The notes under the pieces: model-generated | What the model saw: the letters and a program-made list of their open reading frames with translations, nothing else | The model's database searches: none | What the model was told of the DNA's origin: nothing | Source: a virus | Taxonomy: Duplodnaviria; Caudoviricetes | IMG/VR virus record: IMGVR_UViG_3300020469_000055 | Location: 1-57,266 of that record | Direction: 5' to 3' (one strand) | Length of the DNA: 57,266 nt | Shown here: piece by piece, positions 1 to 57,266 of the stretch | Numbering within the stretch: position 1 is the first letter of the stretch | Layout of the letters: every line of letters starts with the position of its first letter | Position numbers and translations under genes: made by a program

Positions 1-64
1 GCAATGGAAGAACCGCCAAGGTAAAAACCAACGGCGGCAAGAAGAGCAGCGCGAAGCTCAGGTA
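1..64. repeat. Terminal overlap identical to 57203-57266 (circular assembly junction)
   Basis: The first 64 nt match the last 64 nt exactly, and an ORF reads through the junction. Confidence 0.97.
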
Positions 65-395
65 ACACGATGATTCCCTGTAGTCTAGTCCAGCCGCCCG
101 AGAAAATTCCAAGGAGGTCCCAAGGGGCTCGTTCGTTTTCAACCCACGTATCAACTCCGACGAGGGCTCCGATAAACGGGGCGACTGCAAGGACCCAGAG
201 GACGGTAAAGACGAGCACCCGCCTACCAAAATGGGTGCCACGATTAGCAGCCCTATCCGCTGAATCATCTGCTGCTTTTTGTTTTTGTAAAAGCATCTCT
301 GTAGTTTTCTGCTGGTTTTCAACAGACATTGCCATATATCTAAATATAAAACCTGCAAGTCCTCCTCCTAACATTGAAATTAATTCCATACTCAT
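1..395 (-). CDS. Origin-spanning membrane protein, possible holin (135 aa; continues 57202..57190)
   Basis: Manual translation: MSMELISMLGGGLAGFIFRY...RRVLVFTVLWVLAVAPFIGALVG...LLAAVGFYLGGSSIARGK*. It has 2-3 hydrophobic segments and is missing from the ORF track because it crosses the junction. Confidence 0.75.
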   Translation of the reverse strand, partial: MSMELISMLGGGLAGFIFRYMAMSVENQQKTTEMLLQKQKAADDSADRAANRGTHFGRRVLVFTVLWVLAVAPFIGALVGVDTWVENERAPWDLLGIFSGGWTRLQGIIVLPELRAALLAAVGFYLGGSSI

Positions 396-407
396 TAGTA
401 TAATCCT

Positions 408-671
408 TTATCTAGGCATTTCTTTTGCAATGGACATCATTCTACTGGTAGCCCACTCCCCTTGTTTATCAACCTTTGATATAATCATATCTATATCACG
501 CCTAAGTTGTTCTGTATCTTTCTGTTGCATGCTCATTAAACTGTCTATTCTTTTTGAGTTTTCTGAAACCTTGTGACTTATCTTCCAGACAAAACCAACT
601 AAACCCAATAAAGAAGATCCAACAAGCATCATCAATAATTCGACAATTTTTTCGTCAGTAATAAGCTCCAT
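408..671 (-). CDS. Small membrane protein with one TM and a coiled coil (lysis-module candidate)
   Basis: Hydrophobic LLMMLVGSSLLGLVGFVW followed by a heptad-like tail. Confidence 0.6.
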   Translation of the reverse strand: MELITDEKIVELLMMLVGSSLLGLVGFVWKISHKVSENSKRIDSLMSMQQKDTEQLRRDIDMIISKVDKQGEWATSRMMSIAKEMPR

Positions 672-711
672 TGTATTCCCCCGTAATGAAAATTAATAAA
701 TGCTTAAACTT

Positions 712-749
712 TATTAAAGGCGCTAGGGGACACAGGGACCCCTAACGCC
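712..749 (-). terminator. GC-rich hairpin, probable intrinsic terminator
   Basis: GGCGUUAGGGG...CCCCUAGCGCC followed by UUUAAU on the minus strand. Confidence 0.55.
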
Positions 750-762
750 ACTATGAGAAGTT

Positions 763-846
763 CCGACGCTGCTTGCCCTGAGGCATGCTGCACTGAAGGG
801 CGTAACTTATGACGTTCGCTCCACAAGCTGCAACAGCAGCAGACGG
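763..846 (-). ncRNA. Candidate structured RNA (three-way junction)
   Basis: CCGUCUGCUGCU pairs with AGCAGCGUCGG; inner helix GUUGCA/UGCAGC and hairpin UGCC-UCAG-GGCA. It is a GC-rich island in an AT-rich intergenic region. Confidence 0.4.
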
Positions 847-877
847 CCCTAAGGTTTAAAAGATCTATACTTTTTAT

Positions 878-1702
878 TTAAGAAGTAAAGATTTCAATGA
901 CTACGCCCATATTTGCATCCCACCCAAGATTGTGGCCAAAGCCATTTGTGTTATCGGGAGTGGGAGTTCCACCAGAAAAGTCAGTTTGAAGAAATGACAT
1001 CGAAAGACTTCTTAGGTTACTAGAATTGTTATCTTTCGTAGGATCAGCACCTGTATTTGTACCACCGTACACTGTCTCCAAAACAGACAAAATTCTTGAC
1101 GTTGCTACGTATGTCGAACCATTATTTTGTACTGTCATTCTTATCTTAATATTAGTTCCAAGCTCGGCAATAAAGTTGTCCCTGTCTGTATCGTTTCCAA
1201 ATCTAATATCAATTAGAACAAGATCTTCGCTTCCTACAGTGCTTGGACGGATTCGTGGGTAAGTACCACCTCCTGCCAGAGGATCATAAGTAACAGACTC
1301 TGCTATAGAGTATGACGAGTTTGCATTCCACCATGACTGACTAAGTTGTTTAGCTAAAGGTGTAGCTGAGTCTTCAGCCTTCGTATAAGTAACATATACA
1401 ACCTCTTCAGCATCAATAGTACTTCCTCTACTTGTAATAGAGCTATTCATCCACTGATTAAAGCTAGCTTCGTTTCCATTGTTAGACGTATATAGCCCAA
1501 CTAAAACACCTAAGGCATAAGATCTGTTTTCATAAATACCAACAAGATCTGTTCGATTAATCCTTAATGCCCATCTTGTATCAGAAAATTTACTAATACT
1601 AAAGGATAGGGCTGGATTAAATTTATGCGTAACTGTACCTCCAATAGCTCTAGCTTGGCTATCGTAATTATAACTAGTTCCGCCAATTGTTATACTTGGC
1701 AT
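878..1702 (-). CDS. Putative tail-fibre-associated/virion protein (paralogue of 1720..2436)
   Basis: 274 aa, G/S/T/N-rich, located downstream of the tail fibre. Confidence 0.55.
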   Translation of the reverse strand: MPSITIGGTSYNYDSQARAIGGTVTHKFNPALSFSISKFSDTRWALRINRTDLVGIYENRSYALGVLVGLYTSNNGNEASFNQWMNSSITSRGSTIDAEEVVYVTYTKAEDSATPLAKQLSQSWWNANSSYSIAESVTYDPLAGGGTYPRIRPSTVGSEDLVLIDIRFGNDTDRDNFIAELGTNIKIRMTVQNNGSTYVATSRILSVLETVYGGTNTGADPTKDNNSSNLRSLSMSFLQTDFSGGTPTPDNTNGFGHNLGWDANMGVVIEIFTS

Positions 1703-1719
1703 TAATTATTCTCCATAAA

Positions 1720-2436
1720 TTATCCTTTGCCAACTTCAATTTTAATTGAGTCAGCTTGGTCCCATCCAAAAGTTCCACCAGCTTCTATTTGAGCTGTAGT
1801 AAAAGTAGTTGTAGTTCCTTCATCATCTATCCAGTACCACACAGAGTCACCCGCGCCAGCATTAACTCCTCTATATGCTTTAGGAGTTCCTCCAGTAGAT
1901 GGAGTAACTGTAAGCCTTACCCAGGGATTAGAAACTCCACCAATTGTTGCATCAGGATCATCAGCAGAAAACATAATATACTCTCTATGAATCCTGCTAC
2001 CTCGGTCTATTTTAAGGTAGGTTCCTGTATCTGTACTAGTAGAGGTCCATGTTCCGGTGGATAGATTATTCCACCAACCATTACCGGCTCTCCATCGCCA
2101 TAAGTCTGCACCAAGATTAAAAGTATCAAGGATAACCTCAGTGACATCAGACTCAATAACTCCACGATTATTTGAAATCATTTCTTGGATGGCGGCATTT
2201 ACTTGTGCTTCTCCTCCGTTTTTTTGAAGCATAACGCCATGCAATAAAGCTAGGGCATCTGCTTGTGAAGGAAGACCATAGCCTAAAAGAATTCCTTGAT
2301 TAATAGTTGCATACCAACCTTCTGTATAAGATAGTTTCTTAACTTCAAAAGATCCAACTGTTAAGTCCATGAAATTACGGGTAGACATAATACCAGAAGC
2401 ATTAAGTTTTGTTGTATCAATATCACCTAAAGCCAT
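1720..2436 (-). CDS. Putative tail-fibre-associated/virion protein
   Basis: 238 aa, G/T/W-rich, abuts the tail fibre gene. Confidence 0.55.
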   Translation of the reverse strand: MALGDIDTTKLNASGIMSTRNFMDLTVGSFEVKKLSYTEGWYATINQGILLGYGLPSQADALALLHGVMLQKNGGEAQVNAAIQEMISNNRGVIESDVTEVILDTFNLGADLWRWRAGNGWWNNLSTGTWTSTSTDTGTYLKIDRGSRIHREYIMFSADDPDATIGGVSNPWVRLTVTPSTGGTPKAYRGVNAGAGDSVWYWIDDEGTTTTFTTAQIEAGGTFGWDQADSIKIEVGKG

Positions 2437-2437
2437 A

Positions 2438-4297
2438 TTATTCTCCCTGTGATTCTAATTCTTCAACACGAGCAGTAAGGTTTTTTACTGCTTCAAGAAG
2501 AACACCACAAAGAGATCCTAAATCTACCTGCTTGTTTCCATTTTCATCATCACGAACAACAACATCTAACCCTACACTTTCTAAATCTTGTGCAGTTGGT
2601 CCATAGTGAACTAACTCTTCTTCATCAGCTAAAAACTTATAATGTCCAAAAGTATTAAGATTTTTAATTAAGTCTTCGGGAGAAGTAAGATTAGTTAAAC
2701 CTAAGTTATAGTCTTTAAGATTAGCATCCGAACTTACATTAAATGCAGTTCCGTTAAAAGAAGAAACAGAAGTACATTTTCCGTTTCCGCGAACACCAAA
2801 TCTTACAGGAGTACCAGCACTAGCATCATAAATTCTAAAAACATCGCTGGTGCTAGAACTAACAAAGTCGGGACGAATGTCAACAAAATCGGTATTATTT
2901 CCATAGATTCTATTAAAGCGATACGTAGATACATCATTATTATCATCTTCGGTAAACTGAAATGAAGTTCTTCCGCCATCACTAGTATAAACTCGTCGCT
3001 GCATAGTTGTAGTAGATAGGTTACTTCGTGCTCTACGAGGATCTATAAACAACCAACTACTATTAGACTGAACACCACCCTTTGTCGCTCCAGTATCACT
3101 TGGATCAATATAGTAAGCATACCCATGAGGATTATGGAGAAAATAGACATTATCTTCTACAGTAGTATTTCCTCTAGTGTCTGTACTAGGAGTATGAACA
3201 TGGTTAGTTTGTCCACTTATTTTTACTCTAAATCTATTATTGTTTGTAGCTTTAATACCATAAACTGGATTAATTTCAGTATCAGACGTAGATCCTGAAC
3301 CAAGATTTAGGTTAGTAGAAACAGTAGAAGAAGTAGTAGATACATCATTAGCAGTTAAAGCACCAGTTGTAAGACTACTAGGTGCGTTTGTAATGTTACC
3401 AGTAAAAGCAAAACCAGTGCTAGCATCGTAAGTTAATGCAGCAGTTTTATTTTGAAGATTGGTAATGTCAGTATCATTAGAAGAAATGTTAGAAATGTTT
3501 GCGTTGATTTTATCATTAACACTATTACTTCCATCATAAGCAACATTAGATCCCTGAATATCAAAGGCTACCCAGCCAAAGGCTCCATTCGCATCTGTAG
3601 CTCCAAGATACTTTCCATTATCACTTGCTCCAGGAATAGGAGTAGTTCCTAATGCTCCAATTTCTACTTTATTTGTAGAAGCATTAAAGGTAAGAGGACC
3701 AGCAGATCCAAAAGCATTAACATCACCTAAGTCTGTAATTGAATAACCTGATAAAGATAATTCATCAGCAGATACTCCCGATCCACCAGATCCTCCAAAA
3801 GCAGTAAGCTCCTGAGAAGCATTAAATAGCTGATCAACAGCTAAGTTAAGAGAGGTTGAGGTTAGTCGGCTACCTGCCTGAAACGAAACAGACTTGTCAT
3901 TTAGAGAGGTAGATCTTCGAATAACAATTGGTTCCGTAGTAGAAACAGACAGAGATGCTGCATAAAAATAGTCAACACCATCAATTTGGCGAGAAGTACC
4001 TTGAAGACTTGAAAGATTAAAAGTAATAGTATTAGCACTAGCATTGACTGTATAAGCAGTCGTAGGAATAACAGTTAAAATCTCAAGAATCCTATCACTA
4101 AGACTGTTAGTTGCCGTTGCAGTTCCTACTCCTTGCGCGCCTCCAACATGAATCGTAGTAGGAACATATCGAAGTTGAATCTGAGCCGCATCCGTAAGAG
4201 ACGCATTTAAAGTAAGGCTACTATATAAATAGCTATTAGTTTCACTGGACGCTGTATGCTTTTGCTCAAACGCCGTAGTATTGTCAATAAAAGGCAT
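2438..4297 (-). CDS. Tail fibre (T7 gp17-like N-terminal adaptor, C-terminal Peptidase_S74-type intramolecular chaperone)
   Basis: Adaptor motif IRRSTS...FQAGSRLTSTSLNLAVDQLFNASQE; chaperone motif SSDANLKD...GPTAQDLE...LLEAVKNLTARVEELE. Confidence 0.85.
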   Translation of the reverse strand: MPFIDNTTAFEQKHTASSETNSYLYSSLTLNASLTDAAQIQLRYVPTTIHVGGAQGVGTATATNSLSDRILEILTVIPTTAYTVNASANTITFNLSSLQGTSRQIDGVDYFYAASLSVSTTEPIVIRRSTSLNDKSVSFQAGSRLTSTSLNLAVDQLFNASQELTAFGGSGGSGVSADELSLSGYSITDLGDVNAFGSAGPLTFNASTNKVEIGALGTTPIPGASDNGKYLGATDANGAFGWVAFDIQGSNVAYDGSNSVNDKINANISNISSNDTDITNLQNKTAALTYDASTGFAFTGNITNAPSSLTTGALTANDVSTTSSTVSTNLNLGSGSTSDTEINPVYGIKATNNNRFRVKISGQTNHVHTPSTDTRGNTTVEDNVYFLHNPHGYAYYIDPSDTGATKGGVQSNSSWLFIDPRRARSNLSTTTMQRRVYTSDGGRTSFQFTEDDNNDVSTYRFNRIYGNNTDFVDIRPDFVSSSTSDVFRIYDASAGTPVRFGVRGNGKCTSVSSFNGTAFNVSSDANLKDYNLGLTNLTSPEDLIKNLNTFGHYKFLADEEELVHYGPTAQDLESVGLDVVVRDDENGNKQVDLGSLCGVLLEAVKNLTARVEELESQGE

Positions 4298-4328
4298 AGT
4301 TAGCCTCCTTTATTTTAAAGTATATAAT

Positions 4329-4359
4329 AGTCCCCGATCACCTTTCGACAACCGAGGAC
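4329..4359 (-). terminator. GAAA-capped hairpin between tail tube B and tail fibre (terminator or processing site)
   Basis: GUCCUCGGUUGUC-GAAA-GGUGAUCGGGGAC, with several G-U pairs on the minus strand. Confidence 0.45.
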
Positions 4360-4376
4360 AAAAGGAAAGGAGAACA

Positions 4377-7325
4377 TTAAAGTACGGAAGAGTAAGTCTG
4401 TTTAAACTTACCCTTAATTTCAATATTAGTAATATTAAGAGGGGTCATATAGTCAGAAAGGATATAAATTTCTACCTTATCACTATAGCCCATAATTTTA
4501 CTAACAAGCTCTCCTTGGTATTCAATATTACTAATGTCTAAAGATGAGTTATTAAATGTATCTACCTGAGGGGCGGCAAAAGTAGTTGTATAATTAAGCA
4601 AGTCTTTAGAATTTGCTTTATAATCTGTAACAACTGAGCTTGTTGGTCGACCCCTACGTTGCACTACAATATCATAATCTCCAGTATTGTAATGTCGAGT
4701 TACCATAGAAGCTAGATTTAAAATGCCTTCCATTGGATTATTATCTCGACCTCTAACAAACTGAGTACTAAGCTGGGCCATCATGGTAAACTTGCGTCCA
4801 ATATAATAGTTTCCTCCAGCAAGAAGCTGCTGATCGGCCTGGAAATGATCGCCTTTAACCACAATATCAGTATGATTAGTACTTGGAGTAATTGTTTTAA
4901 TTGTATAAATTCCTCCATTAACATCTACAAATTCATATGATTTAGATGCATCCATCTTATAAGGAATTCTAACAGTAGTTTCATTTACATCTGCATTATA
5001 TACACCATTAACTCCATCTCTTGAAGTACCTAAAGTATCGCCAAGAGTAATAGTAAGTTTCTGCTTTTTATCTAAGCGAGGAATATTATTGGGATCATTC
5101 CTCATAAGCTGCCGTTCAATTCGGTACTCATCTCCACTTGTTTTCATAACCATATAAACATAGTTATCCCATGATTGCATAGACATTACAGATACATCTT
5201 CAAAGATATACTTATAAAAAGCATTCTGAGCAATTTGATTGCCTCGATACTTTGTGGTATACAAATACACATCTGTTGGATTGTCAGCATCAACCGCTAA
5301 TAGCGTATCCTGAGCCGCCGCTACCGCAGTTGCTCCGTAGTTTTTAGGAAGATACTTTGCACAATGCGAAGATAATTCCTGAGCGGTTGATAAACTTCCG
5401 CCTCGTCCTAAGTAAAGATATAAACGCTCGGCATCATAAAAGAAAATATTATTGCCTAGCGTTAAAGGATCTACAAGAGGAGCCGTAGAATAAAAAGTCA
5501 TCGGCTGAAGAGAAGCTGTAAATGGAGTAATCTGGTTTTCAGAACCCATAAGTTCATATTGTGTATCTGCGTTTGTATTGACAAACATATAATCACTAAA
5601 AGGAACCATGCTAGTAATCGGCGTAAACTTATTAGCCGATGCTGCAACATCAATAGGATCTGAGTCTACAACAAGACCAGGATCTTCAATCCAAAGATCC
5701 GTAAAATCTCCGTCTCGACTTGAAAAGATTACATCTCCAGAGGACATAAACAACCTATTTCTAAAGTAGGCAATAGTTGCAATCTTAGATTGCTTGCCTT
5801 CTTTGAATGGAGTTGGCCCTGGGTTAAGATTTTTTTCAGTTCCTGAGGTTCTATGTTCCCAGTTAAGAAGTTTAAACTCCCACTGAGAAACACCAGAAGA
5901 ATTAATCCCTGTAAACTCAAAGGTTATGGGCATTCGTTTATTATCAAAAACAGAATACTCATCTGGAGTTCGTACCTTAAGAAAATGCGGAGAAGTTGTG
6001 CTTTTTGCTAAATAATATCCAGGAGCTTGCCCCTGGAATCCAGTTTGAATATAGTAAACTTTACCATCTGCTGAATTAGTTAAAGGTAAATTAGCAGCAG
6101 CATTTTTAGTAAGTCCATATAAAGCAACAAGCATATCCTCTGCGCCGTTGTTACCATCCGTTACATCGATCTGTAAGGGAGGAATAGTTAAGTCATTAAA
6201 GGTGGGAAGAGACTGACCAAGCTGAGGCTTGGAAGAGTCTGCATATTCCCAGTCTTTAACTTCAATCTGCTTTGGAGTTCTGTCTGTATCGAGAGCGGGA
6301 AGAGTAAGGCTACTGGTTGCAGTACCAAAGTTACTAGCATCCGTAGCAATAACAGTCCACTTTGCTTTTTTCGCAATATTTTCATTTGCTTCAATAGAAG
6401 TAACCGCCTGTAGGATATAAGACTTTTGTACTTTACCTACATAGGTGCCTGTATTAATATCATCCTCAGTTGCTTCAATACCATTATCATTAGAAGTACC
6501 AACACTTCCTGTAAGATCAGCAGTGCCGGGAACAACAAGAACCTGAGTTCCTCTTGCATAGCTACTATACTGATCCCAGAGAATAGCAATTGCTCCGGGA
6601 TCTACTTTAATTGCAGTTTTGTATTCTTCTTTTGCACCCTTAAGATCTTGTTTGTAAGTATTGGAAGCATCACTGCCATCACCAATTACTTTTCCATCAA
6701 AACCAATCTGAAGATAATAATCTCCTTCTTGACCAGAGGTAAGAGCTGCTGCTCCTGTACCGCTATCAAGAAAATCACCAACCGCAAGGGTTACTTTTTT
6801 AGAAGTATATCCTGCATGAACATTAGGATTTAAGAACACAACATTCTGACCCTGAGCAACTAACTTAAGAGGATCTCCGCTAGCCTGATAAGTAAGATAG
6901 GCTCTAACATCAGCTGGGATTTCTGAATCAGTTTGAGTTGCAGGGGTGTGATCAATAAAAGTATCGGTAGTTGGGTTATAATAAAAAACATAATAAAGTT
7001 TATTGCCTGATACAGTAGCACTGCGATCAATCACAATAAGATATCTAGCATTTTCCGATAAAGCATGCCAGAAAAATTCAAGGGTAGTATTTGCCGTAGG
7101 TAAGCCAAGATCATCTCCGGTAAATGCCTGAGACCCCGGATTAAAAATAGGCATAAGATCTGTTCCCGATCGTTTTTCTAAAGATCGTTCAACAGTAATC
7201 ATAGCATTTTCAAGTTCCTGAGATTCAGTTGGGAGACGCTTCGACGGGGCCTGACGGCCCACGCCACCAGACAAGGAGTAGATAGGGATATTAGTAGAAA
7301 GGGTCTTGCCTCGTCGTCTATTCAT
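4377..7325 (-). CDS. Tail tubular protein B (T7 gp12-like nozzle)
   Basis: N-terminal LSGGVGRQ...KR and IAYFRNRLFMSSGDVIFS...DSDPIDVAAS motifs; gene position. Confidence 0.92.
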   Translation of the reverse strand: MNRRRGKTLSTNIPIYSLSGGVGRQAPSKRLPTESQELENAMITVERSLEKRSGTDLMPIFNPGSQAFTGDDLGLPTANTTLEFFWHALSENARYLIVIDRSATVSGNKLYYVFYYNPTTDTFIDHTPATQTDSEIPADVRAYLTYQASGDPLKLVAQGQNVVFLNPNVHAGYTSKKVTLAVGDFLDSGTGAAALTSGQEGDYYLQIGFDGKVIGDGSDASNTYKQDLKGAKEEYKTAIKVDPGAIAILWDQYSSYARGTQVLVVPGTADLTGSVGTSNDNGIEATEDDINTGTYVGKVQKSYILQAVTSIEANENIAKKAKWTVIATDASNFGTATSSLTLPALDTDRTPKQIEVKDWEYADSSKPQLGQSLPTFNDLTIPPLQIDVTDGNNGAEDMLVALYGLTKNAAANLPLTNSADGKVYYIQTGFQGQAPGYYLAKSTTSPHFLKVRTPDEYSVFDNKRMPITFEFTGINSSGVSQWEFKLLNWEHRTSGTEKNLNPGPTPFKEGKQSKIATIAYFRNRLFMSSGDVIFSSRDGDFTDLWIEDPGLVVDSDPIDVAASANKFTPITSMVPFSDYMFVNTNADTQYELMGSENQITPFTASLQPMTFYSTAPLVDPLTLGNNIFFYDAERLYLYLGRGGSLSTAQELSSHCAKYLPKNYGATAVAAAQDTLLAVDADNPTDVYLYTTKYRGNQIAQNAFYKYIFEDVSVMSMQSWDNYVYMVMKTSGDEYRIERQLMRNDPNNIPRLDKKQKLTITLGDTLGTSRDGVNGVYNADVNETTVRIPYKMDASKSYEFVDVNGGIYTIKTITPSTNHTDIVVKGDHFQADQQLLAGGNYYIGRKFTMMAQLSTQFVRGRDNNPMEGILNLASMVTRHYNTGDYDIVVQRRGRPTSSVVTDYKANSKDLLNYTTTFAAPQVDTFNNSSLDISNIEYQGELVSKIMGYSDKVEIYILSDYMTPLNITNIEIKGKFKQTYSSVL

Positions 7326-7987
7326 TAGCTAGTCCTTCCTCGCCCGTAGCGAATATTCATTCCTCCGCCATGAGGACGAAAGACAGCTCGTCGCTTTTGA
7401 TAGCTACCAGCATCCCAAATAGTTTTATCTTTACTAAAGATGTCACGGGACTTACCTTTAGTTCCGTAAATAAGTTCATCCTGCTGAAGATACGAATCCA
7501 TATCGCGATCTCCCTGAGTAAGCATCTGGTATCGACGGGCAGCTGAAGCAGTAATACTTCGCTGGCCTGGAGTATCGATATCTTCCCAGTCAAGTTTTAC
7601 AATAATTCTACCTTTTAAAGTTTTACTTGAATAGCTAGACCAGTTAGTAGTCTGATCCGTTACATTAAAAAGAATAAATCCTCCCCCGCTTTTTTTAACG
7701 GATACGCGAACAAGCTCTCCGTCTGAGTTATAGCAAGGAGTAATTATATCAAGACTCATAATATTGCTGGGAAGGCTAATAAGTTTAGTCTCAGAATCAA
7801 CTTTTAAGTCATAAGTATATACATTATTAGCCAAACCCCGAAGCTGAAAATCCTGAGTATATTGATCAAGGAGATATTCAGCAATGCTACTATCCACCCC
7901 GCTTTGATTTTCAAGATCCGAAATAATGGCCTCACCCGCAGCCAGTAGACACTGGTTAACTGCGTCTAATCTAGTCATCTGGCCCAT
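7325..7987 (-). CDS. Tail tubular protein A (T7 gp11-like)
   Basis: TRLDAVNQCLLAAGE N-terminus and AARRYQ motif; follows the capsid gene. Confidence 0.9.
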   Translation of the reverse strand: MGQMTRLDAVNQCLLAAGEAIISDLENQSGVDSSIAEYLLDQYTQDFQLRGLANNVYTYDLKVDSETKLISLPSNIMSLDIITPCYNSDGELVRVSVKKSGGGFILFNVTDQTTNWSSYSSKTLKGRIIVKLDWEDIDTPGQRSITASAARRYQMLTQGDRDMDSYLQQDELIYGTKGKSRDIFSKDKTIWDAGSYQKRRAVFRPHGGGMNIRYGRGRTS

Positions 7988-8017
7988 AAGAGGCTCCTAA
8001 TTAGAGTAATAAAATTT

Positions 8018-8054
8018 AAAATAAAACGCCGACCGGGGTTTCCCCCGATCGACG
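8018..8054 (-). terminator. Intrinsic terminator after the major capsid gene (T-phi equivalent)
   Basis: CGUCGAUCGGGG-GAAA-CCCCGGUCGGCG-UUUUAUUUU. Confidence 0.85.
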
Positions 8055-8176
8055 CAGATAAAATATATATCAATAGATACAGCTTAACATAGCTTGAATC
8101 ACCACCCTTCGTCTTGTCCTCACTATAGAAGTGCCGCACAAAAACGCGGAGTAGAACTAATAACGAAGGAGGATTA

Positions 8177-9388
8177 TCAAATGTCGTCATATCCGAAGAA
8201 GGCGTTGTTTTCGGCATCCGTAGGACTTGCATCCGTAGGAAGACGAAGAAGACCACCAACCTTGGTTCGGTTTTCGTTTTCCGCAGCAGTAGTTCGCTTA
8301 CGAACAATAACCTTAGCAAGCTCAGGCTTAAGAATGCCCGTACCGCTCAGCATCGAAGCAACGGTAAAGGTCGTGTTACGTCGGATATCATCCTCAGTAT
8401 CAACAACCAGTCCGGTCTTACGAAGCGAAGCAACACACTCAGGCATCCAAAGAAGAGCTTCAACCTGTGCATCATTGCCATGAACATTATACTTGGCAGC
8501 ACCGATCTTACTAGTATCATAAGCCTGATTGGGAATGTGGTTCGTCTTACAAATAGTAACACCCATGTAGACGAGCTTCTCGTCCATGCCATGCATTCCC
8601 TCGGTAAACGGAGCACCCAGACCACCAGCCTGAGCAACACCACCGAACATCGGCTGCATGTTAATAGCATTAGTAGCAGTAGCACTGGTAGCAACACCAA
8701 GGCGACGAATCTGCTGGAACATCTTCGGAGTCACAGCGCAGTAAGCGTTGGACATGGGAACCGAGTTTTCCTGACAGTCCGTAATAAACTCTTCAATAGT
8801 TCCAAGAACTTCAAGAGCAGCAGCAGCATCGGGAGCAGTAAAGTTCTCAATCTGCTTAACTGCGGGCAAAGTAATGCCCGTTCGAGGATCAGAATCAAGC
8901 TTAGAAACACACCCAGCAGCAGCAATCATAACACCAATCTGCTTATCGCGAGCGTTTGCAAGCGTCTGACCAGCCTGACGAGCAAGCTCCTGACGATATT
9001 CCCACTGGGTAATCATCAGGTCAATGTTGTCAAGCTCGAAGTGAGCAGCCATCGGACGACCGTCGAGACTAACGGAAAAGTTACCGTTCTTCGCGTCTTC
9101 GCCACCATGCAGGTATTCACCAGCATTCCACTCAGCCTTCAGAGTAACGGTTCCCGTAATCGGGAATTCCATAGTTCGACCGCTTTCAAGAGTCTTGGCA
9201 GTAACCATCGGCTCAAAAAGCTTGTAAGAATCATAGGCGTGGAGAACTTCACCACTCCAAATAGGAAGCCAAAGCTTCGAAACAGTACCATCAGCGGGAC
9301 CGCCCTCACTTGCGCCGAAGGCACTACGATATGCCATATCAGCGGCGGCGAGCGAACCGGCATCAGTTTGAACAGGAGAATAACCCAT
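8177..9388 (-). CDS. Major capsid protein (gp10-like)
   Basis: LWLPIWSGEVLHAY, FPITG and GQTLANARD motifs; likely ATG at 9388 after AAGGA. Confidence 0.95.
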   Translation of the reverse strand: MGYSPVQTDAGSLAAADMAYRSAFGASEGGPADGTVSKLWLPIWSGEVLHAYDSYKLFEPMVTAKTLESGRTMEFPITGTVTLKAEWNAGEYLHGGEDAKNGNFSVSLDGRPMAAHFELDNIDLMITQWEYRQELARQAGQTLANARDKQIGVMIAAAGCVSKLDSDPRTGITLPAVKQIENFTAPDAAAALEVLGTIEEFITDCQENSVPMSNAYCAVTPKMFQQIRRLGVATSATATNAINMQPMFGGVAQAGGLGAPFTEGMHGMDEKLVYMGVTICKTNHIPNQAYDTSKIGAAKYNVHGNDAQVEALLWMPECVASLRKTGLVVDTEDDIRRNTTFTVASMLSGTGILKPELAKVIVRKRTTAAENENRTKVGGLLRLPTDASPTDAENNAFFGYDDI

Positions 9389-9545
9389 AAGTATATCCTT
9401 ATACAATAATCAATAAAATAAATATCTAAACAATACGCACATTAGGAAAAAACCAAATACCGCTCAATTGCCCCTAGCTGACAGGGATTGCTTGTATTAG
9501 TTTCAGTTTTTTAGGAGAGCTAGCTCTTTCGAGGAGATCACTAAA

Positions 9546-10562
9546 TTACTGAAGTCTTCGCCAATCAGTACGAGCTGCACGCATTTCTACGGCATTCCGA
9601 AACTTATCGTCTCGGGCAAAACGGGGATTACTCATATCCATGCGGTATTCCGCCATAGACTTGTAACCCGGTAACTCCCTAGAGGCACCAGCCTGTTGGG
9701 GAGTAACAGCATTTGTAGGACGAGCCGGTTCCTTATTAGGATTAGCTTGTTCATACGCAGCTGCAAGACCTCGAAGAGTCAGCTCCGAGTTTGAACCAGC
9801 GAGTCCTGACTGCAAGCCAGCAAGCTTGTCTCCGTCAAAATTATTCGCTGCCCAACGCAGGATCTTCGAGAGGTTTTCTCCTCCTCCCACCAAATCTGAT
9901 GCTTCGGCAAAAGCTTGCCGACGCTTAGCTTGATGAGCAGAAAGATAATCATTAACCATACCATCAGTAAAGCCGGTTTTAATCTTTAATTCTTCTCGGC
10001 TTTCCTGGCTTAAGTCACCAGTTGATGCAATTTCAGAGGACCATTTGCTATAATCTGCTTCTGAAACTCGAGCATTAGAATCAATTTCCATTTTCGATTC
10101 TTCTTTTTTAGCATCCGAATCAGGAATTCTAAGCTCATTAAGTAAATCTTCTGAGCTAGCGATTTCTGGGCTATCAGAAACCATTGCTTCAGTAGCAGAA
10201 GTAGGCTTAGTATAATCAGGATTATTAGTATTACCTGACATTTCATACTGCTTTTTTAAATCTGCAATTTCCTGCTGTCCTTTAGTATACTGACCCTGCG
10301 CATTCTTAAGACTATCGAACCATTCTCCGGCACTCTTAAAGTTTTCGGGAATTTTTTCTCCCTGCTCTTGAACATATCGTTCAAACATAGCTCGCTCATG
10401 AGCAAGTTGTCTTTGGATATCAGTAGCCTCGGGATTGGTATTAGCTTCTTGCAAACCAGCCATAGCTTCAGTAGTCATAGAAGCATCGCTACCTGGAGTC
10501 TCAGACTCTACAGTCGTTTCGCTTCGATAGTCAGTATCAGTATTAGTAGTCTCTTCAGACAT
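9546..10562 (-). CDS. Capsid scaffolding protein (gp9-like)
   Basis: Acidic; VGGGENLSKILRWA and GYKSMAEYRMDMSNPRFARDDKFR motifs; upstream of the capsid gene. Confidence 0.9.
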   Translation of the reverse strand: MSEETTNTDTDYRSETTVESETPGSDASMTTEAMAGLQEANTNPEATDIQRQLAHERAMFERYVQEQGEKIPENFKSAGEWFDSLKNAQGQYTKGQQEIADLKKQYEMSGNTNNPDYTKPTSATEAMVSDSPEIASSEDLLNELRIPDSDAKKEESKMEIDSNARVSEADYSKWSSEIASTGDLSQESREELKIKTGFTDGMVNDYLSAHQAKRRQAFAEASDLVGGGENLSKILRWAANNFDGDKLAGLQSGLAGSNSELTLRGLAAAYEQANPNKEPARPTNAVTPQQAGASRELPGYKSMAEYRMDMSNPRFARDDKFRNAVEMRAARTDWRRLQ

Positions 10563-10583
10563 TAGTTCTCCTTTCCAAGAGAA

Positions 10584-10778
10584 TCAAAATAACCATTTAA
10601 TACCAGCAATAATTGCGTTAAGACCGCAAACTACGCCAGCATGAACCCAGTTAGCAGCATCAATAACACTATTAACAGCAGCTACTAATGCATACTGAAT
10701 TCTAGTTGAAATTTTTTTAATCATACTACATTCTTTGTTACAACCTGATTCAATACAATCTTTAGAACATTTCATCAC
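10584..10778 (-). CDS. Hypothetical protein (Cys-rich N-terminus, hydrophobic C-terminus)
   Basis: Fills the portal-scaffold gap; its start overlaps the portal stop. Confidence 0.55.
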   Translation of the reverse strand: MMKCSKDCIESGCNKECSMIKKISTRIQYALVAAVNSVIDAANWVHAGVVCGLNAIIAGIKWLF

Positions 10779-12394
10779 ATTCCTCCTTGTTGCATAAGTT
10801 GCATTGCCGCATTATTGATTCCAGTTTGCGCGACCTGACCCGCTGCCGAGCCAGCTCCTTGGGCAGCACCCATTGCAATTGCTTGCTGCGCCTGCATTTC
10901 CATCATTTGCTGCTGCTGATCCATCATTCGTTGGTCAGTTTCGGTTTCGTTTCGAACCCAATTACGAGGATCAAAGCCAAGAGAAGAAATAAGCGCAATG
11001 CCATATTGATCCCAACGGAAATGCTTGATAGCTTCCGGGGGAAGATTTCTAACCATTTCGCCAAGCTGCATAAGTTTAGTCAGGTCGCTTTCTCGGCTAA
11101 GAGCCTGAAGTCCAGTAACAATGTTAACAGACAGCTGACCTTTTTCCATAAACTCTTCTTCAAGGCGTTCATCGATTTCATTGTTTTTAATCATCAATGC
11201 AATAGTTCGTCGAACAACTGGTTCTAATAAAGACCTAGCAATTGCACTAAAGGCTCCGCCCAGTACGTTTTCAATTTCCATACCAAGCATTCTAACTTCA
11301 GTAGCAGTAACTCGATCAGCCTGACGGATACCTACAGAGCCTAAAAGAAATGCAGCTCCAACTTCCCGACGCATTTGTTCGACCGCCGTTTGAGCAGCAT
11401 TAAGCTGAGGACTAATCGTTTGCGCGGGAGATATAGTAAACACATCTTGGTTTCTGGCTCCGATAAAAGATCCGGTTGGTGAACTAGCAACATCTTCGAG
11501 GTCAGTAATTCCAGCTGGATCAACTGCAACCCAAAACGTAGACGCAGCAGTCATGCCATCAATAAGAGCCTTGGTATATGCTTCAAGAGTTTCAATATCA
11601 CCAAGAACTTCCTCACAATGCGACCTGCCATAGTCTTCGCCAGTTACACCAATCCAACGCAAAGGTAAGAAGGGAGTATTTTTATACTGTCCCTCTTCCA
11701 CTTCATTCCCTTCACTATCTTCAGAATAATAATCCCATCCTTCTTCTTCTGAGTTCCAAACAATTCTATTGAAGTGTGCTTGATAATCAGGAAGAGCATT
11801 GGATGCATTCAGGGAAGACGGAAAGAAATTCATATCATATGCTTCGTACATATTGCTGTTAGGTTCCTTAGGAACCCAGTCAAGATAAATTAACTCAACA
11901 ACTGAGCCATCAATATCACGACGAACAACATATTGATCAAGACGATATACCCTAAAAGAGTAATCATCTTCCATAATAACCATACAATCTCCATTAACAA
12001 TTAGCTGCTGAAGCATAAGAAACAGCGACTCTCGAAGATTTTTTGTGGTAAGTTTGCTATAAATCTGATGAGATAAAGCTTCCATATAAGAAAAGGTATC
12101 AGGGTCTGCTTCATTTCCGCTATTTAGCTCAAACTTAAAGAACGGAAGATCGTTCAAAGGAAGGAGAGCTGAAAGCATTCGGCTTGCCATGTTAGTAACA
12201 CCGCGAGATGCAACCGAGCTATATGGCTTAGGCATTTCGCCATTGCCAGTAATACCATCAATTGGAAGAAGGGATGGAATAGTAAGGCTGCTCATATAAC
12301 GAGCACGCTCAAGCTTAGTTCCTCGAAGGGAATCTAAGTGAGTAAACCTTTCCGATAATCTAGAACCATCAGTTGGCTTCGCAATGTTTGCCAT
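10775..12394 (-). CDS. Portal / head-tail connector (gp8-like)
   Basis: SVASRGVTNMASRMLSALLP, GEDYGRSHCEE and RVTATEVR...LGG motifs. Confidence 0.96.
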   Translation of the reverse strand: MANIAKPTDGSRLSERFTHLDSLRGTKLERARYMSSLTIPSLLPIDGITGNGEMPKPYSSVASRGVTNMASRMLSALLPLNDLPFFKFELNSGNEADPDTFSYMEALSHQIYSKLTTKNLRESLFLMLQQLIVNGDCMVIMEDDYSFRVYRLDQYVVRRDIDGSVVELIYLDWVPKEPNSNMYEAYDMNFFPSSLNASNALPDYQAHFNRIVWNSEEEGWDYYSEDSEGNEVEEGQYKNTPFLPLRWIGVTGEDYGRSHCEEVLGDIETLEAYTKALIDGMTAASTFWVAVDPAGITDLEDVASSPTGSFIGARNQDVFTISPAQTISPQLNAAQTAVEQMRREVGAAFLLGSVGIRQADRVTATEVRMLGMEIENVLGGAFSAIARSLLEPVVRRTIALMIKNNEIDERLEEEFMEKGQLSVNIVTGLQALSRESDLTKLMQLGEMVRNLPPEAIKHFRWDQYGIALISSLGFDPRNWVRNETETDQRMMDQQQQMMEMQAQQAIAMGAAQGAGSAAGQVAQTGINNAAMQLMQQGGM

Positions 12395-12402
12395 AGCTCA
12401 CC

Positions 12403-12759
12403 TCACAATGGCCGAGCGCCGGAAGTACCGCCACCCATGCCCTGTGCGAGTGCTTTCTCTAAAGCAGAGAAGTCAACCTCTAGGTCATCTTTATCGTCTT
12501 CATCCTGAAGAGCATCAATTTCAACAGCAAGAGCACGCTGGGCATCAGCTAGGTCTAGTTCTTGCTGTCGAGATTGCTGTTCAATAAGAGAAGACATTTC
12601 TCTATCACGCTCTGCAAGCTCGTCTCTAAGACGAAGCTGTTCATCCGCAGCTAGTGCGAGCATTCGTTCATTTTCAAGAGCCGATCTTTCAAGCTGAGCC
12701 TGAAGCTCACTTTGAGTTGATCCGCCCATAATAATTGGGGTTCCGCCACCAAATGACAT
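12403..12759 (-). CDS. Small virion protein candidate (position of gp7.3)
   Basis: MSFGGG start, coiled coil, Gly-rich end; directly upstream of the portal. Confidence 0.6.
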   Translation of the reverse strand: MSFGGGTPIIMGGSTQSELQAQLERSALENERMLALAADEQLRLRDELAERDREMSSLIEQQSRQQELDLADAQRALAVEIDALQDEDDKDDLEVDFSALEKALAQGMGGGTSGARPL

Positions 12760-12774
12760 TAGTAGCTCCTTTCA

Positions 12775-13974
12775 TTACATAGGTCTAGTATCATCAAAAG
12801 TAATTCCGCTTCCAGCATTTACCGGAGTGTTTCCAAAGGATGACATTGTTGATTGGTATTCTCGTTTCTGCGCTTCAAAAAGTTTTCGAACCCTGGCTTT
12901 TTCAGCTGCCGTTGATTCCGCTAACTTTCTGTTATCTTCTTGCTGTCGATTAAAAGCATCCTGTTGAGAAATTGCTCTTTCTCTTCGACGATTAAACTCA
13001 TTCATAAAGTCTTCTCGTCTAGCCAACTGAGAAATTCCTAAACGATCCGTAGTTTTTTCAATCATATCCGCAAGAATTTTATTTGTATCTTGATTATAAA
13101 AAGCGGATACAGCATCATACTTTACTCCACCTACTGTAAAATCCTCAAAGCCCGCCATATCAGCAAGGGCTTTAGCTTCCGCAAAAGCTTCAGCATCTCT
13201 TTCAATTTTTCTTGCTTGTTCAAACTGATTTAAGTATTGTTGATTATAAGTAGAGTTTGGTTGAATTTTAAAATCTTCACTTTTTCCATAAAGGCTAGCA
13301 GATTCTTCTAAAATATCTTTCATAATTGCATCGCGCCTTGAAGCAAAGTCTTCTCTAATAGCTCTTCTGGAAATATCTGAAGGTACTTCTTGCTCTTCAT
13401 AAACATCTTCAAAACGAGTATCAATATTCATTTTCATTCCTGTAATAGGATTTCGAAAACTAAAATCAATTTCGGGAGCCTGAGGAGCTTTATATGCTTC
13501 AAGTTCTTTTAGATAACGCGCAGTATTCTGCATTCTAGTCTTTGATAACTCTCCATACATACGAGCAGAAGAAGCTGAACTAACGGAAGAAGGCATTCCT
13601 TCTCTAGCTTCAGATAATCTTTCGCTTTGTTCTAGCAATCGAGAGGCAAAATTTTCTTGTGCCCTACTCTGTTCAAGAAGAGCTTCGTTGTAGGCTCTAG
13701 TATCACTGGTATATTTTTCGGCAAGAGTATTTCTTTCTTGCGCTGCATTAAGAGTAATATTTTTAGATGCCCTAAAAGAGGATAGATCTAAAATACCTGG
13801 AATTTCATCTCTAAGGCCGCCTCTTCTATAGTAATTTCTTGGAGCTTTATAAGCCATACCTTTTCTATAAAAAGATTGCCCTAGCGCAGATCCACCTCCT
13901 CCTCCACTTTGATTGAAAATAGGATCAATAAACGTATTATATGCTGTTAAGTTTTTATACTTTTCAGTAGCCAT
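12775..13974 (-). CDS. Hypothetical helical protein, probable virion component
   Basis: 399 aa coiled-coil-rich ORF in the pre-portal slot. Confidence 0.65.
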   Translation of the reverse strand: MATEKYKNLTAYNTFIDPIFNQSGGGGGSALGQSFYRKGMAYKAPRNYYRRGGLRDEIPGILDLSSFRASKNITLNAAQERNTLAEKYTSDTRAYNEALLEQSRAQENFASRLLEQSERLSEAREGMPSSVSSASSARMYGELSKTRMQNTARYLKELEAYKAPQAPEIDFSFRNPITGMKMNIDTRFEDVYEEQEVPSDISRRAIREDFASRRDAIMKDILEESASLYGKSEDFKIQPNSTYNQQYLNQFEQARKIERDAEAFAEAKALADMAGFEDFTVGGVKYDAVSAFYNQDTNKILADMIEKTTDRLGISQLARREDFMNEFNRRRERAISQQDAFNRQQEDNRKLAESTAAEKARVRKLFEAQKREYQSTMSSFGNTPVNAGSGITFDDTRPM

Positions 13975-13979
13975 AGTAA

Positions 13980-14174
13980 TTAAATCCTCCTTTCATATTT
14001 AGAAACAATAGCCTCTAGTTTTTCAAGCGTCCAAAGCTGTCCAGCATAAAAAGCTTGCTCTCTCACAACCTCTTCACTTGGAGTTTGTGGGTTGTACTTT
14101 GGGTGAGGAAGAAGACTTTTTAACTCCTCCACTGCTTCTTGCAGTGAGGGCATTGAGTTTATCTTCGAGTTCAT
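13980..14174 (-). CDS. gp6.5-like small protein
   Basis: LLPHP...QAFYAGQLWTLEKL resembles the motif of small pre-portal genes in T7-like phages. Confidence 0.6.
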   Translation of the reverse strand: MNSKINSMPSLQEAVEELKSLLPHPKYNPQTPSEEVVREQAFYAGQLWTLEKLEAIVSKYERRI

Positions 14175-14295
14175 TAATCTTCCCCGTATTTTTTTCAATA
14201 AGGTTAAGTAAATCTAAAATACAAAGCTTAAGCTCGCCGAGAGTTACATCTCCACCTAACCCAAGCTTAGTACGAATAATAGTAAGCATATCCAT
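14074..14295 (-). CDS. Hypothetical coiled-coil protein
   Basis: ATG at 14295 after AAGGAGA; overlaps the next gene. Confidence 0.6.
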   Translation of the reverse strand: MDMLTIIRTKLGLGGDVTLGELKLCILDLLNLIEKNTGKINELEDKLNALTARSSGGVKKSSSSPKVQPTNSK

Positions 14296-14307
14296 TTTTG
14301 TTCTCCT

Positions 14308-14341
14308 TGAAAGAGGGGACATGCAAATGCAGAGGTCCCCT
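14308..14341 (-). terminator. Hairpin after RNR, possible terminator
   Basis: AGGGGAC...GUCCCCU followed by CUUUC. Confidence 0.45.
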
Positions 14342-14356
14342 GCTTCCCAAGCTAAA

Positions 14357-16237
14357 TTAATCACTACTCTCAATATCTACAATTTCACAGCTATTACCAC
14401 TGCATGCAAAAGTCTGAGAGGATTTTGTATTATCTTCCTTCTCGTACTCGCTAAGACGAGACCAATCAATGTCCGGGAACATCTGACGACGAGCGTCGTA
14501 CTCCGACTTGGTAATCGCTTCATACGGAGCCTGCTTGTACACATGCTCACTACGAGGAAGGAATGACAGTCCCTGAGCAATATCCCAGTACTCGCCATAC
14601 AAGGCAGAACCAATTTCCATAAATTCCTCAGGACGATACTCAATAGTAACGGAGGGATTATGATCGGTCCAATGTTCTTTAATAAAGGCCCAGTCTTTCA
14701 TCATCTCCTTAGCAGAGCCACGAGTTTCTTTTTCTTCATGTCCAATGACAAATTCAAAGACATAGGTGTTGGCTGGATTATTAACACAATCTTCGCCTGG
14801 AACACCAGCGTCTACCATTAAATGAAACAGGGGATCCTTCTTATCACATCGAACTCGACGGATATAGTAAGGAGCATAACGATGGTGGATGCCTGAGGCA
14901 GAGTCAACAAGACAGGATACGGTGCCTGAAGGCTTAACCGTGGTAACTGCCTTTGAGGTTTCGATACCAAGCTTTTTAGCCCAGTATTTGTTGACCCTTT
15001 TGGCTTCCTTGCGAGCTGCTTGAAGCGTCTCTTCATGAAGTACCAGTTCTCGGTTATCTTGAATACCCGTCAGAGAAACACCCAGCAAACGCTCCTCTTG
15101 AGAGTTACGATTCCAAGCCTTTCTCAGATAAGGAAAGTAGGTGCAATTAGACTGGACCGTGCCAATAATCGAAGCAATTTCAACTCGCTTCATAAGATCA
15201 GTAGCGTCCATGCCGGGCCGTACCACGACCTCCGTCAGGTTACAGAACTGCATAGGTCGAAGAGTAATTTCACCACAGGGATTTGTTCCGAAGTTATGAT
15301 CAGCATCGCGATCGATTTCAGACGAGCAAGCCTGAGCGGCTTCACGATTGAAGATGCCACGCTCACCGGAGTAACTTCGGTAGATGCTGAGCCATTCTTC
15401 CATAAACACATCCATCTCGGGCTTGGTCGTGTAGACCGCCGAGTTGTTGGCAAGGGAACGGTAGGAGTGACTTTCCCACCAGTTCCCTGACTTGGCACGA
15501 GCCATCTCATGATCATCAAGATCACTAAGAGAGATCATAGCCGAGCGTCGTACGCCGCCAACGATAACAGAATTAGCAATGACACATGCCATGTCATGCA
15601 CTTCAATAGGGCGTAGGTTGCGGCCACGAGCATTGTAGATTGCGCTTGTAATAAAACGAAGACAATCTTCCAAGGGTCCCGGCCCACTAGCACGTCCTCC
15701 AAAAGTCTTAAGTCGGTCTCCAGCAGGACGAATCCCACTAACATCCCAAGTGGGATGAACCCCACCCATAAGACTAGACAATAATGCTTTAACAGCATCA
15801 GCCCACCCAGCCTTAGAGTCTTTTACCTGAATTACAACCGACTCATCTCGGGTAATATCTTCAGGAATGGGTGACCATTTATCAATAACTCTCCGCTCAA
15901 CAGAGTAGCCAACTCCAGTACCATTCATTAGAACGTACAAAAGCTCGGCCATCGCGATGGGAGAATCAAGCTCTAGATATGAGCAGTTGTAAACACAAGT
16001 ATTGTCCCTATCAGCCGCAGAACCAGCAGTCATAAGAGCACGCATGCTCGGCATAACCTCAAGATTTAGGACAGCATCCCGAATATCAGAACGCTCTTCC
16101 AAAACAGGTGCTTTAGTAAGCATCCAATCCCACCAGCGATTAACGGTTTCGGTCCAGTTTTCTCGTCTACCAAGATCATCCCTCCACCGAGCGTACTTGC
16201 TTTGGTGAATAAATGTTTGAAAAGGTGTCATTTGCAT
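14357..16237 (-). CDS. nrdJ: Class II (B12-dependent) ribonucleotide reductase
   Basis: MPSMRAL, NCSY, GTGVGYSV, GGVRRSA, GTNPCGEI, KPSGTVS and a C-terminal CSGNSC; no beta-subunit gene seen. Confidence 0.93.
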   Translation of the reverse strand: MQMTPFQTFIHQSKYARWRDDLGRRENWTETVNRWWDWMLTKAPVLEERSDIRDAVLNLEVMPSMRALMTAGSAADRDNTCVYNCSYLELDSPIAMAELLYVLMNGTGVGYSVERRVIDKWSPIPEDITRDESVVIQVKDSKAGWADAVKALLSSLMGGVHPTWDVSGIRPAGDRLKTFGGRASGPGPLEDCLRFITSAIYNARGRNLRPIEVHDMACVIANSVIVGGVRRSAMISLSDLDDHEMARAKSGNWWESHSYRSLANNSAVYTTKPEMDVFMEEWLSIYRSYSGERGIFNREAAQACSSEIDRDADHNFGTNPCGEITLRPMQFCNLTEVVVRPGMDATDLMKRVEIASIIGTVQSNCTYFPYLRKAWNRNSQEERLLGVSLTGIQDNRELVLHEETLQAARKEAKRVNKYWAKKLGIETSKAVTTVKPSGTVSCLVDSASGIHHRYAPYYIRRVRCDKKDPLFHLMVDAGVPGEDCVNNPANTYVFEFVIGHEEKETRGSAKEMMKDWAFIKEHWTDHNPSVTIEYRPEEFMEIGSALYGEYWDIAQGLSFLPRSEHVYKQAPYEAITKSEYDARRQMFPDIDWSRLSEYEKEDNTKSSQTFACSGNSCEIVDIESSD

Positions 16238-16239
16238 TG

Positions 16240-16653
16240 TCAGTCTCCAGTTGAACCAAATCCGCCATCATCTCGATCGGTTTTATTTAAATCTTCTAAG
16301 CAATCTACTGAAGAGATCTTCGTCATGCAAGGAACAACAATCATCTGGATAATCTTATCTCCATCTTTGATATTTAAGTGTCCCTTTGTTGGGTGATAGT
16401 CTCGAACAATCTTGACTTCACCTCGATAGTCAGAGTCAATTACCCCACAGGTATTTGCTAGCTTCAATCCCTTTACTCCCCACGAAGAACGAGGAAGCAA
16501 AAGACCTACATGATTTTCAGGAATCTGTACATGAACTCCAGTTCCAATATGAATCTTATCATCGGAAACAGAGTTAGCGAACAGGTCGATTCCTCCAGAC
16601 CCATCCGTTGAAACAACCGGGTCGTAGTCGCCCGCAACAAAATACTTAATCAT
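16240..16653 (-). CDS. dut: dUTPase
   Basis: PRSS, GVIDSDYRGE and RDDGGFGSTG motifs. Confidence 0.95.
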   Translation of the reverse strand: MIKYFVAGDYDPVVSTDGSGGIDLFANSVSDDKIHIGTGVHVQIPENHVGLLLPRSSWGVKGLKLANTCGVIDSDYRGEVKIVRDYHPTKGHLNIKDGDKIIQMIVVPCMTKISSVDCLEDLNKTDRDDGGFGSTGD

Positions 16654-16717
16654 ATTACTCTCCTTGGGTAAGAGTGGTTAGAATTCTTAGGTATACTTAG
16701 GCATAAATTCTGCCTTC

Positions 16718-16741
16718 TTCTATACTTTAGTCAATATGGAC
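16718..16741 (-). promoter_or_regulatory. Phage RNAP promoter, copy 1 (GTCCATATTGACTAAAGTATAGAA)
   Basis: 24-nt motif present three times outside or at the edge of genes, same orientation; resembles T7/SP6 GACT..TATAG. Confidence 0.8.
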
Positions 16742-17496
16742 TAAGCCCATTTAGGGCTCCAAAGCCTGATTCCATCATCAGAAGTCCACTCATTATGTCT
16801 TAGGATTCGAGCAACCTGGGCCATCGCTAGGGCATAGTCCCAGTCGTATCCCGCCTGCTCATAAGCTGCCATGCAAACTGAATCCCAGTTTCTGGGGTGC
16901 CACTTGGACAGCAGCTTGTAGGACTTTTTAGGCCCCATATTCTTGATTCCAGGGTAGTTATCGGTCATATCTCCCATCAACCACTGCTGATAAAACATCA
17001 GATCAGCCCTCCACTCGGGCTGGTAAATTAGCTCTGCGGACTTGGTGGTCTTTTCTCCGCCCTTGCCCCTATAGCTATACTCGGGACGATAGTGCCATCC
17101 TGGGGTAGAAAGAAGATCCTTGTCCAGAGTAACCGCAATTGCTTTACCACATGAAGCAGCAATCCCCATGAGATCATCGGCCTCAAGAGTAGGAACAAAT
17201 TTACAATGAAAATCATCTTCTGCAATTAAATCTTTGGCATACTCAAGTCTCTCCTTTTGATCTTCTGCAATCTCTTTCTTATCTCGATGAGCCTTGTAAT
17301 CGCACCACACAGATCGACGAAAGTTATCTGCTCTATCCGCAGACCTGGCCACAAAAACATGATTGGTTTTAGGGGGAGTCCATGATCTAATAATCTGTCG
17401 AATTACCATAGGAACTTCTTCAATATCCTCGGTAATATACGCTGCTCTATGTGCAATCATATCACCATCAAGAATGGCCGTAGTCGGAATCTTCAT
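16741..17496 (-). CDS. 5'-3' exonuclease (gp6-like)
   Basis: ILDGDMIAHRAA, NFRR...YKAHR, LEADDLMGI, DKDL and GDMTDNYPGI motifs. Confidence 0.93.
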   Translation of the reverse strand: MKIPTTAILDGDMIAHRAAYITEDIEEVPMVIRQIIRSWTPPKTNHVFVARSADRADNFRRSVWCDYKAHRDKKEIAEDQKERLEYAKDLIAEDDFHCKFVPTLEADDLMGIAASCGKAIAVTLDKDLLSTPGWHYRPEYSYRGKGGEKTTKSAELIYQPEWRADLMFYQQWLMGDMTDNYPGIKNMGPKKSYKLLSKWHPRNWDSVCMAAYEQAGYDWDYALAMAQVARILRHNEWTSDDGIRLWSPKWA

Positions 17497-18388
17497 TATC
17501 ATCCTCCTCTTCAATTTCAAGACCGTGGTCCTCAAAAGCTTTTTGCCACCAACGAGATCTAAAGAAATCCATTGGAGCTTTGCGTCCAGACTCTAGATCT
17601 TCAATAATATCCTCAAACGCATCTGTAATTTGTTCTTTGAAGTCATCAGGAATATTTTCATCTTTACAAAGTTCTTCAAGAGCTTCTTTGAATTGTTCAA
17701 TTAATTCCTCAGCCTGAACATCACGCATAAAGGCAAGGCATTCGTTGCATTGGCATACTTCTCCGAATCTATTGGGAGTAATCCCCAAGATATAGTGGAG
17801 TCTTTCCTCCAGCTTCTTTTCAAGTTCTTGTGTTCCTTTGTTATTGAACAGGGACCAGTCAAACAAATCCATATAACCATCTTCAAACGCCTCAATTTTT
17901 AGACTCATTTCTTCAGACTCATGCTCTCGCCAAGGAGCATCAATTTCTGGGAGACTACTAACACGATCTCCAGCGTATACAAACATAGTAAAAGCATCCC
18001 ACATTTTCGCTGCTGTTAGTTCATTAGGATAGCGGCAATCGTCTACAAGTATTAGATACTCTTTGAACTCAGGATCATTTTTCTTTAGTTCATACTGCTG
18101 AAGTTGATGGAGCTTTTTATTCCACAGATTTACCCAATAATTTGGATCTTCCTTTCTCTTTGATGCTCCTAAGTTCTGGCATTCAGTTCTATATTTTTCT
18201 GGAAACTCTTCTTTAAACTTTCTCCAGTTAGTACCATAGCCATTAGATTTAGCTACTTCTTCTTTAAGGGGACTAGCGAAGGATATTCGTTTTACTTTGA
18301 AGCCCTCGGCTTCTCCCTCCATTTGAATTGTATCACAAATGTCTGTCTTTCCTACTCTTGCAAGCCCTCCAAGTACTACAACATGCAT
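17468..18388 (-). CDS. Deoxynucleoside monophosphate kinase-like protein with an acidic C-terminal extension
   Basis: GLARVGKT P-loop, SFASPLKE, DCRYPNE and HESE motifs. Confidence 0.8.
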   Translation of the reverse strand: MHVVVLGGLARVGKTDICDTIQMEGEAEGFKVKRISFASPLKEEVAKSNGYGTNWRKFKEEFPEKYRTECQNLGASKRKEDPNYWVNLWNKKLHQLQQYELKKNDPEFKEYLILVDDCRYPNELTAAKMWDAFTMFVYAGDRVSSLPEIDAPWREHESEEMSLKIEAFEDGYMDLFDWSLFNNKGTQELEKKLEERLHYILGITPNRFGEVCQCNECLAFMRDVQAEELIEQFKEALEELCKDENIPDDFKEQITDAFEDIIEDLESGRKAPMDFFRSRWWQKAFEDHGLEIEEEDDNEDSDYGHS

Positions 18389-18840
18389 TGATAAAACTCC
18401 TTAATCAGTTTGTTTGGATAAAACCTTTCCTTTACATTAGCATCAACAACTTGACAGCATCTCCAGACAAGATCAGTACAGGTTTTAGGAACAGGCATTC
18501 CAATATGCTTACCTACGTAGTGATAAAAGTAGGAATGAATAATGCTTGCTTTTCCGTAATTTTCAGTGGTATCAATAACTTTCTCAAACCAACTTTCGTT
18601 TGAACAAGACATCCACGGTGTTTGAATTGTTGGCTTTGAGAAAAGCCTTTCAATATACTTTGCAGGAACAAGAGTGTCTGTATTTTTTATTAGTACATAG
18701 GTCTCATATTCTTTATTACACACACGAATTCTAAATGCAACATGATTAATTTTCGCTGCGGTAACTCTGCTTATTTCTTGATTAACCCAATGGCCTTGTA
18801 TTGCATATCCAACAAGACAGAATGATGGTATTAGTGACAT
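18376..18840 (-). CDS. Permuted papain-like (NlpC/P60-type) protein candidate
   Basis: N-terminal NHVAF and C-terminal TCTDLV...YPNKL fit the His-then-Cys permuted order. Confidence 0.5.
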   Translation of the reverse strand: MSLIPSFCLVGYAIQGHWVNQEISRVTAAKINHVAFRIRVCNKEYETYVLIKNTDTLVPAKYIERLFSKPTIQTPWMSCSNESWFEKVIDTTENYGKASIIHSYFYHYVGKHIGMPVPKTCTDLVWRCCQVVDANVKERFYPNKLIKEFYQCML

Positions 18841-20522
18841 TCGGACCAGTCCTTTCCAACTTGAAACTCTGCATCGACTGGCATGGCAAACTCAAGTCGA
18901 GTACCTGCATCTTGAGCGGCCTTGACTAGAAGATTGCCAACCTCTTCCGCACGATCGGCTGGACAAGACACTTGAAGTTCATCATGTACCCAAGCCATTA
19001 GCTCGTGTGGAATATCCTTGAGATACTGCTTGGCAAGTAAGATCCATGCCTTGCTGATTACGGCACCAGCACCCTGAAGAAGGGTGTTCAATGCCTTGTG
19101 ATCGGATCGAATAAGAACAGATCGCCCATCGAGAAGCTTGAGCTGCCCTGACTTGCGGGCCTTGAACTGAGCAGCCTCCATCAACTTGTGAAGAGCGGGA
19201 ATATGCTCGAAGAATCTCTTCTTGATTTCCTTGCCCTGCTTTGATTTGCCTCCAATAATACTACCAATTTTAGCATCTCCTGCTCCATAGATAAGAGCAT
19301 AGATAAAGGTCTTAGCATCATTTCTAGTAGGCAATCCTGCTGCATTCTGATTAGCTGTATGGATATCCCCCTCAAGAATCTCATTAGAATACGATCCATT
19401 GTCATAGGGATGCATGTAGTGTGCCAAGCATCGTAGCTCAATACCACTAAGATCACATCCCACTTGAACCCAATCCTTACAAGCCGGACCAAACAAGGCT
19501 CTGCAAGCATGATCGGAAGGGACCTGTGCAAGATTGGGCTGACTGTGTGAGGCCCTGCCCGTTGCTGTTCCCTGAGAGTTGGTTCGGCCATGAACACGAC
19601 CATCACGACATCGCTTGATCCAGTCCGTAACCATGCCAATCTTCTTGTTGATATCTCGATACTCGAGACCGAGAACTGCTTCGGGATAGGACAAAGACTT
19701 TAGCGTCTCTTCATCAACGATTGGATTTCCAGACTCAGTAGTATCTGGAATCCATTGATACTTTTCTCCAAGACGCTCAGCCCATTGCTTTGACGAACCT
19801 GGATTAAAGATTGTAACCTTATCCTTCAAACGCTTTCCAGTCTTGTTGCTGTATCTCTCTTCAATAACAGTAGGGAAAACTTCCCGAAGATTGTCTTCAA
19901 TCTCAGCCTTCCGGCTAGACAAATCATACTCTAGTTTTTCAGCAGACTCGATATCAAAACCAAAGCCGGTCTCTGCCATCTCCTGACAGATTTCAGCAAC
20001 CTTCTGTTCAAAATTAATTAGAGGCCAGTTGGTATATATCCACTCAAGTTGTGCCTTAAAGATACTCACATTTGCAGCAACATCTTGAACACAGTACGTA
20101 AGCATGTCTTCACTGAACAGCTCCCAACCGCCATCATAGTCCATCTTAAAGTCGCCAACATGCTGAGCCCACTGAGATAGTGAGTGACCCTTCAGTGTAG
20201 AAGGAAGATTGGTTCTATCAGGATGCATAAGTCTGCCCACAATAAGAGTATCAACAATCTTACACTTGACTTCGTGATTAGCCAATCTTTTCATAATTAC
20301 ATTATCATAGGCAATGATATTGTGACCAATCACAACACTAGCCTTTGACAGAAGATCGGCTGCTTCATGATGCTGACCAGGACGAAATCTCCAGACCTCA
20401 TCGGTATCAACATCCTGAACAACAATACAATGAATACGATCAGCGATTGCTTTCATGTTTCCTTTGTTGTCCATCTCATAATTTACCAAACCATTTGCTT
20501 CAATATCATAACATAGCCTCAT
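18831..20522 (-). CDS. DNA polymerase family A (gp5-like, compact)
   Basis: DIEANGL exonuclease I, GHNIIAYD, DLSGIELR (motif A), RNDAKTFIYALIYG (motif B, Tyr type) and VHDE (motif C). Confidence 0.97.
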   Translation of the reverse strand: MRLCYDIEANGLVNYEMDNKGNMKAIADRIHCIVVQDVDTDEVWRFRPGQHHEAADLLSKASVVIGHNIIAYDNVIMKRLANHEVKCKIVDTLIVGRLMHPDRTNLPSTLKGHSLSQWAQHVGDFKMDYDGGWELFSEDMLTYCVQDVAANVSIFKAQLEWIYTNWPLINFEQKVAEICQEMAETGFGFDIESAEKLEYDLSSRKAEIEDNLREVFPTVIEERYSNKTGKRLKDKVTIFNPGSSKQWAERLGEKYQWIPDTTESGNPIVDEETLKSLSYPEAVLGLEYRDINKKIGMVTDWIKRCRDGRVHGRTNSQGTATGRASHSQPNLAQVPSDHACRALFGPACKDWVQVGCDLSGIELRCLAHYMHPYDNGSYSNEILEGDIHTANQNAAGLPTRNDAKTFIYALIYGAGDAKIGSIIGGKSKQGKEIKKRFFEHIPALHKLMEAAQFKARKSGQLKLLDGRSVLIRSDHKALNTLLQGAGAVISKAWILLAKQYLKDIPHELMAWVHDELQVSCPADRAEEVGNLLVKAAQDAGTRLEFAMPVDAEFQVGKDWSECH

Positions 20523-20550
20523 CAGTTACCTTTCAATAGGGATTGATGGA

Positions 20551-22296
20551 TTAAAAGTTGCCCTCCTGTTCGGGCTTGAATCCAATAGTGCCATCGTCTC
20601 CGACAACAAACTCAGTCTCTTCCATTCGTCCGCTATCATGACTGAAGTAGATAGCAGATGCTACACCTGCACGACCATCCAAACGATTCTTGAGAACTCG
20701 AACAGTAGTAGTGTTTGCTGTACGAGTATCTGATGCCTGTCGATCTCGCTCAAGAGCAACAACGGTATTAGGAACAGAGGCAAGGGCTCCAGATCCACGA
20801 AGATCCTGCATGGTAATCCTTGATCCTTCCTCGAACGCCTTGTCAGTCTTCTTCAACTGACTGACAACATCAACATGAACACCCGTTCGAATCGCTAAAG
20901 ATCGCATATCTCGCATCATCGCATCAATAATCAAACGCTCAGATGCACCGCCATCAATATCTTTACCGGAAGTATTCATTAGGCCAGCAGCCGCAGCAGT
21001 AATATGATCAAGCATAATAACATCAACACCAAGGCTAACAGCCATATACTCCATCCTAGCCATAAGATTTGCCATAGCATTGTTACCAAGATGATCGTAG
21101 ATATAGAGTCCGGTCTCTCCAAGATCTCTCTTTGCTTTGGCATACTCTTCGTCGGACAAATCGTCGACAATATCCATATCAATCGTAGGCTCACCCATCT
21201 CATCTAAAAGCTGATTCATCATACGAGTCGAACGAATCTTTCGAACAGGCTTGTTAAGAATAAGCGAGATCATGTCATCCATAGTTTCCTCGGGGCTTTC
21301 CTCAAGCATAATCAAGCCAACACTACGACCCTGCTTAAGGTGGTGATGACTAAGCTCTCGAAGGAAAGTAGACTTGCCGCTTCCAGTTCCTGAAGCATAC
21401 AAGGTAATCTCACCTGAACGCTGACCCGTAAGAAACTTGGTAAGTCCCTTGAATGGGAAAGGCCAGACCTTAATATTCTTTCTCTCCACCTCTCTATCGG
21501 TGATGCTGCTTACATGAAGAATCTCATCCGGGGAGTACACTCTGGCCTGCCAAATCGCATCAATGATGGCTCGGCTACTACCCTGCATTAGACACTCATT
21601 AGCATCCTTGTAAGGCAGCGAGGCGATCTTCGCCTTGCCTGGAGGAAGGATATCAGCAACAGCCTTTGCCGCGTTTTGTCCGGGATCATCCATGTCAAAC
21701 ATCAGGATAACTTCATCAAACGAACTTACAAACTCAAGATTGTTTTTGATATCCCGAACAGCACCGGCTGCACCATTCGGTAGAGACACAGATGGCCACT
21801 TGCAATCCTGCATTTGAGCAACGGACAAGCAGTCGATCTCACCCTCGGTAATCACAAGCTTCTTACCACCGCTGCCCCAAAGATGCTGACCGAATAGCTC
21901 GCATCCTCGAGGACTTCCAACCCAATGAAAGGTCTTTTCTGGCCCCCTCATATGCTGAGCGACGAGCTGACCATCCTTGAAGTAGTTTGCAATCTCAATA
22001 TCTTTACCCTTGATCTCGGCGGTTTGATAGCCATAGACACGAGCGGGCTTGGTATCAATGCGGCGATGATCTAGAGACTTAATCTTACCACGATAGGTCT
22101 TAAAGCCAGCAGTCTTGGCGGGCTGCTCCGACACCGAACCATCACCACGCTCATAATATTCACAAGCGAAGCAGTAAGCCCCGCCATTGCTATACCGTGC
22201 TAGGTTGTCTCCAGAGTTGTCGTTGCCATTGGCTCGACACTTAGGACAAGCCTCACGACCTACAACCACGCTTTCTGCTTCAGTAATATCACTCAT
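20551..22296 (-). CDS. Primase-helicase (gp4-like)
   Basis: CPKC..CFAC zinc finger, TEGEID TOPRIM, GTGSGKS Walker A, LDHIT and LRGSG motifs. Confidence 0.97.
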   Translation of the reverse strand: MSDITEAESVVVGREACPKCRANGNDNSGDNLARYSNGGAYCFACEYYERGDGSVSEQPAKTAGFKTYRGKIKSLDHRRIDTKPARVYGYQTAEIKGKDIEIANYFKDGQLVAQHMRGPEKTFHWVGSPRGCELFGQHLWGSGGKKLVITEGEIDCLSVAQMQDCKWPSVSLPNGAAGAVRDIKNNLEFVSSFDEVILMFDMDDPGQNAAKAVADILPPGKAKIASLPYKDANECLMQGSSRAIIDAIWQARVYSPDEILHVSSITDREVERKNIKVWPFPFKGLTKFLTGQRSGEITLYASGTGSGKSTFLRELSHHHLKQGRSVGLIMLEESPEETMDDMISLILNKPVRKIRSTRMMNQLLDEMGEPTIDMDIVDDLSDEEYAKAKRDLGETGLYIYDHLGNNAMANLMARMEYMAVSLGVDVIMLDHITAAAAGLMNTSGKDIDGGASERLIIDAMMRDMRSLAIRTGVHVDVVSQLKKTDKAFEEGSRITMQDLRGSGALASVPNTVVALERDRQASDTRTANTTTVRVLKNRLDGRAGVASAIYFSHDSGRMEETEFVVGDDGTIGFKPEQEGNF

Positions 22297-22517
22297 GCGT
22301 TCCTCCATGCTTTAAGTGTTTCATTATACTCATCAGTATCTTTCTTATCTGCATCGGCAAGTTGAATAAGACGCATACCGAGCCTGAACTTTTCCGAGTT
22401 CTCGGTTCGACGATTGTCTCCCTTGCCGTACTGACCACTCATTCTACGACGAGCAGCCTTTTGCCGGGAGGACGTTGACGACTCCCAACTAGAACCATTG
22501 CAATCATATTCAGCCAT
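22293..22517 (-). CDS. Hypothetical protein (GKGDxRR motif)
   Basis: Tightly packed ORF that overlaps both neighbours. Confidence 0.65.
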   Translation of the reverse strand: MAEYDCNGSSWESSTSSRQKAARRRMSGQYGKGDNRRTENSEKFRLGMRLIQLADADKKDTDEYNETLKAWRNA

Positions 22518-22968
22518 TGGCTAGCTCCCATTGTATTCGTCGTTCATTGAAAATAGTAAACTGATCGTGATCCATTGGCATAACTTTCCATTTAACCTTA
22601 AAGTATCCATTCTCCTTAGACTTGGCCCATTCTTTGTGAATATGCTCGTCAGTTACCTGCCAGTCATCGATCCACAAAATCTCAGTACAAGCATCAAGAA
22701 TACTTTTACTAAAGTTATCTACGTCTCCCTGAGGAAAGGGAAATTTAGATTTCTTTGGTCTCTTAGGTCTGATATCCAACCAAACCTCAATAGGCTCCCA
22801 TAGTATATCGGTATCTCCAACAGCTTTCTTAAGGGGGTTTCCAATTTCCTTAAGAAACTTTTGGTATGTTTTACTTCCCCAGTGACCGCCGTACCTGCCA
22901 ACCGATTTCCAAACAGGTTTGGTTATAGGCTGGACAGGTACGACGATCTCACCTTGAGGACGATACAT
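22510..22968 (-). CDS. rusA: RusA-like Holliday junction resolvase
   Basis: GDVDNFSKSILDA...WIDDWQV fits the RusA DxDNxxK...DD signature. Confidence 0.8.
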   Translation of the reverse strand: MYRPQGEIVVPVQPITKPVWKSVGRYGGHWGSKTYQKFLKEIGNPLKKAVGDTDILWEPIEVWLDIRPKRPKKSKFPFPQGDVDNFSKSILDACTEILWIDDWQVTDEHIHKEWAKSKENGYFKVKWKVMPMDHDQFTIFNERRIQWELANG

Positions 22969-23516
22969 CAGAACGGGAGGTCATCGTCGCCGTCCTCATC
23001 GGCAACAACATCATTTTGATTTTCCTCGGTCGCATTGTTTTCGGGCTCAAACTTGCTTCCTTCCTCCTGAACAAATCCTCCCTCGACTTCATCAAAGCCG
23101 AGGTTGCCAGTGCCATACATACTGTTCTTCTCAATAATCTGAACACCATCAAGATATACAGACAACGAGTTATCACGCTTGATCAGCGAGGGACTCAAGA
23201 GAAGACGAACAACGTCACCACCAGAAGCAGTAACCGTAGTAGGATTATTCTTGGAATCAACACAAGGGAAAGAGCGAACTCCATCACGGACAAGAATCCT
23301 GTTCTTGAACTTGATAAACTTTTCTCCATCCTTTTCGTACACACCATTTACCTTCTTTGCACCAGTCTTTGAAACCGAAGACTTGATCTGATCAGACAGC
23401 TTCGATTCAAGAGGGACGGTAATATTAAAGTTAGCGGCATCAGCTCCGAACTTGTCGTCGGGCTTGTTAAGATACGCAAAGGAAACGGTCATCTTTTCGG
23501 TAACAAACTTGCTCAT
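22968..23516 (-). CDS. Single-stranded DNA-binding protein (gp2.5-like)
   Basis: FAYLNKPDDKF, SVYLDGVQII and an acidic tail ending DDDLPF. Confidence 0.9.
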   Translation of the reverse strand: MSKFVTEKMTVSFAYLNKPDDKFGADAANFNITVPLESKLSDQIKSSVSKTGAKKVNGVYEKDGEKFIKFKNRILVRDGVRSFPCVDSKNNPTTVTASGGDVVRLLLSPSLIKRDNSLSVYLDGVQIIEKNSMYGTGNLGFDEVEGGFVQEEGSKFEPENNATEENQNDVVADEDGDDDLPF

Positions 23517-23553
23517 AAGAGTTCCTTTCAATAGATAAGTCAACTGACTTTAT

Positions 23554-24246
23554 TTAGCGATACGATTCAAGCGGCAGGGGTTCGAAGGTAGCGTACTCTC
23601 CGTCGAGAACAATACCACATCCAAGAATAGGACGCTTCGAATATGTCTTGTTGTACTCCATGTAAAGAGATCTTGGATCGGTGCCGCAACCAACCTGCAA
23701 TCCAAAGAAACGAGTAAGGTGATTAGCACCATAAACAACACCAGCTTGGGCATGATAATGCCCCTGAACAACAGAACGAAACTCATTCTGTGCATTAAGA
23801 TACGCAGCATTTTGTTGGTTGCTACGTCCCTTGTCTCCATGCCTATAGATTACATCATCAATTATCAGATCATGATGTCTAGGATGAATATTCCATCCAT
23901 CAGGAAGATCCATCATTTGACTCAATGACTTAAGCATGCTAGGAGGCAGTCCCACATCCTGTGCTTGTCGACTTGGCAATGCCGAATGATTTCCAATTAA
24001 ATAGTCTACATTTGGAAATCTATCCGTTAAGACTGCAACCTGTGAACGAGCATCATCCATTTCTTTTTCAATTGACTCTAATCCAAACTGCTTTTGATGA
24101 TACGAAATTGCATGGAAGTCAACAAGATCTCCGATATGAACTACTCGATCACAGCTCCACTGATCATACATTTCTTCTAAAAATATAGGATATCTATTCA
24201 GCATTGCAGGACAGTGAGTGTCCCCGATCACAAGTACTCGACTCAT
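23554..24246 (-). CDS. Calcineurin-like metallophosphoesterase
   Basis: GDTH, GDLVD, GNH, HGD and GHYH motifs. Confidence 0.9.
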   Translation of the reverse strand: MSRVLVIGDTHCPAMLNRYPIFLEEMYDQWSCDRVVHIGDLVDFHAISYHQKQFGLESIEKEMDDARSQVAVLTDRFPNVDYLIGNHSALPSRQAQDVGLPPSMLKSLSQMMDLPDGWNIHPRHHDLIIDDVIYRHGDKGRSNQQNAAYLNAQNEFRSVVQGHYHAQAGVVYGANHLTRFFGLQVGCGTDPRSLYMEYNKTYSKRPILGCGIVLDGEYATFEPLPLESYR

Positions 24247-24445
24247 TTTTAATCCTTTCATTTTCTTGGGCAAGTTCTTGCCAGGATCTAAGCTCTTTTT
24301 CCAGTCGACTAGTATGATTTTTAATCACCTGTTGAAGCTCAAGAGATCCTAATTCAAATGGTACATATTGATGTTTAATATACGCCTTTCCTGAAGAGAT
24401 AGTAAAGGGTCCGTAAGGATTGAACTGGTCTTTAATATTAGTCAT
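24194..24445 (-). CDS. Hypothetical protein
   Basis: ORF in operon context with a GAGGA RBS. Confidence 0.55.
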   Translation of the reverse strand: MTNIKDQFNPYGPFTISSGKAYIKHQYVPFELGSLELQQVIKNHTSRLEKELRSWQELAQENERIKNESSTCDRGHSLSCNAE

Positions 24446-24553
24446 CTAGGATTTCCTCCTCAATAATGTAAAAGGGAAGATCGTATTCGTCAGAAATACC
24501 CTGATTAATTTGAACAAGTGTTTCATTCCACATTTCCATAAAGTTTTTACCAA

Positions 24554-24787
24554 TCATAAGTTCGTTCTTTCTAAAATCATTACTTTAGGAATTTTGTGAA
24601 TACTAGAACACTCTTCTTCACCAATTGTATCGGTAAGGACCATGTACGAATCAGTTTCATAAATTACAAAACCAACTGTTGACATAACAGGAGGAGATTC
24701 AAGAGAGAAGTTTTCCGCCTCTTCATGGCTAACCCACCCTGGTCCACCATGAGACGATGCATCTATCCACTTAATATGCTCAGGCAA
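24554..24787 (-). CDS. Hypothetical protein (WxDA...TVG motif)
   Basis: C-terminal part of ORF 24554..24985; start uncertain (TTG at 24787). Confidence 0.55.
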   Translation of the reverse strand: MPEHIKWIDASSHGGPGWVSHEEAENFSLESPPVMSTVGFVIYETDSYMVLTDTIGEEECSSIHKIPKVMILERTNL

Positions 24788-27284
24788 AGAGGTATTCTGC
24801 TTCGAGAACAGCTTCGATTCGAAGAGTTCCTCGCTGCTCGTGGAGCCTTGCCGGGTGTTTGTCTGGGAGACGCTCTCCCACGAGGTTTTCGGCACGCTTG
24901 CGGATGAGATCAAGTTGGTTGACCGAGTGAATTTCATAGAACTTTTCCTTCGTGGTTTCTTTAAGAATAGAAATACTATTTGCAAGAGTACCGAATGAAT
25001 CGTGAATCATACTAAAGAACTCGATACCCTGCTGAATTAAACAATACATAACAAGTGTCATGTGAGCAGCGTCAAGAGAATGCACAAAATTAGGAGGCAT
25101 TGCTGTTAAGGCTTTATCACAATCATACTCATCAGTGTAATATCCAAACTGAAGCTGAAACTTCTTATCAAACAAACGAACTTGAGAAGGCTTGGGTTTT
25201 CTTGGGTTATACTCATTGATAACAAGAAAACCAGAAGGAGTAATCCAGCTCATAGGCTTATCTATTTCTCCTCCAACCCAACCACATAGAAGCTGAACAT
25301 ACTGCTTTCCGTGATTGCAATGTTTCATAACTTGTGCTTTAGAATCACAAATCAGGGAGCCCATTTCATTTGCTGCCTGATGCATGTTTAGCCCCATCGA
25401 CTCACACCAGTCTAAATGCTTTTCTTGTAACTGATACTGTCTAACTGAGTGATCAGTAATCCCATAAGGATCACACATCACCGAACGCTTTACAACCTTA
25501 CGAGGAATAACTCCTTCCCAATGACTGAGAAAGTGATGTCTCCAATCGCTTGGATTCTTAATGCACATCGACGTACAACCATCGGCTACTAGTTGATATA
25601 CATCAGCGGGTTTATCCTGAGGGGTAAGATTTACTTCAGGTCCTACTGTTTCATCTCTAGTCATCGCAGCCCAGTGTTGAATACCATTACAGGAACCATC
25701 AATCTGAACAGGAACTTGAGTAATCCCATGATTGATTGCATCCATAAGATCAAAGATAGCTGCTAGTCTTTGAAAGCTAGCATTTTTCTTTGGGGCATCA
25801 TCTTCCCAAATACTTGTGGTTCCATGAGGATCAGCACAAACACTAATCCAATCCTCCATATGATCATCAACATATTTAACTCGATCGTTGAATGAAACCT
25901 TATCAACACCCATAAGATTAGCTAGATTAACCTTAATCCAATACAATCCATTTGCGGTTACCTGTTCTGGTTCTGCCGCCATGAGCAAAGCTTTATCTAG
26001 GTCTGCTCCCTGAGGATGCAAGAGGTAGGAGTCGGAATAATATCTACCGCGAAAGTCGCAAAAGTAAGCATGCCAAACAACAAAGGGTTTAATCTTGTAT
26101 GCCTCATGCATACGAAGCTGCATCTGCAAACGAGATGCTTCCGACTTTGCCCACTTGGCCCACCGCCTTGACTTCTCATCAAGCCACTCATGCTTCTCGG
26201 TCTTGCTTCCTTTCTCAGGATACTCTGACATATTTTCTACGGTTGTTTGATCATATGAAGGAATAGTTCCTGTCTCACGACCAGACTTCCATAGGTCATT
26301 TACAACATCTAAGACCTTATTATTAATTCGCCACTCGGTTTTCTGCAAAGTGTTGATTACAGTCCTAGTCATATGAGACATGCAAGAAGGGTCAACCTCT
26401 CTAGCAATATCATTGTCCCCTAAACTATTAGGACTATTCTTAGTATAGGCTACCTTTCTAAGACGACGTATTGACCAGTCCATTAATCCACCAGTTTCAT
26501 CTTCGGTGTGATCAACAGGACGACAAATCATAGGCATTCGATTTGGCATAAGGCGATCTCTAAACTCGTCAATCCTCGTCATCATATATTGTATGAGTTC
26601 ACCTGGTAATGTGATGTATACCTTTTCGGATACCTTAGTCTTCTTGGCCGAGATTTTCTTTTCATATATATTTTTCTTAATGAGAAGACCAGAATCAATT
26701 GCAAGCCGAATCATGGCATGGCCAAAGTTATCCTTCTGTCTAGTAGTAGCCCTGGGAAGAGCGTTAATCTTCTTTGAAAAAGCACGTCGTCTCTTAGGGT
26801 TCCAGTTCTTAAAGTACTTAGATTGATATCGATAGAAAAAAGGATCTGCCTTTCTTGCCTCCAACCAAGAAGCAACTTCCCATGCTTTTGTAGCAATATC
26901 ACGAGAAAGTATTTGGGCCGTAGGCAATGACCATGTATTCAAAGAAGGATTGTCTTCGGCTGCAACGGCTGAGTTATAAATACTTTCCATTGCTGCTCGA
27001 ACTACAAGATATGCTAATCTATCAGGCCCAAGATTCCAGACTTGAAATAACCATTCAGGAAACCGAGCATTTTCTGTATTAGCAACCTGCTCTAAATACT
27101 TAGACATTCCTTCTGCAAACCAAACAGCATGTTCATCAACCACATCATTGAAGGGATCATTATATTCAATAGGCTTTTGGTTGAATCGAACTAGGATATC
27201 TTCCTTCCACTGATCTTCTCGTGCGATCTGAAGATTTCTAAGTTTTTCTTGTTGTTCTTTTGTATATTTATCCCATTGATACAT
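24780..27284 (-). CDS. Single-subunit T7-type RNA polymerase
   Basis: DFRGRYY, DGSCNGIQH (motif A), RKVVKRSVMCDPYG (motif B), PNFVHSLDA, IHDSF (motif C) and C-terminal YLFA. Confidence 0.98.
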   Translation of the reverse strand: MYQWDKYTKEQQEKLRNLQIAREDQWKEDILVRFNQKPIEYNDPFNDVVDEHAVWFAEGMSKYLEQVANTENARFPEWLFQVWNLGPDRLAYLVVRAAMESIYNSAVAAEDNPSLNTWSLPTAQILSRDIATKAWEVASWLEARKADPFFYRYQSKYFKNWNPKRRRAFSKKINALPRATTRQKDNFGHAMIRLAIDSGLLIKKNIYEKKISAKKTKVSEKVYITLPGELIQYMMTRIDEFRDRLMPNRMPMICRPVDHTEDETGGLMDWSIRRLRKVAYTKNSPNSLGDNDIAREVDPSCMSHMTRTVINTLQKTEWRINNKVLDVVNDLWKSGRETGTIPSYDQTTVENMSEYPEKGSKTEKHEWLDEKSRRWAKWAKSEASRLQMQLRMHEAYKIKPFVVWHAYFCDFRGRYYSDSYLLHPQGADLDKALLMAAEPEQVTANGLYWIKVNLANLMGVDKVSFNDRVKYVDDHMEDWISVCADPHGTTSIWEDDAPKKNASFQRLAAIFDLMDAINHGITQVPVQIDGSCNGIQHWAAMTRDETVGPEVNLTPQDKPADVYQLVADGCTSMCIKNPSDWRHHFLSHWEGVIPRKVVKRSVMCDPYGITDHSVRQYQLQEKHLDWCESMGLNMHQAANEMGSLICDSKAQVMKHCNHGKQYVQLLCGWVGGEIDKPMSWITPSGFLVINEYNPRKPKPSQVRLFDKKFQLQFGYYTDEYDCDKALTAMPPNFVHSLDAAHMTLVMYCLIQQGIEFFSMIHDSFGTLANSISILKETTKEKFYEIHSVNQLDLIRKRAENLVGERLPDKHPARLHEQRGTLRIEAVLEAEYLFA

Positions 27285-27326
27285 GATTTTCCTTTCAGGT
27301 TCATGAGAATGGTAATTGGAGAATGC

Positions 27327-27350
27327 TTCTATACTTTAGTCAACCTGGAC
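27327..27350 (-). promoter_or_regulatory. Phage RNAP promoter, copy 2 (GTCCAGGTTGACTAAAGTATAGAA)
   Basis: 22/24 identical to the other copies; directly upstream of the RNAP gene. Confidence 0.8.
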
Positions 27351-27371
27351 TGCATTCATCCAATATCCAAA

Positions 27372-27638
27372 TCATGGATGAAGAAAGGTGGTTAAGGTAT
27401 TGTCGCTCCACTTAAGAGGATTCACTTTTGAATCTGGAGTTTCAGAGAGTCCAACAAAACGATTAACAACCTGTAGTGCATCTCCTGTTCGATCAGCCTC
27501 TCTTCCCCTCTTAAGCCTTAGCTTTACATTAACACCCAAGCCCTTGTCTCTAAACTTCAGTGCTTGCTTAGCCTTTCTTTCAAGATCATTAGAAGCAATG
27601 TTAACCGTAAGATTAATTTCCTTAGTTGTCTTAGCCAT
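27372..27638 (-). CDS. Stand-alone translation initiation factor IF3 C-terminal domain
   Basis: KEINLTVNIASNDLERKAKQALKFRDKGLGVNVKLRLKRGRE aligns by eye with the IF3-C consensus KEI...I..HD...K.....FL..G..VKV.L.FRGRE. Confidence 0.8.
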   Translation of the reverse strand: MAKTTKEINLTVNIASNDLERKAKQALKFRDKGLGVNVKLRLKRGREADRTGDALQVVNRFVGLSETPDSKVNPLKWSDNTLTTFLHP

Positions 27639-27936
27639 TCATATTCTCCGGATCACTAAAACCATCATCAAAACACCCATCAGAATCATCTACATCAATC
27701 ACAACATCCATCCAATCTTCATTAAAATCATGAACTACTCGAAGAAGTTCTGTCAAAAAGTTTACTTCCTCGGTAAAAAGCATCTTATCTTTCTCGAGAA
27801 AGCACATTCTAATTAAAATATCATACAAATCTTCGTAAATATCTGCGGTGTAAATGCCCTCTACATGATCGGACTCAGGTTCGTGCATCAAATGCGGCCT
27901 CCAGGGGATAAAGAAAGTTTCGATTTGCAGACTCAA
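27631..27936 (-). CDS. Hypothetical acidic protein
   Basis: Overlapping ORF with a D/E-rich tail. Confidence 0.6.
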   Translation of the reverse strand: MSLQIETFFIPWRPHLMHEPESDHVEGIYTADIYEDLYDILIRMCFLEKDKMLFTEEVNFLTELLRVVHDFNEDWMDVVIDVDDSDGCFDDGFSDPENMNG

Positions 27937-28237
27937 TCATATCATCTGTTCCAATGCGGTCAGTAACTTTAATTGTACCACGAAAGAACTTTTTGTCAAG
28001 CAAAGAATGAGCAATTAGCTTTTTATTAGACCAAAGAGTAACAATAAGTGAGTCAATATTTCTAAGATACTCAGCATTAGCATCATAGATATCTTGAATC
28101 TTAGAAGGAATTCTTTTGTAATAAACTTTTATATTTAGAATCGCTCCTTGAATCTTTGCTTCCTCAATCTTAGTTTCAAGATACTTTTCATATGACATTG
28201 CTTTATCAAGTTTAGGATGTCGATATTTATTTCGCAT
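27875..28237 (-). CDS. Hypothetical protein
   Basis: ORF in operon context. Confidence 0.6.
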   Translation of the reverse strand: MRNKYRHPKLDKAMSYEKYLETKIEEAKIQGAILNIKVYYKRIPSKIQDIYDANAEYLRNIDSLIVTLWSNKKLIAHSLLDKKFFRGTIKVTDRIGTDDMIESANRNFLYPLEAAFDART

Positions 28238-28742
28238 AGAATGAACCTCCAGTTGAAAGCCACCAAGGACGGCACCTACCTTTTTTATAACAAAACCATT
28301 CTTTTGTTGATTTGTCTAGTGTATAGTAGTTACGATAAGCCTTAACCGTCATGGAATGCTTGTACGGATCAGGCATACATTGAGGAGGTGCCTCGAACTT
28401 TGTATGCAAAATTGAAGGGGGAGCATAGTCCAGCACGTCACTAAATTTTCTCCACGTCAAATGCTCCTTGCCATATCGATATCTGTACTCATCACACAAT
28501 GCACAGAAGTGATCATACAACCAGTCATAGTTCGGCTTAGACGAGCGAGCCCACACCGCTGAAGGGTGATTCTTATGCGTGCTCTTGTAAAGTCCTACCT
28601 CGTCGCCCCAGTCGTCTCCATCAAGTTCACGATGAGCGGTTGATAGTAACTGAGCAGACTCAAGAATCATCTTGACTACATGCTTGTCACATTGCCATTG
28701 AGCAGACATCTTAGGATCTTCGTCGAGATAAAAAATATTCAT
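28227..28742 (-). CDS. Pyrimidine-dimer DNA glycosylase / DenV-like family protein
   Basis: MNIFYLD...DKHVVKMILESAQLLSTAH...HKNHPSAVW...QCMPD. Confidence 0.85.
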   Translation of the reverse strand: MNIFYLDEDPKMSAQWQCDKHVVKMILESAQLLSTAHRELDGDDWGDEVGLYKSTHKNHPSAVWARSSKPNYDWLYDHFCALCDEYRYRYGKEHLTWRKFSDVLDYAPPSILHTKFEAPPQCMPDPYKHSMTVKAYRNYYTLDKSTKEWFCYKKGRCRPWWLSTGGSFYAK

Positions 28743-28757
28743 TATGCTAGATTTTCC

Positions 28758-29108
28758 TCAGAGAAAAATATTTTCCTCAAGATCATTCATATAGGTTTCC
28801 ATGATGAGGTTTAGTTCCTTATCACCCCTCATGTCGGCTGGAGCCCAGTCGGATACAATGTCCATTTCGTTTTCTGGGATCATCAGGAAGCCGGTGTTCT
28901 TGCTAATATCATCAGACTCCTTGCTTACAATCATCTGGGAGTAATCCATAGACCAAAGGATTTCATTGGTCATTTCCAAGTCGTTATCTAGGCTGTAGTA
29001 GTAGTCATCCTCATCGTCATATAATGACACAACATAGTCATTATCTCGAAGCTCACGAACTAGTTCGGTAGTACGCTCAGTTAGATAGTTCTTTACAATA
29101 GGTCGCAT
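28758..29108 (-). CDS. Hypothetical acidic protein
   Basis: 116 aa, D/E-rich. Confidence 0.65.
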   Translation of the reverse strand: MRPIVKNYLTERTTELVRELRDNDYVVSLYDDEDDYYYSLDNDLEMTNEILWSMDYSQMIVSKESDDISKNTGFLMIPENEMDIVSDWAPADMRGDKELNLIMETYMNDLEENIFL

Positions 29109-29446
29109 CAGATGTCTCCAGGTCGAGGAATTTCGTAGAATCGTCTAATGTTGTGATGCTTAGCAAGAGCCCGTTCCCAACAGGCTCCTTTACTATGCTG
29201 CCATCCTTCCATCAAATAAATAGCATCGCACTTAAGAAGTGCTTCAACATCCCTTAAAGCACAGGCAGTATAATCATATATATCTAAGCGTCGTTCTGAA
29301 TCAACACCCGCTTCACGATCAAGTTCAGCCGGGTTAATAACATTCCATCCTTCAAGTTTAAGATGATCTGAAATACTATCAAAACGAGGCCAGTTAAGAT
29401 TTTTGTGTCCAGACATAGGACCAGCGACATAAATAGTTTTGATCAT
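29108..29446 (-). CDS. DUF4406 / nucleoside-2-deoxyribosyltransferase-like protein
   Basis: IYVAGPMSG...NPA...CDAIYLMEGWQHSKGACWE. Confidence 0.85.
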   Translation of the reverse strand: MIKTIYVAGPMSGHKNLNWPRFDSISDHLKLEGWNVINPAELDREAGVDSERRLDIYDYTACALRDVEALLKCDAIYLMEGWQHSKGACWERALAKHHNIRRFYEIPRPGDI

Positions 29447-29580
29447 TGAATTACCTCATGATGCTCATAATAATAAAACGGCTCCAACTTTCCTTCACAC
29501 CAACTAGCCGCCCTCTCTTCATTCATATATACACCTACCAAAAGATTGCTTTCTACTCGATGAACTGTCCATACACTCAT
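29443..29580 (-). CDS. Small hypothetical protein (45 aa)
   Basis: Manual translation MSVWTVHR...; ATGA overlaps at both ends. Confidence 0.55.
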   Translation of the reverse strand: MSVWTVHRVESNLLVGVYMNEERAASWCEGKLEPFYYYEHHEVIQ

Positions 29581-29747
29581 TTTTCTTTCTCCTGTTTGTG
29601 ACCTTTCCAAGCACTAACATCTTCATCCCCAGGATCATGGCCTTCCATCCAAACAATATCCTCCCCAAAATGAGTTGGTTCAATATTGTTTTCTAGATAT
29701 TCAAGTAACTTTTTATAATGAAAATTAATAGATCTATTACCTGTCAT
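29577..29747 (-). CDS. Small hypothetical protein (56 aa)
   Basis: Manual translation MTGNRSINFHYKK...; fills the gap. Confidence 0.5.
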   Translation of the reverse strand: MTGNRSINFHYKKLLEYLENNIEPTHFGEDIVWMEGHDPGDEDVSAWKGHKQEKEK

Positions 29748-29952
29748 TATAACTTTCCTTTTCTGCGTCTATATAAAAGTCGTCTCTAGTATAGTTTCCA
29801 TTAGTATCAGCATTTCTGTATTTAGTGTAATATTTATTTCCTCCTCGTTCTTCCGTTTGAGACTTTGTAATTTTTTCAATTGCTTGCTCAATATCTTTAA
29901 CGGTTTTTCGAGCATTTGCTAAAGCCTGATAGAGATCTGTTAATGCTTTCAT
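29737..29952 (-). CDS. Hypothetical protein
   Basis: ATGA overlap with thyX. Confidence 0.6.
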   Translation of the reverse strand: MKALTDLYQALANARKTVKDIEQAIEKITKSQTEERGGNKYYTKYRNADTNGNYTRDDFYIDAEKESYNDR

Positions 29953-30644
29953 TTCGAATCTTCCTTTGAATTGAATCCAAAAAGTGCTGCACTAGCCATT
30001 GGAAAGTGATGATTAAGAATGGACTGAACCGCATTTGCATACTCCCAGCACTCTGCTTGAGCATGGTCATCACCACGAAGATCGACAAAGCGATACCAAG
30101 CCTGAAGAGAACCAGTCCAAATCCATTCAGTCATAGTAGCCTGAGGAAGGAATGCTCGTGCTTGCTCGGGGCAGATACCCCTTTTAATAAGTTCTTGATA
30201 TCCAAGAGAAGCATCAATATATTTTTCTCTAATATTATCAAGAACTATTCCCTCAACAGGGATTGCTCCTTCATGAACAGATCCTTGCTTCATATTGCCA
30301 GGACGCTTTCTAAAAGACTCCGGAAGCCAAAAAGATGGTTTCTCATCAACATATCGTCTGCTTACTTCATTCCAAGCAAACCCAACAACATGCTTCTGAA
30401 ACTGCCTAGCAATAAACATAGGAGCCGTAAAGTGCAGGGTCATTCCAACATGAGCAAAGGGTGACCAGTGATTATGATTAGCAAGATAACGAAGAAGCCT
30501 AGAATTCTGATCTTCACTAAACTGACTTGCCTCCTTGTGAAAAGAGACTCGAGCAGCATCACAGATATCCATATCAGTTCCATTGTTACGCTTGTGAGTA
30601 ACTGGTCTAATAATTTTATGTACCCATCCATCAGTAATTTTCAT
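29949..30644 (-). CDS. thyX: Flavin-dependent thymidylate synthase
   Basis: AARVSF, HWSPFAH, RQFQKH...NEVSRRY, EQARAFLPQ and HAQAE motifs. Confidence 0.93.
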   Translation of the reverse strand: MKITDGWVHKIIRPVTHKRNNGTDMDICDAARVSFHKEASQFSEDQNSRLLRYLANHNHWSPFAHVGMTLHFTAPMFIARQFQKHVVGFAWNEVSRRYVDEKPSFWLPESFRKRPGNMKQGSVHEGAIPVEGIVLDNIREKYIDASLGYQELIKRGICPEQARAFLPQATMTEWIWTGSLQAWYRFVDLRGDDHAQAECWEYANAVQSILNHHFPMASAALFGFNSKEDSK

Positions 30645-30666
30645 AGTAGATCCTTTCAAAAGTGAA

Positions 30667-30750
30667 TAGCCTCGGAGGGACTCGAACCCTCAAGACCCTA
30701 AGGTCGTCAGATTTTAAGTCTGATGCGTATGCCAATTCCGCCACAAGGCC
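30667..30750 (-). tRNA. tRNA-Leu(TAA)
   Basis: GGCCTTG acceptor stem, TCAGA-CTTAAAA-TCTGA anticodon arm, long variable arm, GGTTCGAGTCC; no encoded CCA. Confidence 0.95.
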
Positions 30751-30758
30751 AGTGTTAA

Positions 30759-31025
30759 TTAGTTATCCGTTAGATATGAGTCGTCGGTGAAGTCTCCGTA
30801 TCGTTGGCAGCAATCAGGAGAGTCAATGCTGTCGCAATCAGGACACTCCTCCTCCTCAAAATACTTAAAGTACTTATTGCAAAGATACTCCAAGCCATCC
30901 TCACTAGGAAGACCATCCTTTCCTCCGCAAGCATGGTAAAAACACGACGCTACTTCAAACCAATCAATATCTTGGACATCACCAGTCATCATTATTCTCC
31001 TCATCATCATCATAATGATCTTCAA
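30759..31025 (-). CDS. Hypothetical acidic Cys-rich protein
   Basis: True start probably near 30990 (MTGDVQ); contains CPDC...DCC. Confidence 0.55.
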   Translation of the reverse strand: MKIIMMMMRRIMMTGDVQDIDWFEVASCFYHACGGKDGLPSEDGLEYLCNKYFKYFEEEECPDCDSIDSPDCCQRYGDFTDDSYLTDN

Positions 31026-31302
31026 TAAAAGAAATTGTAACAGACTTTACCCTACCAGAAAAAGTATCAACCTCTACTTCTACAGGATACCGTCCGTCTC
31101 CATATCCTGAATCAATACACAAACCAACTCCCTTACCAAGCGGCTGATTAACATTCTTATCGTAGTCCAACTTTTCACAAAAGTCGTCTACCCAATCGTT
31201 GACACGGCTTGAGGCATCATTGCCCAGTACATAACAAGGATCTCCAATCCAGATACATCCTGCATCTACATTAACGTAATGCTGTTCCATTGTATTCTCC
31301 AA
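30979..31302 (-). CDS. DUF4241-like protein
   Basis: VDAGCIWIGDPCYV...SGYGDGRYPV. Confidence 0.7.
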   Translation of the reverse strand: MENTMEQHYVNVDAGCIWIGDPCYVLGNDASSRVNDWVDDFCEKLDYDKNVNQPLGKGVGLCIDSGYGDGRYPVEVEVDTFSGRVKSVTISFIEDHYDDDEENNDDW

Positions 31303-31310
31303 GGTTGCGT

Positions 31311-31448
31311 TTATCGAATCCTCTTTCCATTACCCGAACGAGAAGTTCGTGCAGGCTGATTACCCTTACCCTTCTTACTTCGACGAGGCTTACCGGGCTT
31401 AAGTCCCCTCATCATATTATTATTTCCAATACTGGTACGCTTTGCCAT
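31311..31448 (-). CDS. Small basic peptide (45 aa)
   Basis: Manual translation MAKRTSIGNNNMMRGLKPGKPRRSKKGKGNQPARTSRSGNGKRIR; AGGAGA RBS. Confidence 0.7.
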   Translation of the reverse strand: MAKRTSIGNNNMMRGLKPGKPRRSKKGKGNQPARTSRSGNGKRIR

Positions 31449-31479
31449 ATGATTCTCCTAAAGTAAATGTGAATTGAAA

Positions 31480-31552
31480 TGCCCTCAGCAGGACTCGAAC
31501 CTGCGACCATCGGCTTAAAAGGCCGCTGCTCTACCAACTGAGCTATGAGGGC
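31480..31552 (-). tRNA. tRNA-Lys(TTT)
   Basis: GCCCTCA acceptor stem, TAGCTCAGTTGGTAGAGC D-arm, CGGC-CTTTTAA-GCCG anticodon arm, GGTTCGAGTCC. Confidence 0.96.
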
Positions 31553-31664
31553 AGTATTAAATTGTCAAGGCAGAGGACGTTTTCGATTCCAATCATCATA
31601 CCGTGAAAATAAATCAGTAATATAACTAGAGTTCTTGTTTGTTCTTTTTATCCAAAGCCTACAT

Positions 31665-31826
31665 CTAGAAGGGCATCTCTTCATTGTCCTTTTCAACCTG
31701 ATCACACCACTCACAAAAATCAGACCATGCTTCTTCTTCATACTCATCTTTATCTTCTCCAGGATAGTTACCGTCCCAGTCTTCTTCCTCAAACAAATCA
31801 AAATCAGGATTGTCTTTGTGATACAT
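31665..31826 (-). CDS. Very acidic peptide (53 aa) ending EEMPF
   Basis: Manual translation MYHKDNPDFDLFEEEDWDGNYPGEDKDEYEEEAWSDFCEWCDQVEKDNEEMPF; TAATG overlap and AAGGAG RBS. Confidence 0.7.
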   Translation of the reverse strand: MYHKDNPDFDLFEEEDWDGNYPGEDKDEYEEEAWSDFCEWCDQVEKDNEEMPF

Positions 31827-32266
31827 TAGTCTGCTCCTTCTCTGAACAATTTGTTATTAGCATCTGCTTCATACTTTAGTTCAAGACGACGCTTCATTTC
31901 TTCATAACTTACAGGATCATATTGAAATCCCATTTTGATCCCACAAATATCCATAAGAATATTTGGACTAAGAACCTCTCCAACAATCATACAAGCCTGA
32001 GCCGCTCGGTATACATCATTTCTGCTCCACCATCCATACTTATCTCCAATATCATACCACCAAAGAATGTAAGCAATCCAATATTCGATGTCTTTCTTGG
32101 TACACTTTGAGGCATAAATATAGTCTAGTTGATCTTCGTTGTCAAGAGGAATAGTAGAAACATCCAACTCGATGGAAGATCCATCGGAAATAATCTGAAG
32201 GATAACATTACTCTCAATTTTGTACTTGTAAGTTGCTTCCTCGAGATAATAAAAAGATACTGTCAT
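31826..32266 (-). CDS. Hypothetical protein
   Basis: ORF with TAATG coupling on both sides. Confidence 0.65.
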   Translation of the reverse strand: MTVSFYYLEEATYKYKIESNVILQIISDGSSIELDVSTIPLDNEDQLDYIYASKCTKKDIEYWIAYILWWYDIGDKYGWWSRNDVYRAAQACMIVGEVLSPNILMDICGIKMGFQYDPVSYEEMKRRLELKYEADANNKLFREGAD

Positions 32267-32661
32267 TAATTCATTTCCTTTCGAACCTTAGTCCAGTAGG
32301 CAACCGTTGCCTTTTTCTTGTAACCGTTCGGCCCACCATTCCAGATGCGAGCCATGTCTTCGTTAGTAGGTATTCGTCCGAGACGCTTTTTAGTTGCATA
32401 CCTTTTCATATAAGCATAAAATACACGTTTGGAATATTCAAGATCAGCACATTGAGAATAGTTTCCACCAATGTTAGCATCTTCCCAACAACCTCGATGT
32501 ATTTGAAGAGGACCAAGAGCAAGATCATTATCACCACGAATAGGACCAATTCTTCCTCCTGTTTCCACGGCATGAATTGCATCAACAAGATCCTTTCCAC
32601 TTACATTAGTTACGATAACTAAGAGAAGTAGAAGTGCTACTATCGTTCTTGGACATTTCAC
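32266..32661 (-). CDS. i-type lysozyme / destabilase-like protein with an N-terminal signal segment
   Basis: AIHAVETGG...GPLQIHRGCWEDA...MARIWNGGPNG...YW; GTG start followed by IVALLLLLVIV. Confidence 0.78.
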   Translation of the reverse strand: MKCPRTIVALLLLLVIVTNVSGKDLVDAIHAVETGGRIGPIRGDNDLALGPLQIHRGCWEDANIGGNYSQCADLEYSKRVFYAYMKRYATKKRLGRIPTNEDMARIWNGGPNGYKKKATVAYWTKVRKEMN

Positions 32662-32788
32662 TTTGAATTCCTTCCGTAACAGAATAAACATCCTGTGCCA
32701 GTCCCTTCATTGTATTACAACCAGCAAAAACAAAGGCACATATAAACGCTCCTCCAATAATAATAATCCACTTGCAGATAAAGTCCAT
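32606..32788 (-). CDS. Entericidin EcnA/B-like lipoprotein
   Basis: Signal peptide, FAGC lipobox, then CNTMKGLAQDV. Confidence 0.7.
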   Translation of the reverse strand: MDFICKWIIIIGGAFICAFVFAGCNTMKGLAQDVYSVTEGIQSEMSKNDSSTSTSLSYRN

Positions 32789-32816
32789 CCTATTATCCTT
32801 ACTCTTGTTTTTCATA

Positions 32817-33143
32817 TCAGTGACCCAACCCTTCTTCCTGCTTCATCTCTTGACGAGAAGAAACGGTTACAGTTTCAGGACGAGACACATCACTAGGCCA
32901 TCGTCCAGTCTTGATAAACGATTCCGGAGCACGCCATCGGAAATCATCCGACTTTGAACCCTCCGACCTCATCATATTCTTAACCCTTCGGCTCATGTCG
33001 TCCTTCCACTGCTGAGCAACGGAAGGAAGAACAAACGAAGGGACATTCATTTCAACAGAATATTCATCGTCAAAGTATTCCTTACCTGAGTGGACATCCA
33101 TCTTGTAGGCCCACTCCGGAACAATGTTTTCAAACTCCTGCAT
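32817..33143 (-). CDS. Hypothetical protein
   Basis: ORF with an AAAGGA RBS. Confidence 0.65.
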   Translation of the reverse strand: MQEFENIVPEWAYKMDVHSGKEYFDDEYSVEMNVPSFVLPSVAQQWKDDMSRRVKNMMRSEGSKSDDFRWRAPESFIKTGRWPSDVSRPETVTVSSRQEMKQEEGLGH

Positions 33144-33387
33144 TAGTTTTTCCTTTCATAAAAATTCTAAGATCTCTAGCAGTCTTTTCAAGCCGTTCAA
33201 CATACTTGATTATAGAAGGATACATACTTTCTTGCATTTCCTGACTAAGATTACAGCCATAATGCCAAGAATCTCCATATGCTTGACCACTTTCAAGTCC
33301 AGGAACATTATAAATTTCAGAGTCTTCATCTTCAACATACAATGTAGTACGAATAAGATAGCCATCAACAATATCAAACTGATCCAT
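33130..33387 (-). CDS. Hypothetical protein
   Basis: 3' part of ORF 33130..33513. Confidence 0.55.
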   Translation of the reverse strand: MDQFDIVDGYLIRTTLYVEDEDSEIYNVPGLESGQAYGDSWHYGCNLSQEMQESMYPSIIKYVERLEKTARDLRIFMKGKTNAGV

Positions 33388-33664
33388 CACTCTCAAGTTC
33401 CTTTCCGTTAGGGTCAAATGCAACAACATCCTCAAGGTAAGTTGCAATAAGTTCAGAGTCTTGGGTTTCCCAATCAAACCAATCATTCTCAAGATCCCAG
33501 ACATCGACCTCATTCTTTCTAATCTTCTCGGAAAACTCCTCCATATTCTTACAGTTATTCCTGCTTAGATCATCTTCAGTAATATCAAAACTAACAAAAG
33601 ACCAACTAATTTCTTTGATAGGAACTTCAATACTTCCGATACTTTGATTATCTCGAACACTCAT
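33374..33664 (-). CDS. Hypothetical acidic protein
   Basis: 96 aa, D/E-rich. Confidence 0.65.
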   Translation of the reverse strand: MSVRDNQSIGSIEVPIKEISWSFVSFDITEDDLSRNNCKNMEEFSEKIRKNEVDVWDLENDWFDWETQDSELIATYLEDVVAFDPNGKELESDGSV

Positions 33665-33666
33665 AG

Positions 33667-34257
33667 TCAGTCAACCTTTCTGGTAATAGTAAAACGGGGA
33701 ACCCAAGACCAAACACGACTTGGAATAGAACGAACATACTTTGAAGCCCTACGAATACGCTGGGTAATACTACGTTCAATACTCTTAATGTACCTTTCAT
33801 TGATGATAATTAGTTCAGACTCCATACGAATCATGTCCTTCTTCATTTGTTGGATGGTTTGCTCTAACTCAGTAACATCAGAAACCTGATCAGAAGTAAT
33901 ATAATCATAACTGTCAAGGTAGTCACGGATAAAATCCGAAACATTAGACTCCTCAATAAATTCATGATTGTATTGAATGCAATCACTAACGCTATCACTA
34001 ACATCCCAGTCTACCAAAGCATCGTTAATAATACTTTCGATCTCGTCTAGACCAACATGATTCTCAGTATTAGCATTATCAGTGTCAAGTTTATTCTTAA
34101 TATCAGTACGAAGATCATCGACATGAGAATCGATCTCATCCTGCATCCACTCGTAAAACTTGGGCTCATACTCACCGTGAGCACGTTCCACCGCATCCTT
34201 AACCGCACCAGCGAGATCGTGAATCGTGACCTTGAGTCCGTAGTCGCTATTAGACAT
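33667..34257 (-). CDS. Acidic helical early protein (DNA-mimic candidate)
   Basis: ATG at 34257 after GGAGA; D/E-rich with a basic C-terminus. Confidence 0.65.
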   Translation of the reverse strand: MSNSDYGLKVTIHDLAGAVKDAVERAHGEYEPKFYEWMQDEIDSHVDDLRTDIKNKLDTDNANTENHVGLDEIESIINDALVDWDVSDSVSDCIQYNHEFIEESNVSDFIRDYLDSYDYITSDQVSDVTELEQTIQQMKKDMIRMESELIIINERYIKSIERSITQRIRRASKYVRSIPSRVWSWVPRFTITRKVD

Positions 34258-34672
34258 TGCTATTCTCCAGATAAGACTTAATATTAGTGGGATTAATATC
34301 CCCGCAAGTAACATCAAACATACAAAGACGACCGCAGTTTACAGCGTCACTCATATCCATTGCATCCTTCACAAGATCATACACAATACCCTCAGAACAA
34401 TCACTAACACGAGGATATCCCCTCTCCAACAGGATCTGAATCCACCCAATCACTTCATCGGTATTAATATCACGGAGGATAAGAACACAGAAGTCGGCAA
34501 TATAACATGCGGTTTGTAGATGCTGAATACACTTCCACACGCCAGGATCTCTATGAGGATCAACATCAGCATACACAGCAGTTTCATCATACTGATCAAC
34601 AATACTGAATGCTGCCTGCTCACTATGCTCAAGCAGCCAAAACCAAAATAGGGGTGTGATTGTATCAGCCAT
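34250..34672 (-). CDS. Hypothetical protein
   Basis: MADTITP start after AAGGA. Confidence 0.6.
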   Translation of the reverse strand: MADTITPLFWFWLLEHSEQAAFSIVDQYDETAVYADVDPHRDPGVWKCIQHLQTACYIADFCVLILRDINTDEVIGWIQILLERGYPRVSDCSEGIVYDLVKDAMDMSDAVNCGRLCMFDVTCGDINPTNIKSYLENSNV

Positions 34673-34831
34673 CAAGATTTTCCTTTTCATAGTTATTGAT
34701 TCGCCTCAGGATACGATCACGCTCCGTAGCCCACTTTTTAATCATAAGAGTATCCTTATCGGCAATAGCCCTAGTATACTCTCGATTCACAGTCTTCAAT
34801 GCTCCGAACAATGTTTCCTTAGTCAATGCCA

Positions 34832-35323
34832 TCAGTCAATCCTCCAAGTGTAAAGGCCATCACCTCTGTAATACTTATCATCGATAAGAATAATAGTGTA
34901 GAGTTGTTCGACTACTCCATCCCATCCAGAGATACCCGCGTCGATATCTCCATTAATATCAAGATCACGAACGAATGCGTCCTCGTCAAACTTCAGATAC
35001 GGTGCAACATATGAACCGCAGTTGACAAGGGAACTATCGATATCATCCTGGGCCATCTCTACCATTGACTCAATCGAGGCATTTCTATACTGAAGATAGA
35101 CATCTTCATCGCAAATTATATGCGTTTCACCTTCATGAGTAAAGGTAAACTGATCACAATTAATATTCTCTGTTTCAAAGTCATCCCGCATGGCACGGAT
35201 AATCTTTGCACGATCACCACCGAAACGATACTCCCATACTTGCGAGGCAATATGAATAAGATCATTTCGAGTAATTCCCTCGAACCCATCATCGGGAAGT
35301 TTAGGATATTCTACGTCAGCCAC
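34832..35323 (-). CDS. ArdA-like acidic antirestriction candidate
   Basis: PYLKFDEDAFVRDLDING resembles the ArdA C-terminal YFDYEAFARDL motif; GTG start after GGAGG. Confidence 0.55.
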   Translation of the reverse strand: MADVEYPKLPDDGFEGITRNDLIHIASQVWEYRFGGDRAKIIRAMRDDFETENINCDQFTFTHEGETHIICDEDVYLQYRNASIESMVEMAQDDIDSSLVNCGSYVAPYLKFDEDAFVRDLDINGDIDAGISGWDGVVEQLYTIILIDDKYYRGDGLYTWRID

Positions 35324-35660
35324 GGAAATCCTCCAATCGGTTGAAACAAAAGTCATCAGTTGGTCCATACCAACATACATTCCAGCATTCAGTACCATTG
35401 TTACCAATGAGAACAGAGTAGATCGCTTCGTTATCTTCCGGATCACGGTCCGGAGGAAAGATCCATACACGAGCAGACTTCTTGGAAACGATATGTTTAT
35501 GGCAGTTACTAATTGTTATTTCATTATCTCCTTCATAATCTTCCCACTCAAGATTCATTTCAACCCGAAGCATGTATCCTCCACACAAAAGAGAACATAC
35601 CAGTGTATGCAATGCATCAAGACGATCAGAAGTCTTATCAAATTCATCTGCTGCGTGCAT
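35316..35660 (-). CDS. Hypothetical protein
   Basis: TAATG-coupled ORF. Confidence 0.6.
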   Translation of the reverse strand: MHAADEFDKTSDRLDALHTLVCSLLCGGYMLRVEMNLEWEDYEGDNEITISNCHKHIVSKKSARVWIFPPDRDPEDNEAIYSVLIGNNGTECWNVCWYGPTDDFCFNRLEDFRG

Positions 35661-35842
35661 TAAAAGCCTCCCATAATTTTAAGTCTACTCTTAACCTGTG
35701 CGATAGTCGCACCCTTGACCAATCGAGACGATCGTTTTCTCCCCTCTATCCAAAATCTCACACCCTCCGGGGTATTCTTCAAGATCACACGTTGGGTATG
35801 ACCGTCACAATCCCTCGTAATAATCACATCAGTCATCAGCAC
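35660..35842 (-). CDS. Hypothetical basic protein
   Basis: Coupled small ORF. Confidence 0.55.
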   Translation of the reverse strand: MLMTDVIITRDCDGHTQRVILKNTPEGVRFWIEGRKRSSRLVKGATIAQVKSRLKIMGGF

Positions 35843-36066
35843 AACTCCGAAAGTTCGTCGTTCATAAGAGCCTCATACTCTTCCTTCGTGAACATCACAC
35901 CACCCTTTGCTAGTGCGAACCGCAAAGCACTATCTCTACAGGCGAATGCCGTATCAATCTCCATCGTACCCAAAGTCCATCGAATGAAGTACCACATATG
36001 ATCAATCCTTTCGGTTGTTGACTTCTCGGATATGGACATCAGTCTCATACCCGTCCACTCCATCAC
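35836..36066 (-). CDS. Hypothetical protein
   Basis: Small ORF; start uncertain. Confidence 0.45.
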   Translation of the reverse strand: MMEWTGMRLMSISEKSTTERIDHMWYFIRWTLGTMEIDTAFACRDSALRFALAKGGVMFTKEEYEALMNDELSELC

Positions 36067-36502
36067 TCACCTTAGCCATCGTACTAAGGCACCACGCCGC
36101 ATCAGCAGCCTGTTCATAGGTAGCGTACCTATAAACTTCATGCCCGAACACTTCCGGGCCGCCCTGACACGCCCCATCGGGAGCATATGCCGCCACCCAA
36201 CTCTCACGGGTCTCATGTACATGATACTCGTTTTCCAGTCGAACATCATCGAACAGGCGGTGAGCGATCACACATCGGTAATACGCACCTCGATTATATG
36301 ACTCCCATACCCTATCAAGGACATTGTTCCAGTTTGTATGTAGAAGACGTGTGATCCATCGGGGAGTAGGATCCCCGGTCGTCATCCTAGCACCCTCTCT
36401 CCGAAAAATCATTCTCTCCTCTTCACAAGCATCCTTGATCTCATAGATTCGTCTAACCCGTGCGATATCTCGATCGTTCCTACGCTTTTCGTCAGCGTTC
36501 AT
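36002..36502 (-). CDS. Hypothetical early protein
   Basis: ATG after a GGAGGT RBS. Confidence 0.7.
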   Translation of the reverse strand: MNADEKRRNDRDIARVRRIYEIKDACEEERMIFRREGARMTTGDPTPRWITRLLHTNWNNVLDRVWESYNRGAYYRCVIAHRLFDDVRLENEYHVHETRESWVAAYAPDGACQGGPEVFGHEVYRYATYEQAADAAWCLSTMAKVSDGVDGYETDVHIREVNNRKD

Positions 36503-36517
36503 ACTTGTGACCTCCAG

Positions 36518-36976
36518 TCAGAGCCATCGCACCAGCACGGACGACTCCCCGTGCATCAGGGTGCAGATCCGACGCCACCTTCGGGCGTCCTCGTTCATAC
36601 CGGGGAACACCCGGACACTCACACTACCGTCCCCCTTCACACACTCGATCTCGATCATTTCGTTCCTTTCCTCCAGCAAGCAGGAATAGTATGCTTAGAC
36701 ACATACCCATCACCTCTGGCTTGAACATATGCCCACGCCGCATCCTCAGTATCGAACCACGCGGACAACCCCGTTGAATCGATCACACCTATCCATATCG
36801 TTACTTCACACATTATCACACCTCCGAATCACGGTCAGTCCGCCACCCGACTTCACACGTCGAGTGATACGTCGGATGCGAGCCTTGTCGGCATCCGTAT
36901 TATCTTTGCTCCACCCTCTCACTTCCTTTTCCGAACGCTTCTCGAGGATAATCCGTGTGAGACTCTTTTTGTTCAT
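36518..36976 (-). other. Three tandem small ORFs (36518-36658, 36655-36813, 36806-36976; 46-56 aa)
   Basis: Manual translation; overlapping start and stop codons with AAGGA/GGAGG/GGAG RBSs. Confidence 0.55.
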
Positions 36977-37242
36977 ACGTCTGACTCCATTCTCGCACCC
37001 TTCCTACGGTTCTCTTCCATAGGTATGATGCGAAGGTTCGTGGGATGATGCGGCCCGCCACATGCGAGCGGCACGATATGATCCACCTCCCACCCCTCCG
37101 GGCAGGCCCGATAGATCGCGATGATCGCCGCGTACAATCGTGGCCGATCCGGACCTACGATACTACGCTTCGCAAGACCGTATGATCTCGCACGATCACG
37201 GGCCTTCCACTCATTCTTGCGAGCCGCTTCGCGAGTCTTCAT
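36973..37242 (-). CDS. HNH endonuclease
   Basis: CPEGWEVDHIVPLACGGPHHPTNLRIIPMEENRRKG. Confidence 0.88.
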   Translation of the reverse strand: MKTREAARKNEWKARDRARSYGLAKRSIVGPDRPRLYAAIIAIYRACPEGWEVDHIVPLACGGPHHPTNLRIIPMEENRRKGARMESDV

Positions 37243-37259
37243 AGGTATGATACTCCGGG

Positions 37260-37324
37260 TGGCAGGATCATCAGGCCGGGAATGCCAATCCCGACTTCCC
37301 CCGTATGCCCGGGGGATTCACCGT
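37260..37324 (-). ncRNA. Type II hammerhead ribozyme candidate (variant core)
   Basis: GGU-GAAU-CCCCCG[GGCAUA]CGGGGG-AA-GUCGGGA[UUGGCAU]UCCCGGC-CUGAUGA-UCC-UGCCA; loop-I UGGCA can pair with the 3' UGCCA; intergenic. Confidence 0.68.
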
Positions 37325-37335
37325 AGGTATGAGAG

Positions 37336-37821
37336 TCACTTGCCGATGAAGGACAGGTCGGGCTTGACACCCTTCCGGTGCTTCGAGATCGCATTCGCGA
37401 CCGATCCGACAGTCACACCCGCAGCCGCCGCGATGCGACGACGCTGCCGCTTGCCGATGATCGACTCCATGCGATCATACGCCTCCCACCGGGAGCCGTT
37501 GGACTTCTCGATACACTTCTCCCACACGGCAACATCATCCGTGTGAGTCTCCGGCTCGGGAGCCGGGGCGGGAGCCGGAGCCCCCGTGTGAGCCGCGAGA
37601 GCGGCAGCGACCGCCCGTGCGATCATACCGGCGATGTCCGGTTCGGTGGCCGGAGCCGGAGCCGGAGCGGGAGCCGGAGCCCCGTACGCACCGATCAGAG
37701 TCTTCCCCTTGCGGGCTCGAGACTCATTCCGGGCATGCCCCTCCGCAATCGCGACCGGATCGCCAGCCTTGATCAGGGAGACGAGATCCTTACGGGACAG
37801 CGAGATCATGGAACGCTTCAT
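37336..37821 (-). CDS. First early protein, with PA-repeat linkers and a C-terminal HTH-like segment
   Basis: GAAAGG RBS; two APAPAPAP tracts; RRRIAAAAGVTVGSVANAISKHRK. Confidence 0.75.
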   Translation of the reverse strand: MKRSMISLSRKDLVSLIKAGDPVAIAEGHARNESRARKGKTLIGAYGAPAPAPAPAPATEPDIAGMIARAVAAALAAHTGAPAPAPAPEPETHTDDVAVWEKCIEKSNGSRWEAYDRMESIIGKRQRRRIAAAAGVTVGSVANAISKHRKGVKPDLSFIGK

Positions 37822-37868
37822 ATGCATTACCTTTCGAACGAGGAAAGAAACAGGAATTGACACAAATC

Positions 37869-37897
37869 GGGCGGGGGTGGTCTCCCACCCCCAACCC
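37869..37897 (-). other. GNRA-capped GC-rich hairpin at the 3' end of the leader RNA (attenuator or stabiliser)
   Basis: GGGUUGGGGGUGG-GAGA-CCACCCCCGCCC followed by a U-rich stretch. Confidence 0.6.
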
Positions 37898-37900
37898 AGG

Positions 37901-37952
37901 GTCCGCATTAGAGTCGCGGTAGACTATGTCCGCATTAGAGTCGCGGTAGACT
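37901..37952. repeat. Perfect 25-bp tandem direct repeat (period 27)
   Basis: GTCCGCATTAGAGTCGCGGTAGACT at 37901-37925 and 37928-37952. Confidence 0.95.
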
Positions 37953-37954
37953 TG

Positions 37955-38651
37955 TGATGCCCCATCCGACCCGAGCATCATAGGTCCGGGATTCCAACCC
38001 CGTCGTTAAACGTATGAGACTCGATCCTCATCCGGTCTTCGGCTACTGCGATCCCCGATGATCGAGGCGAGAGTAGCATACTAGGCGGATGGACGGTAGT
38101 CGCATCATCATACGCTAGAATCATAGTTCGCCGATCATGCGTGGGGGCATAGGCCCTATCTCCTGTCCGCTCGCAACCACACCCCCAACATTCCCGATGG
38201 CACCATTCCGTGCCGAATCGGTTCCGCATACCTCGACGGCTCCGGAGGGTATGGGCGTACCATGATCCCGCCGATGGGCGTCGAGCGAAGTGTAGTATTG
38301 AGCGACCATTCATGGAGTGATACCGTGCCGGTCCCACTACCTGATCGAATTGAAGAATCCACCAACCCGCACCCATCGGTATACTACATCCGGTTCTGGT
38401 AAGGAAACGCTATCTGGTCGGTATCGGGAGTACCCTCCCGATACCTACAGCATAGGTATGATTCGAATCCTAGTCCGCCCGGTCGCATGATGCGAAAGGA
38501 AGCAGAGTCGAGTCTTCAACTGATTCGTGCGGGACTTTCTTCAGTGGCTCGGATCCCCTTCGACGGATCCCTTTGTAACCAATCCCGTGCCCCATTGCAC
38601 GAATTCGCTTGGATGTCGGACGAAGAGAAGGTACCAGATCCGGATTCGTAG
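37955..38651 (-). ncRNA. Large multi-domain structured RNA candidate (~700 nt)
   Basis: Four abutting domains, each closed by a long-range helix; mismatches are largely G-U on the minus strand; no credible protein-coding ORF. Confidence 0.65.
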
Positions 38652-38920
38652 GCTTGCTGCTGAAAAAAAGAGAAGAAATGTTGGCCCATCATCCCGGCAA
38701 GTATATCGGACCATCATACCGAAGCGGACCGAGGGGGGCCATGGGGGGTAGATCGTTGTTTGTTTTGTTTTGTGACCCCTTGTAAATTCTCGACCCCCTA
38801 GTCGATTTGGTATTCGTTAGATATGTACACGATTGACACGCCTGGGGGTCCCACCCCTGTTCCGTGGGTACTGTAACCACACGCTTTAGATATCCTAGGG
38901 GTCTATATAGCTTTCCTGCT

Positions 38921-38944
38921 TTCTATACTTTAGTCAATATGGAC
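38921..38944 (-). promoter_or_regulatory. Phage RNAP promoter, copy 3 (near the inferred genome termini)
   Basis: Identical 24-mer to 16718-16741. Confidence 0.8.
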
Positions 38945-39158
38945 ACATACCATCCATTCATCGGATATATGGATATAGTACAGCCCCGTAGGGCTAGTAA
39001 GTTATAATCTGTAAATCCATTCTAAGGGCCTGAAGTCCTGCCTTCTTGAGCTTGATAAGTGGTTACTCATCTTTCAGCTGAAGGCGTGTCTTAAGGCCCT
39101 GAGAGAGAATCCTATGGCCTCTCAGGGGTTATTGTGATATGGGCCTGTACCTGATATT

Positions 39159-39207
39159 CTCCTTCCCCAAGGCCCCCTCCGAAGAGGGGACCCCAGGGAC
39201 CAAGGAG
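39159..39207 (-). terminator. UUCG-capped long hairpin after the giant virion gene
   Basis: CUCCUU..CCCUGGGGUCCCCUC-UUCG-GAGGGG..CCUUGGGG..AAGGAG; lacks a U-tract. Confidence 0.5.
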
Positions 39208-39208
39208 A

Positions 39209-42200
39209 TTAGTTAAGTCGATCAGCCAAGCCCTCACTGGGAGAGCGTGGGGCTGACGGCTCAGGGCGTTGAAGAAGAGGAGGAGCTTTAGACTCCTGCT
39301 TCTTTTCGACTGGTTCTTCTTCCACGGGAGGCGGATTAGGAATTAATCGATCATCTGGGTAGTCAACTTCACTCCAGCCATGAGGCTGCTGAGCTGATCC
39401 CATCCACTTAATGTAACCTAAATCTTCCAGAGTAGGATGGCTTAGATAAGGAATATTACGACCTGATCCTGCTGTCATTGCAACAGAAGTAGCCTTCATT
39501 CCTTCTCTAAACGGAGCCTTTGAAAGCTGGAACGGTAAAGCATTAAATGGTAAAATTTCTCCAACAGTTTCAGCAACATCTGAAAAGGCAGAGCCTAAGC
39601 GTTTTTCTGCACCCGGACCACCGCCAACATATGATCCAATATTTCCAGCAAATCTAGAAAGACGACCATAAGTTTTCTGTACCATTGCAACAGCAGGGCT
39701 GCTAAATGGCCTAACCGGGAAATTACGCTCAGAGCTTTGCATAGCTCGGAGTACTGTATTGCCTACAATATCTCGCATATAAGGACCTACGCTTCCGAAT
39801 AAAGGACTGGAAAATCCGTAGGTTGCAAGAACTTCAATAACCTTATTCATGTCTGGCATGGTTGTAAGGTTTTCCATTGCTTGCTTTCTACGATCTTCGT
39901 CTTCTTTAAATAGAACCGCCTGAGCATTTCTATTAATATATTCAAAAGCAGTAAGGCTAGTTAAAATACCAGCCGTCATCATGGGTCCGCGAGCACGGAC
40001 ACCATTGCCAACCAGGGCTTGATAAGCCGCCATCGGATAAGACAGCATCTGGAAAAGCATGTCAACCAGAGGGTTCATTCCCTGGAATCGCATGGTGCCA
40101 CGAAGTTCAGGAGACATTTCCTGAGTTACAAACATAATATACTGATTAAGGGAGGGAAGAATAGAATCTTGAACTTTCATTCTATTTCTAGCAATATCAG
40201 AAAATTCTAGAGAAACTACTCCAGAATTAGCATCACTAGATCTCCCAGCAAGAGATTCTCCTAGCTCATTAAGATCAAGCTCTCGTCCAGCGGATCGAGT
40301 GTTTAATCCCGATGCAGACATAAGCTCTTCCATAATTCCAGGTCGAAGTAGTCCTGACTCAGCAGCATACGTCACTAAAGTTTGAGGAATACCCAACTCT
40401 CGAGCAATTCCCTGAATTTGTTTAAGGGTAAGCTCACGACCAGAAATTTCTTTAGAAAGAACAATTAGCTTATCTGAATGCTTAAGCAAAGTAGCTTTTG
40501 CCTGATTAGCCGCAACAGTACGAACAGCATTAGTAACCGGAAGCATGCCAGAAGCAAGACCAGTTAAATCTGCCGTAGCGCCTGTGAATGCTTCTACGCC
40601 ATCAGCCAACCTTTTAAGCCAACTAGGATCAGAATGTCCTTCTTGGGCTAATCCAGATCGAACATTATTTACATGAGTCTTCAACCTTTCGGCGACAGAT
40701 GTCATAAGCTCACCATCTTCCATAGCATCACCACCCGCACCAAACTTAGCCATAGAGCTAGATCTAAGGTTTTGTGTGGAGTATGCTAAGTCCTCAATTG
40801 TTTCTTTCATAATTCGTTTATCTAAGCCAAGAGAAGACATAAACTTTTGAACAGGCTTATACTTAACAGCTTCACCTCTAGCAGCATCTAATAGCGAGCC
40901 AGTAATGATTCCGGTATTTCGGATTAGCTTAAATGGATTTAATCCAGAAGTACGAAGAATAGTCATAGGAACTTCAACAAACAGAACCGACATTGCAAAC
41001 TTTGCTCCAAGAATAGAATAAGCAATGTTTTGAGTAATGCGGCTTGCCTGTGAAAACTCACGAGTACGCTGCGGATTAAATCCACGAGCACGTAAGTAAA
41101 GCTCGCGAAGGCTTTCCATATACTGGCTAACCTCACGATCATAATCCCTTTCAGTAATAGTTCGTTTCTTTCCTGTAGTATCGGTCTTAAGATTTAAGGT
41201 AAGAGAATTTTCAATCTCGTCAAACATATCGCTCATTGTTGCTCCCTTAAATCCAAAAAGATCATTAATAGCTTTTTGAATTCGAGTAGATGCAAGATGA
41301 GTATCAGCATACCGAATAATATGTTCCATTGAATTTCCTGCCTCAGCAAACAGGCTTGCTAATTCTTCTCCGCCCTCTCGAATAGAACCATCAGGATTAT
41401 CAAAATCACTAATGTTAAAAGTTCTATGGGGCATTCGAATATCATCAAGAGTTTTAATCTTAATATTTAAGTCACTGGGATTAGCCATATGACTATGCTT
41501 AAAGTTACCACCAGCATGATCAAGATAATCATATGCAGCAACTCTAAGAGGAGCCATAACTTTTCGTCCAACTTGCTCTAATCCTTTCATCCACTGTTCA
41601 GAGAAGATGTCCATATTATCGCCTTTAACGGCACTGGCATATAACTCAGCCAGCGTTCCTTTACCTGCAAGTCGATGGGCCTTATTAAAAGAACCGGCTT
41701 CAACCTGAGCTTCATTCTTTCTAGCAAAGTACTCATCAAGAGCATCAATAATATCAGACGGCTTTTTAGGATCGGGATCATCACCTGCACCGGCAGGAGA
41801 TTTTGGCGGCTTAGAAGGAGGAGCACCATCACCAGCATCAAGAGGCTTACGTGAACGGAAAGTAATTTCACTATTAATTTCATTATAAAGCGTACGCTCT
41901 TTAGAAGAAAGACTTCCTTCTTTACTAAGTTTTGCTTCCAAGCTAGAACCAATTTCAATTAACTCATCATCACTAAGTTCAGCAGGTTTTCTAGGAGCTG
42001 GTCCTTCCATGCTTTTAAATAATGCTTCGTTCGAAATATCATCTCGTTCTAACCTAGCCTGTGCTTCCTCTTCATACCTAGCTCTAAGATCTTTATCGCT
42101 AGGTCTGCGGAAATCTTGATTGTCACCATCAGCTAAACGCTGAGGACCAGTACGTCTGGTTTCAGCAATCTCTTCAGCCCGAAGACGAGCCTGTGCTTCC

Positions 42201-45200
42201 TCTTCATACCTAGCTCTAAGCTCTTTATCACTAGGCCTACGGAAGTCTTGGTCGTCACCATCAGCTAAACGCTGAGGACCAGTACGTCTGGTTTTAGCTG
42301 GGGCTTCGTCCGCAGCCTGCTCAGGAATATCTCCTGAATCCATAGACTTAGTAAGCTCTTGTTCCTGCTGACGAGCTACAAAGTAATCTTTGGCTTCTCG
42401 GGCAAACGAAACACCCTCACCTGGATTAGGCATATCCCAATCTCTAATGTTTTTCATAAACATCATGAGATCATCATAACTATCTACAATTTCATCAAAC
42501 TCTTCTTGGGTCATTCGAGTATAACCAGGAACACCTAAGAATTTAGTATCGGCAGCATTGTCATATTTATTGACAGTAGACTTAAGGGTAGCTTTAGTAT
42601 TACCAGCCGAAGTCTCAGCAATGTCATCAGCTACAGCAGGATGAGTAGTAACAATTTCATCTAGCTCTGCTTCTTCTCGCTGAGCTTTAAGTTTTGCTAA
42701 CTCATTTCTACCAAAAATCTTATCTTTTTCTGAAACTTCATCAACAACAACATTAGTTAATTTTCTAATATTTTTTAAATCAAAAACACCCTCGCTATGA
42801 TTATGGGTTCTAACCTGAGGTTCAGTTAATCCGGTTTCTTCCGCAATAGACGTAACTTGATTGTCTGTTAACTTATAACCACCTCGACCACCTGGCTCAA
42901 GTGTTCCTTCTCTAGATCTAAGAGCATCCATAAACTTTCGAGCATTTATTAATTTAACAGCCGCTTTTTGTGCCTCCGGAGAGGTAGAGTGCAATCCTGA
43001 ATCAATTAATACTGAAAGTTCTTCATCTGCTTCAGATAGATTTCTTAATACAACTTCATCAGATTTTGCAGAGCTTAAACTAATTTCAGCACTTTCGCCT
43101 CTTTCAACAAGCTTAGATCTTCCTGTAATCTGATTAAGCTCTTTTTCCTCAGCATTGGTTAAAGCTTTTCCAGACTTTTTCTTTTCAGATAAAATATCTT
43201 TCCTAGCTTTTTCTTCTTTAGTAATTCTGCTTTTAACTCGAAGTCCTTGTTCATCACCACTAGGACCACGTTTTGCAATAGTAAGAGTTTGATTTTTAAC
43301 TCCATTATTAGCAGCTAAGAAGATTTCATCTTGACTCATACGCCTTCCATTAATAGTAGGCCAAGCTTCGTCCTTAAACAGCTTTGCAAAAAGAACTTCA
43401 GTAAAAGCTTCAAGCTGTTTACTTAGAGTTCCATTTAACTTTCTACCATTAATAAATCTTTCGGTAACAGCATCAAGAGTTTCTTTAAGAAAAACTGGAT
43501 CACTAGCCTGCTCTTCAGTAGGCTCAGCTTGTTTACCGGACTTAGAAAACATTCCCTTAAACTTGCCTTTTTTCGGATCAGCAGGAGTTAAAGTTTTGTC
43601 TTCTTCCGTTACAATAGTTTCGCCCTTTGCTTTGACGGAATCTTCAATATCTGATCGCTTTCCCGAAACAACACGAGAAGGCTGAACCTTTCCGTCTTTA
43701 TCGGTTGTTCGAATCTTTAGAGTAACCTCAGGTTCTTCCTTAGGCTTAACAACCGTAACTTTTTTAGTCGTTGTTGCCGAAGAAGAAGTAGAAGTAGATG
43801 CATTGCTAACATCTCGAGCTTCAGTCGGACGCCAAGCCCGGCGATCAACATCATAATAAATCCTATTATTATCAATAAGATCTTGAATATGCTTTTCCAT
43901 TTCCGCTCGATTAGTTGCAACTAAACCACCGCCCCGCTGAGCGGTAATCATTCTTTCTGTAGAAGAGTCGATATTTGCAGCCCTAGCTTCAGGACCAGTA
44001 ATGGTTTCAAAGTTTCGAATAAACCAACCATTTTCATCTCCTACTCCAGAAGTATTTCGTTCAATTTCTAAAGGACGACCATTTACAGTAGTAACCTGAT
44101 AGGGATCACCATACTCATCTTTCTTTCGTTTAAAGTTAAAAGAAATTTTTTTAGGAGCCGCAGCTTCAGTTGGATCAGCCTCAGCAACCTTAGCCGCAGG
44201 CTTTTCTTCAACTGCCTTAGAAATAGGAGCATCTCTTACTCCAGGATCAACCTTAGTCTCAAGCCTTTGAAGAGTTTCATTGATCGAATCAATCTCTTGT
44301 TCAAGCTTAGTTAGCTGATCTTGAAGATCCACTTCTTTTCCTGCCACTTGAACTTTATTTCTCTTTTCGCTTAACTCCATTAGCTTACTAATTTGACTTT
44401 CATCCATATCATCTGGAGAAAGGTTTTGTAACTTAACAAAAGAATCATATTCTGACTCATTAAGACCACCCCGTCTTGCTAGTTCAAGAGCAAGATTAAG
44501 CTGTTCTTTTTTAGTAATCAATGATTTCTTATCCACAAGATAAGCAGCATCTCCATATTCATCAATCTTTTCTGCTTCAGTAATTCCAAAGGTTCGTTGA
44601 AGACGATCAGCAGGAGCGTCATCGGCAGAAAGATCATACCAGCTTTTAACTCCTGCTTTAATTGCCTTAAACTTTTCTTCTCCTAAAATCTCATAGCCAA
44701 TACTATCAGATTCTTTTTTAAGAATTGAAATATCTCCAATTAGTTTTTTAAAGAACTGACTAAACTTATGAAGAAATTCTTTAAGAGGTCCATTTTTCAT
44801 AGCAAGCTGATTACGTACAAGAGAAATTTCAGCTAAAGCAGCCGCAAACTCATGAACATTTGATAAGGCATATTCTACATTTCCAATACCAGCCCGTTCA
44901 AACAACCGACGAATTTCGTTTTCGCCATTTTTAGTTTGAACAAACAAAGCCTGAATAGTTGCCTGCATTTTTGCTGGAGCAGATAAAAAGCTTAGGTGAG
45001 CAGTTTCATGCACAAGAATTGATGCAACATTAAGAGCATCGCCATATTCAGTTTTTTCAAGCTCACGCAAAAGACTTAATCCAATTGTTCCTCCTTCAAC
45101 AGGACGACCATTGAAATCTTTTGTGCTCCTAGCAATTCCTAAAGTTCCTCCGTCTACAACAGAATCAAGATAAGTAAAAGTCATCCCCATCATTTTATGA

Positions 45201-48200
45201 GGATCAACATCAACAAAAGCCAGCATTACAACTCTAGCGGCATCTTCATCAAGAAAACCTTCTGCAATCAAATTGTCTAGTTTATTCAACAGGGATTCAT
45301 GTCCCTTTGATAATCCAGCATAAGACTCTCGACTAGAAACATACTTTAGCTTTTGATTCTGAGACATAGGCTTGCGCCGAAGTTTTACTTCTCCCGAAAT
45401 CATTTGCTCTCTAACTTCACTAACAATAGCATATCCTCGAACAGCCATTGCATTATCTAAATCTATTAACATATCCTTAATAGTAAATTCAGGATTTTCA
45501 AGATCATACAAAGCTCGTTCTTCAGCAGACATGCCATTTAACTGGTTATATGCTCGACGCATTTGGTTCATAAAAGAATCGGTATCAGCAACAGCATGTG
45601 CTACTCCAGTTGCAGTAGCAGCATCTACTGGATTTCTTCCTAAAGGTAAACCAAAATGATTTCCTCGCATTTCAAAATAATTATCTTGGAGTTTAGTAAT
45701 ATTTCCAGGATCTCGACGAATCCGTTCAATAACACCAAGCGATCTAGCAACCGCAGATCCAGTACCAGCTTCTCCGGTATCTAATCTTTTAAGACCCTCG
45801 TAACCTTCCTTAATTACGCTTTCAGCATACTTAATACTATCCTCTAAGTTTCCAATCCAAAAGGGAGAATCCTCAGGAACAATAAAGGGTTTATTTAAAA
45901 CAGGTTTACCCCCTGCTTCAACAACATCATTCTTTACGATTTTAATAAACCCAAGTGAATTAAGAACGTCTTTATCTAGAGTATTATTACCAGATAAAAG
46001 TTGATTCGTTCGGATTTGAACAAAGCCATCAACAAATTGTTTGGCTCGATCTGCACTTAATCCACCTCGAATCATGTTTGGAATATAACGAGCCGCATTC
46101 GTATTTGCAATAGGAGCACCAGCTTCGGCCATTTCATCCAAAGCTTTCTGCATGAAATTGGTATAAAGCTTTTGTACATTTTTAAGCTCAGTCTTTAGAG
46201 CATTAACATCACCACCAAAAACACGAATCATTTCTTCCGGCAATACGTCTTCATCAATATCCCCGATAAGCTTACCAAGCTGACGAAGCTTAAGAAAAAG
46301 GAAATCAAATTCTTTAAATGAGGGGCCGCCTAAACGAACTTTTAATCCATTGATATAGTTTACATAAGGCAAGGCTTCTCGGGAAGCTCCCTCAACAATT
46401 GCTTCGATTGACATAAAGTCAGTAGAGTTACTGTACACGCGGTTATTAATATGCTGTCCGGTAATAAAGTTTGAAAACCCACGAACAATACGGTTTCGAG
46501 ATCGGAATAATCTAGCCTGTTTAATAGGCCAGTTAACAGCGGCGCTTATGTTTCTTTCAATAAAATCACCAATAGAAGTTCCTTTAAAGATCGTACCAAG
46601 CCACCAACGATCCGTAGATCTTTCTCCAACCTTTAAAGCATCAGGCGACTGACTAAGAATAATTTTATCAACAGCATCCCTCAGCGCATTAGCCTTAAGA
46701 GCACTATTACGAGCCTTAAATGGAATATCATTTAAAACCTGAGCTGATAATCTTTCAAATGCTTCATCAACATCGATATTGATTCCAAGCTTCTTAGCCA
46801 GATCACGATAAATTCCTTTTCGTCGAGTAATTTCCTGGCTAATCTTTTTAGTAAAAGAAGACTCGTCTAATTTTGCGCCAGAAATTTTATTAAACTTTCG
46901 CCTAAGATTAGAACGAAACTTAGTAAAGTTACGGACATTTTGAACAACACCTGCTTCGTTTAAAAACTTACTGACATTAAAGGAGGACTTTACCGCATCA
47001 TATGCTTCAAGACCTTTACCCTCAGCAATTTGTTTAATAGCCTTCTTAATATCAGGATACCTTGCATTTAGTTTTGCAATTTCTTCTGCATTACCTACAA
47101 GCCCCTTATACTCTCGAGTATACTTCATAATCTGTTTGGCAGAAACACCAAGATCTAAAGCAACTCGAATTGCTCTTTCGTTTCGTAAAAGAGAAAAAGC
47201 ATTTTCAACTTTAAGCAAGTCCTGAAGAAAAGAATCTTTTCGAGCTTCAGTTCCTCGAGAAACAATATCATCAAGTCGCTTATTAAAAGCAAGTGTATCT
47301 GCTTCGCTTAGTCGCTTAGAGTTGTTTAGAATTTTTTGAGCACCCCTTAAACTTTTTTCATCGTTGATTCGAGGAATAAGTTTAAGTAGTTGATTTATTT
47401 CAGCTCTAGTTGCAGCAGGTTGACCAGGAATTCCAGAGTCTTTAAGTTTATTTAAAAGAGCTTTAAGAGTTACAGCTTCTTTGTCAGATAAAGCTTGTCG
47501 CCCAGATCCTCCTACAAATCTTTTAGCCGTATCAATTCCCTTAGACTTAAGAGTTCGATCTAGCATATCTAATCTTTGCTGAGCAGTTTCAGCTCCATCA
47601 GAAGCTAAATCCTTAGCTTCTCGGAAAACAGCTTGGATAATAGTATCAAACTCTTCCGTTCCAATTTGCGCACCAGCACCAAGCTTTTTTTGAATTCCAA
47701 AAACTAAGTCAACTGCATCAGCAGAAGAAAGACCATACTTCGCTAAAGTCTCAGAAGAAAATAAATCTTCAATAGTTTCGCTAAGATCTTCGCCTTCTTT
47801 TCGAATAACTAATAAAGGAATCGTTTCAGCTAAAACATCCTTAGCTTCTACTTCTCCTCTATTTAGTCGAATAGCAAGTCCTTGATTTTCAATATTAGAG
47901 AAAATCTGAGCGCCCTCAATTTCAGGAACTGTTGCTTCTCGTTCTGCTAAACGATTGAGGCCACGAACTTTAGCTGCTTCACCTAATGCTCCGGTATCAG
48001 CAACGTAGTCTGTCATGCGAGTAGCAACACGACTAGTACCACGAAAGGCAGGACCAATTCGATTAATCCCACCAGCAATACCAGCACCGCCAATAGCACC
48101 CATACCTCCATAAAGAGCCATGTTAGTATAAACACCTGTAAAGTCTAGCTCGGTTCTAGCACCTTCCATAATCAATGAAGTTTGTCCACCAATAGAAGCT

Positions 48201-49678
48201 GCATATCCTTCAGCCGCTCCTGCAACAAAACCATCGATGGCCGTGTATGCCATAATTTTTCCTACATTAGTAGCTCCTGCGGCAGTACCTGCGGAAAGTG
48301 CAGTACCAGCAAAAACACCTACTGGAACCGCACCTGTAAGAAAATACATGGCATAAGGATCATTAGCAATGTCTGCTTTAATCGTATCGCTTAAACGACG
48401 AGTCCAATTAAACCATCCATCATGATAATCTTTTTCAAACATCATTTCACGCAGATCCATAGCAGCTTGCTTTTGAGCCGACATATTTGCAGTCATCATA
48501 TAACTAAAAGGATTTGTTGTATTATCTGCTAGCATTTCATGAGTAATGCCAGCTTTCATAAGCAGTTCTTTTTCTGTATCTTCTAAGGTATCGTAAATTG
48601 TTTCTTTCCAGGAGTCATCAGTAACAACAACCCTAGATAACGCTTCTTCAAGAAAATCTGGTCCAACAGTCTCAGAAAGATTTTGAATTTGGATTGCTAA
48701 AAGTGCGGGATCTCCTGCTTTTTCATTATCTCCATTTAAAAGAAAATGAAGTTTTCTAATCGTTTGACGTTGTGCTTGTTCATAAACAAACTGCTTTGCA
48801 GATAGTCCACTTAGTCCTCGTTCATCTCTAGCCTGATAATCAAGCATTTGCCAAAGAGTGCTATCAAATCGATCTAAATCATCATCTGCTAGTAATACAT
48901 CATTTATTCCAGATTGATATAAACGACTTACTAATTCTTTACGCTCTTCTTCAGTTCCAGCAGTTGCTGCATTAAACTCTGGCTCTGAAAGTCTATCAAG
49001 CTGATAAGCTGCTTCAATATAACTTTCTTGGTAGGAATTAGATCCTCTATTTCTACTTCTTCTATAGGAAGAATCAACCATACTTTCATCACCGCCTCTT
49101 GCTAAAAACTTTTGTTTATACAGCTCATAAGCTTTAGCATTTAAAAGTCCAGCCCAATTTCGCTCATTGTTTCCTGCAATAGCAATAGTACTTCGATCTT
49201 CGCCAGCTCGACCATCTTGATATAAGCTAACGCTAGGACGAATTCCAATAGATCCGCCTAAGTCTATGACTTCCCTAATTGCATTGTCTTTTGAAAAAGC
49301 ATTGTTTGCTAAAGAAGAAGCAAGAGATTCTCCGAAGTAAGAAGTAAAAAATTTCTGCGTAACATTTCTACGAGCTAAACGAGCGCTGTTATTATTATCC
49401 ATAGAAATGTTTGCGCCACTAATTCCTGCACTACTAGAATCCATATCTGGAGTAATAGCATGATACAGTTCAGATAAAGCACCCGTATTAAACTGATCTG
49501 GATATTGGGTTTTAAGGCTCAAGAAGTCTACATCATCACCATACATAAACCCACCCTTACCATCGGGCATAATTCTTTTTTCTCCTAGCTCAAAACGAGG
49601 AGGAGTAATTGGATCAGTAATGTAGTCGCCTAAAATATTAACTCTATCTTGAGTCATTCGATTGGCATAAATAGACAT
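39209..49678 (-). CDS. Giant internal virion (ejection) protein, gp16-like, with a zincin metallopeptidase motif
   Basis: 3489 aa; last of three internal-virion-like genes; VHETAH...NVHEFAA; Gly/Ala hydrophobic segments near the N-terminus. Confidence 0.75.
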   Translation of the reverse strand: MSIYANRMTQDRVNILGDYITDPITPPRFELGEKRIMPDGKGGFMYGDDVDFLSLKTQYPDQFNTGALSELYHAITPDMDSSSAGISGANISMDNNNSARLARRNVTQKFFTSYFGESLASSLANNAFSKDNAIREVIDLGGSIGIRPSVSLYQDGRAGEDRSTIAIAGNNERNWAGLLNAKAYELYKQKFLARGGDESMVDSSYRRSRNRGSNSYQESYIEAAYQLDRLSEPEFNAATAGTEEERKELVSRLYQSGINDVLLADDDLDRFDSTLWQMLDYQARDERGLSGLSAKQFVYEQAQRQTIRKLHFLLNGDNEKAGDPALLAIQIQNLSETVGPDFLEEALSRVVVTDDSWKETIYDTLEDTEKELLMKAGITHEMLADNTTNPFSYMMTANMSAQKQAAMDLREMMFEKDYHDGWFNWTRRLSDTIKADIANDPYAMYFLTGAVPVGVFAGTALSAGTAAGATNVGKIMAYTAIDGFVAGAAEGYAASIGGQTSLIMEGARTELDFTGVYTNMALYGGMGAIGGAGIAGGINRIGPAFRGTSRVATRMTDYVADTGALGEAAKVRGLNRLAEREATVPEIEGAQIFSNIENQGLAIRLNRGEVEAKDVLAETIPLLVIRKEGEDLSETIEDLFSSETLAKYGLSSADAVDLVFGIQKKLGAGAQIGTEEFDTIIQAVFREAKDLASDGAETAQQRLDMLDRTLKSKGIDTAKRFVGGSGRQALSDKEAVTLKALLNKLKDSGIPGQPAATRAEINQLLKLIPRINDEKSLRGAQKILNNSKRLSEADTLAFNKRLDDIVSRGTEARKDSFLQDLLKVENAFSLLRNERAIRVALDLGVSAKQIMKYTREYKGLVGNAEEIAKLNARYPDIKKAIKQIAEGKGLEAYDAVKSSFNVSKFLNEAGVVQNVRNFTKFRSNLRRKFNKISGAKLDESSFTKKISQEITRRKGIYRDLAKKLGINIDVDEAFERLSAQVLNDIPFKARNSALKANALRDAVDKIILSQSPDALKVGERSTDRWWLGTIFKGTSIGDFIERNISAAVNWPIKQARLFRSRNRIVRGFSNFITGQHINNRVYSNSTDFMSIEAIVEGASREALPYVNYINGLKVRLGGPSFKEFDFLFLKLRQLGKLIGDIDEDVLPEEMIRVFGGDVNALKTELKNVQKLYTNFMQKALDEMAEAGAPIANTNAARYIPNMIRGGLSADRAKQFVDGFVQIRTNQLLSGNNTLDKDVLNSLGFIKIVKNDVVEAGGKPVLNKPFIVPEDSPFWIGNLEDSIKYAESVIKEGYEGLKRLDTGEAGTGSAVARSLGVIERIRRDPGNITKLQDNYFEMRGNHFGLPLGRNPVDAATATGVAHAVADTDSFMNQMRRAYNQLNGMSAEERALYDLENPEFTIKDMLIDLDNAMAVRGYAIVSEVREQMISGEVKLRRKPMSQNQKLKYVSSRESYAGLSKGHESLLNKLDNLIAEGFLDEDAARVVMLAFVDVDPHKMMGMTFTYLDSVVDGGTLGIARSTKDFNGRPVEGGTIGLSLLRELEKTEYGDALNVASILVHETAHLSFLSAPAKMQATIQALFVQTKNGENEIRRLFERAGIGNVEYALSNVHEFAAALAEISLVRNQLAMKNGPLKEFLHKFSQFFKKLIGDISILKKESDSIGYEILGEEKFKAIKAGVKSWYDLSADDAPADRLQRTFGITEAEKIDEYGDAAYLVDKKSLITKKEQLNLALELARRGGLNESEYDSFVKLQNLSPDDMDESQISKLMELSEKRNKVQVAGKEVDLQDQLTKLEQEIDSINETLQRLETKVDPGVRDAPISKAVEEKPAAKVAEADPTEAAAPKKISFNFKRKKDEYGDPYQVTTVNGRPLEIERNTSGVGDENGWFIRNFETITGPEARAANIDSSTERMITAQRGGGLVATNRAEMEKHIQDLIDNNRIYYDVDRRAWRPTEARDVSNASTSTSSSATTTKKVTVVKPKEEPEVTLKIRTTDKDGKVQPSRVVSGKRSDIEDSVKAKGETIVTEEDKTLTPADPKKGKFKGMFSKSGKQAEPTEEQASDPVFLKETLDAVTERFINGRKLNGTLSKQLEAFTEVLFAKLFKDEAWPTINGRRMSQDEIFLAANNGVKNQTLTIAKRGPSGDEQGLRVKSRITKEEKARKDILSEKKKSGKALTNAEEKELNQITGRSKLVERGESAEISLSSAKSDEVVLRNLSEADEELSVLIDSGLHSTSPEAQKAAVKLINARKFMDALRSREGTLEPGGRGGYKLTDNQVTSIAEETGLTEPQVRTHNHSEGVFDLKNIRKLTNVVVDEVSEKDKIFGRNELAKLKAQREEAELDEIVTTHPAVADDIAETSAGNTKATLKSTVNKYDNAADTKFLGVPGYTRMTQEEFDEIVDSYDDLMMFMKNIRDWDMPNPGEGVSFAREAKDYFVARQQEQELTKSMDSGDIPEQAADEAPAKTRRTGPQRLADGDDQDFRRPSDKELRARYEEEAQARLRAEEIAETRRTGPQRLADGDNQDFRRPSDKDLRARYEEEAQARLERDDISNEALFKSMEGPAPRKPAELSDDELIEIGSSLEAKLSKEGSLSSKERTLYNEINSEITFRSRKPLDAGDGAPPSKPPKSPAGAGDDPDPKKPSDIIDALDEYFARKNEAQVEAGSFNKAHRLAGKGTLAELYASAVKGDNMDIFSEQWMKGLEQVGRKVMAPLRVAAYDYLDHAGGNFKHSHMANPSDLNIKIKTLDDIRMPHRTFNISDFDNPDGSIREGGEELASLFAEAGNSMEHIIRYADTHLASTRIQKAINDLFGFKGATMSDMFDEIENSLTLNLKTDTTGKKRTITERDYDREVSQYMESLRELYLRARGFNPQRTREFSQASRITQNIAYSILGAKFAMSVLFVEVPMTILRTSGLNPFKLIRNTGIITGSLLDAARGEAVKYKPVQKFMSSLGLDKRIMKETIEDLAYSTQNLRSSSMAKFGAGGDAMEDGELMTSVAERLKTHVNNVRSGLAQEGHSDPSWLKRLADGVEAFTGATADLTGLASGMLPVTNAVRTVAANQAKATLLKHSDKLIVLSKEISGRELTLKQIQGIARELGIPQTLVTYAAESGLLRPGIMEELMSASGLNTRSAGRELDLNELGESLAGRSSDANSGVVSLEFSDIARNRMKVQDSILPSLNQYIMFVTQEMSPELRGTMRFQGMNPLVDMLFQMLSYPMAAYQALVGNGVRARGPMMTAGILTSLTAFEYINRNAQAVLFKEDEDRRKQAMENLTTMPDMNKVIEVLATYGFSSPLFGSVGPYMRDIVGNTVLRAMQSSERNFPVRPFSSPAVAMVQKTYGRLSRFAGNIGSYVGGGPGAEKRLGSAFSDVAETVGEILPFNALPFQLSKAPFREGMKATSVAMTAGSGRNIPYLSHPTLEDLGYIKWMGSAQQPHGWSEVDYPDDRLIPNPPPVEEEPVEKKQESKAPPLLQRPEPSAPRSPSEGLADRLN
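42057..42294. repeat. Intragenic tandem duplication, period 132 nt (44 aa)
   Basis: TRRTGPQRLADGD(D/N)QDFRRPSDK(E/D)LRARYEEEAQARL occurs twice. Confidence 0.92.
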
Positions 49679-49732
49679 ATAGTTCCTTTCAGCTGGGGTT
49701 CTTTTCAGAAGCCATACTAAAGTAAGTAAAGT

Positions 49733-52729
49733 TTAGTTTGGTGGACCAAAGTCAGGATCAAAAATAAAATCAGGAGGAGAACGAGGAGGAGGGTTATCAT
49801 TAGGTAAAAGCTGAGTACCAGAACGGCGTTTTTCAAAATCAGAAGATCTAGTTCGATAAAACCTACGAGTAATAGTAAGCCTTCGATCATTTAACTCTCG
49901 AATTTCTTTTTGGAAAGTCTCGTCTTCCAAATTAATATTACTCATATCTAAACGATATTCATATTCTTCATATAATCCAAATTTATCTCTACCACTAACA
50001 ACACTAGATCTTGGAACAGGAATATATTTAATGCTTGCAAAAAGAGTAGTAAGTTTTTCCATAGCTTCAGGATTTTCTTTTAATCGATCTACAGTATTAA
50101 TTCCGTCTTGTATGCCCACAGCTTTAAATAAGCCTTGAATTCTATCGCCTCTGTTTTTAGTAAACCAATCTAAAAAGACTAATCCACCCTGAGTTTCAGC
50201 CGTAGAATTTTGTTCAGGCCCATAAAGATCGTTTGCATTTCTTGGAGTATGACTAACAGGAATATTTCCATCGCTAATTAAACTTCCAACATCTATAATG
50301 CTATCAATTGATCCTTCTCTAAGTAAGTTAGAAAGACTGGGAGCTTTTCTAAGATACTCTCTTACAAACTCCTGAGCTGATAAACGAACAGTATCATTAT
50401 CTGAAACTAAGTCAATAAAAATACTTTCCTGATCGACATAATGGTTAGAATAATTACGATCAAGTCCTCTTAGTAGATTTCTTTCTTTATTTTGTTTATC
50501 TGATAAAGGATCTGTAGATTGTGATAAGTCAGCCATATCTACAATATCGGCCGTATCTTCTCCGTCTTCTAGAATTAACTGGCCAGTTAAAGTTTCAGCA
50601 GCTGAGGCATATTCGGTAATTCTAGGGTCTGACATTGCCCTAGCCGTTTCTAAAGCCCAGGTAGACCAGTCAGTAGTACCCTCTGGAGCTAATCCAGAGT
50701 AGCGATATAAAGCCTCAATCTCTGGATTATCTTGGCCCATAATCGAAACAAATTCAGTATTACTGGCAGCAACAACATTTAAAAGCTGCCTTTGCTTCTG
50801 ACTCATTTGTGAAATACTTTCAGGAGATACTGCTTGTTTAAGAATTTCTGATACTTCTTCATTAGAGGTATCAAGAAGTCTATAAGGACTTTTAGTTGAA
50901 GCTAAAACTCCTATAGCAGCAAAAGGATCTACTTTAACGATTTTATTAAAACCTATTCTTTGCTGGTTTTGAGTTAGAGTAGCAAGATTTGTTCCATTTA
51001 GAAGTGATTCCGAAAAGAAAATCTCTTCAGTACTTCTTTTAATTTTATCTAGTTGATCTCTAAGACCGATAGATATTTTATCTGATCCTGATCCAGTAAA
51101 TATAAAACCAGAACTAGAATCTCGATTAATAGTTAAAAATGGAACATCTGAAGAAAGTGTAGGGTCTACAATTTCTACACCAGCTAATATAGAGCTAGAA
51201 GGAAGATTTCTAACTTCTTCTAAAGTTAAAGATCTGTAATCATCTTTTCCATCGATTACATGAAATATTGCTTTTCTTCCTGTTTGAGAAAGAGCCGAGC
51301 CAAGTTCAATTGCTGTTTCTCTAGAAATCTGCCTAAGCTGTTGTTCATTAAGGGCAATATCAACACCCTGTTTATAACGAAGCATTGAGGAATCTATCAT
51401 TTTAAAAATAAGATCTTCTCGTTTTTTCTCAAGCACTAAACGAGTACCTTCAATTTGTTTTAAATAAACATCAAAATCTTTATCATATCCTAAACGATCA
51501 AGTAAAGGTCTATTACCTTCACCATCAGTCAAAGAAGCTTCATCAGTTATAGTATCCAAAAGGAGAGTAATTTGACGAAGTTGTTCCTGGGGATTAAAAA
51601 CTGTTGGATCAGCCTCATTTGCCCTTAAAACATAATTTACAAGCTTATCCAAGTCATTAGTTGGCGACCCATCAGATGTGGCAGGTAAATTTCCTATTTG
51701 CCTTCTTAAATCTGCCGCCTTATTTTTTACCACAGCATCGCGAGCATCAGCATAAATTATAGATGGATCTATAGGACTATCTGGCCCTGTGCTACTTCTA
51801 GTAATACTTGCGGGTAATCTAGATGCTTTCATTGCAGCACCTACATAATCAGCTCCTAACTCAGATGCCTTGTCACCAATTCTAGCAGTTAGACTATCTA
51901 AAAAATTCTCTTCTTGAAGAAGATCATTAGGAGTGTACGTCTTATTATCAGAAAGATCTACGATTACACCACTATTAATAGTAACTAAACCAAGAGATGA
52001 AGCAGTTAAAATCTTTTCCATTGCAGGACCACTTAAATCATCATACCCAATTGTATGCAAGTATTCTATAATTCGATAGTTATCTAAATAAAAATCTTCT
52101 TCTGCTAAACCAATATTTGTTTTTCGAGCATCAGCAGCTACTTTTCCTTGAAGCCCAATAATTGTTTTTTCTATTTCTTTGTAAACATAATCGCTAGGAT
52201 CATATCTATCAAGAGTATCATTATAATATTCTAAAGCTTGCTGAGAAGTCATTTCAGATGTTTTACGAAGATGAGAGAGCCACTGATCTTCTTGCTCATC
52301 TTCATAAGCCTTGCCATTAATATCTGCTTTTAGACTATTGTATCGCCTAGCAGTAATTCGATTTGGTTTATAAGTTTGGCTCTCCATCCATCCTTTAAGC
52401 TTAGAAGGATCATTTTTAACTCGTTCGCTTTCTTGAACATATTGAGTTTCAAATTCAGCATAATCTTTTTCTGACTGAAGGCGATACATTTTTTCGTAGT
52501 TTTCAATGCCCTGTTGAATTCCTCTGCTTACTCCAGAAATAGCTTCATACAAAGCTGTTCCAGAATCTGCAATCTGAGCCTGAACTCCAATACGAACATC
52601 AGGTCCAGGCGAAACCGCTCCTCCTGTTATAGGAGAAATATTTGCAGAAGCCTGTCCACGAGGAGCAACTTGTTGCTGTGACCCTCGAGTAACAGCTCCT
52701 TGTTCTCGTCGATTATCTGGTTGTGGCAT
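49733..52729 (-). CDS. Internal virion protein (gp15-like)
   Basis: 998 aa, helical, Q/P/G-rich N-terminus; synteny. Confidence 0.65.
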   Translation of the reverse strand: MPQPDNRREQGAVTRGSQQQVAPRGQASANISPITGGAVSPGPDVRIGVQAQIADSGTALYEAISGVSRGIQQGIENYEKMYRLQSEKDYAEFETQYVQESERVKNDPSKLKGWMESQTYKPNRITARRYNSLKADINGKAYEDEQEDQWLSHLRKTSEMTSQQALEYYNDTLDRYDPSDYVYKEIEKTIIGLQGKVAADARKTNIGLAEEDFYLDNYRIIEYLHTIGYDDLSGPAMEKILTASSLGLVTINSGVIVDLSDNKTYTPNDLLQEENFLDSLTARIGDKASELGADYVGAAMKASRLPASITRSSTGPDSPIDPSIIYADARDAVVKNKAADLRRQIGNLPATSDGSPTNDLDKLVNYVLRANEADPTVFNPQEQLRQITLLLDTITDEASLTDGEGNRPLLDRLGYDKDFDVYLKQIEGTRLVLEKKREDLIFKMIDSSMLRYKQGVDIALNEQQLRQISRETAIELGSALSQTGRKAIFHVIDGKDDYRSLTLEEVRNLPSSSILAGVEIVDPTLSSDVPFLTINRDSSSGFIFTGSGSDKISIGLRDQLDKIKRSTEEIFFSESLLNGTNLATLTQNQQRIGFNKIVKVDPFAAIGVLASTKSPYRLLDTSNEEVSEILKQAVSPESISQMSQKQRQLLNVVAASNTEFVSIMGQDNPEIEALYRYSGLAPEGTTDWSTWALETARAMSDPRITEYASAAETLTGQLILEDGEDTADIVDMADLSQSTDPLSDKQNKERNLLRGLDRNYSNHYVDQESIFIDLVSDNDTVRLSAQEFVREYLRKAPSLSNLLREGSIDSIIDVGSLISDGNIPVSHTPRNANDLYGPEQNSTAETQGGLVFLDWFTKNRGDRIQGLFKAVGIQDGINTVDRLKENPEAMEKLTTLFASIKYIPVPRSSVVSGRDKFGLYEEYEYRLDMSNINLEDETFQKEIRELNDRRLTITRRFYRTRSSDFEKRRSGTQLLPNDNPPPRSPPDFIFDPDFGPPN

Positions 52730-52741
52730 AATTATTCTCCT

Positions 52742-53383
52742 TTATTTTTGTTCTGCTGCCTTAACACCTGCAAGTCCACCAAGTCCTTGAGCAACAGACC
52801 CTAAAAGCGCACCTGCTATTAGTCCACTAGTATTTGGGGGTTGAATGGGAGTTGCTGGAATATAAGTGGGAGGTTGATTAGTAGGGCGAAGATTTCTTTT
52901 TCTAAGAACTTCATTTCGTTGATTTTCAAAAGCAGCTAACTGATATTCATCATTAACACGAATACGAGCAAGATCATTTAATAGATCATTGTCAGCTTGT
53001 TGCTTAATTGCATCAGAGCTTCCACCACGAGAAAAACCTCGACTACCCAAAGATCCTCTTTGTTTAGCCTGAGCCTGACGAGATGACCTAATAAGCTGTT
53101 GGGTATTATATCGAGACTGCTCACGATAAGCACGCTGACCCAAAACTTTTTGCTTAAGGGATTCTTCCTCAAGAATTGCATTTCCAAAAAGCCTATCAAA
53201 TTCTTGAAGCCCCATTGCCCCACGCTGATTGGATATAGATAATTGTTTTTCAAACTCAGACCATTGCTGGTTAATTCTTTGCTGCTCATACTGAGCCCTT
53301 GCTCCGGTTGCTTGACCCTGAGCGCCTGCTACAGATCCTATTCCTCCTATAAGAAGGCTGCCAAGGCTAAGTGCTACTGCCAT
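52742..53383 (-). CDS. Internal virion protein (gp14-like)
   Basis: Gly/Ala hydrophobic ends, Q-rich coiled coil and RGFSRGGSS motif; synteny. Confidence 0.7.
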   Translation of the reverse strand: MAVALSLGSLLIGGIGSVAGAQGQATGARAQYEQQRINQQWSEFEKQLSISNQRGAMGLQEFDRLFGNAILEEESLKQKVLGQRAYREQSRYNTQQLIRSSRQAQAKQRGSLGSRGFSRGGSSDAIKQQADNDLLNDLARIRVNDEYQLAAFENQRNEVLRKRNLRPTNQPPTYIPATPIQPPNTSGLIAGALLGSVAQGLGGLAGVKAAEQK

Positions 53384-53868
53384 TATAAGATCTCCTTAAT
53401 ATAAGAAATTACAGACTCAGGATCTTTTTTTAGCGTTTCCATATTAACCCTAAGTTGGGTGGTTTCACTAAAACTAGAACTAAGTCCTTGCTGTTGATTT
53501 TTAAAGATTTGTGAAATTTGTTTAGGCGAAGGTTCTATTTGACCTTCAGCAATAGCACAAGATCTAATAGATTGTACTTGATCATAAAAATTTTTTCTAG
53601 TCATAACAATAACTAAATTTACATCATCACTGTTAATTCTACTAAACTGAGGATGCCATAATTTAATTACAGAATCTTCTTCTGTAGGAATAGGATCATC
53701 AGTAAATAAAGCTTCTTTTTTAATGTCCCAAAACCCTTCTGGATTTTTTTCGGGGGCTGCATAAGAAGGAAACTTTTCGCTATAACTATGAGGTTTGTAT
53801 TCCTTAAGAAGCTCTCTCATCATTGCAGAAGTTCCGCATCGAGGAGCCGTTCCTGTAACAACAATCAT
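53383..53868 (-). CDS. Sulfotransferase-like P-loop protein
   Basis: IVVTGTAPRCGTSAMM (5'-PSB-like), NPEGFWD and VIVMTRK...QVQS (3'-PB-like). Confidence 0.72.
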   Translation of the reverse strand: MIVVTGTAPRCGTSAMMRELLKEYKPHSYSEKFPSYAAPEKNPEGFWDIKKEALFTDDPIPTEEDSVIKLWHPQFSRINSDDVNLVIVMTRKNFYDQVQSIRSCAIAEGQIEPSPKQISQIFKNQQQGLSSSFSETTQLRVNMETLKKDPESVISYIKEIL

Positions 53869-55583
53869 CTACCTCTCCTTAAAAAATTAGGGCGAGTTCC
53901 GGTTAAATCACTGCCACCAAAAATTGTAGTAATTCTTGATGTGCCGCTATTTCCTCGAGCCTCACGAATTAAGTCACCTCTTCTTGTATCATCAACCCAC
54001 ATATTAACATAGTCTTCTTCTGCTTTTATTGCATTCTTTGCAGATAAAGCTTCAATATCAACTTGAAGCCAATCCCTCCAAAAATCACAGGCAGCTGAAA
54101 GAACATCTACTCGGTCATCATGCTTAAGAGATCCCTTAGCATCAGTGAGTCGAGTAAGTTGTTTTTGGGTTGTTTCTTCTCGAATTGATTTAGAGTTAAA
54201 TACAAGACGGTGGCTTGCCATTACTGGCTCAATATTACTAATCATTCTAGCTTCTTTAGCTCCATGTACTCGATAATCAGCAATAGAAATTTGTCCGCAA
54301 ATGCGGGCTGCAATCGGGCGCATAAGCGCAGCAACAGTACCATCACCAAAGTTTGATTCGATACGAATCTCTGAGGCATTATACTGTAATGCTTTCTTTG
54401 CAATTTTTTCAAGCGTCTTATCATCATAGCCCCCGTCAAGCCCAAACAGTTCATGAATAACAACATATCCATTTACCGTAGATGCAACGCATACAGCTGT
54501 TTCATCTGAGCCTCTACCTGAGGGATCTACAAACACAATTGTTTGAGTATAGGGAATAAAGCTTGGAGAAATATACATAGGTTTATATAGTTTATCTCCA
54601 GACATACCAAAGCTAGGCAAATGCTTATAAGGCTCTGCACTAGCCCACACAACTCTTTCAGGAAAAACTTCTGGGTCTACATCAAACACCACAAGATCTG
54701 AAAGCCTTAGTGGATACTTATCTACATCCGCTAAGGAGCAGTCAAGCCTATAATGCAAATCAAATTTAGTAGGTCCAATCTTAGCTTTACGCTCTTCTAG
54801 TAATTCCTGAGAAAATCGTTCCGGCTGAGTAGAAGTACCTGAGTCCCCAGGAAGGGCCATAACCCAATCAGCAACATTTTCACACTGAGAGGGAATATTT
54901 TTATCAGGAATAAGAGCCGGGAATTTAATTTGAGGATAGCTTTCTGCTAGTTTATTATAAATAGAATCTCTAGTCTGAGGAGTTCCTAACATAATAACTC
55001 GTCCACCAGGATTTCTAATTTGCTCTAGCTCATGAAGCCTGCTAAGTAATCGTTCTCTTTGCGTTTCCGTATCAGAGTTTCCTTCAATTTCAATATCATC
55101 ACTAATAACAATATCAGCATGACTACCTGTAATTTGACTGGTAATACCCCGAGCAAATACAGAAGCATCCTGTCCGATCTTTTCTCGTGAGCCACAGTTA
55201 AATGCAAAAGCATTATCAATCATTCCCTCGGAAGGGCTAAGGTGGCTGCAATATGGAACAAGATCTAAGATTTTTCTTGTCATACTAATAAACTCAATAG
55301 CTTTTTGTGCCGTTGCAGACAGAACAATAATAGTAATATCTGGATTACGGAGCAAAAACCATGATGCTAGGATTGAAGTAAGAACTGATTTGCCTGCACC
55401 TCGTCCAGCTTGAAGTTGTAGATCCTTGCCATACTCCTGAAGAGCTTCAGCCATTGCATACTGAATATCTGTAGGAGCAACCCCAAACAAATATTTCATT
55501 GTAGCATAAAGATGATTTCTAAAATCCTCAACCATTTCATCTGGCACGCTGTCTGGAATCAGATCTCGATTAAGAGGGTTCAT
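53865..55583 (-). CDS. terL: Terminase large subunit (gp19-like)
   Basis: QAGRGAGKS, ITGSHADIVISDDIE, LGTPQ, VDPSGRGSDET and HDDRVD motifs. Confidence 0.97.
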   Translation of the reverse strand: MNPLNRDLIPDSVPDEMVEDFRNHLYATMKYLFGVAPTDIQYAMAEALQEYGKDLQLQAGRGAGKSVLTSILASWFLLRNPDITIIVLSATAQKAIEFISMTRKILDLVPYCSHLSPSEGMIDNAFAFNCGSREKIGQDASVFARGITSQITGSHADIVISDDIEIEGNSDTETQRERLLSRLHELEQIRNPGGRVIMLGTPQTRDSIYNKLAESYPQIKFPALIPDKNIPSQCENVADWVMALPGDSGTSTQPERFSQELLEERKAKIGPTKFDLHYRLDCSLADVDKYPLRLSDLVVFDVDPEVFPERVVWASAEPYKHLPSFGMSGDKLYKPMYISPSFIPYTQTIVFVDPSGRGSDETAVCVASTVNGYVVIHELFGLDGGYDDKTLEKIAKKALQYNASEIRIESNFGDGTVAALMRPIAARICGQISIADYRVHGAKEARMISNIEPVMASHRLVFNSKSIREETTQKQLTRLTDAKGSLKHDDRVDVLSAACDFWRDWLQVDIEALSAKNAIKAEEDYVNMWVDDTRRGDLIREARGNSGTSRITTIFGGSDLTGTRPNFLRRGR

Positions 55584-55596
55584 GTTGTTCTCCTTG

Positions 55597-55630
55597 AAAA
55601 AACTGGCAAGAGGTTTCCCTCTTAACCAGT
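55597..55630 (-). terminator. Intrinsic terminator between terS and terL
   Basis: ACUGGUUAAGAGG-GAAA-CCUCUUGCCAGU-UUUUU. Confidence 0.75.
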
Positions 55631-55837
55631 CTTGTTAATTTTAAACGGAGCAGAATCTTTTAGAATCTGTTTAATTTCTTCTCCCTGAAGACCAGGCAAA
55701 TCATTGGCATTATGTCGATAGTCTGAAAGAAGACCACGAGCAACCTGAGCCCAGCCAGCAGTTGGCTCCGTTTTTAGTTCTTGAATAACTGCATTAAACA
55801 GAACAGATTCAAGTTCAGTAACTTGTTTGTTTTCCAT
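55622..55837 (-). CDS. Terminase small subunit (gp18-like)
   Basis: 71 aa immediately upstream of terL; TAGWAQVARGLLSD...APF. Confidence 0.65.
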   Translation of the reverse strand: MENKQVTELESVLFNAVIQELKTEPTAGWAQVARGLLSDYRHNANDLPGLQGEEIKQILKDSAPFKINKTG

Positions 55838-55846
55838 AATATGTCC

Positions 55847-56134
55847 TTACCATTTAACCTTATCGGCCCAATAGGCAGCAGACATTTTACCTTTTCTAAT
55901 GTTTTTTCGATGACGAGCTTTAAAAGATGCTCGCTTCTTTTTCATTCGGTCAGACTCACCAGCCTTTGGCTTGCCTGCTGTCTTTGCTCCCTGTTCGCCA
56001 AATCGAATGGTTTTAATTTTGTCGCCTTCCTTGGCAACAACAACGTGAGATTTTTTAGGATGGCTAGGAGTTCGCTTAGGTTTATTATAGCCAGAGACTC
56101 CTGCTCTTTCTAGTCTGGGATCTCGTTTAGGCAT
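55847..56134 (-). CDS. Small basic protein
   Basis: KSHVVVAK...IRFG...RASFKARH...SAAYWADKVKW. Confidence 0.85.
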   Translation of the reverse strand: MPKRDPRLERAGVSGYNKPKRTPSHPKKSHVVVAKEGDKIKTIRFGEQGAKTAGKPKAGESDRMKKKRASFKARHRKNIRKGKMSAAYWADKVKW

Positions 56135-56397
56135 TACTTTTTCCCTTTCTTTTTCTTAGCTTTCCCCTGCCAAGAAATACGCTTAGGTCCTTTTTTCTTT
56201 TTTGCGGCAGAAGTGCATTGAGACATTGTAGGCCGACAAGCAGGATATCCTCGTTTGCTTTTTCCCTTAGCGGACTTGCGTCCACAAGGCTTACCTGTTT
56301 TGCAGTCTACCCATCCCTTGCCCTTGTTACGAGAAAACCAACCATGTAAACCTTTTTTCTTTTCTAGGGAAAAATTAGACTTCTTTTTTCGAGCCAT
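56134..56397 (-). CDS. Small basic Cys-containing protein
   Basis: GLHGWF...WVDCKTGKPCGRK...YPACRP. Confidence 0.85.
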   Translation of the reverse strand: MARKKKSNFSLEKKKGLHGWFSRNKGKGWVDCKTGKPCGRKSAKGKSKRGYPACRPTMSQCTSAAKKKKGPKRISWQGKAKKKKGKK

Positions 56398-56546
56398 TAC
56401 TTTTTCCTTTTAGTTGCCGGTTTCTTATGTCCGTATCCTTTACCCTTAAGCTCAAGATGTTTCTTAAAAGTATTGGCCTTTACTCCCTTACCATCTTTAG
56501 AGTACATCATATGAGGAGTAAATTTTTCTTTTTTCTTTTTAACCAT
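56397..56546 (-). CDS. Lysine-rich peptide (49 aa)
   Basis: Manual translation MVKKKKEKFTPHMMYSKDGKGVKANTFKKHLELKGKGYGHKKPATKRKK; TAATG coupling. Confidence 0.8.
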   Translation of the reverse strand: MVKKKKEKFTPHMMYSKDGKGVKANTFKKHLELKGKGYGHKKPATKRKK

Positions 56547-56719
56547 TACTTCTTCCTTTTCTTTTTAGTAAACGCAGCGACTCCTCCAGCTTTGCGGCAT
56601 TGAACTGCATGGCCGCTAGCATAGGCAGAGGGCCATTTTTTATAACGACGCTTAGCAAGTTTTGCACAGTCATCCAAAGGCTTTTTCTTTTTGCCGCTTT
56701 TAGCCTTGCGGCGAGCCAT
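56546..56719 (-). CDS. Lysine-rich peptide (57 aa, WPSAYASG motif)
   Basis: Manual translation MARRKAKSGKKKKPLDDCAKLAKRRYKKWPSAYASGHAVQCRKAGGVAAFTKKKRKK. Confidence 0.8.
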   Translation of the reverse strand: MARRKAKSGKKKKPLDDCAKLAKRRYKKWPSAYASGHAVQCRKAGGVAAFTKKKRKK

Positions 56720-56841
56720 CAGTATCCACTCCGACGAGAAGCAGGCATTTTCTTATACGTAGACTTTGGCTTACTTGAAGTCTTAGTCTTTTTCTTTTTG
56801 GCCATCGGCTTCATAACCATTTTCTTTTTGTTCTTGTACAT
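56719..56841 (-). CDS. Lysine-rich peptide (40 aa)
   Basis: Manual translation MYKNKKKMVMKPMAKKKKTKTSSKPKSTYKKMPASRRSGY; AAGGA RBS and TGATG coupling. Confidence 0.7.
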   Translation of the reverse strand: MYKNKKKMVMKPMAKKKKTKTSSKPKSTYKKMPASRRSGY

Positions 56842-56950
56842 AACTATATATCCTTAGTAAAGTGTGGTTTATTTATTTTCTGTTTTAAAAGAATATCTTT
56901 TTCTTTTTTCTAGTTTAATAGAAGCTAATCTTAGTCTTGGTAGTTGATTT

Positions 56951-57187
56951 TCACGGGGTGGTTTCTTGCTTTGTTTCCTCAAGAATTGTAATCCTTGTAT
57001 CATGTTGATGCAGAGTATTTCGAATATCATGAATATGTTCACGAGCTTTCATTTGCTCTTTATCCATTACTTCAATTTTTTGCTGCATGGCTGGAATTGC
57101 CCAGACACGATATAAAACAGCTCCCACCATAGCGGCAACAATACCAATAGCTAAGAGAAGTAAATCAAACATTTGACTTTCGTTCAT
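56951..57187 (-). CDS. Membrane protein with one TM and a coiled coil (lysis-module candidate)
   Basis: LLLLAIGIVAAMVGAVLY...HDTRITILEE; GAGGT RBS. Confidence 0.7.
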   Translation of the reverse strand: MNESQMFDLLLLAIGIVAAMVGAVLYRVWAIPAMQQKIEVMDKEQMKAREHIHDIRNTLHQHDTRITILEETKQETTP

Positions 57188-57266
57188 TTTTATTTACCTC
57201 TCGCAATGGAAGAACCGCCAAGGTAAAAACCAACGGCGGCAAGAAGAGCAGCGCGAAGCTCAGGTA

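Follow-up and report, generated by a model that had tools for sequence, protein, structure and literature searches.

Type II hammerheads and transcript processing in phages

In bacteriophage T7 the polycistronic early transcript is cut into smaller mRNAs at RNase III processing sites that lie between the early genes, and the products end and start in hairpins. Self-cleaving RNAs provide a further means of dividing phage messages. Type II hammerhead ribozymes, in which loop I forms a pseudoknot with the 3' tail, have been described by Perreault et al. (2011; PMC3088659), and that paper reports clusters of phage hammerheads that flank single genes, which were suggested to cut long transcripts into gene-length mRNAs.

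Departures from the hammerhead consensus are also on record in the same paper. The pair at positions 15.1-16.1 is there said to be 'usually considered essential', and earlier data are cited in which 15.1/16.1 mutants were at least 10-fold slower, together with a natural U15.1-A16.1 hammerhead that cleaves itself less efficiently, at a low but detectable level (PMC3088659). Stems II that begin with U10.1-U11.1 are likewise reported, with U.U as the best-tolerated mismatch at 10.1-11.1 (PMC3088659). The G10.1-C11.1 pair is the most conserved one of type II hammerheads after 15.1-16.1, but it is not absolute. The NUH requirement at the site of cleavage was widened to NHH by Kore et al. (1998), according to PMC3884650. 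A full-text literature search for U15.1-A16.1 hammerheads returned Perreault et al. (2011; PMC3088659) as the sole match.

Genome setting of the motif

The window, by which is meant the whole stretch of DNA analysed here, is a complete virus record of 57,266 bp with direct terminal repeats, and all of its long open reading frames (ORFs) are carried on the minus strand. Pfam and PHROG searches identify genes for a single-subunit RNA polymerase, for a primase/helicase of the T7 type and for a nozzle protein, and the phage is therefore regarded as T7-like. Its DNA is present in marine metagenomes from many studies. Whilst the G+C content of the genome is about 40%, that of an island at about 36.5–39 kb reaches 52–62%, and the gene content of this island is mosaic relative to that of a diverged relative, the locus L188. 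The island (36500-39000) holds the leader region, an ORF of 190 amino acids, the hammerhead-like motif and an HNH gene.

Read along the minus strand, the order is a giant ORF ending at 39209, then some 1.3 kb in which no ORF is credible, the 190-aa ORF, the motif, the HNH gene and then small genes, which agrees with the original prediction that the motif follows a long non-coding leader and a first ORF. A search with the covariance model R1, described below, found a single copy of the motif in the 57-kb genome. The giant ORF (3,489 aa, 39209-49678, minus strand) is assumed to encode a giant internal virion protein, and its C-terminal 399 aa, used as the query in a search for homologous loci by protein, found no relative. 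Upstream of it is a 998-aa ORF without a Pfam or PHROG match. Two tRNA genes are located on the minus strand at 31480-31552 (75.6 bits) and at 30667-30750 (56.6 bits), the latter with a long variable arm. Comparison of 36800-37800 with phages by blastn matched a low-complexity stretch alone.

Architecture of the motif

The motif has the layout of a type II hammerhead, that is a three-way junction in which stems I and III are capped by loops and stem II is open, and its elements are listed in Table 1. The CUGAUGA and GAA parts of the core, the identity of position 17 as H (A37296, not G) and a pseudoknot of at least 4 bp between loop I and the tail are all as in the Rfam family Hammerhead_II (RF02276). 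The motif departs from that family at three points, namely the 15.1-16.1 pair, which is U-A and not A-U, the 10.1-11.1 pair, which is U.U and not G-C, and the score, which is under the gathering value of 37 bits. As it thereby lacks two of the strict features of the consensus and scores below the Rfam threshold, the motif is not filed as a consensus member. Stem II is reduced to three positions, U.U (U37267.U37320) followed by two C-G pairs.

Table 1. Elements of the hammerhead-like motif and the genes on either side of it
Feature	Position	Strand	Evidence
Whole type II hammerhead-like motif, 68 nt	37256..37323	-	Rfam RF02276 (37323..37257) and model R1 (37323..37256)
Stem II 3' strand GGU (G11.3 G11.2 U11.1)	37320..37322	-	Sequence; RF02276 and R1 alignments
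Core GAA (G12 A13 A14)	37317..37319	-	Sequence; GAA invariant in 134/134 complete viral hammerheads
Stem III hairpin, 7 bp (37316-37310 / 37303-37297), 6-nt loop (37309-37304)	37297..37316	-	Sequence; minimum-free-energy fold
Flipped pair closing stem III, U15.1-A16.1	37316 (U15.1), 37297 (A16.1)	-	Sequence
Predicted cleavage site, 3' of A17 and 5' of G1.1	37296 (A17), 37295 (G1.1)	-	Alignment to family consensus
Stem I hairpin, 7 bp with one G.U (37295-37289 / 37281-37275), loop UUGGCAU (37288-37282)	37275..37295	-	Sequence; minimum-free-energy fold
Core CUGAUGA (C3 U4 G5 A6 U7 G8 A9)	37268..37274	-	Sequence
Stem II 5' strand UCC (U10.1 C10.2 C10.3)	37265..37267	-	Sequence
3' tail UGCCA, 5-bp pseudoknot partner of UGGCA in loop I (37287-37283)	37260..37264	-	Sequence
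Upstream ORF, 190 aa as listed	37336..37908	-	Stop codon 13 nt ahead of motif
HNH / endonuclease VII-like gene, 89 aa	36973..37242	-	Pfam HNH E 0.0014 (below cut-off); PHROG 1035 endonuclease VII E 3.6e-11

The original prediction, which had been made from the letters of the sequence, holds up well at this level. The intact CUGAUGA and GAA elements, the two 7-bp stems and the 5-bp UGGCA/UGCCA pseudoknot are all where it had placed them, the flipped 15.1-16.1 pair and the minimal stem II (U-U plus two C-G pairs) are present in the sequence, and the cleavage site that it put between 37296 and 37295 is the one to be predicted from alignment to the consensus. The departures from consensus to which it drew attention are real but not new, both having precedents in PMC3088659. 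Each deviation thus has a published precedent, and a single motif of this sort is not a new kind of element.

A copy of the motif is found unchanged in a DNA contig (X10) that spans 37032-37408. Among the contigs listed for 36400-39300, from RNA libraries (runs X6 and X8, one sample) and from DNA (X10 and X11), none of the RNA contigs covers 37211-37340; their stops vary from run to run, and such contigs cannot show RNA ends. Folding of 101 nt around the motif gives a structure that is no more stable than those of shuffled sequences (z -0.96), and in the minimum-free-energy fold the UCC of stem II is paired with the GGA of the GGAG that precedes the HNH gene. This alternative UCC/GGA fold was considered as a conserved switch and rejected, as its outer pairs are not kept in the alignment with L188.

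Scores against Rfam and a viral covariance model

All 66 positions of the Hammerhead_II model (1-66) align with the motif, at a score of 20.7 bits compared with the gathering score of 37. The significance of the match depends on the search space, with an E-value of 0.00275 when this one family is searched against the whole 57-kb genome, and of 0.061 in 301 nt and 0.85 in 4.2 kb when all 4227 Rfam families are considered. At the Rfam gathering thresholds the motif is not reported and the two tRNAs alone are found in the window. The assignment to Hammerhead_II that had been proposed is hence matched by a full-length alignment, but by one that is under the cut-off. Of 14 control genomes, 11 also contain sub-threshold matches to RF02276 when E-values up to 10 are admitted, and for this reason the Rfam score taken alone is no more than suggestive.

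A pattern derived from loop I, the core and the tail of the window motif was found at 75 sites in 61 viral loci, most of which are textbook type II hammerheads. The covariance model R1 was built from 45 of the viral type II hammerheads, none of them from the window. It gives the motif 57.0 bits (E 2.4e-11), with 12.2 bits for the runner-up in the window, although the score is inflated and partly circular since the training set was picked with a 17-base pattern copied from the window. Two other R1 matches, at 42167..42117 (E 0.69) and 28968..28897 (E 0.9), were dismissed as chance; both are inside ORFs and the first is without an intact core. Perreault et al. (2011) name four sources for their Figure S6, and in one of these, phage PaP3, Rfam found no hammerhead at E up to 1 and no R1 match exceeded 10.5 bits.

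Comparison with viral type II hammerheads

R1 finds 157 matches in 61 viral loci. Alignment of the best 150 of these 157 yields 135 unique sequences, of which 134 are complete at 15.1-16.1 and one is cut off. Among the best 150 of the 157 matches the 15.1-16.1 pair is A-U in all 134 complete hammerheads, and the flipped form is found in none of them. The 10.1-11.1 pair is more variable across the 135 sequences, with G-C in 128, U.U in three, G.U in two and a gap in two, as is position 17 (C in 122, A in eight and U in five). The loop sequence UUGGCAU of the window motif is common to dozens of viral hammerheads.

The three viral cases with U.U (L063:1031, L045:1078 and L013:10546) all have A17, a stem II made of U.U and two Watson-Crick pairs, and the same loop and tail; their A15.1-U16.1 pair is canonical. 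As they share both A17 and the short stem II with the window, the minimal stem II belongs to a natural subclass. These three loci and the U10.1-U11.1 hammerheads in Figure 5 of Perreault et al. (2011; PMC3088659) therefore have the U.U in common with the window, whereas the three loci keep the canonical A15.1-U16.1. The natural U15.1-A16.1 hammerhead of the same paper has the flip in common with the window, to which the window adds U.U at 10.1-11.1. The only feature of the window motif that is absent from the viral set is the flip at 15.1-16.1.

Relative to the RF02276 type II hammerheads of bacteria and phages, the window motif has the same topology, CUGAUGA and GAA elements, H17, short stem II, pseudoknot and intergenic position in a phage operon. 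It differs in the two altered pairs, in its score and in being a single copy rather than a member of an array.

Recurrence of the flipped pair

In a direct scan of viral contigs for flipped forms, none of the 119 loci listed had a 7/7 stem I together with U-A closure of stem III, and the pattern used below for metagenome contigs gave no credible case in the 19 loci that it returned from genome contigs. A scan of metagenome contigs, which required A at 16.1 together with the loop and tail signature of the window, returned 45 sites in 37 loci. Complete hammerheads account for 15 of these sites, in seven of the 37 loci; each combines GAAU...A-H with a stem I paired at 7/7 positions and at least 7 bp of stem III. 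They are distributed as two in L186, one each in L187, L188 and L204, four each in L190 and L210, and two in L213. As the flip is found repeatedly in metagenome loci and no credible case is among the loci listed for viral and genome contigs, it can be described as rare but not as a one-off.

The remaining 30 of the 45 metagenome sites are chance matches. One of these, L193 1652-1704 on the minus strand, has a stem I, CUGAUGA, UCC and the UGCCA tail with no GAA or stem III, scores 27.6 bits with R1 and may be a truncated hammerhead.

Among the seven loci, L204 is not independent, since over 1,079 nt it does not differ from the window, and the flipped copies fall in five separate groups of contigs. 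The flipped hammerheads of L186, L187, L190, L210 and L213 have the GAAU...A-H arrangement, the core, the 7-bp stem I and the pseudoknot in common with the window. They differ from it in having unrelated gene contexts and mostly G-C at 10.1-11.1, with U.U shared by L187. This last locus has the same double variant as the window (U-A with U.U and A17), within different stems and an unrelated gene context. One flipped copy, L186:377-442, passes the Rfam cut-off with 39.3 bits, and the two flipped copies of L213 miss it by less than 1 bit. In hammerhead search rules A15.1-U16.1 is treated as invariant, and as a consequence flipped copies are filtered out and fall below the Rfam threshold.

Within arrays, R1 identifies 10 hammerheads in L210 and six in L190; taken together these comprise eight flipped and seven canonical copies and one that is cut off. 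In both loci flipped (U-A) and canonical (A-U) copies alternate in equivalent intergenic slots, and in L210 the hammerheads occupy successive gaps between minus-strand ORFs. The arrays are dense, with 10 copies in 7.3 kb in L210 (1-7327) and six in 4 kb in L190 (1-4034). The flipped copy L210:73-148 resembles a canonical neighbour, L210:6294-6371, from which the A15.1-U16.1 pair has been lost.

An alignment of 25 rows, 24 of them distinct, has 97.8% of its cells paired, and 14 of its 16 pairs change on both sides. This level of pairing was reached by none of 500 shuffles, and slid controls gave 33–54%; the fitting of the alignment to the model works in its favour.

Conservation in a diverged relative

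In the locus L188 the motif is retained next to sequence that has diverged to very different extents. Identity with the window is 154 of 228 nt (68%, plus 24 gap columns) in the 3' part of the upstream ORF, 27 of 30 in the stretch of 30 nt that precedes the motif, 65 of 68 in the motif itself, 257 of 277 in the HNH gene and its leader, and 71 of 142 in the region after HNH. Of the three changes in the motif, two are in loop III (37309-37304) and one is after the pseudoknot tail, so that none is at a constrained position; the probability that three random changes would all land in the 14 unconstrained positions of the motif is 0.007. The core is hence retained in this homologous intergenic region. 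The motif is far better conserved than the upstream ORF (Fisher p 5e-7). Its divergence (3/68) is not below that of HNH (20/277; p 0.59), and conservation alone therefore does not single out the motif from the HNH module.

L188 also bears on which gene the motif belongs to. About 400 nt with two small genes, one of them homologous to the window ORF 35842..35660, separate the motif from HNH in this locus, and the 5' flank of the motif and the end of the upstream gene remain attached. From the intervention of two genes before HNH it follows that the ribozyme is tied to the 3' end of the upstream gene and not to HNH. The link to HNH that was proposed for the window is hence correct as far as adjacency goes, but this adjacency is not conserved.

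Proposed action and alternative explanations

The motif is best described as a cis-acting type II hammerhead candidate of a phage and metagenome lineage, with the UGGCA/UGCCA loop-tail pseudoknot and two rare core-adjacent variations. It would be transcribed within a minus-strand early transcript that carries the leader, the first ORF, the ribozyme, HNH and the small genes, and the RNA is predicted to fold into a three-way junction that most likely cleaves 3' of A37296. Of the two resulting mRNAs, the upstream one would carry the stem III hairpin and a 2',3'-cyclic phosphate at its 3' end, and the downstream one would open with G37295, bearing a 5'-OH, and with the stem I hairpin, 39 nt upstream of the GGAG of the next gene. 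Cleavage would in this way separate the mRNA of the first early gene from the downstream genes, at a rate that is expected to be below that of consensus hammerheads. As at the RNase III sites of T7, the early transcript would be split, but by predicted self-cleavage without a host enzyme, with 5'-OH and cyclic-phosphate ends and at one site in the genome. That such cleavage would replace RNase III processing, as the original prediction proposed, is an inference.

That the motif is a working, though probably slow, self-cleaving type II hammerhead is the best reading of these observations and is held with somewhat better than even confidence. It is suggested by the intact remainder of the core, the double change that preserves pairing, the pattern of conservation and the recurrence of the flip. 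The two altered pairs are the two most conserved ones of the family. This is where a descendant of a hammerhead that is catalytically dead, or negligibly active, has to be considered, either as a relic of hitch-hiking or recent acquisition or as a folded RNA with a role other than cleavage, for instance as a pair of hairpins that stabilises mRNA, as a spacer or as a junction at which gene modules recombine. The alteration of both A15.1-U16.1 and G10.1-C11.1 points in that direction, given losses of at least 10-fold and a natural flip with 'low, but detectable' activity in the literature (PMC3088659). So do the single copy in the genome, the location in a GC-rich island whose boundaries, when compared with L188, are mosaic, the copies of the 9-nt direct repeat TCATACCTA on either side, and a divergence in L188 no lower than that of HNH. 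Against such a derivative stand the intact state of the remaining ten nucleotides of the core, of the two 7-bp stems and of the 5-bp pseudoknot, and the changes in L188, which avoid every constrained position (p 0.007). The double change at 15.1/16.1 keeps the pairing, and the flip recurs in five contig groups with compensatory changes in the stems and in array slots that it has in common with canonical copies. A dead or non-cleaving derivative, the main rival, is accordingly considered unlikely, albeit with a weight that is far from negligible.

A ribozyme dedicated to HNH, the expression of which the original prediction thought it could control, acting as a switch or to tune expression, or forming one mobile unit with that gene, would account for a motif whose end lies 14 nt from the start codon of HNH, with GGAG right after its tail, and for the fold in which UCC is paired with GGA. 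The ribozyme and HNH are however parted by two genes (about 400 nt) in L188, where the 5' flank stays attached to the motif, the alternative UCC/GGA hairpin is not conserved there on inspection of the alignment, and L002, a more distant HNH relative (52% identity), is without a hammerhead nearby, so this explanation is improbable. An accidental likeness, such as two unrelated hairpins that happen to stand with a CUGAUGA in an intergenic region rich in G+C, could be argued from the sub-threshold Rfam score (E 0.85 for 4.2 kb and all families), the fact that 11 of the 14 control genomes have matches too (E up to 10) and the unexceptional stability of the 101-nt fold (z -0.96). It is effectively refuted by a full-length alignment with every element in register, by loop and tail sequences identical to those of a large set of genuine hammerheads, by the gap between 57.0 bits and the next best R1 match in the window, and by the conservation in L188 and the return of the double variant in L187, and is given almost no weight.

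The motif is thus a real, moderately unusual ribozyme candidate, and the flip would appear to be tolerated and is probably selected, in view of its conservation in L188, its recurrence in five contig groups and the array slots common to flipped and canonical copies. It is possible, if doubtful, that U15.1-A16.1 marks a maintained subclass with deliberately slower or condition-dependent cleavage, which is used beside fast canonical copies to stage the release of messages, and that the window carries a doubly attenuated copy (U-A and U.U) which times the separation of the first early gene. If cleavage is confirmed, the rules for hammerhead annotation should be relaxed, flipped and canonical pairs in one array would represent a natural system in which to ask whether phages tune the kinetics of mRNA processing, and the early transcript of this phage would contain a host-independent processing site.

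Flanking genes and repeats

The upstream ORF probably starts at the ATG at 37821, to give a protein of 161 aa. It contains Ala-Pro repeats, and a terminator-like hairpin (37890..37869) lies inside its longer reading. Pfam and PHROG gave no family for it and the viral contigs no relative; its homologue in L188 is 54% identical over 76 aa. A structure atlas look-up returned matches at TM 0.24–0.35 alone, some of them helix-turn-helix-like, from which no family could be named.

The start codon of HNH is 14 nt past the end of the motif, and its GGAG (37256-37253) comes directly after the tail. The HNH protein of L188 is 96.7% identical to that of the window, whilst the more distant relative in L002 (52% identity), the sole match among viral loci, has no hammerhead nearby. 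A tblastn search of HNH against phages returned 16 records, all below 60% identity.

The region 37870-38615 (minus strand) is GC-rich and without a credible ORF, and in the RNA-library contigs of one sample it is about 20-fold deeper than its neighbours, with a depth of 91–127 over 37885/37998-38418 compared with 5–6 for the flanking genes. The deep stretch ends near the terminator-like hairpin at 37890..37869 and folds better than shuffled sequences (z -3.1, 0/20). It has no Rfam match and no blastn match in phages, and may represent an abundant structured phage RNA. Just upstream of the hairpin a 25-nt unit is directly repeated in tandem without a mismatch (37901-37925 and 37928-37952).

Further repeats surround the motif itself. 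The two copies of the 9-nt direct repeat TCATACCTA are at 37332-37324 and 37250-37242, and their arrangement looks like a target-site duplication or a module junction; both copies are kept in L188 in altered form. The 12-mer ATCATACCTATG occurs on the minus strand in three copies within 1.5 kb, at 38451-38462 before a 2-codon mini-ORF, at 37240-37251 at the HNH start and at 37018-37029 inside HNH, and a near copy of it, CTCATACCTACG, is found immediately 5' of the ribozyme motif (37322-37333, minus strand).

What the first reader, a model, noticed from the sequence alone, without database searches (positions are those of the whole stretch)
37869..38651. Large multi-domain structured RNA at the leading end of a T7-like genome
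Seen: about 780 nt of GC-rich DNA with no credible gene, which on the minus (gene-sense) strand tiles into abutting domains, each closed by a long-range helix. D1 pairs 38632-38651 with 38384-38401 (CUAC..AUCCGG..CUGGUA / UACCAG..CCGGAU-GUAG) and encloses an 11-bp perfect hairpin (38420-38445) and a long GGAUCC-capped arm. D2 pairs 38370-38379 with 38271-38280 (CCGAUGGGUG/CGCCCAUCGG). D3 pairs 38259-38269 with 38117-38127 (GGGAUCAUGGU/ACUAUGAUUCU) and encloses a junction with three hairpins. D4 pairs 38102-38107 with 37955-37960 and 38086-38092 with 37962-37968. Twin hairpins and a GAGA-capped stem follow. Many imperfect pairs are G-U on the minus strand but would be A-C on the plus strand, which favours selection on an RNA. 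Established: phages carry large ncRNAs such as GOLLD and ROOL, and cis-acting antiterminators such as HK022 put. I could not match this sequence to any of them. Inference: it is the first transcript made on DNA entry and may act as an antiterminator aiding transcription-driven entry, a defence decoy or a scaffold.
Basis: partly seen in the sequence, partly recalled or inferred. Interest (0 to 1): 0.9.

Follow-up and report, generated by a model that had tools for sequence, protein, structure and literature searches.

The report
Abundant untranslated leader RNA of phage
The stretch is a gene-free leader in front of the first early gene of a widespread marine T7-like phage; it appears far more abundant than its neighbours in one sea-water RNA sample, but the proposed large multi-domain fold is not supported.

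Summary
The window is a circularly assembled 57-kb marine T7-like phage with all genes on the minus strand. A 1,387-nt gene-free gap (39208-37822) lies between the last late gene and the first early gene, and the finding sits inside it.

- **Confirmed:** the stretch is non-coding and GC-rich. The helices D1-D3, the 11-bp hairpin and the GAGA-capped stem appear in the minimum-energy fold.
- **Not confirmed as special:** the folding z-score (-3.0 to -3.5) is ordinary for this genome. Seventeen coding control windows of the same size gave +0.05 to -5.88.
- **Conservation:** the only reachable diverged relative (L020) shows no similarity in the multi-domain part. It shares only the last ~100 nt: two ~25-nt units with a covarying 4-bp stem, then a GC hairpin ahead of a conserved helical protein gene.
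- **Known families:** Rfam gives nothing.
- **New:** in two metatranscriptome runs of one sample, contigs over 38418-37885 have 10-20 times the depth of flanking phage contigs. Two DNA runs show no such excess.

Best reading: a long untranslated early leader, probably cut at the genome's strongest stem-loop and ending at a terminator-like hairpin. A trans-acting RNA remains possible.

The parts
37822..39208 (-). Gene-free gap between the stop of the 3489-aa late ORF and the start of the first early gene
   Evidence: ORF lists. No codon-position GC periodicity. No Pfam hit for its small ORFs.
38921..38944 (-). Phage-type promoter-like motif GTCCAnnTTGACTAAAGTATAGAA, one of three copies; the others are at 27350-27327 and 16741-16718
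   Evidence: 3 matches against 0.19 expected. The copies diverge right after ...TATAGAA. One copy sits just upstream of the RNA polymerase gene. Promoter function is inferred.
38443..38852 (-). Upstream leader piece, covered by an RNA-library contig of depth 20.8
   Evidence: run X7, record 20. Contigs do not show the strand.
38410..38455 (-). Strongest stem-loop of the genome: 21-nt arms with an 11-bp perfect core and a GGUA loop. Proposed processing site.
   Evidence: the only one of 12 inverted repeats with separate arms and a loop.: -27.9 kcal/mol, z -4.81, 0 of 200 shuffles. RNA contigs of different depth abut it on both sides. Cleavage is inferred.
37885..38418 (-). Segment over-represented in the RNA libraries (contig depth 91.2 in X6; 127.1 for 37998-38418 in X7)
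   Evidence: Flanking phage contigs in the same runs have depth 5-10, and DNA runs X8 and X12 show no excess. One sample only; these are per-contig k-mer depths.
38271..38379 (-).
   Evidence: MFE equals centroid, -45.4 kcal/mol, z -4.06, 0 of 200 shuffles. The boundaries were chosen from the fold, which biases z. No comparative support.
38117..38269 (-).
   Evidence: closing helix in MFE and centroid, z -2.38, 4 of 200 shuffles. No comparative support.
37901..37952 (-). Two identical 25-nt units (37952-37928 and 37925-37901) of the form GTC-N6-GAC-NN-TAAT-N4-AC, conserved as a pair in L020
   Evidence: A 4-bp stem is kept in 16 of 16 cells, with changes on both sides at 4 of 4 pairs. The local alignment is significant, 0 of 200 shuffles. 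The motif occurs only here in the window.
37873..37892 (-). GC-rich hairpin GGGGGUGG-GAGA-CCACCCCC followed by GCCCGAUUUGUGU; terminator- or attenuator-like
   Evidence: terminator-like site; z -3.59. L020 has an 8-11-bp hairpin of unrelated sequence at the same place, followed by GGCGAUUC (z -5.44).
37336..37821 (-). First early gene, 161 aa, a conserved all-helical protein with an HTH-like C-terminal motif
   Evidence: 15 relatives (13 at 42-64% identity over 97-100% of the query, 2 partial or weak) in marine metagenome proteins. Model pLDDT 77, seven helices. No significant fold match. The HTH reading is my own, from the motif.

Best explanation
The stretch is the main part of a long untranslated leader in front of the early operon of a marine T7-like podovirus.

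Proposed course of events:
1. The leader is transcribed on the gene strand. The start is most likely the phage-type promoter at 38944-38921, or host promoters not yet recognised. The transcript runs about 1.05 kb to a GC-rich hairpin roughly 50 nt before the first early gene.
2. The precursor is cut at the genome's strongest stem-loop (38455-38410), as RNase III cuts T7 early RNA.
3. The distal ~0.53-kb piece (about 38418 to 37870) is bounded by these two hairpins and outlasts the neighbouring RNA.
4. The GC hairpin acts as a partial terminator and protects the 3' end.
5. The two 25-nt units just upstream of it are the conserved regulatory element of the cassette. They are either small RNA hairpins or binding sites for the adjacent helical protein.

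Status of each point:
- Shown: the stretch is non-coding, RNA-library contigs over it are in large excess, and the 3' elements are conserved.
- Inferred: the strand, the promoter, the cleavage, termination and any regulation.
- Not established: the large D1-D4 fold.
For: - Position and gene order.
- No coding signal.
- A promoter-like motif upstream, 3 copies against 0.19 expected.
- RNA-library contigs: 37885-38418 at depth 91.2 (X6), 37998-38418 at 127.1 (X7) and 38443-38852 at 20.8 (X7). Eleven other listed phage contigs of these runs have depth 2.9-13.4, and two over 39899-40398 have 18.8 and 47.6. All have 0-1 differences from the window. DNA runs X8 and X12 show no excess.
- The stem-loop between the two leader contigs is the only long true hairpin among 12 inverted repeats of the genome, with z -4.81.
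- The GC hairpin is flagged as terminator-like, with z -3.59.
- L020, whose downstream protein is 46% identical, keeps the order twin units, GC hairpin, G(C/G)CGAUU, start codon. The alignment is significant at 0 of 200 shuffles. The stems are kept through compensatory changes (hairpin sequences).
- T7 transcripts are cut by RNase III at specific sites and are very stable (passage read in PMC6938266).
Against: - All laid runs are assembled contigs. They give no strand, no ends and only one depth figure per contig.
- The runs were found by searching with this very stretch.
- Both RNA runs come from one sample, and no DNA run of that sample was laid.
- No sigma-70-like promoter is found in 37300-39400: 0 sites against 1.3 expected.
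- The U-tract after the GC hairpin is poor, and poorer still in L020.
- The twin-unit stem is only 4 bp. It is not favoured thermodynamically: z -1.11 in the window and +0.09 in L020, where the MFE uses GUC/GAC pairing instead.
- A symmetric DNA operator would show the same covariation.
- Only one diverged relative could be read.
Confidence: 0.45

Rival explanations
1. One reading: a large, multi-domain, trans-acting structured RNA of a new class. It would act as a decoy, a scaffold or an antiterminator, and its D1-D4 fold would be under selection.
For: - The helices D1-D3 are present in the MFE and centroid.
- D2 is well defined, z -4.06.
- RNA-library contigs over 38418-37885 are in 10-20-fold excess. 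That fits a stable folded RNA.
- No Rfam family matches, so it would be new.
- Near-identical sequence is held by 20 run rows of 12 studies.
Against: - The whole-region z-score is ordinary against 17 same-size coding controls from the same genome.
- 200-nt windows outside the hairpin give z -0.9 to +0.1.
- There is no sequence similarity to L020 in the multi-domain part; 161 of 200 shuffles aligned as well.
- The L020 leader folds no better than shuffles on the sense strand: z -1.97, against -3.01 antisense.
- D1 straddles two contigs of 5-6-fold different depth, and a natural variant at 38635 breaks its closing helix.
- D4 is not in the MFE.
- No enriched repeated motif such as GGA was found.
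Confidence: 0.2
2. The element works mainly at the DNA level. It would be the leading-end, terminal-repeat or concatemer-junction region of the linear genome, the part that enters first and is used in packaging. Its hairpins and repeats would act in DNA, and the RNA would be a by-product of promoter read-through, like T7 phiOL/phiOR transcripts.
For: - The position between the last late and first early gene of a one-strand T7-like genome.
- A phage-type promoter just upstream.
- Strong avoidance of some 4-base palindromes: GCGC 0 against 4.9 expected, AGCT 0 against 3.0. GATC is in excess. The same pattern holds in L020.
- T7 clamps its genome at about 850 bp on entry (passage read in PMC8954989).
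- The twin units contain a GTC-N6-GAC dyad and a -10-like TAAT.
Against: - The ends were not located. The record is a circular assembly with a 64-nt overlap elsewhere.
- The conserved cassette in L020 travels with the early gene.
- The excess is seen in the RNA-library contigs and not in the two DNA runs.
- There is no -35 box in front of the twin units (read) and no sigma-70 site.
Confidence: 0.2
3. A largely functionless spacer: non-coding filler of a GC-rich early cassette acquired horizontally. Only the last ~100 nt would be functional. The high RNA depth would reflect strong transcription and chance stability.
For: - The GC-rich island 36.0-38.8 kb includes the neighbouring genes.
- The upstream leader is not conserved in L020.
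- Folding is at the genome background.
Against: - In the two DNA runs laid (X8, X12) only one variant was listed in the gap; five DNA runs hold 0.91-1.00 of its sampled words.
- The gap is 1.39 kb in an otherwise tightly packed genome.
- The unusual hairpin lies exactly between the two contigs of different depth.
Confidence: 0.12

Closest known systems
Bacteriophage T7 left-end leader: the gene-free region before gene 0.3, with the phiOL and A1-A3 promoters and the R0.3 RNase III site
   Same: Both are gene-free stretches of about 1 kb ahead of the first early gene in a one-strand genome with a single-subunit RNA polymerase. Both have a phage-type promoter upstream. Here a long stem-loop lies between two leader RNA contigs of different depth, and T7 transcripts are cut by RNase III and are stable (PMC6938266 passage). 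T7 holds its genome at about 850 bp on entry (PMC8954989 passage). The promoter names and T7 coordinates are recalled, not checked here.
   Different: No sigma-70-type promoters were found. This leader is GC-rich in an AT-rich genome. It has a terminator-like hairpin and a conserved pair of 25-nt units before the first gene. The leader piece far exceeds the neighbouring phage contigs in RNA-library depth. There is no sequence similarity to any record in the phage collection.
Cis-acting phage antiterminator RNAs: HK022 put and lambda nut boxB
   Same: Small stem-loops lie in an early leader, upstream of a terminator-like hairpin and in tandem. Stem complementarity is kept through compensatory changes.
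   Different: The stems are only 4 bp with 9-nt loops and are thermodynamically weak. No polymerase-modifying activity was tested. The put and nut features are recalled from memory. No match to any Rfam model.
Large phage-associated non-coding RNAs GOLLD and ROOL
   Same: These are non-coding RNAs of several hundred nucleotides carried by phages. Abstracts seen: 10.1101/2024.12.08.627333 and PMC5737381.
   Different: No hit to either model, or to any of the 4227 Rfam families, even at E<=10. There are no conserved sequence blocks in the one relative. Folding energy is not above the genome background.
Intrinsic terminator or attenuator leaders of bacterial and phage operons
   Same: A GC-rich hairpin with a U-containing tail lies about 50 nt before the first start codon, and contig depth drops about 15-fold across it. 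In L020 an upstream segment is strongly complementary to the 3' half of the hairpin: -29.8 kcal/mol, matched by 1 of 500 shuffles.
   Different: The U-tract is poor. The antiterminator-like complementarity is absent in the window, where 172 of 500 shuffles did as well. The leader is far longer than known attenuators.

Membership tests
Any Rfam 15 family (including GOLLD, ROOL, group I/II introns, RNase P, tmRNA, 6S, IMES) | Match to the family covariance model at the gathering score | tested here: not met
   The whole window at gathering score gave only 2 tRNAs. 37300-39300 at E<=10 gave 4 chance-level hits, none inside 38651-37869. L020 at E<=10 gave 6 chance-level hits. ARAGORN found no tmRNA.
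Protein-coding gene | An open frame with codon-position bias and homologues | tested here: not met
   GC by codon position is flat. ORF 38376-37978 has no relative in 1.84 billion representatives apart from itself. No Pfam hit. The L020 leader has stops in all three frames.
T7-type early leader | A gene-free segment directly ahead of the first early gene of a one-strand genome that encodes a single-subunit RNA polymerase | tested here: met
T7-type early leader | A cluster of strong host (sigma-70) promoters | tested here: not met
   0 promoter-like sites in 37300-39400 against 1.3 expected. The host and its promoter type are unknown.
T7-type early leader | An RNase III processing hairpin in the leader | tested here: inconclusive
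   A 21-nt-arm stem-loop with z -4.81. RNA contigs of 5-6-fold different depth lie on either side of it. Contigs cannot show ends, and no enzyme test was done.
T7-type early leader | Lies just inside the terminal repeat of the linear genome | not testable with these tools
   The record is a circular assembly. Only contigs could be laid, not raw reads.
Intrinsic terminator | A GC-rich stem-loop followed directly by a run of U | tested here: inconclusive
   The scan lists 37890-37869 with the tail GATTTGTGTC. The hairpin has z -3.59. The L020 tail GGCGATTCATCC has few U.
Conserved structured RNA (general criterion) | Covariation that supports the helices across homologues | tested here: inconclusive
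   Met only for the 4-bp stem of the twin units: 16 of 16 cells paired and 4 of 4 pairs changed on both sides, from 3 distinct stem sequences in 4 rows. By eye it is also met for the GC hairpin. D1-D4 could not be aligned with L020.
CsrA/RsmA-sponge RNAs | Many GGA motifs above expectation | tested here: not met
   GGA occurs 26 times against 24.0 +/- 3.4 in dinucleotide shuffles; 337 of 1000 shuffles had as many.

The most novel reading that the evidence does not exclude
The ~0.53-kb piece (about 38418-37870) is a stable, highly abundant phage non-coding RNA of a class not yet described. It would be released from the early leader by cleavage at a hairpin and would act in trans during infection, for example by soaking up a host nuclease or defence protein, or by holding a phage protein. 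It would belong to a cassette (leader plus helical protein gene) that moves among marine phages.
Probability: 0.15. Interest if true: 0.8.

Novelty: new variant of a known kind. Interest (0 to 1): 0.5.

Why it matters
Long non-coding leaders at the entering end of T7-like genomes are known from T7 itself, but they have hardly been studied in the uncultured marine podoviruses. Here a leader is held near-identically in public marine sequencing runs of 12 studies. It may be the most abundant RNA this phage makes in at least one natural sample. It also carries a small conserved control module in front of a conserved early protein.

If the processing and termination model holds, it gives a concrete and testable example of how early expression is set in this group. 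If the piece acts in trans, it would be a new phage RNA.

The check also shows that helices found by eye and a folding z-score near -3 are not evidence of structure in this genome. Coding controls of the same size score the same.

Tried and rejected
1. **Rfam.** Nothing in the gap or in L020.
2. **Coding.** Rejected.
3. **CsrA-sponge or repeated-motif RNA.** GGA is not enriched. GGAUC and GAUCC are enriched mainly in L020, and I could not interpret that.
4. **Upstream antiterminator segment pairing with the 3' half of the GC hairpin.** Significant in L020 (1 of 500 shuffles) but not in the window (172 of 500). It is not a shared feature.
5. **Twin units as sigma-70 promoters.** There is a -10-like TCTAAT or GATAAT, but no -35 and no site in the scan. 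Left open as a DNA operator.
6. **Homologue hunts that gave nothing usable:**
   - the phage collection by blastn gave 1 low-complexity hit;
   - Viral contigs with the C-terminal 500 aa of the giant ORF, with the 161-aa protein and with alignment A2;
   - five RNA-polymerase relatives L002-L006 gave no match to the gap DNA or to the giant ORF. Their contigs stop 1-5 kb upstream of the polymerase gene, so the leader position was never covered;
   - the promoter 17-mer gave 4 loci, of which one true relative (L009) covers only the structural block;
   - a specific twin-unit pattern gave 0;
   - Genome contigs with A2 gave 0 of 430 candidates;
   - Metagenome contigs with A2 gave 2 of 489 candidates, one identical (L019) and one diverged (L020).
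7. **The relaxed twin pattern.** It found 19 viral contigs, all from one different family with GTCAGRGAAGACNNTAATCGCA repeats. They lack the 4-bp stem and the downstream gene, so they are not homologues.
8. **Fold of the 161-aa protein.** No PDB match at E<=0.001; the best was Fis at E 2.3.
9. **P0014.** Its gene call runs into the leader of an L020-like relative. The last ~24 codons before the start are identical to L020 and the rest is unalignable. Nothing could be inferred without DNA.
10. **Parts without cover in the laid runs (told here only).** Among the 32 pieces shown (329 were not), the RNA contigs leave 38419-38442 uncovered in X6 and X7, and bin 38978-39211 has depth 0 in both. X6 and X7 are one sample, so their common stop at 38418 is below the tool's bar for even a weak hint.
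11. **Literature.** Searches with 't7-like / noncoding rna / metatranscriptome / marine' and 'golld / rool / phage' listed no description of such a leader. I read only listings and abstracts there. Supplements were not seen.
Full report
**What the window is.** The window is a complete IMG/VR virus record of 57,266 bp. It was assembled as a circle, with an identical 64-nt overlap at its two ends. All long ORFs lie on the minus strand. It encodes a single-subunit RNA polymerase (27284-24780, phrog_414, E 1.5e-147), a primase/helicase and a large terminase, so it has the plan of a T7-like podovirus.

Reading along the minus strand, the late block ends with two orphan giants of 998 aa and 3489 aa. 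Neither has a Pfam or PHROG hit. A 1,387-nt gap follows (39208-37822), and then come small early genes. The finding (38651-37869) lies inside this gap. The physical ends of the linear genome were not located, so 'leading end' is inferred from gene order.

**Is the stretch non-coding?** Yes.
- GC content by codon position is flat across the gap, unlike the next gene.
- The 132-aa ORF 38376-37978 has no Pfam hit.
- Among 1.84 billion protein representatives it found only an identical 83-aa fragment of itself and a 26-residue low-complexity match.
- GC is 52-58% here, 60-70% in the first early gene, and about 40% elsewhere.

**Are the helices there?** Mostly.
- The closing helices of D1, D2 and D3, the perfect 11-bp hairpin and the GAGA-capped stem are in the MFE and centroid folds.
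- The D4 closing pairs are complementary, but the fold does not use them.
- The 'twin hairpins' are two identical 25-nt direct repeats.

**Is the folding more than chance?** It beats shuffles but not the genome's own background.
- The region gives z -3.48 with 20 shuffles or -2.96 with 60. The plus strand gives -2.82 or -2.40.
- Six 783-nt sense-strand windows from coding parts gave -2.56, -1.48, -2.06, -5.88, -4.67 and -1.65.
- Eleven more gave +0.05 to -4.16, mean -2.63. Five of the 11 were at or below -2.96 (script, read).
- In 200-nt windows, the target scores -0.9 to +0.1 between 37851 and 38350. It scores -2.3 to -3.2 only where the window holds the 11-bp hairpin. The background was -0.90 +/- 1.5 over 139 windows, 32 of them <= -2.
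- With boundaries taken from the fold, which biases z downward, D2 gives -4.06, D3 -2.38 and D4 -0.88.
- The advantage of the minus strand is also present in the shuffles, so it is mainly composition.

Two local features do stand out. The stem-loop 38455-38410 is the only long true hairpin among 12 inverted repeats of the genome, with z -4.81. The GC hairpin 37892-37873 has z -3.59.

**Known families.** None matches. The window at gathering score, the gap at E<=10 and L020 at E<=10 gave nothing credible in Rfam.

**Transcription.**
- The gap's words are held by 20 run rows of 12 studies, from marine, seawater or viral metagenomes. Four rows are metatranscriptome runs of one sample.
- I laid two RNA runs and two DNA runs on 35000-42000. 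All are contigs, so they give no strand, no ends and one depth figure per contig.
- In the RNA runs, the contigs over 37885-38418 (X6) and 37998-38418 (X7) have depths 91.2 and 127.1. The contig over 38443-38852 has depth 20.8.
- Eleven other listed phage contigs of the same runs have depths 2.9-13.4. Two over 39899-40398 have 18.8 and 47.6. All have 0-1 differences from the window.
- The DNA runs show no excess (3.1 and about 1).
- The huge depth in bin 37574-37807 comes from a low-complexity Ala-Pro repeat shared with other organisms.

So in this one sample the distal leader is 10-20 times over-represented in the RNA library. DNA carry-over alone would not give this. There are caveats. The runs were found by searching with this stretch. 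Both RNA runs are one sample, with no matching DNA run. The strand is unknown; I favour the gene strand because of gene direction and the motif described next.

**A promoter-like motif upstream.** A 24-nt motif, GTCCAnnTTGACTAAAGTATAGAA, occurs three times on the minus strand, against 0.19 expected. The copies lie at 38944-38921, just before the RNA polymerase gene, and before the structural block. Similarity ends right after TATAGAA. A relative keeps the motif before its structural block. I read these as phage-polymerase promoters by analogy with T7, which is a recalled comparison. No sigma-70-type site was found in 37300-39400.

**Relatives.**
- The first early gene (37821-37336) encodes a conserved 161-aa all-helical protein with 15 relatives in metagenome proteins (13 at 42-64% identity over 97-100% of the query, two partial or weak).
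- The HTH-like reading of its C-terminus is my own. The fold search gave no significant match.
- Only one diverged relative could be reached as DNA: L020, a 1,081-nt contig with 549 nt upstream of a gene that is 46% identical.
- Its upstream region is also GC-rich and has stops in all frames.
- The best local alignment between the window's 38950-37955 and L020 1-400 is no better than shuffles; 161 of 200 did as well. The last ~130 nt align significantly, at 0 of 200 shuffles.

Shared between the two are:
- two units of the form GTC-N6-GAC-NN-TAAT-N4-AC;
- then an 8-11-bp GC hairpin of unrelated sequence;
- then G(C/G)CGAUU;
- then the start codon 50-75 nt on.

In the units, a 4-bp stem is paired in 16 of 16 cells, and all 4 pairs change on both sides. 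Slid controls pair in 19-44% of cells. This rests on three distinct stem sequences in four rows. The stem is weak thermodynamically, and a symmetric DNA operator would covary in the same way.

The L020 leader as a whole folds with z -1.97 on the sense strand and -3.01 antisense. One natural variant in the gap (38635, in DNA runs X8 and X12) turns a G-C pair of the D1 closing helix into a mismatch.

**Reading.**
- Shown: a gene-free, GC-rich leader; strong over-representation of its distal 0.53 kb in one sample's RNA libraries; a conserved 3' module (twin units plus GC hairpin) attached to a conserved early gene; and one exceptional stem-loop lying between two RNA contigs of different depth.
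- Inferred: transcription on the minus strand from the upstream phage-type promoter; cleavage at the stem-loop, as RNase III cuts T7 RNAs (PMC6938266 passage); partial termination and 3' protection at the GC hairpin; and a regulatory role for the twin units.
- Not supported: a selected four-domain architecture.

The closest known thing is the T7 left-end leader. T7 also holds its genome at about 850 bp on entry (PMC8954989 passage). The differences are the composition, the lack of recognisable host promoters, the conserved twin module and the accumulation of the leader piece.

**Verdict.** This is a real and moderately interesting feature. Its interpretation should shift from 'large structured RNA' to 'abundant, probably processed early leader with a small conserved control module'. 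A trans-acting role is possible and untested.

- Interest: 0.5.
- Novelty: new variant of a known kind.

The decisive data were out of reach here: raw strand-specific reads and the upstream DNA of the 13 other relatives.

Noticed in passing
window 39209-49678 (-) and 49733-52729 (-): ORFs of 3489 aa and 998 aa follow the terminase block. Neither has a Pfam or PHROG hit. The C-terminal 800 aa found no match in five relatives' records. A 111-nt near-tandem repeat lies at 42056-42166 and 42188-42298.
   Followed up: partly
window 39899-40398: RNA-library contigs inside the giant ORF have raised depth: 18.8 in X6 and 47.6 in X7, against about 10 for neighbouring contigs. This could be an internal or antisense transcript.
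   Followed up: no
window 38944-38921, 27350-27327, 16741-16718 (-): There are three copies of a 24-nt phage-promoter-like motif. They lie ahead of the leader, the RNA polymerase gene and the structural block, which suggests three transcription units.
   Followed up: partly
L021-L039 (for example L024 1511-1554): Nineteen IMG/VR contigs carry 2-3 tandem GTCAGRGAAGACNNTAATCGCA units directly upstream of a ribosome-binding site and ATG. In many of them the first unit is preceded by a TTGACA-like box. This looks like a promoter/operator array of another phage family.
   Followed up: no
window 36000-38800: This is a GC-rich island (50-70% against about 40%) covering the leader and the first early genes, including a small HNH endonuclease at 37242-36973. 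GATC runs at 9-17 per kb against 5.8 per kb genome-wide. GCGC and AGCT are absent from the target and from the L020 leader.
   Followed up: partly
L020 148-168 and 463-483: A segment about 300 nt upstream is nearly perfectly complementary to the loop and 3' arm of L020's GC hairpin: -29.8 kcal/mol, matched by 1 of 500 shuffles. This could be an antiterminator or a domain-closing helix. The window has no equivalent.
   Followed up: partly
window 36001-36783 (-): This early coding window gave the lowest folding z-score of the tool controls (-5.88). My own 14-shuffle run gave -2.99. The estimates are noisy.
   Followed up: no
window 37018-37055 and 37240-37277; also 38451-38462: A 38-nt repeat ending in ATCATACCTATG precedes the HNH start codon and recurs inside that gene. 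The same 12-mer sits at the 5' foot of the big stem-loop, where its ATG opens a two-codon frame.
   Followed up: no
window 30666-30751 and 31479-31553 (-): tRNA-Leu(UAA) and tRNA-Lys(UUU) genes lie in the early region, next to a thymidylate synthase gene.
   Followed up: no
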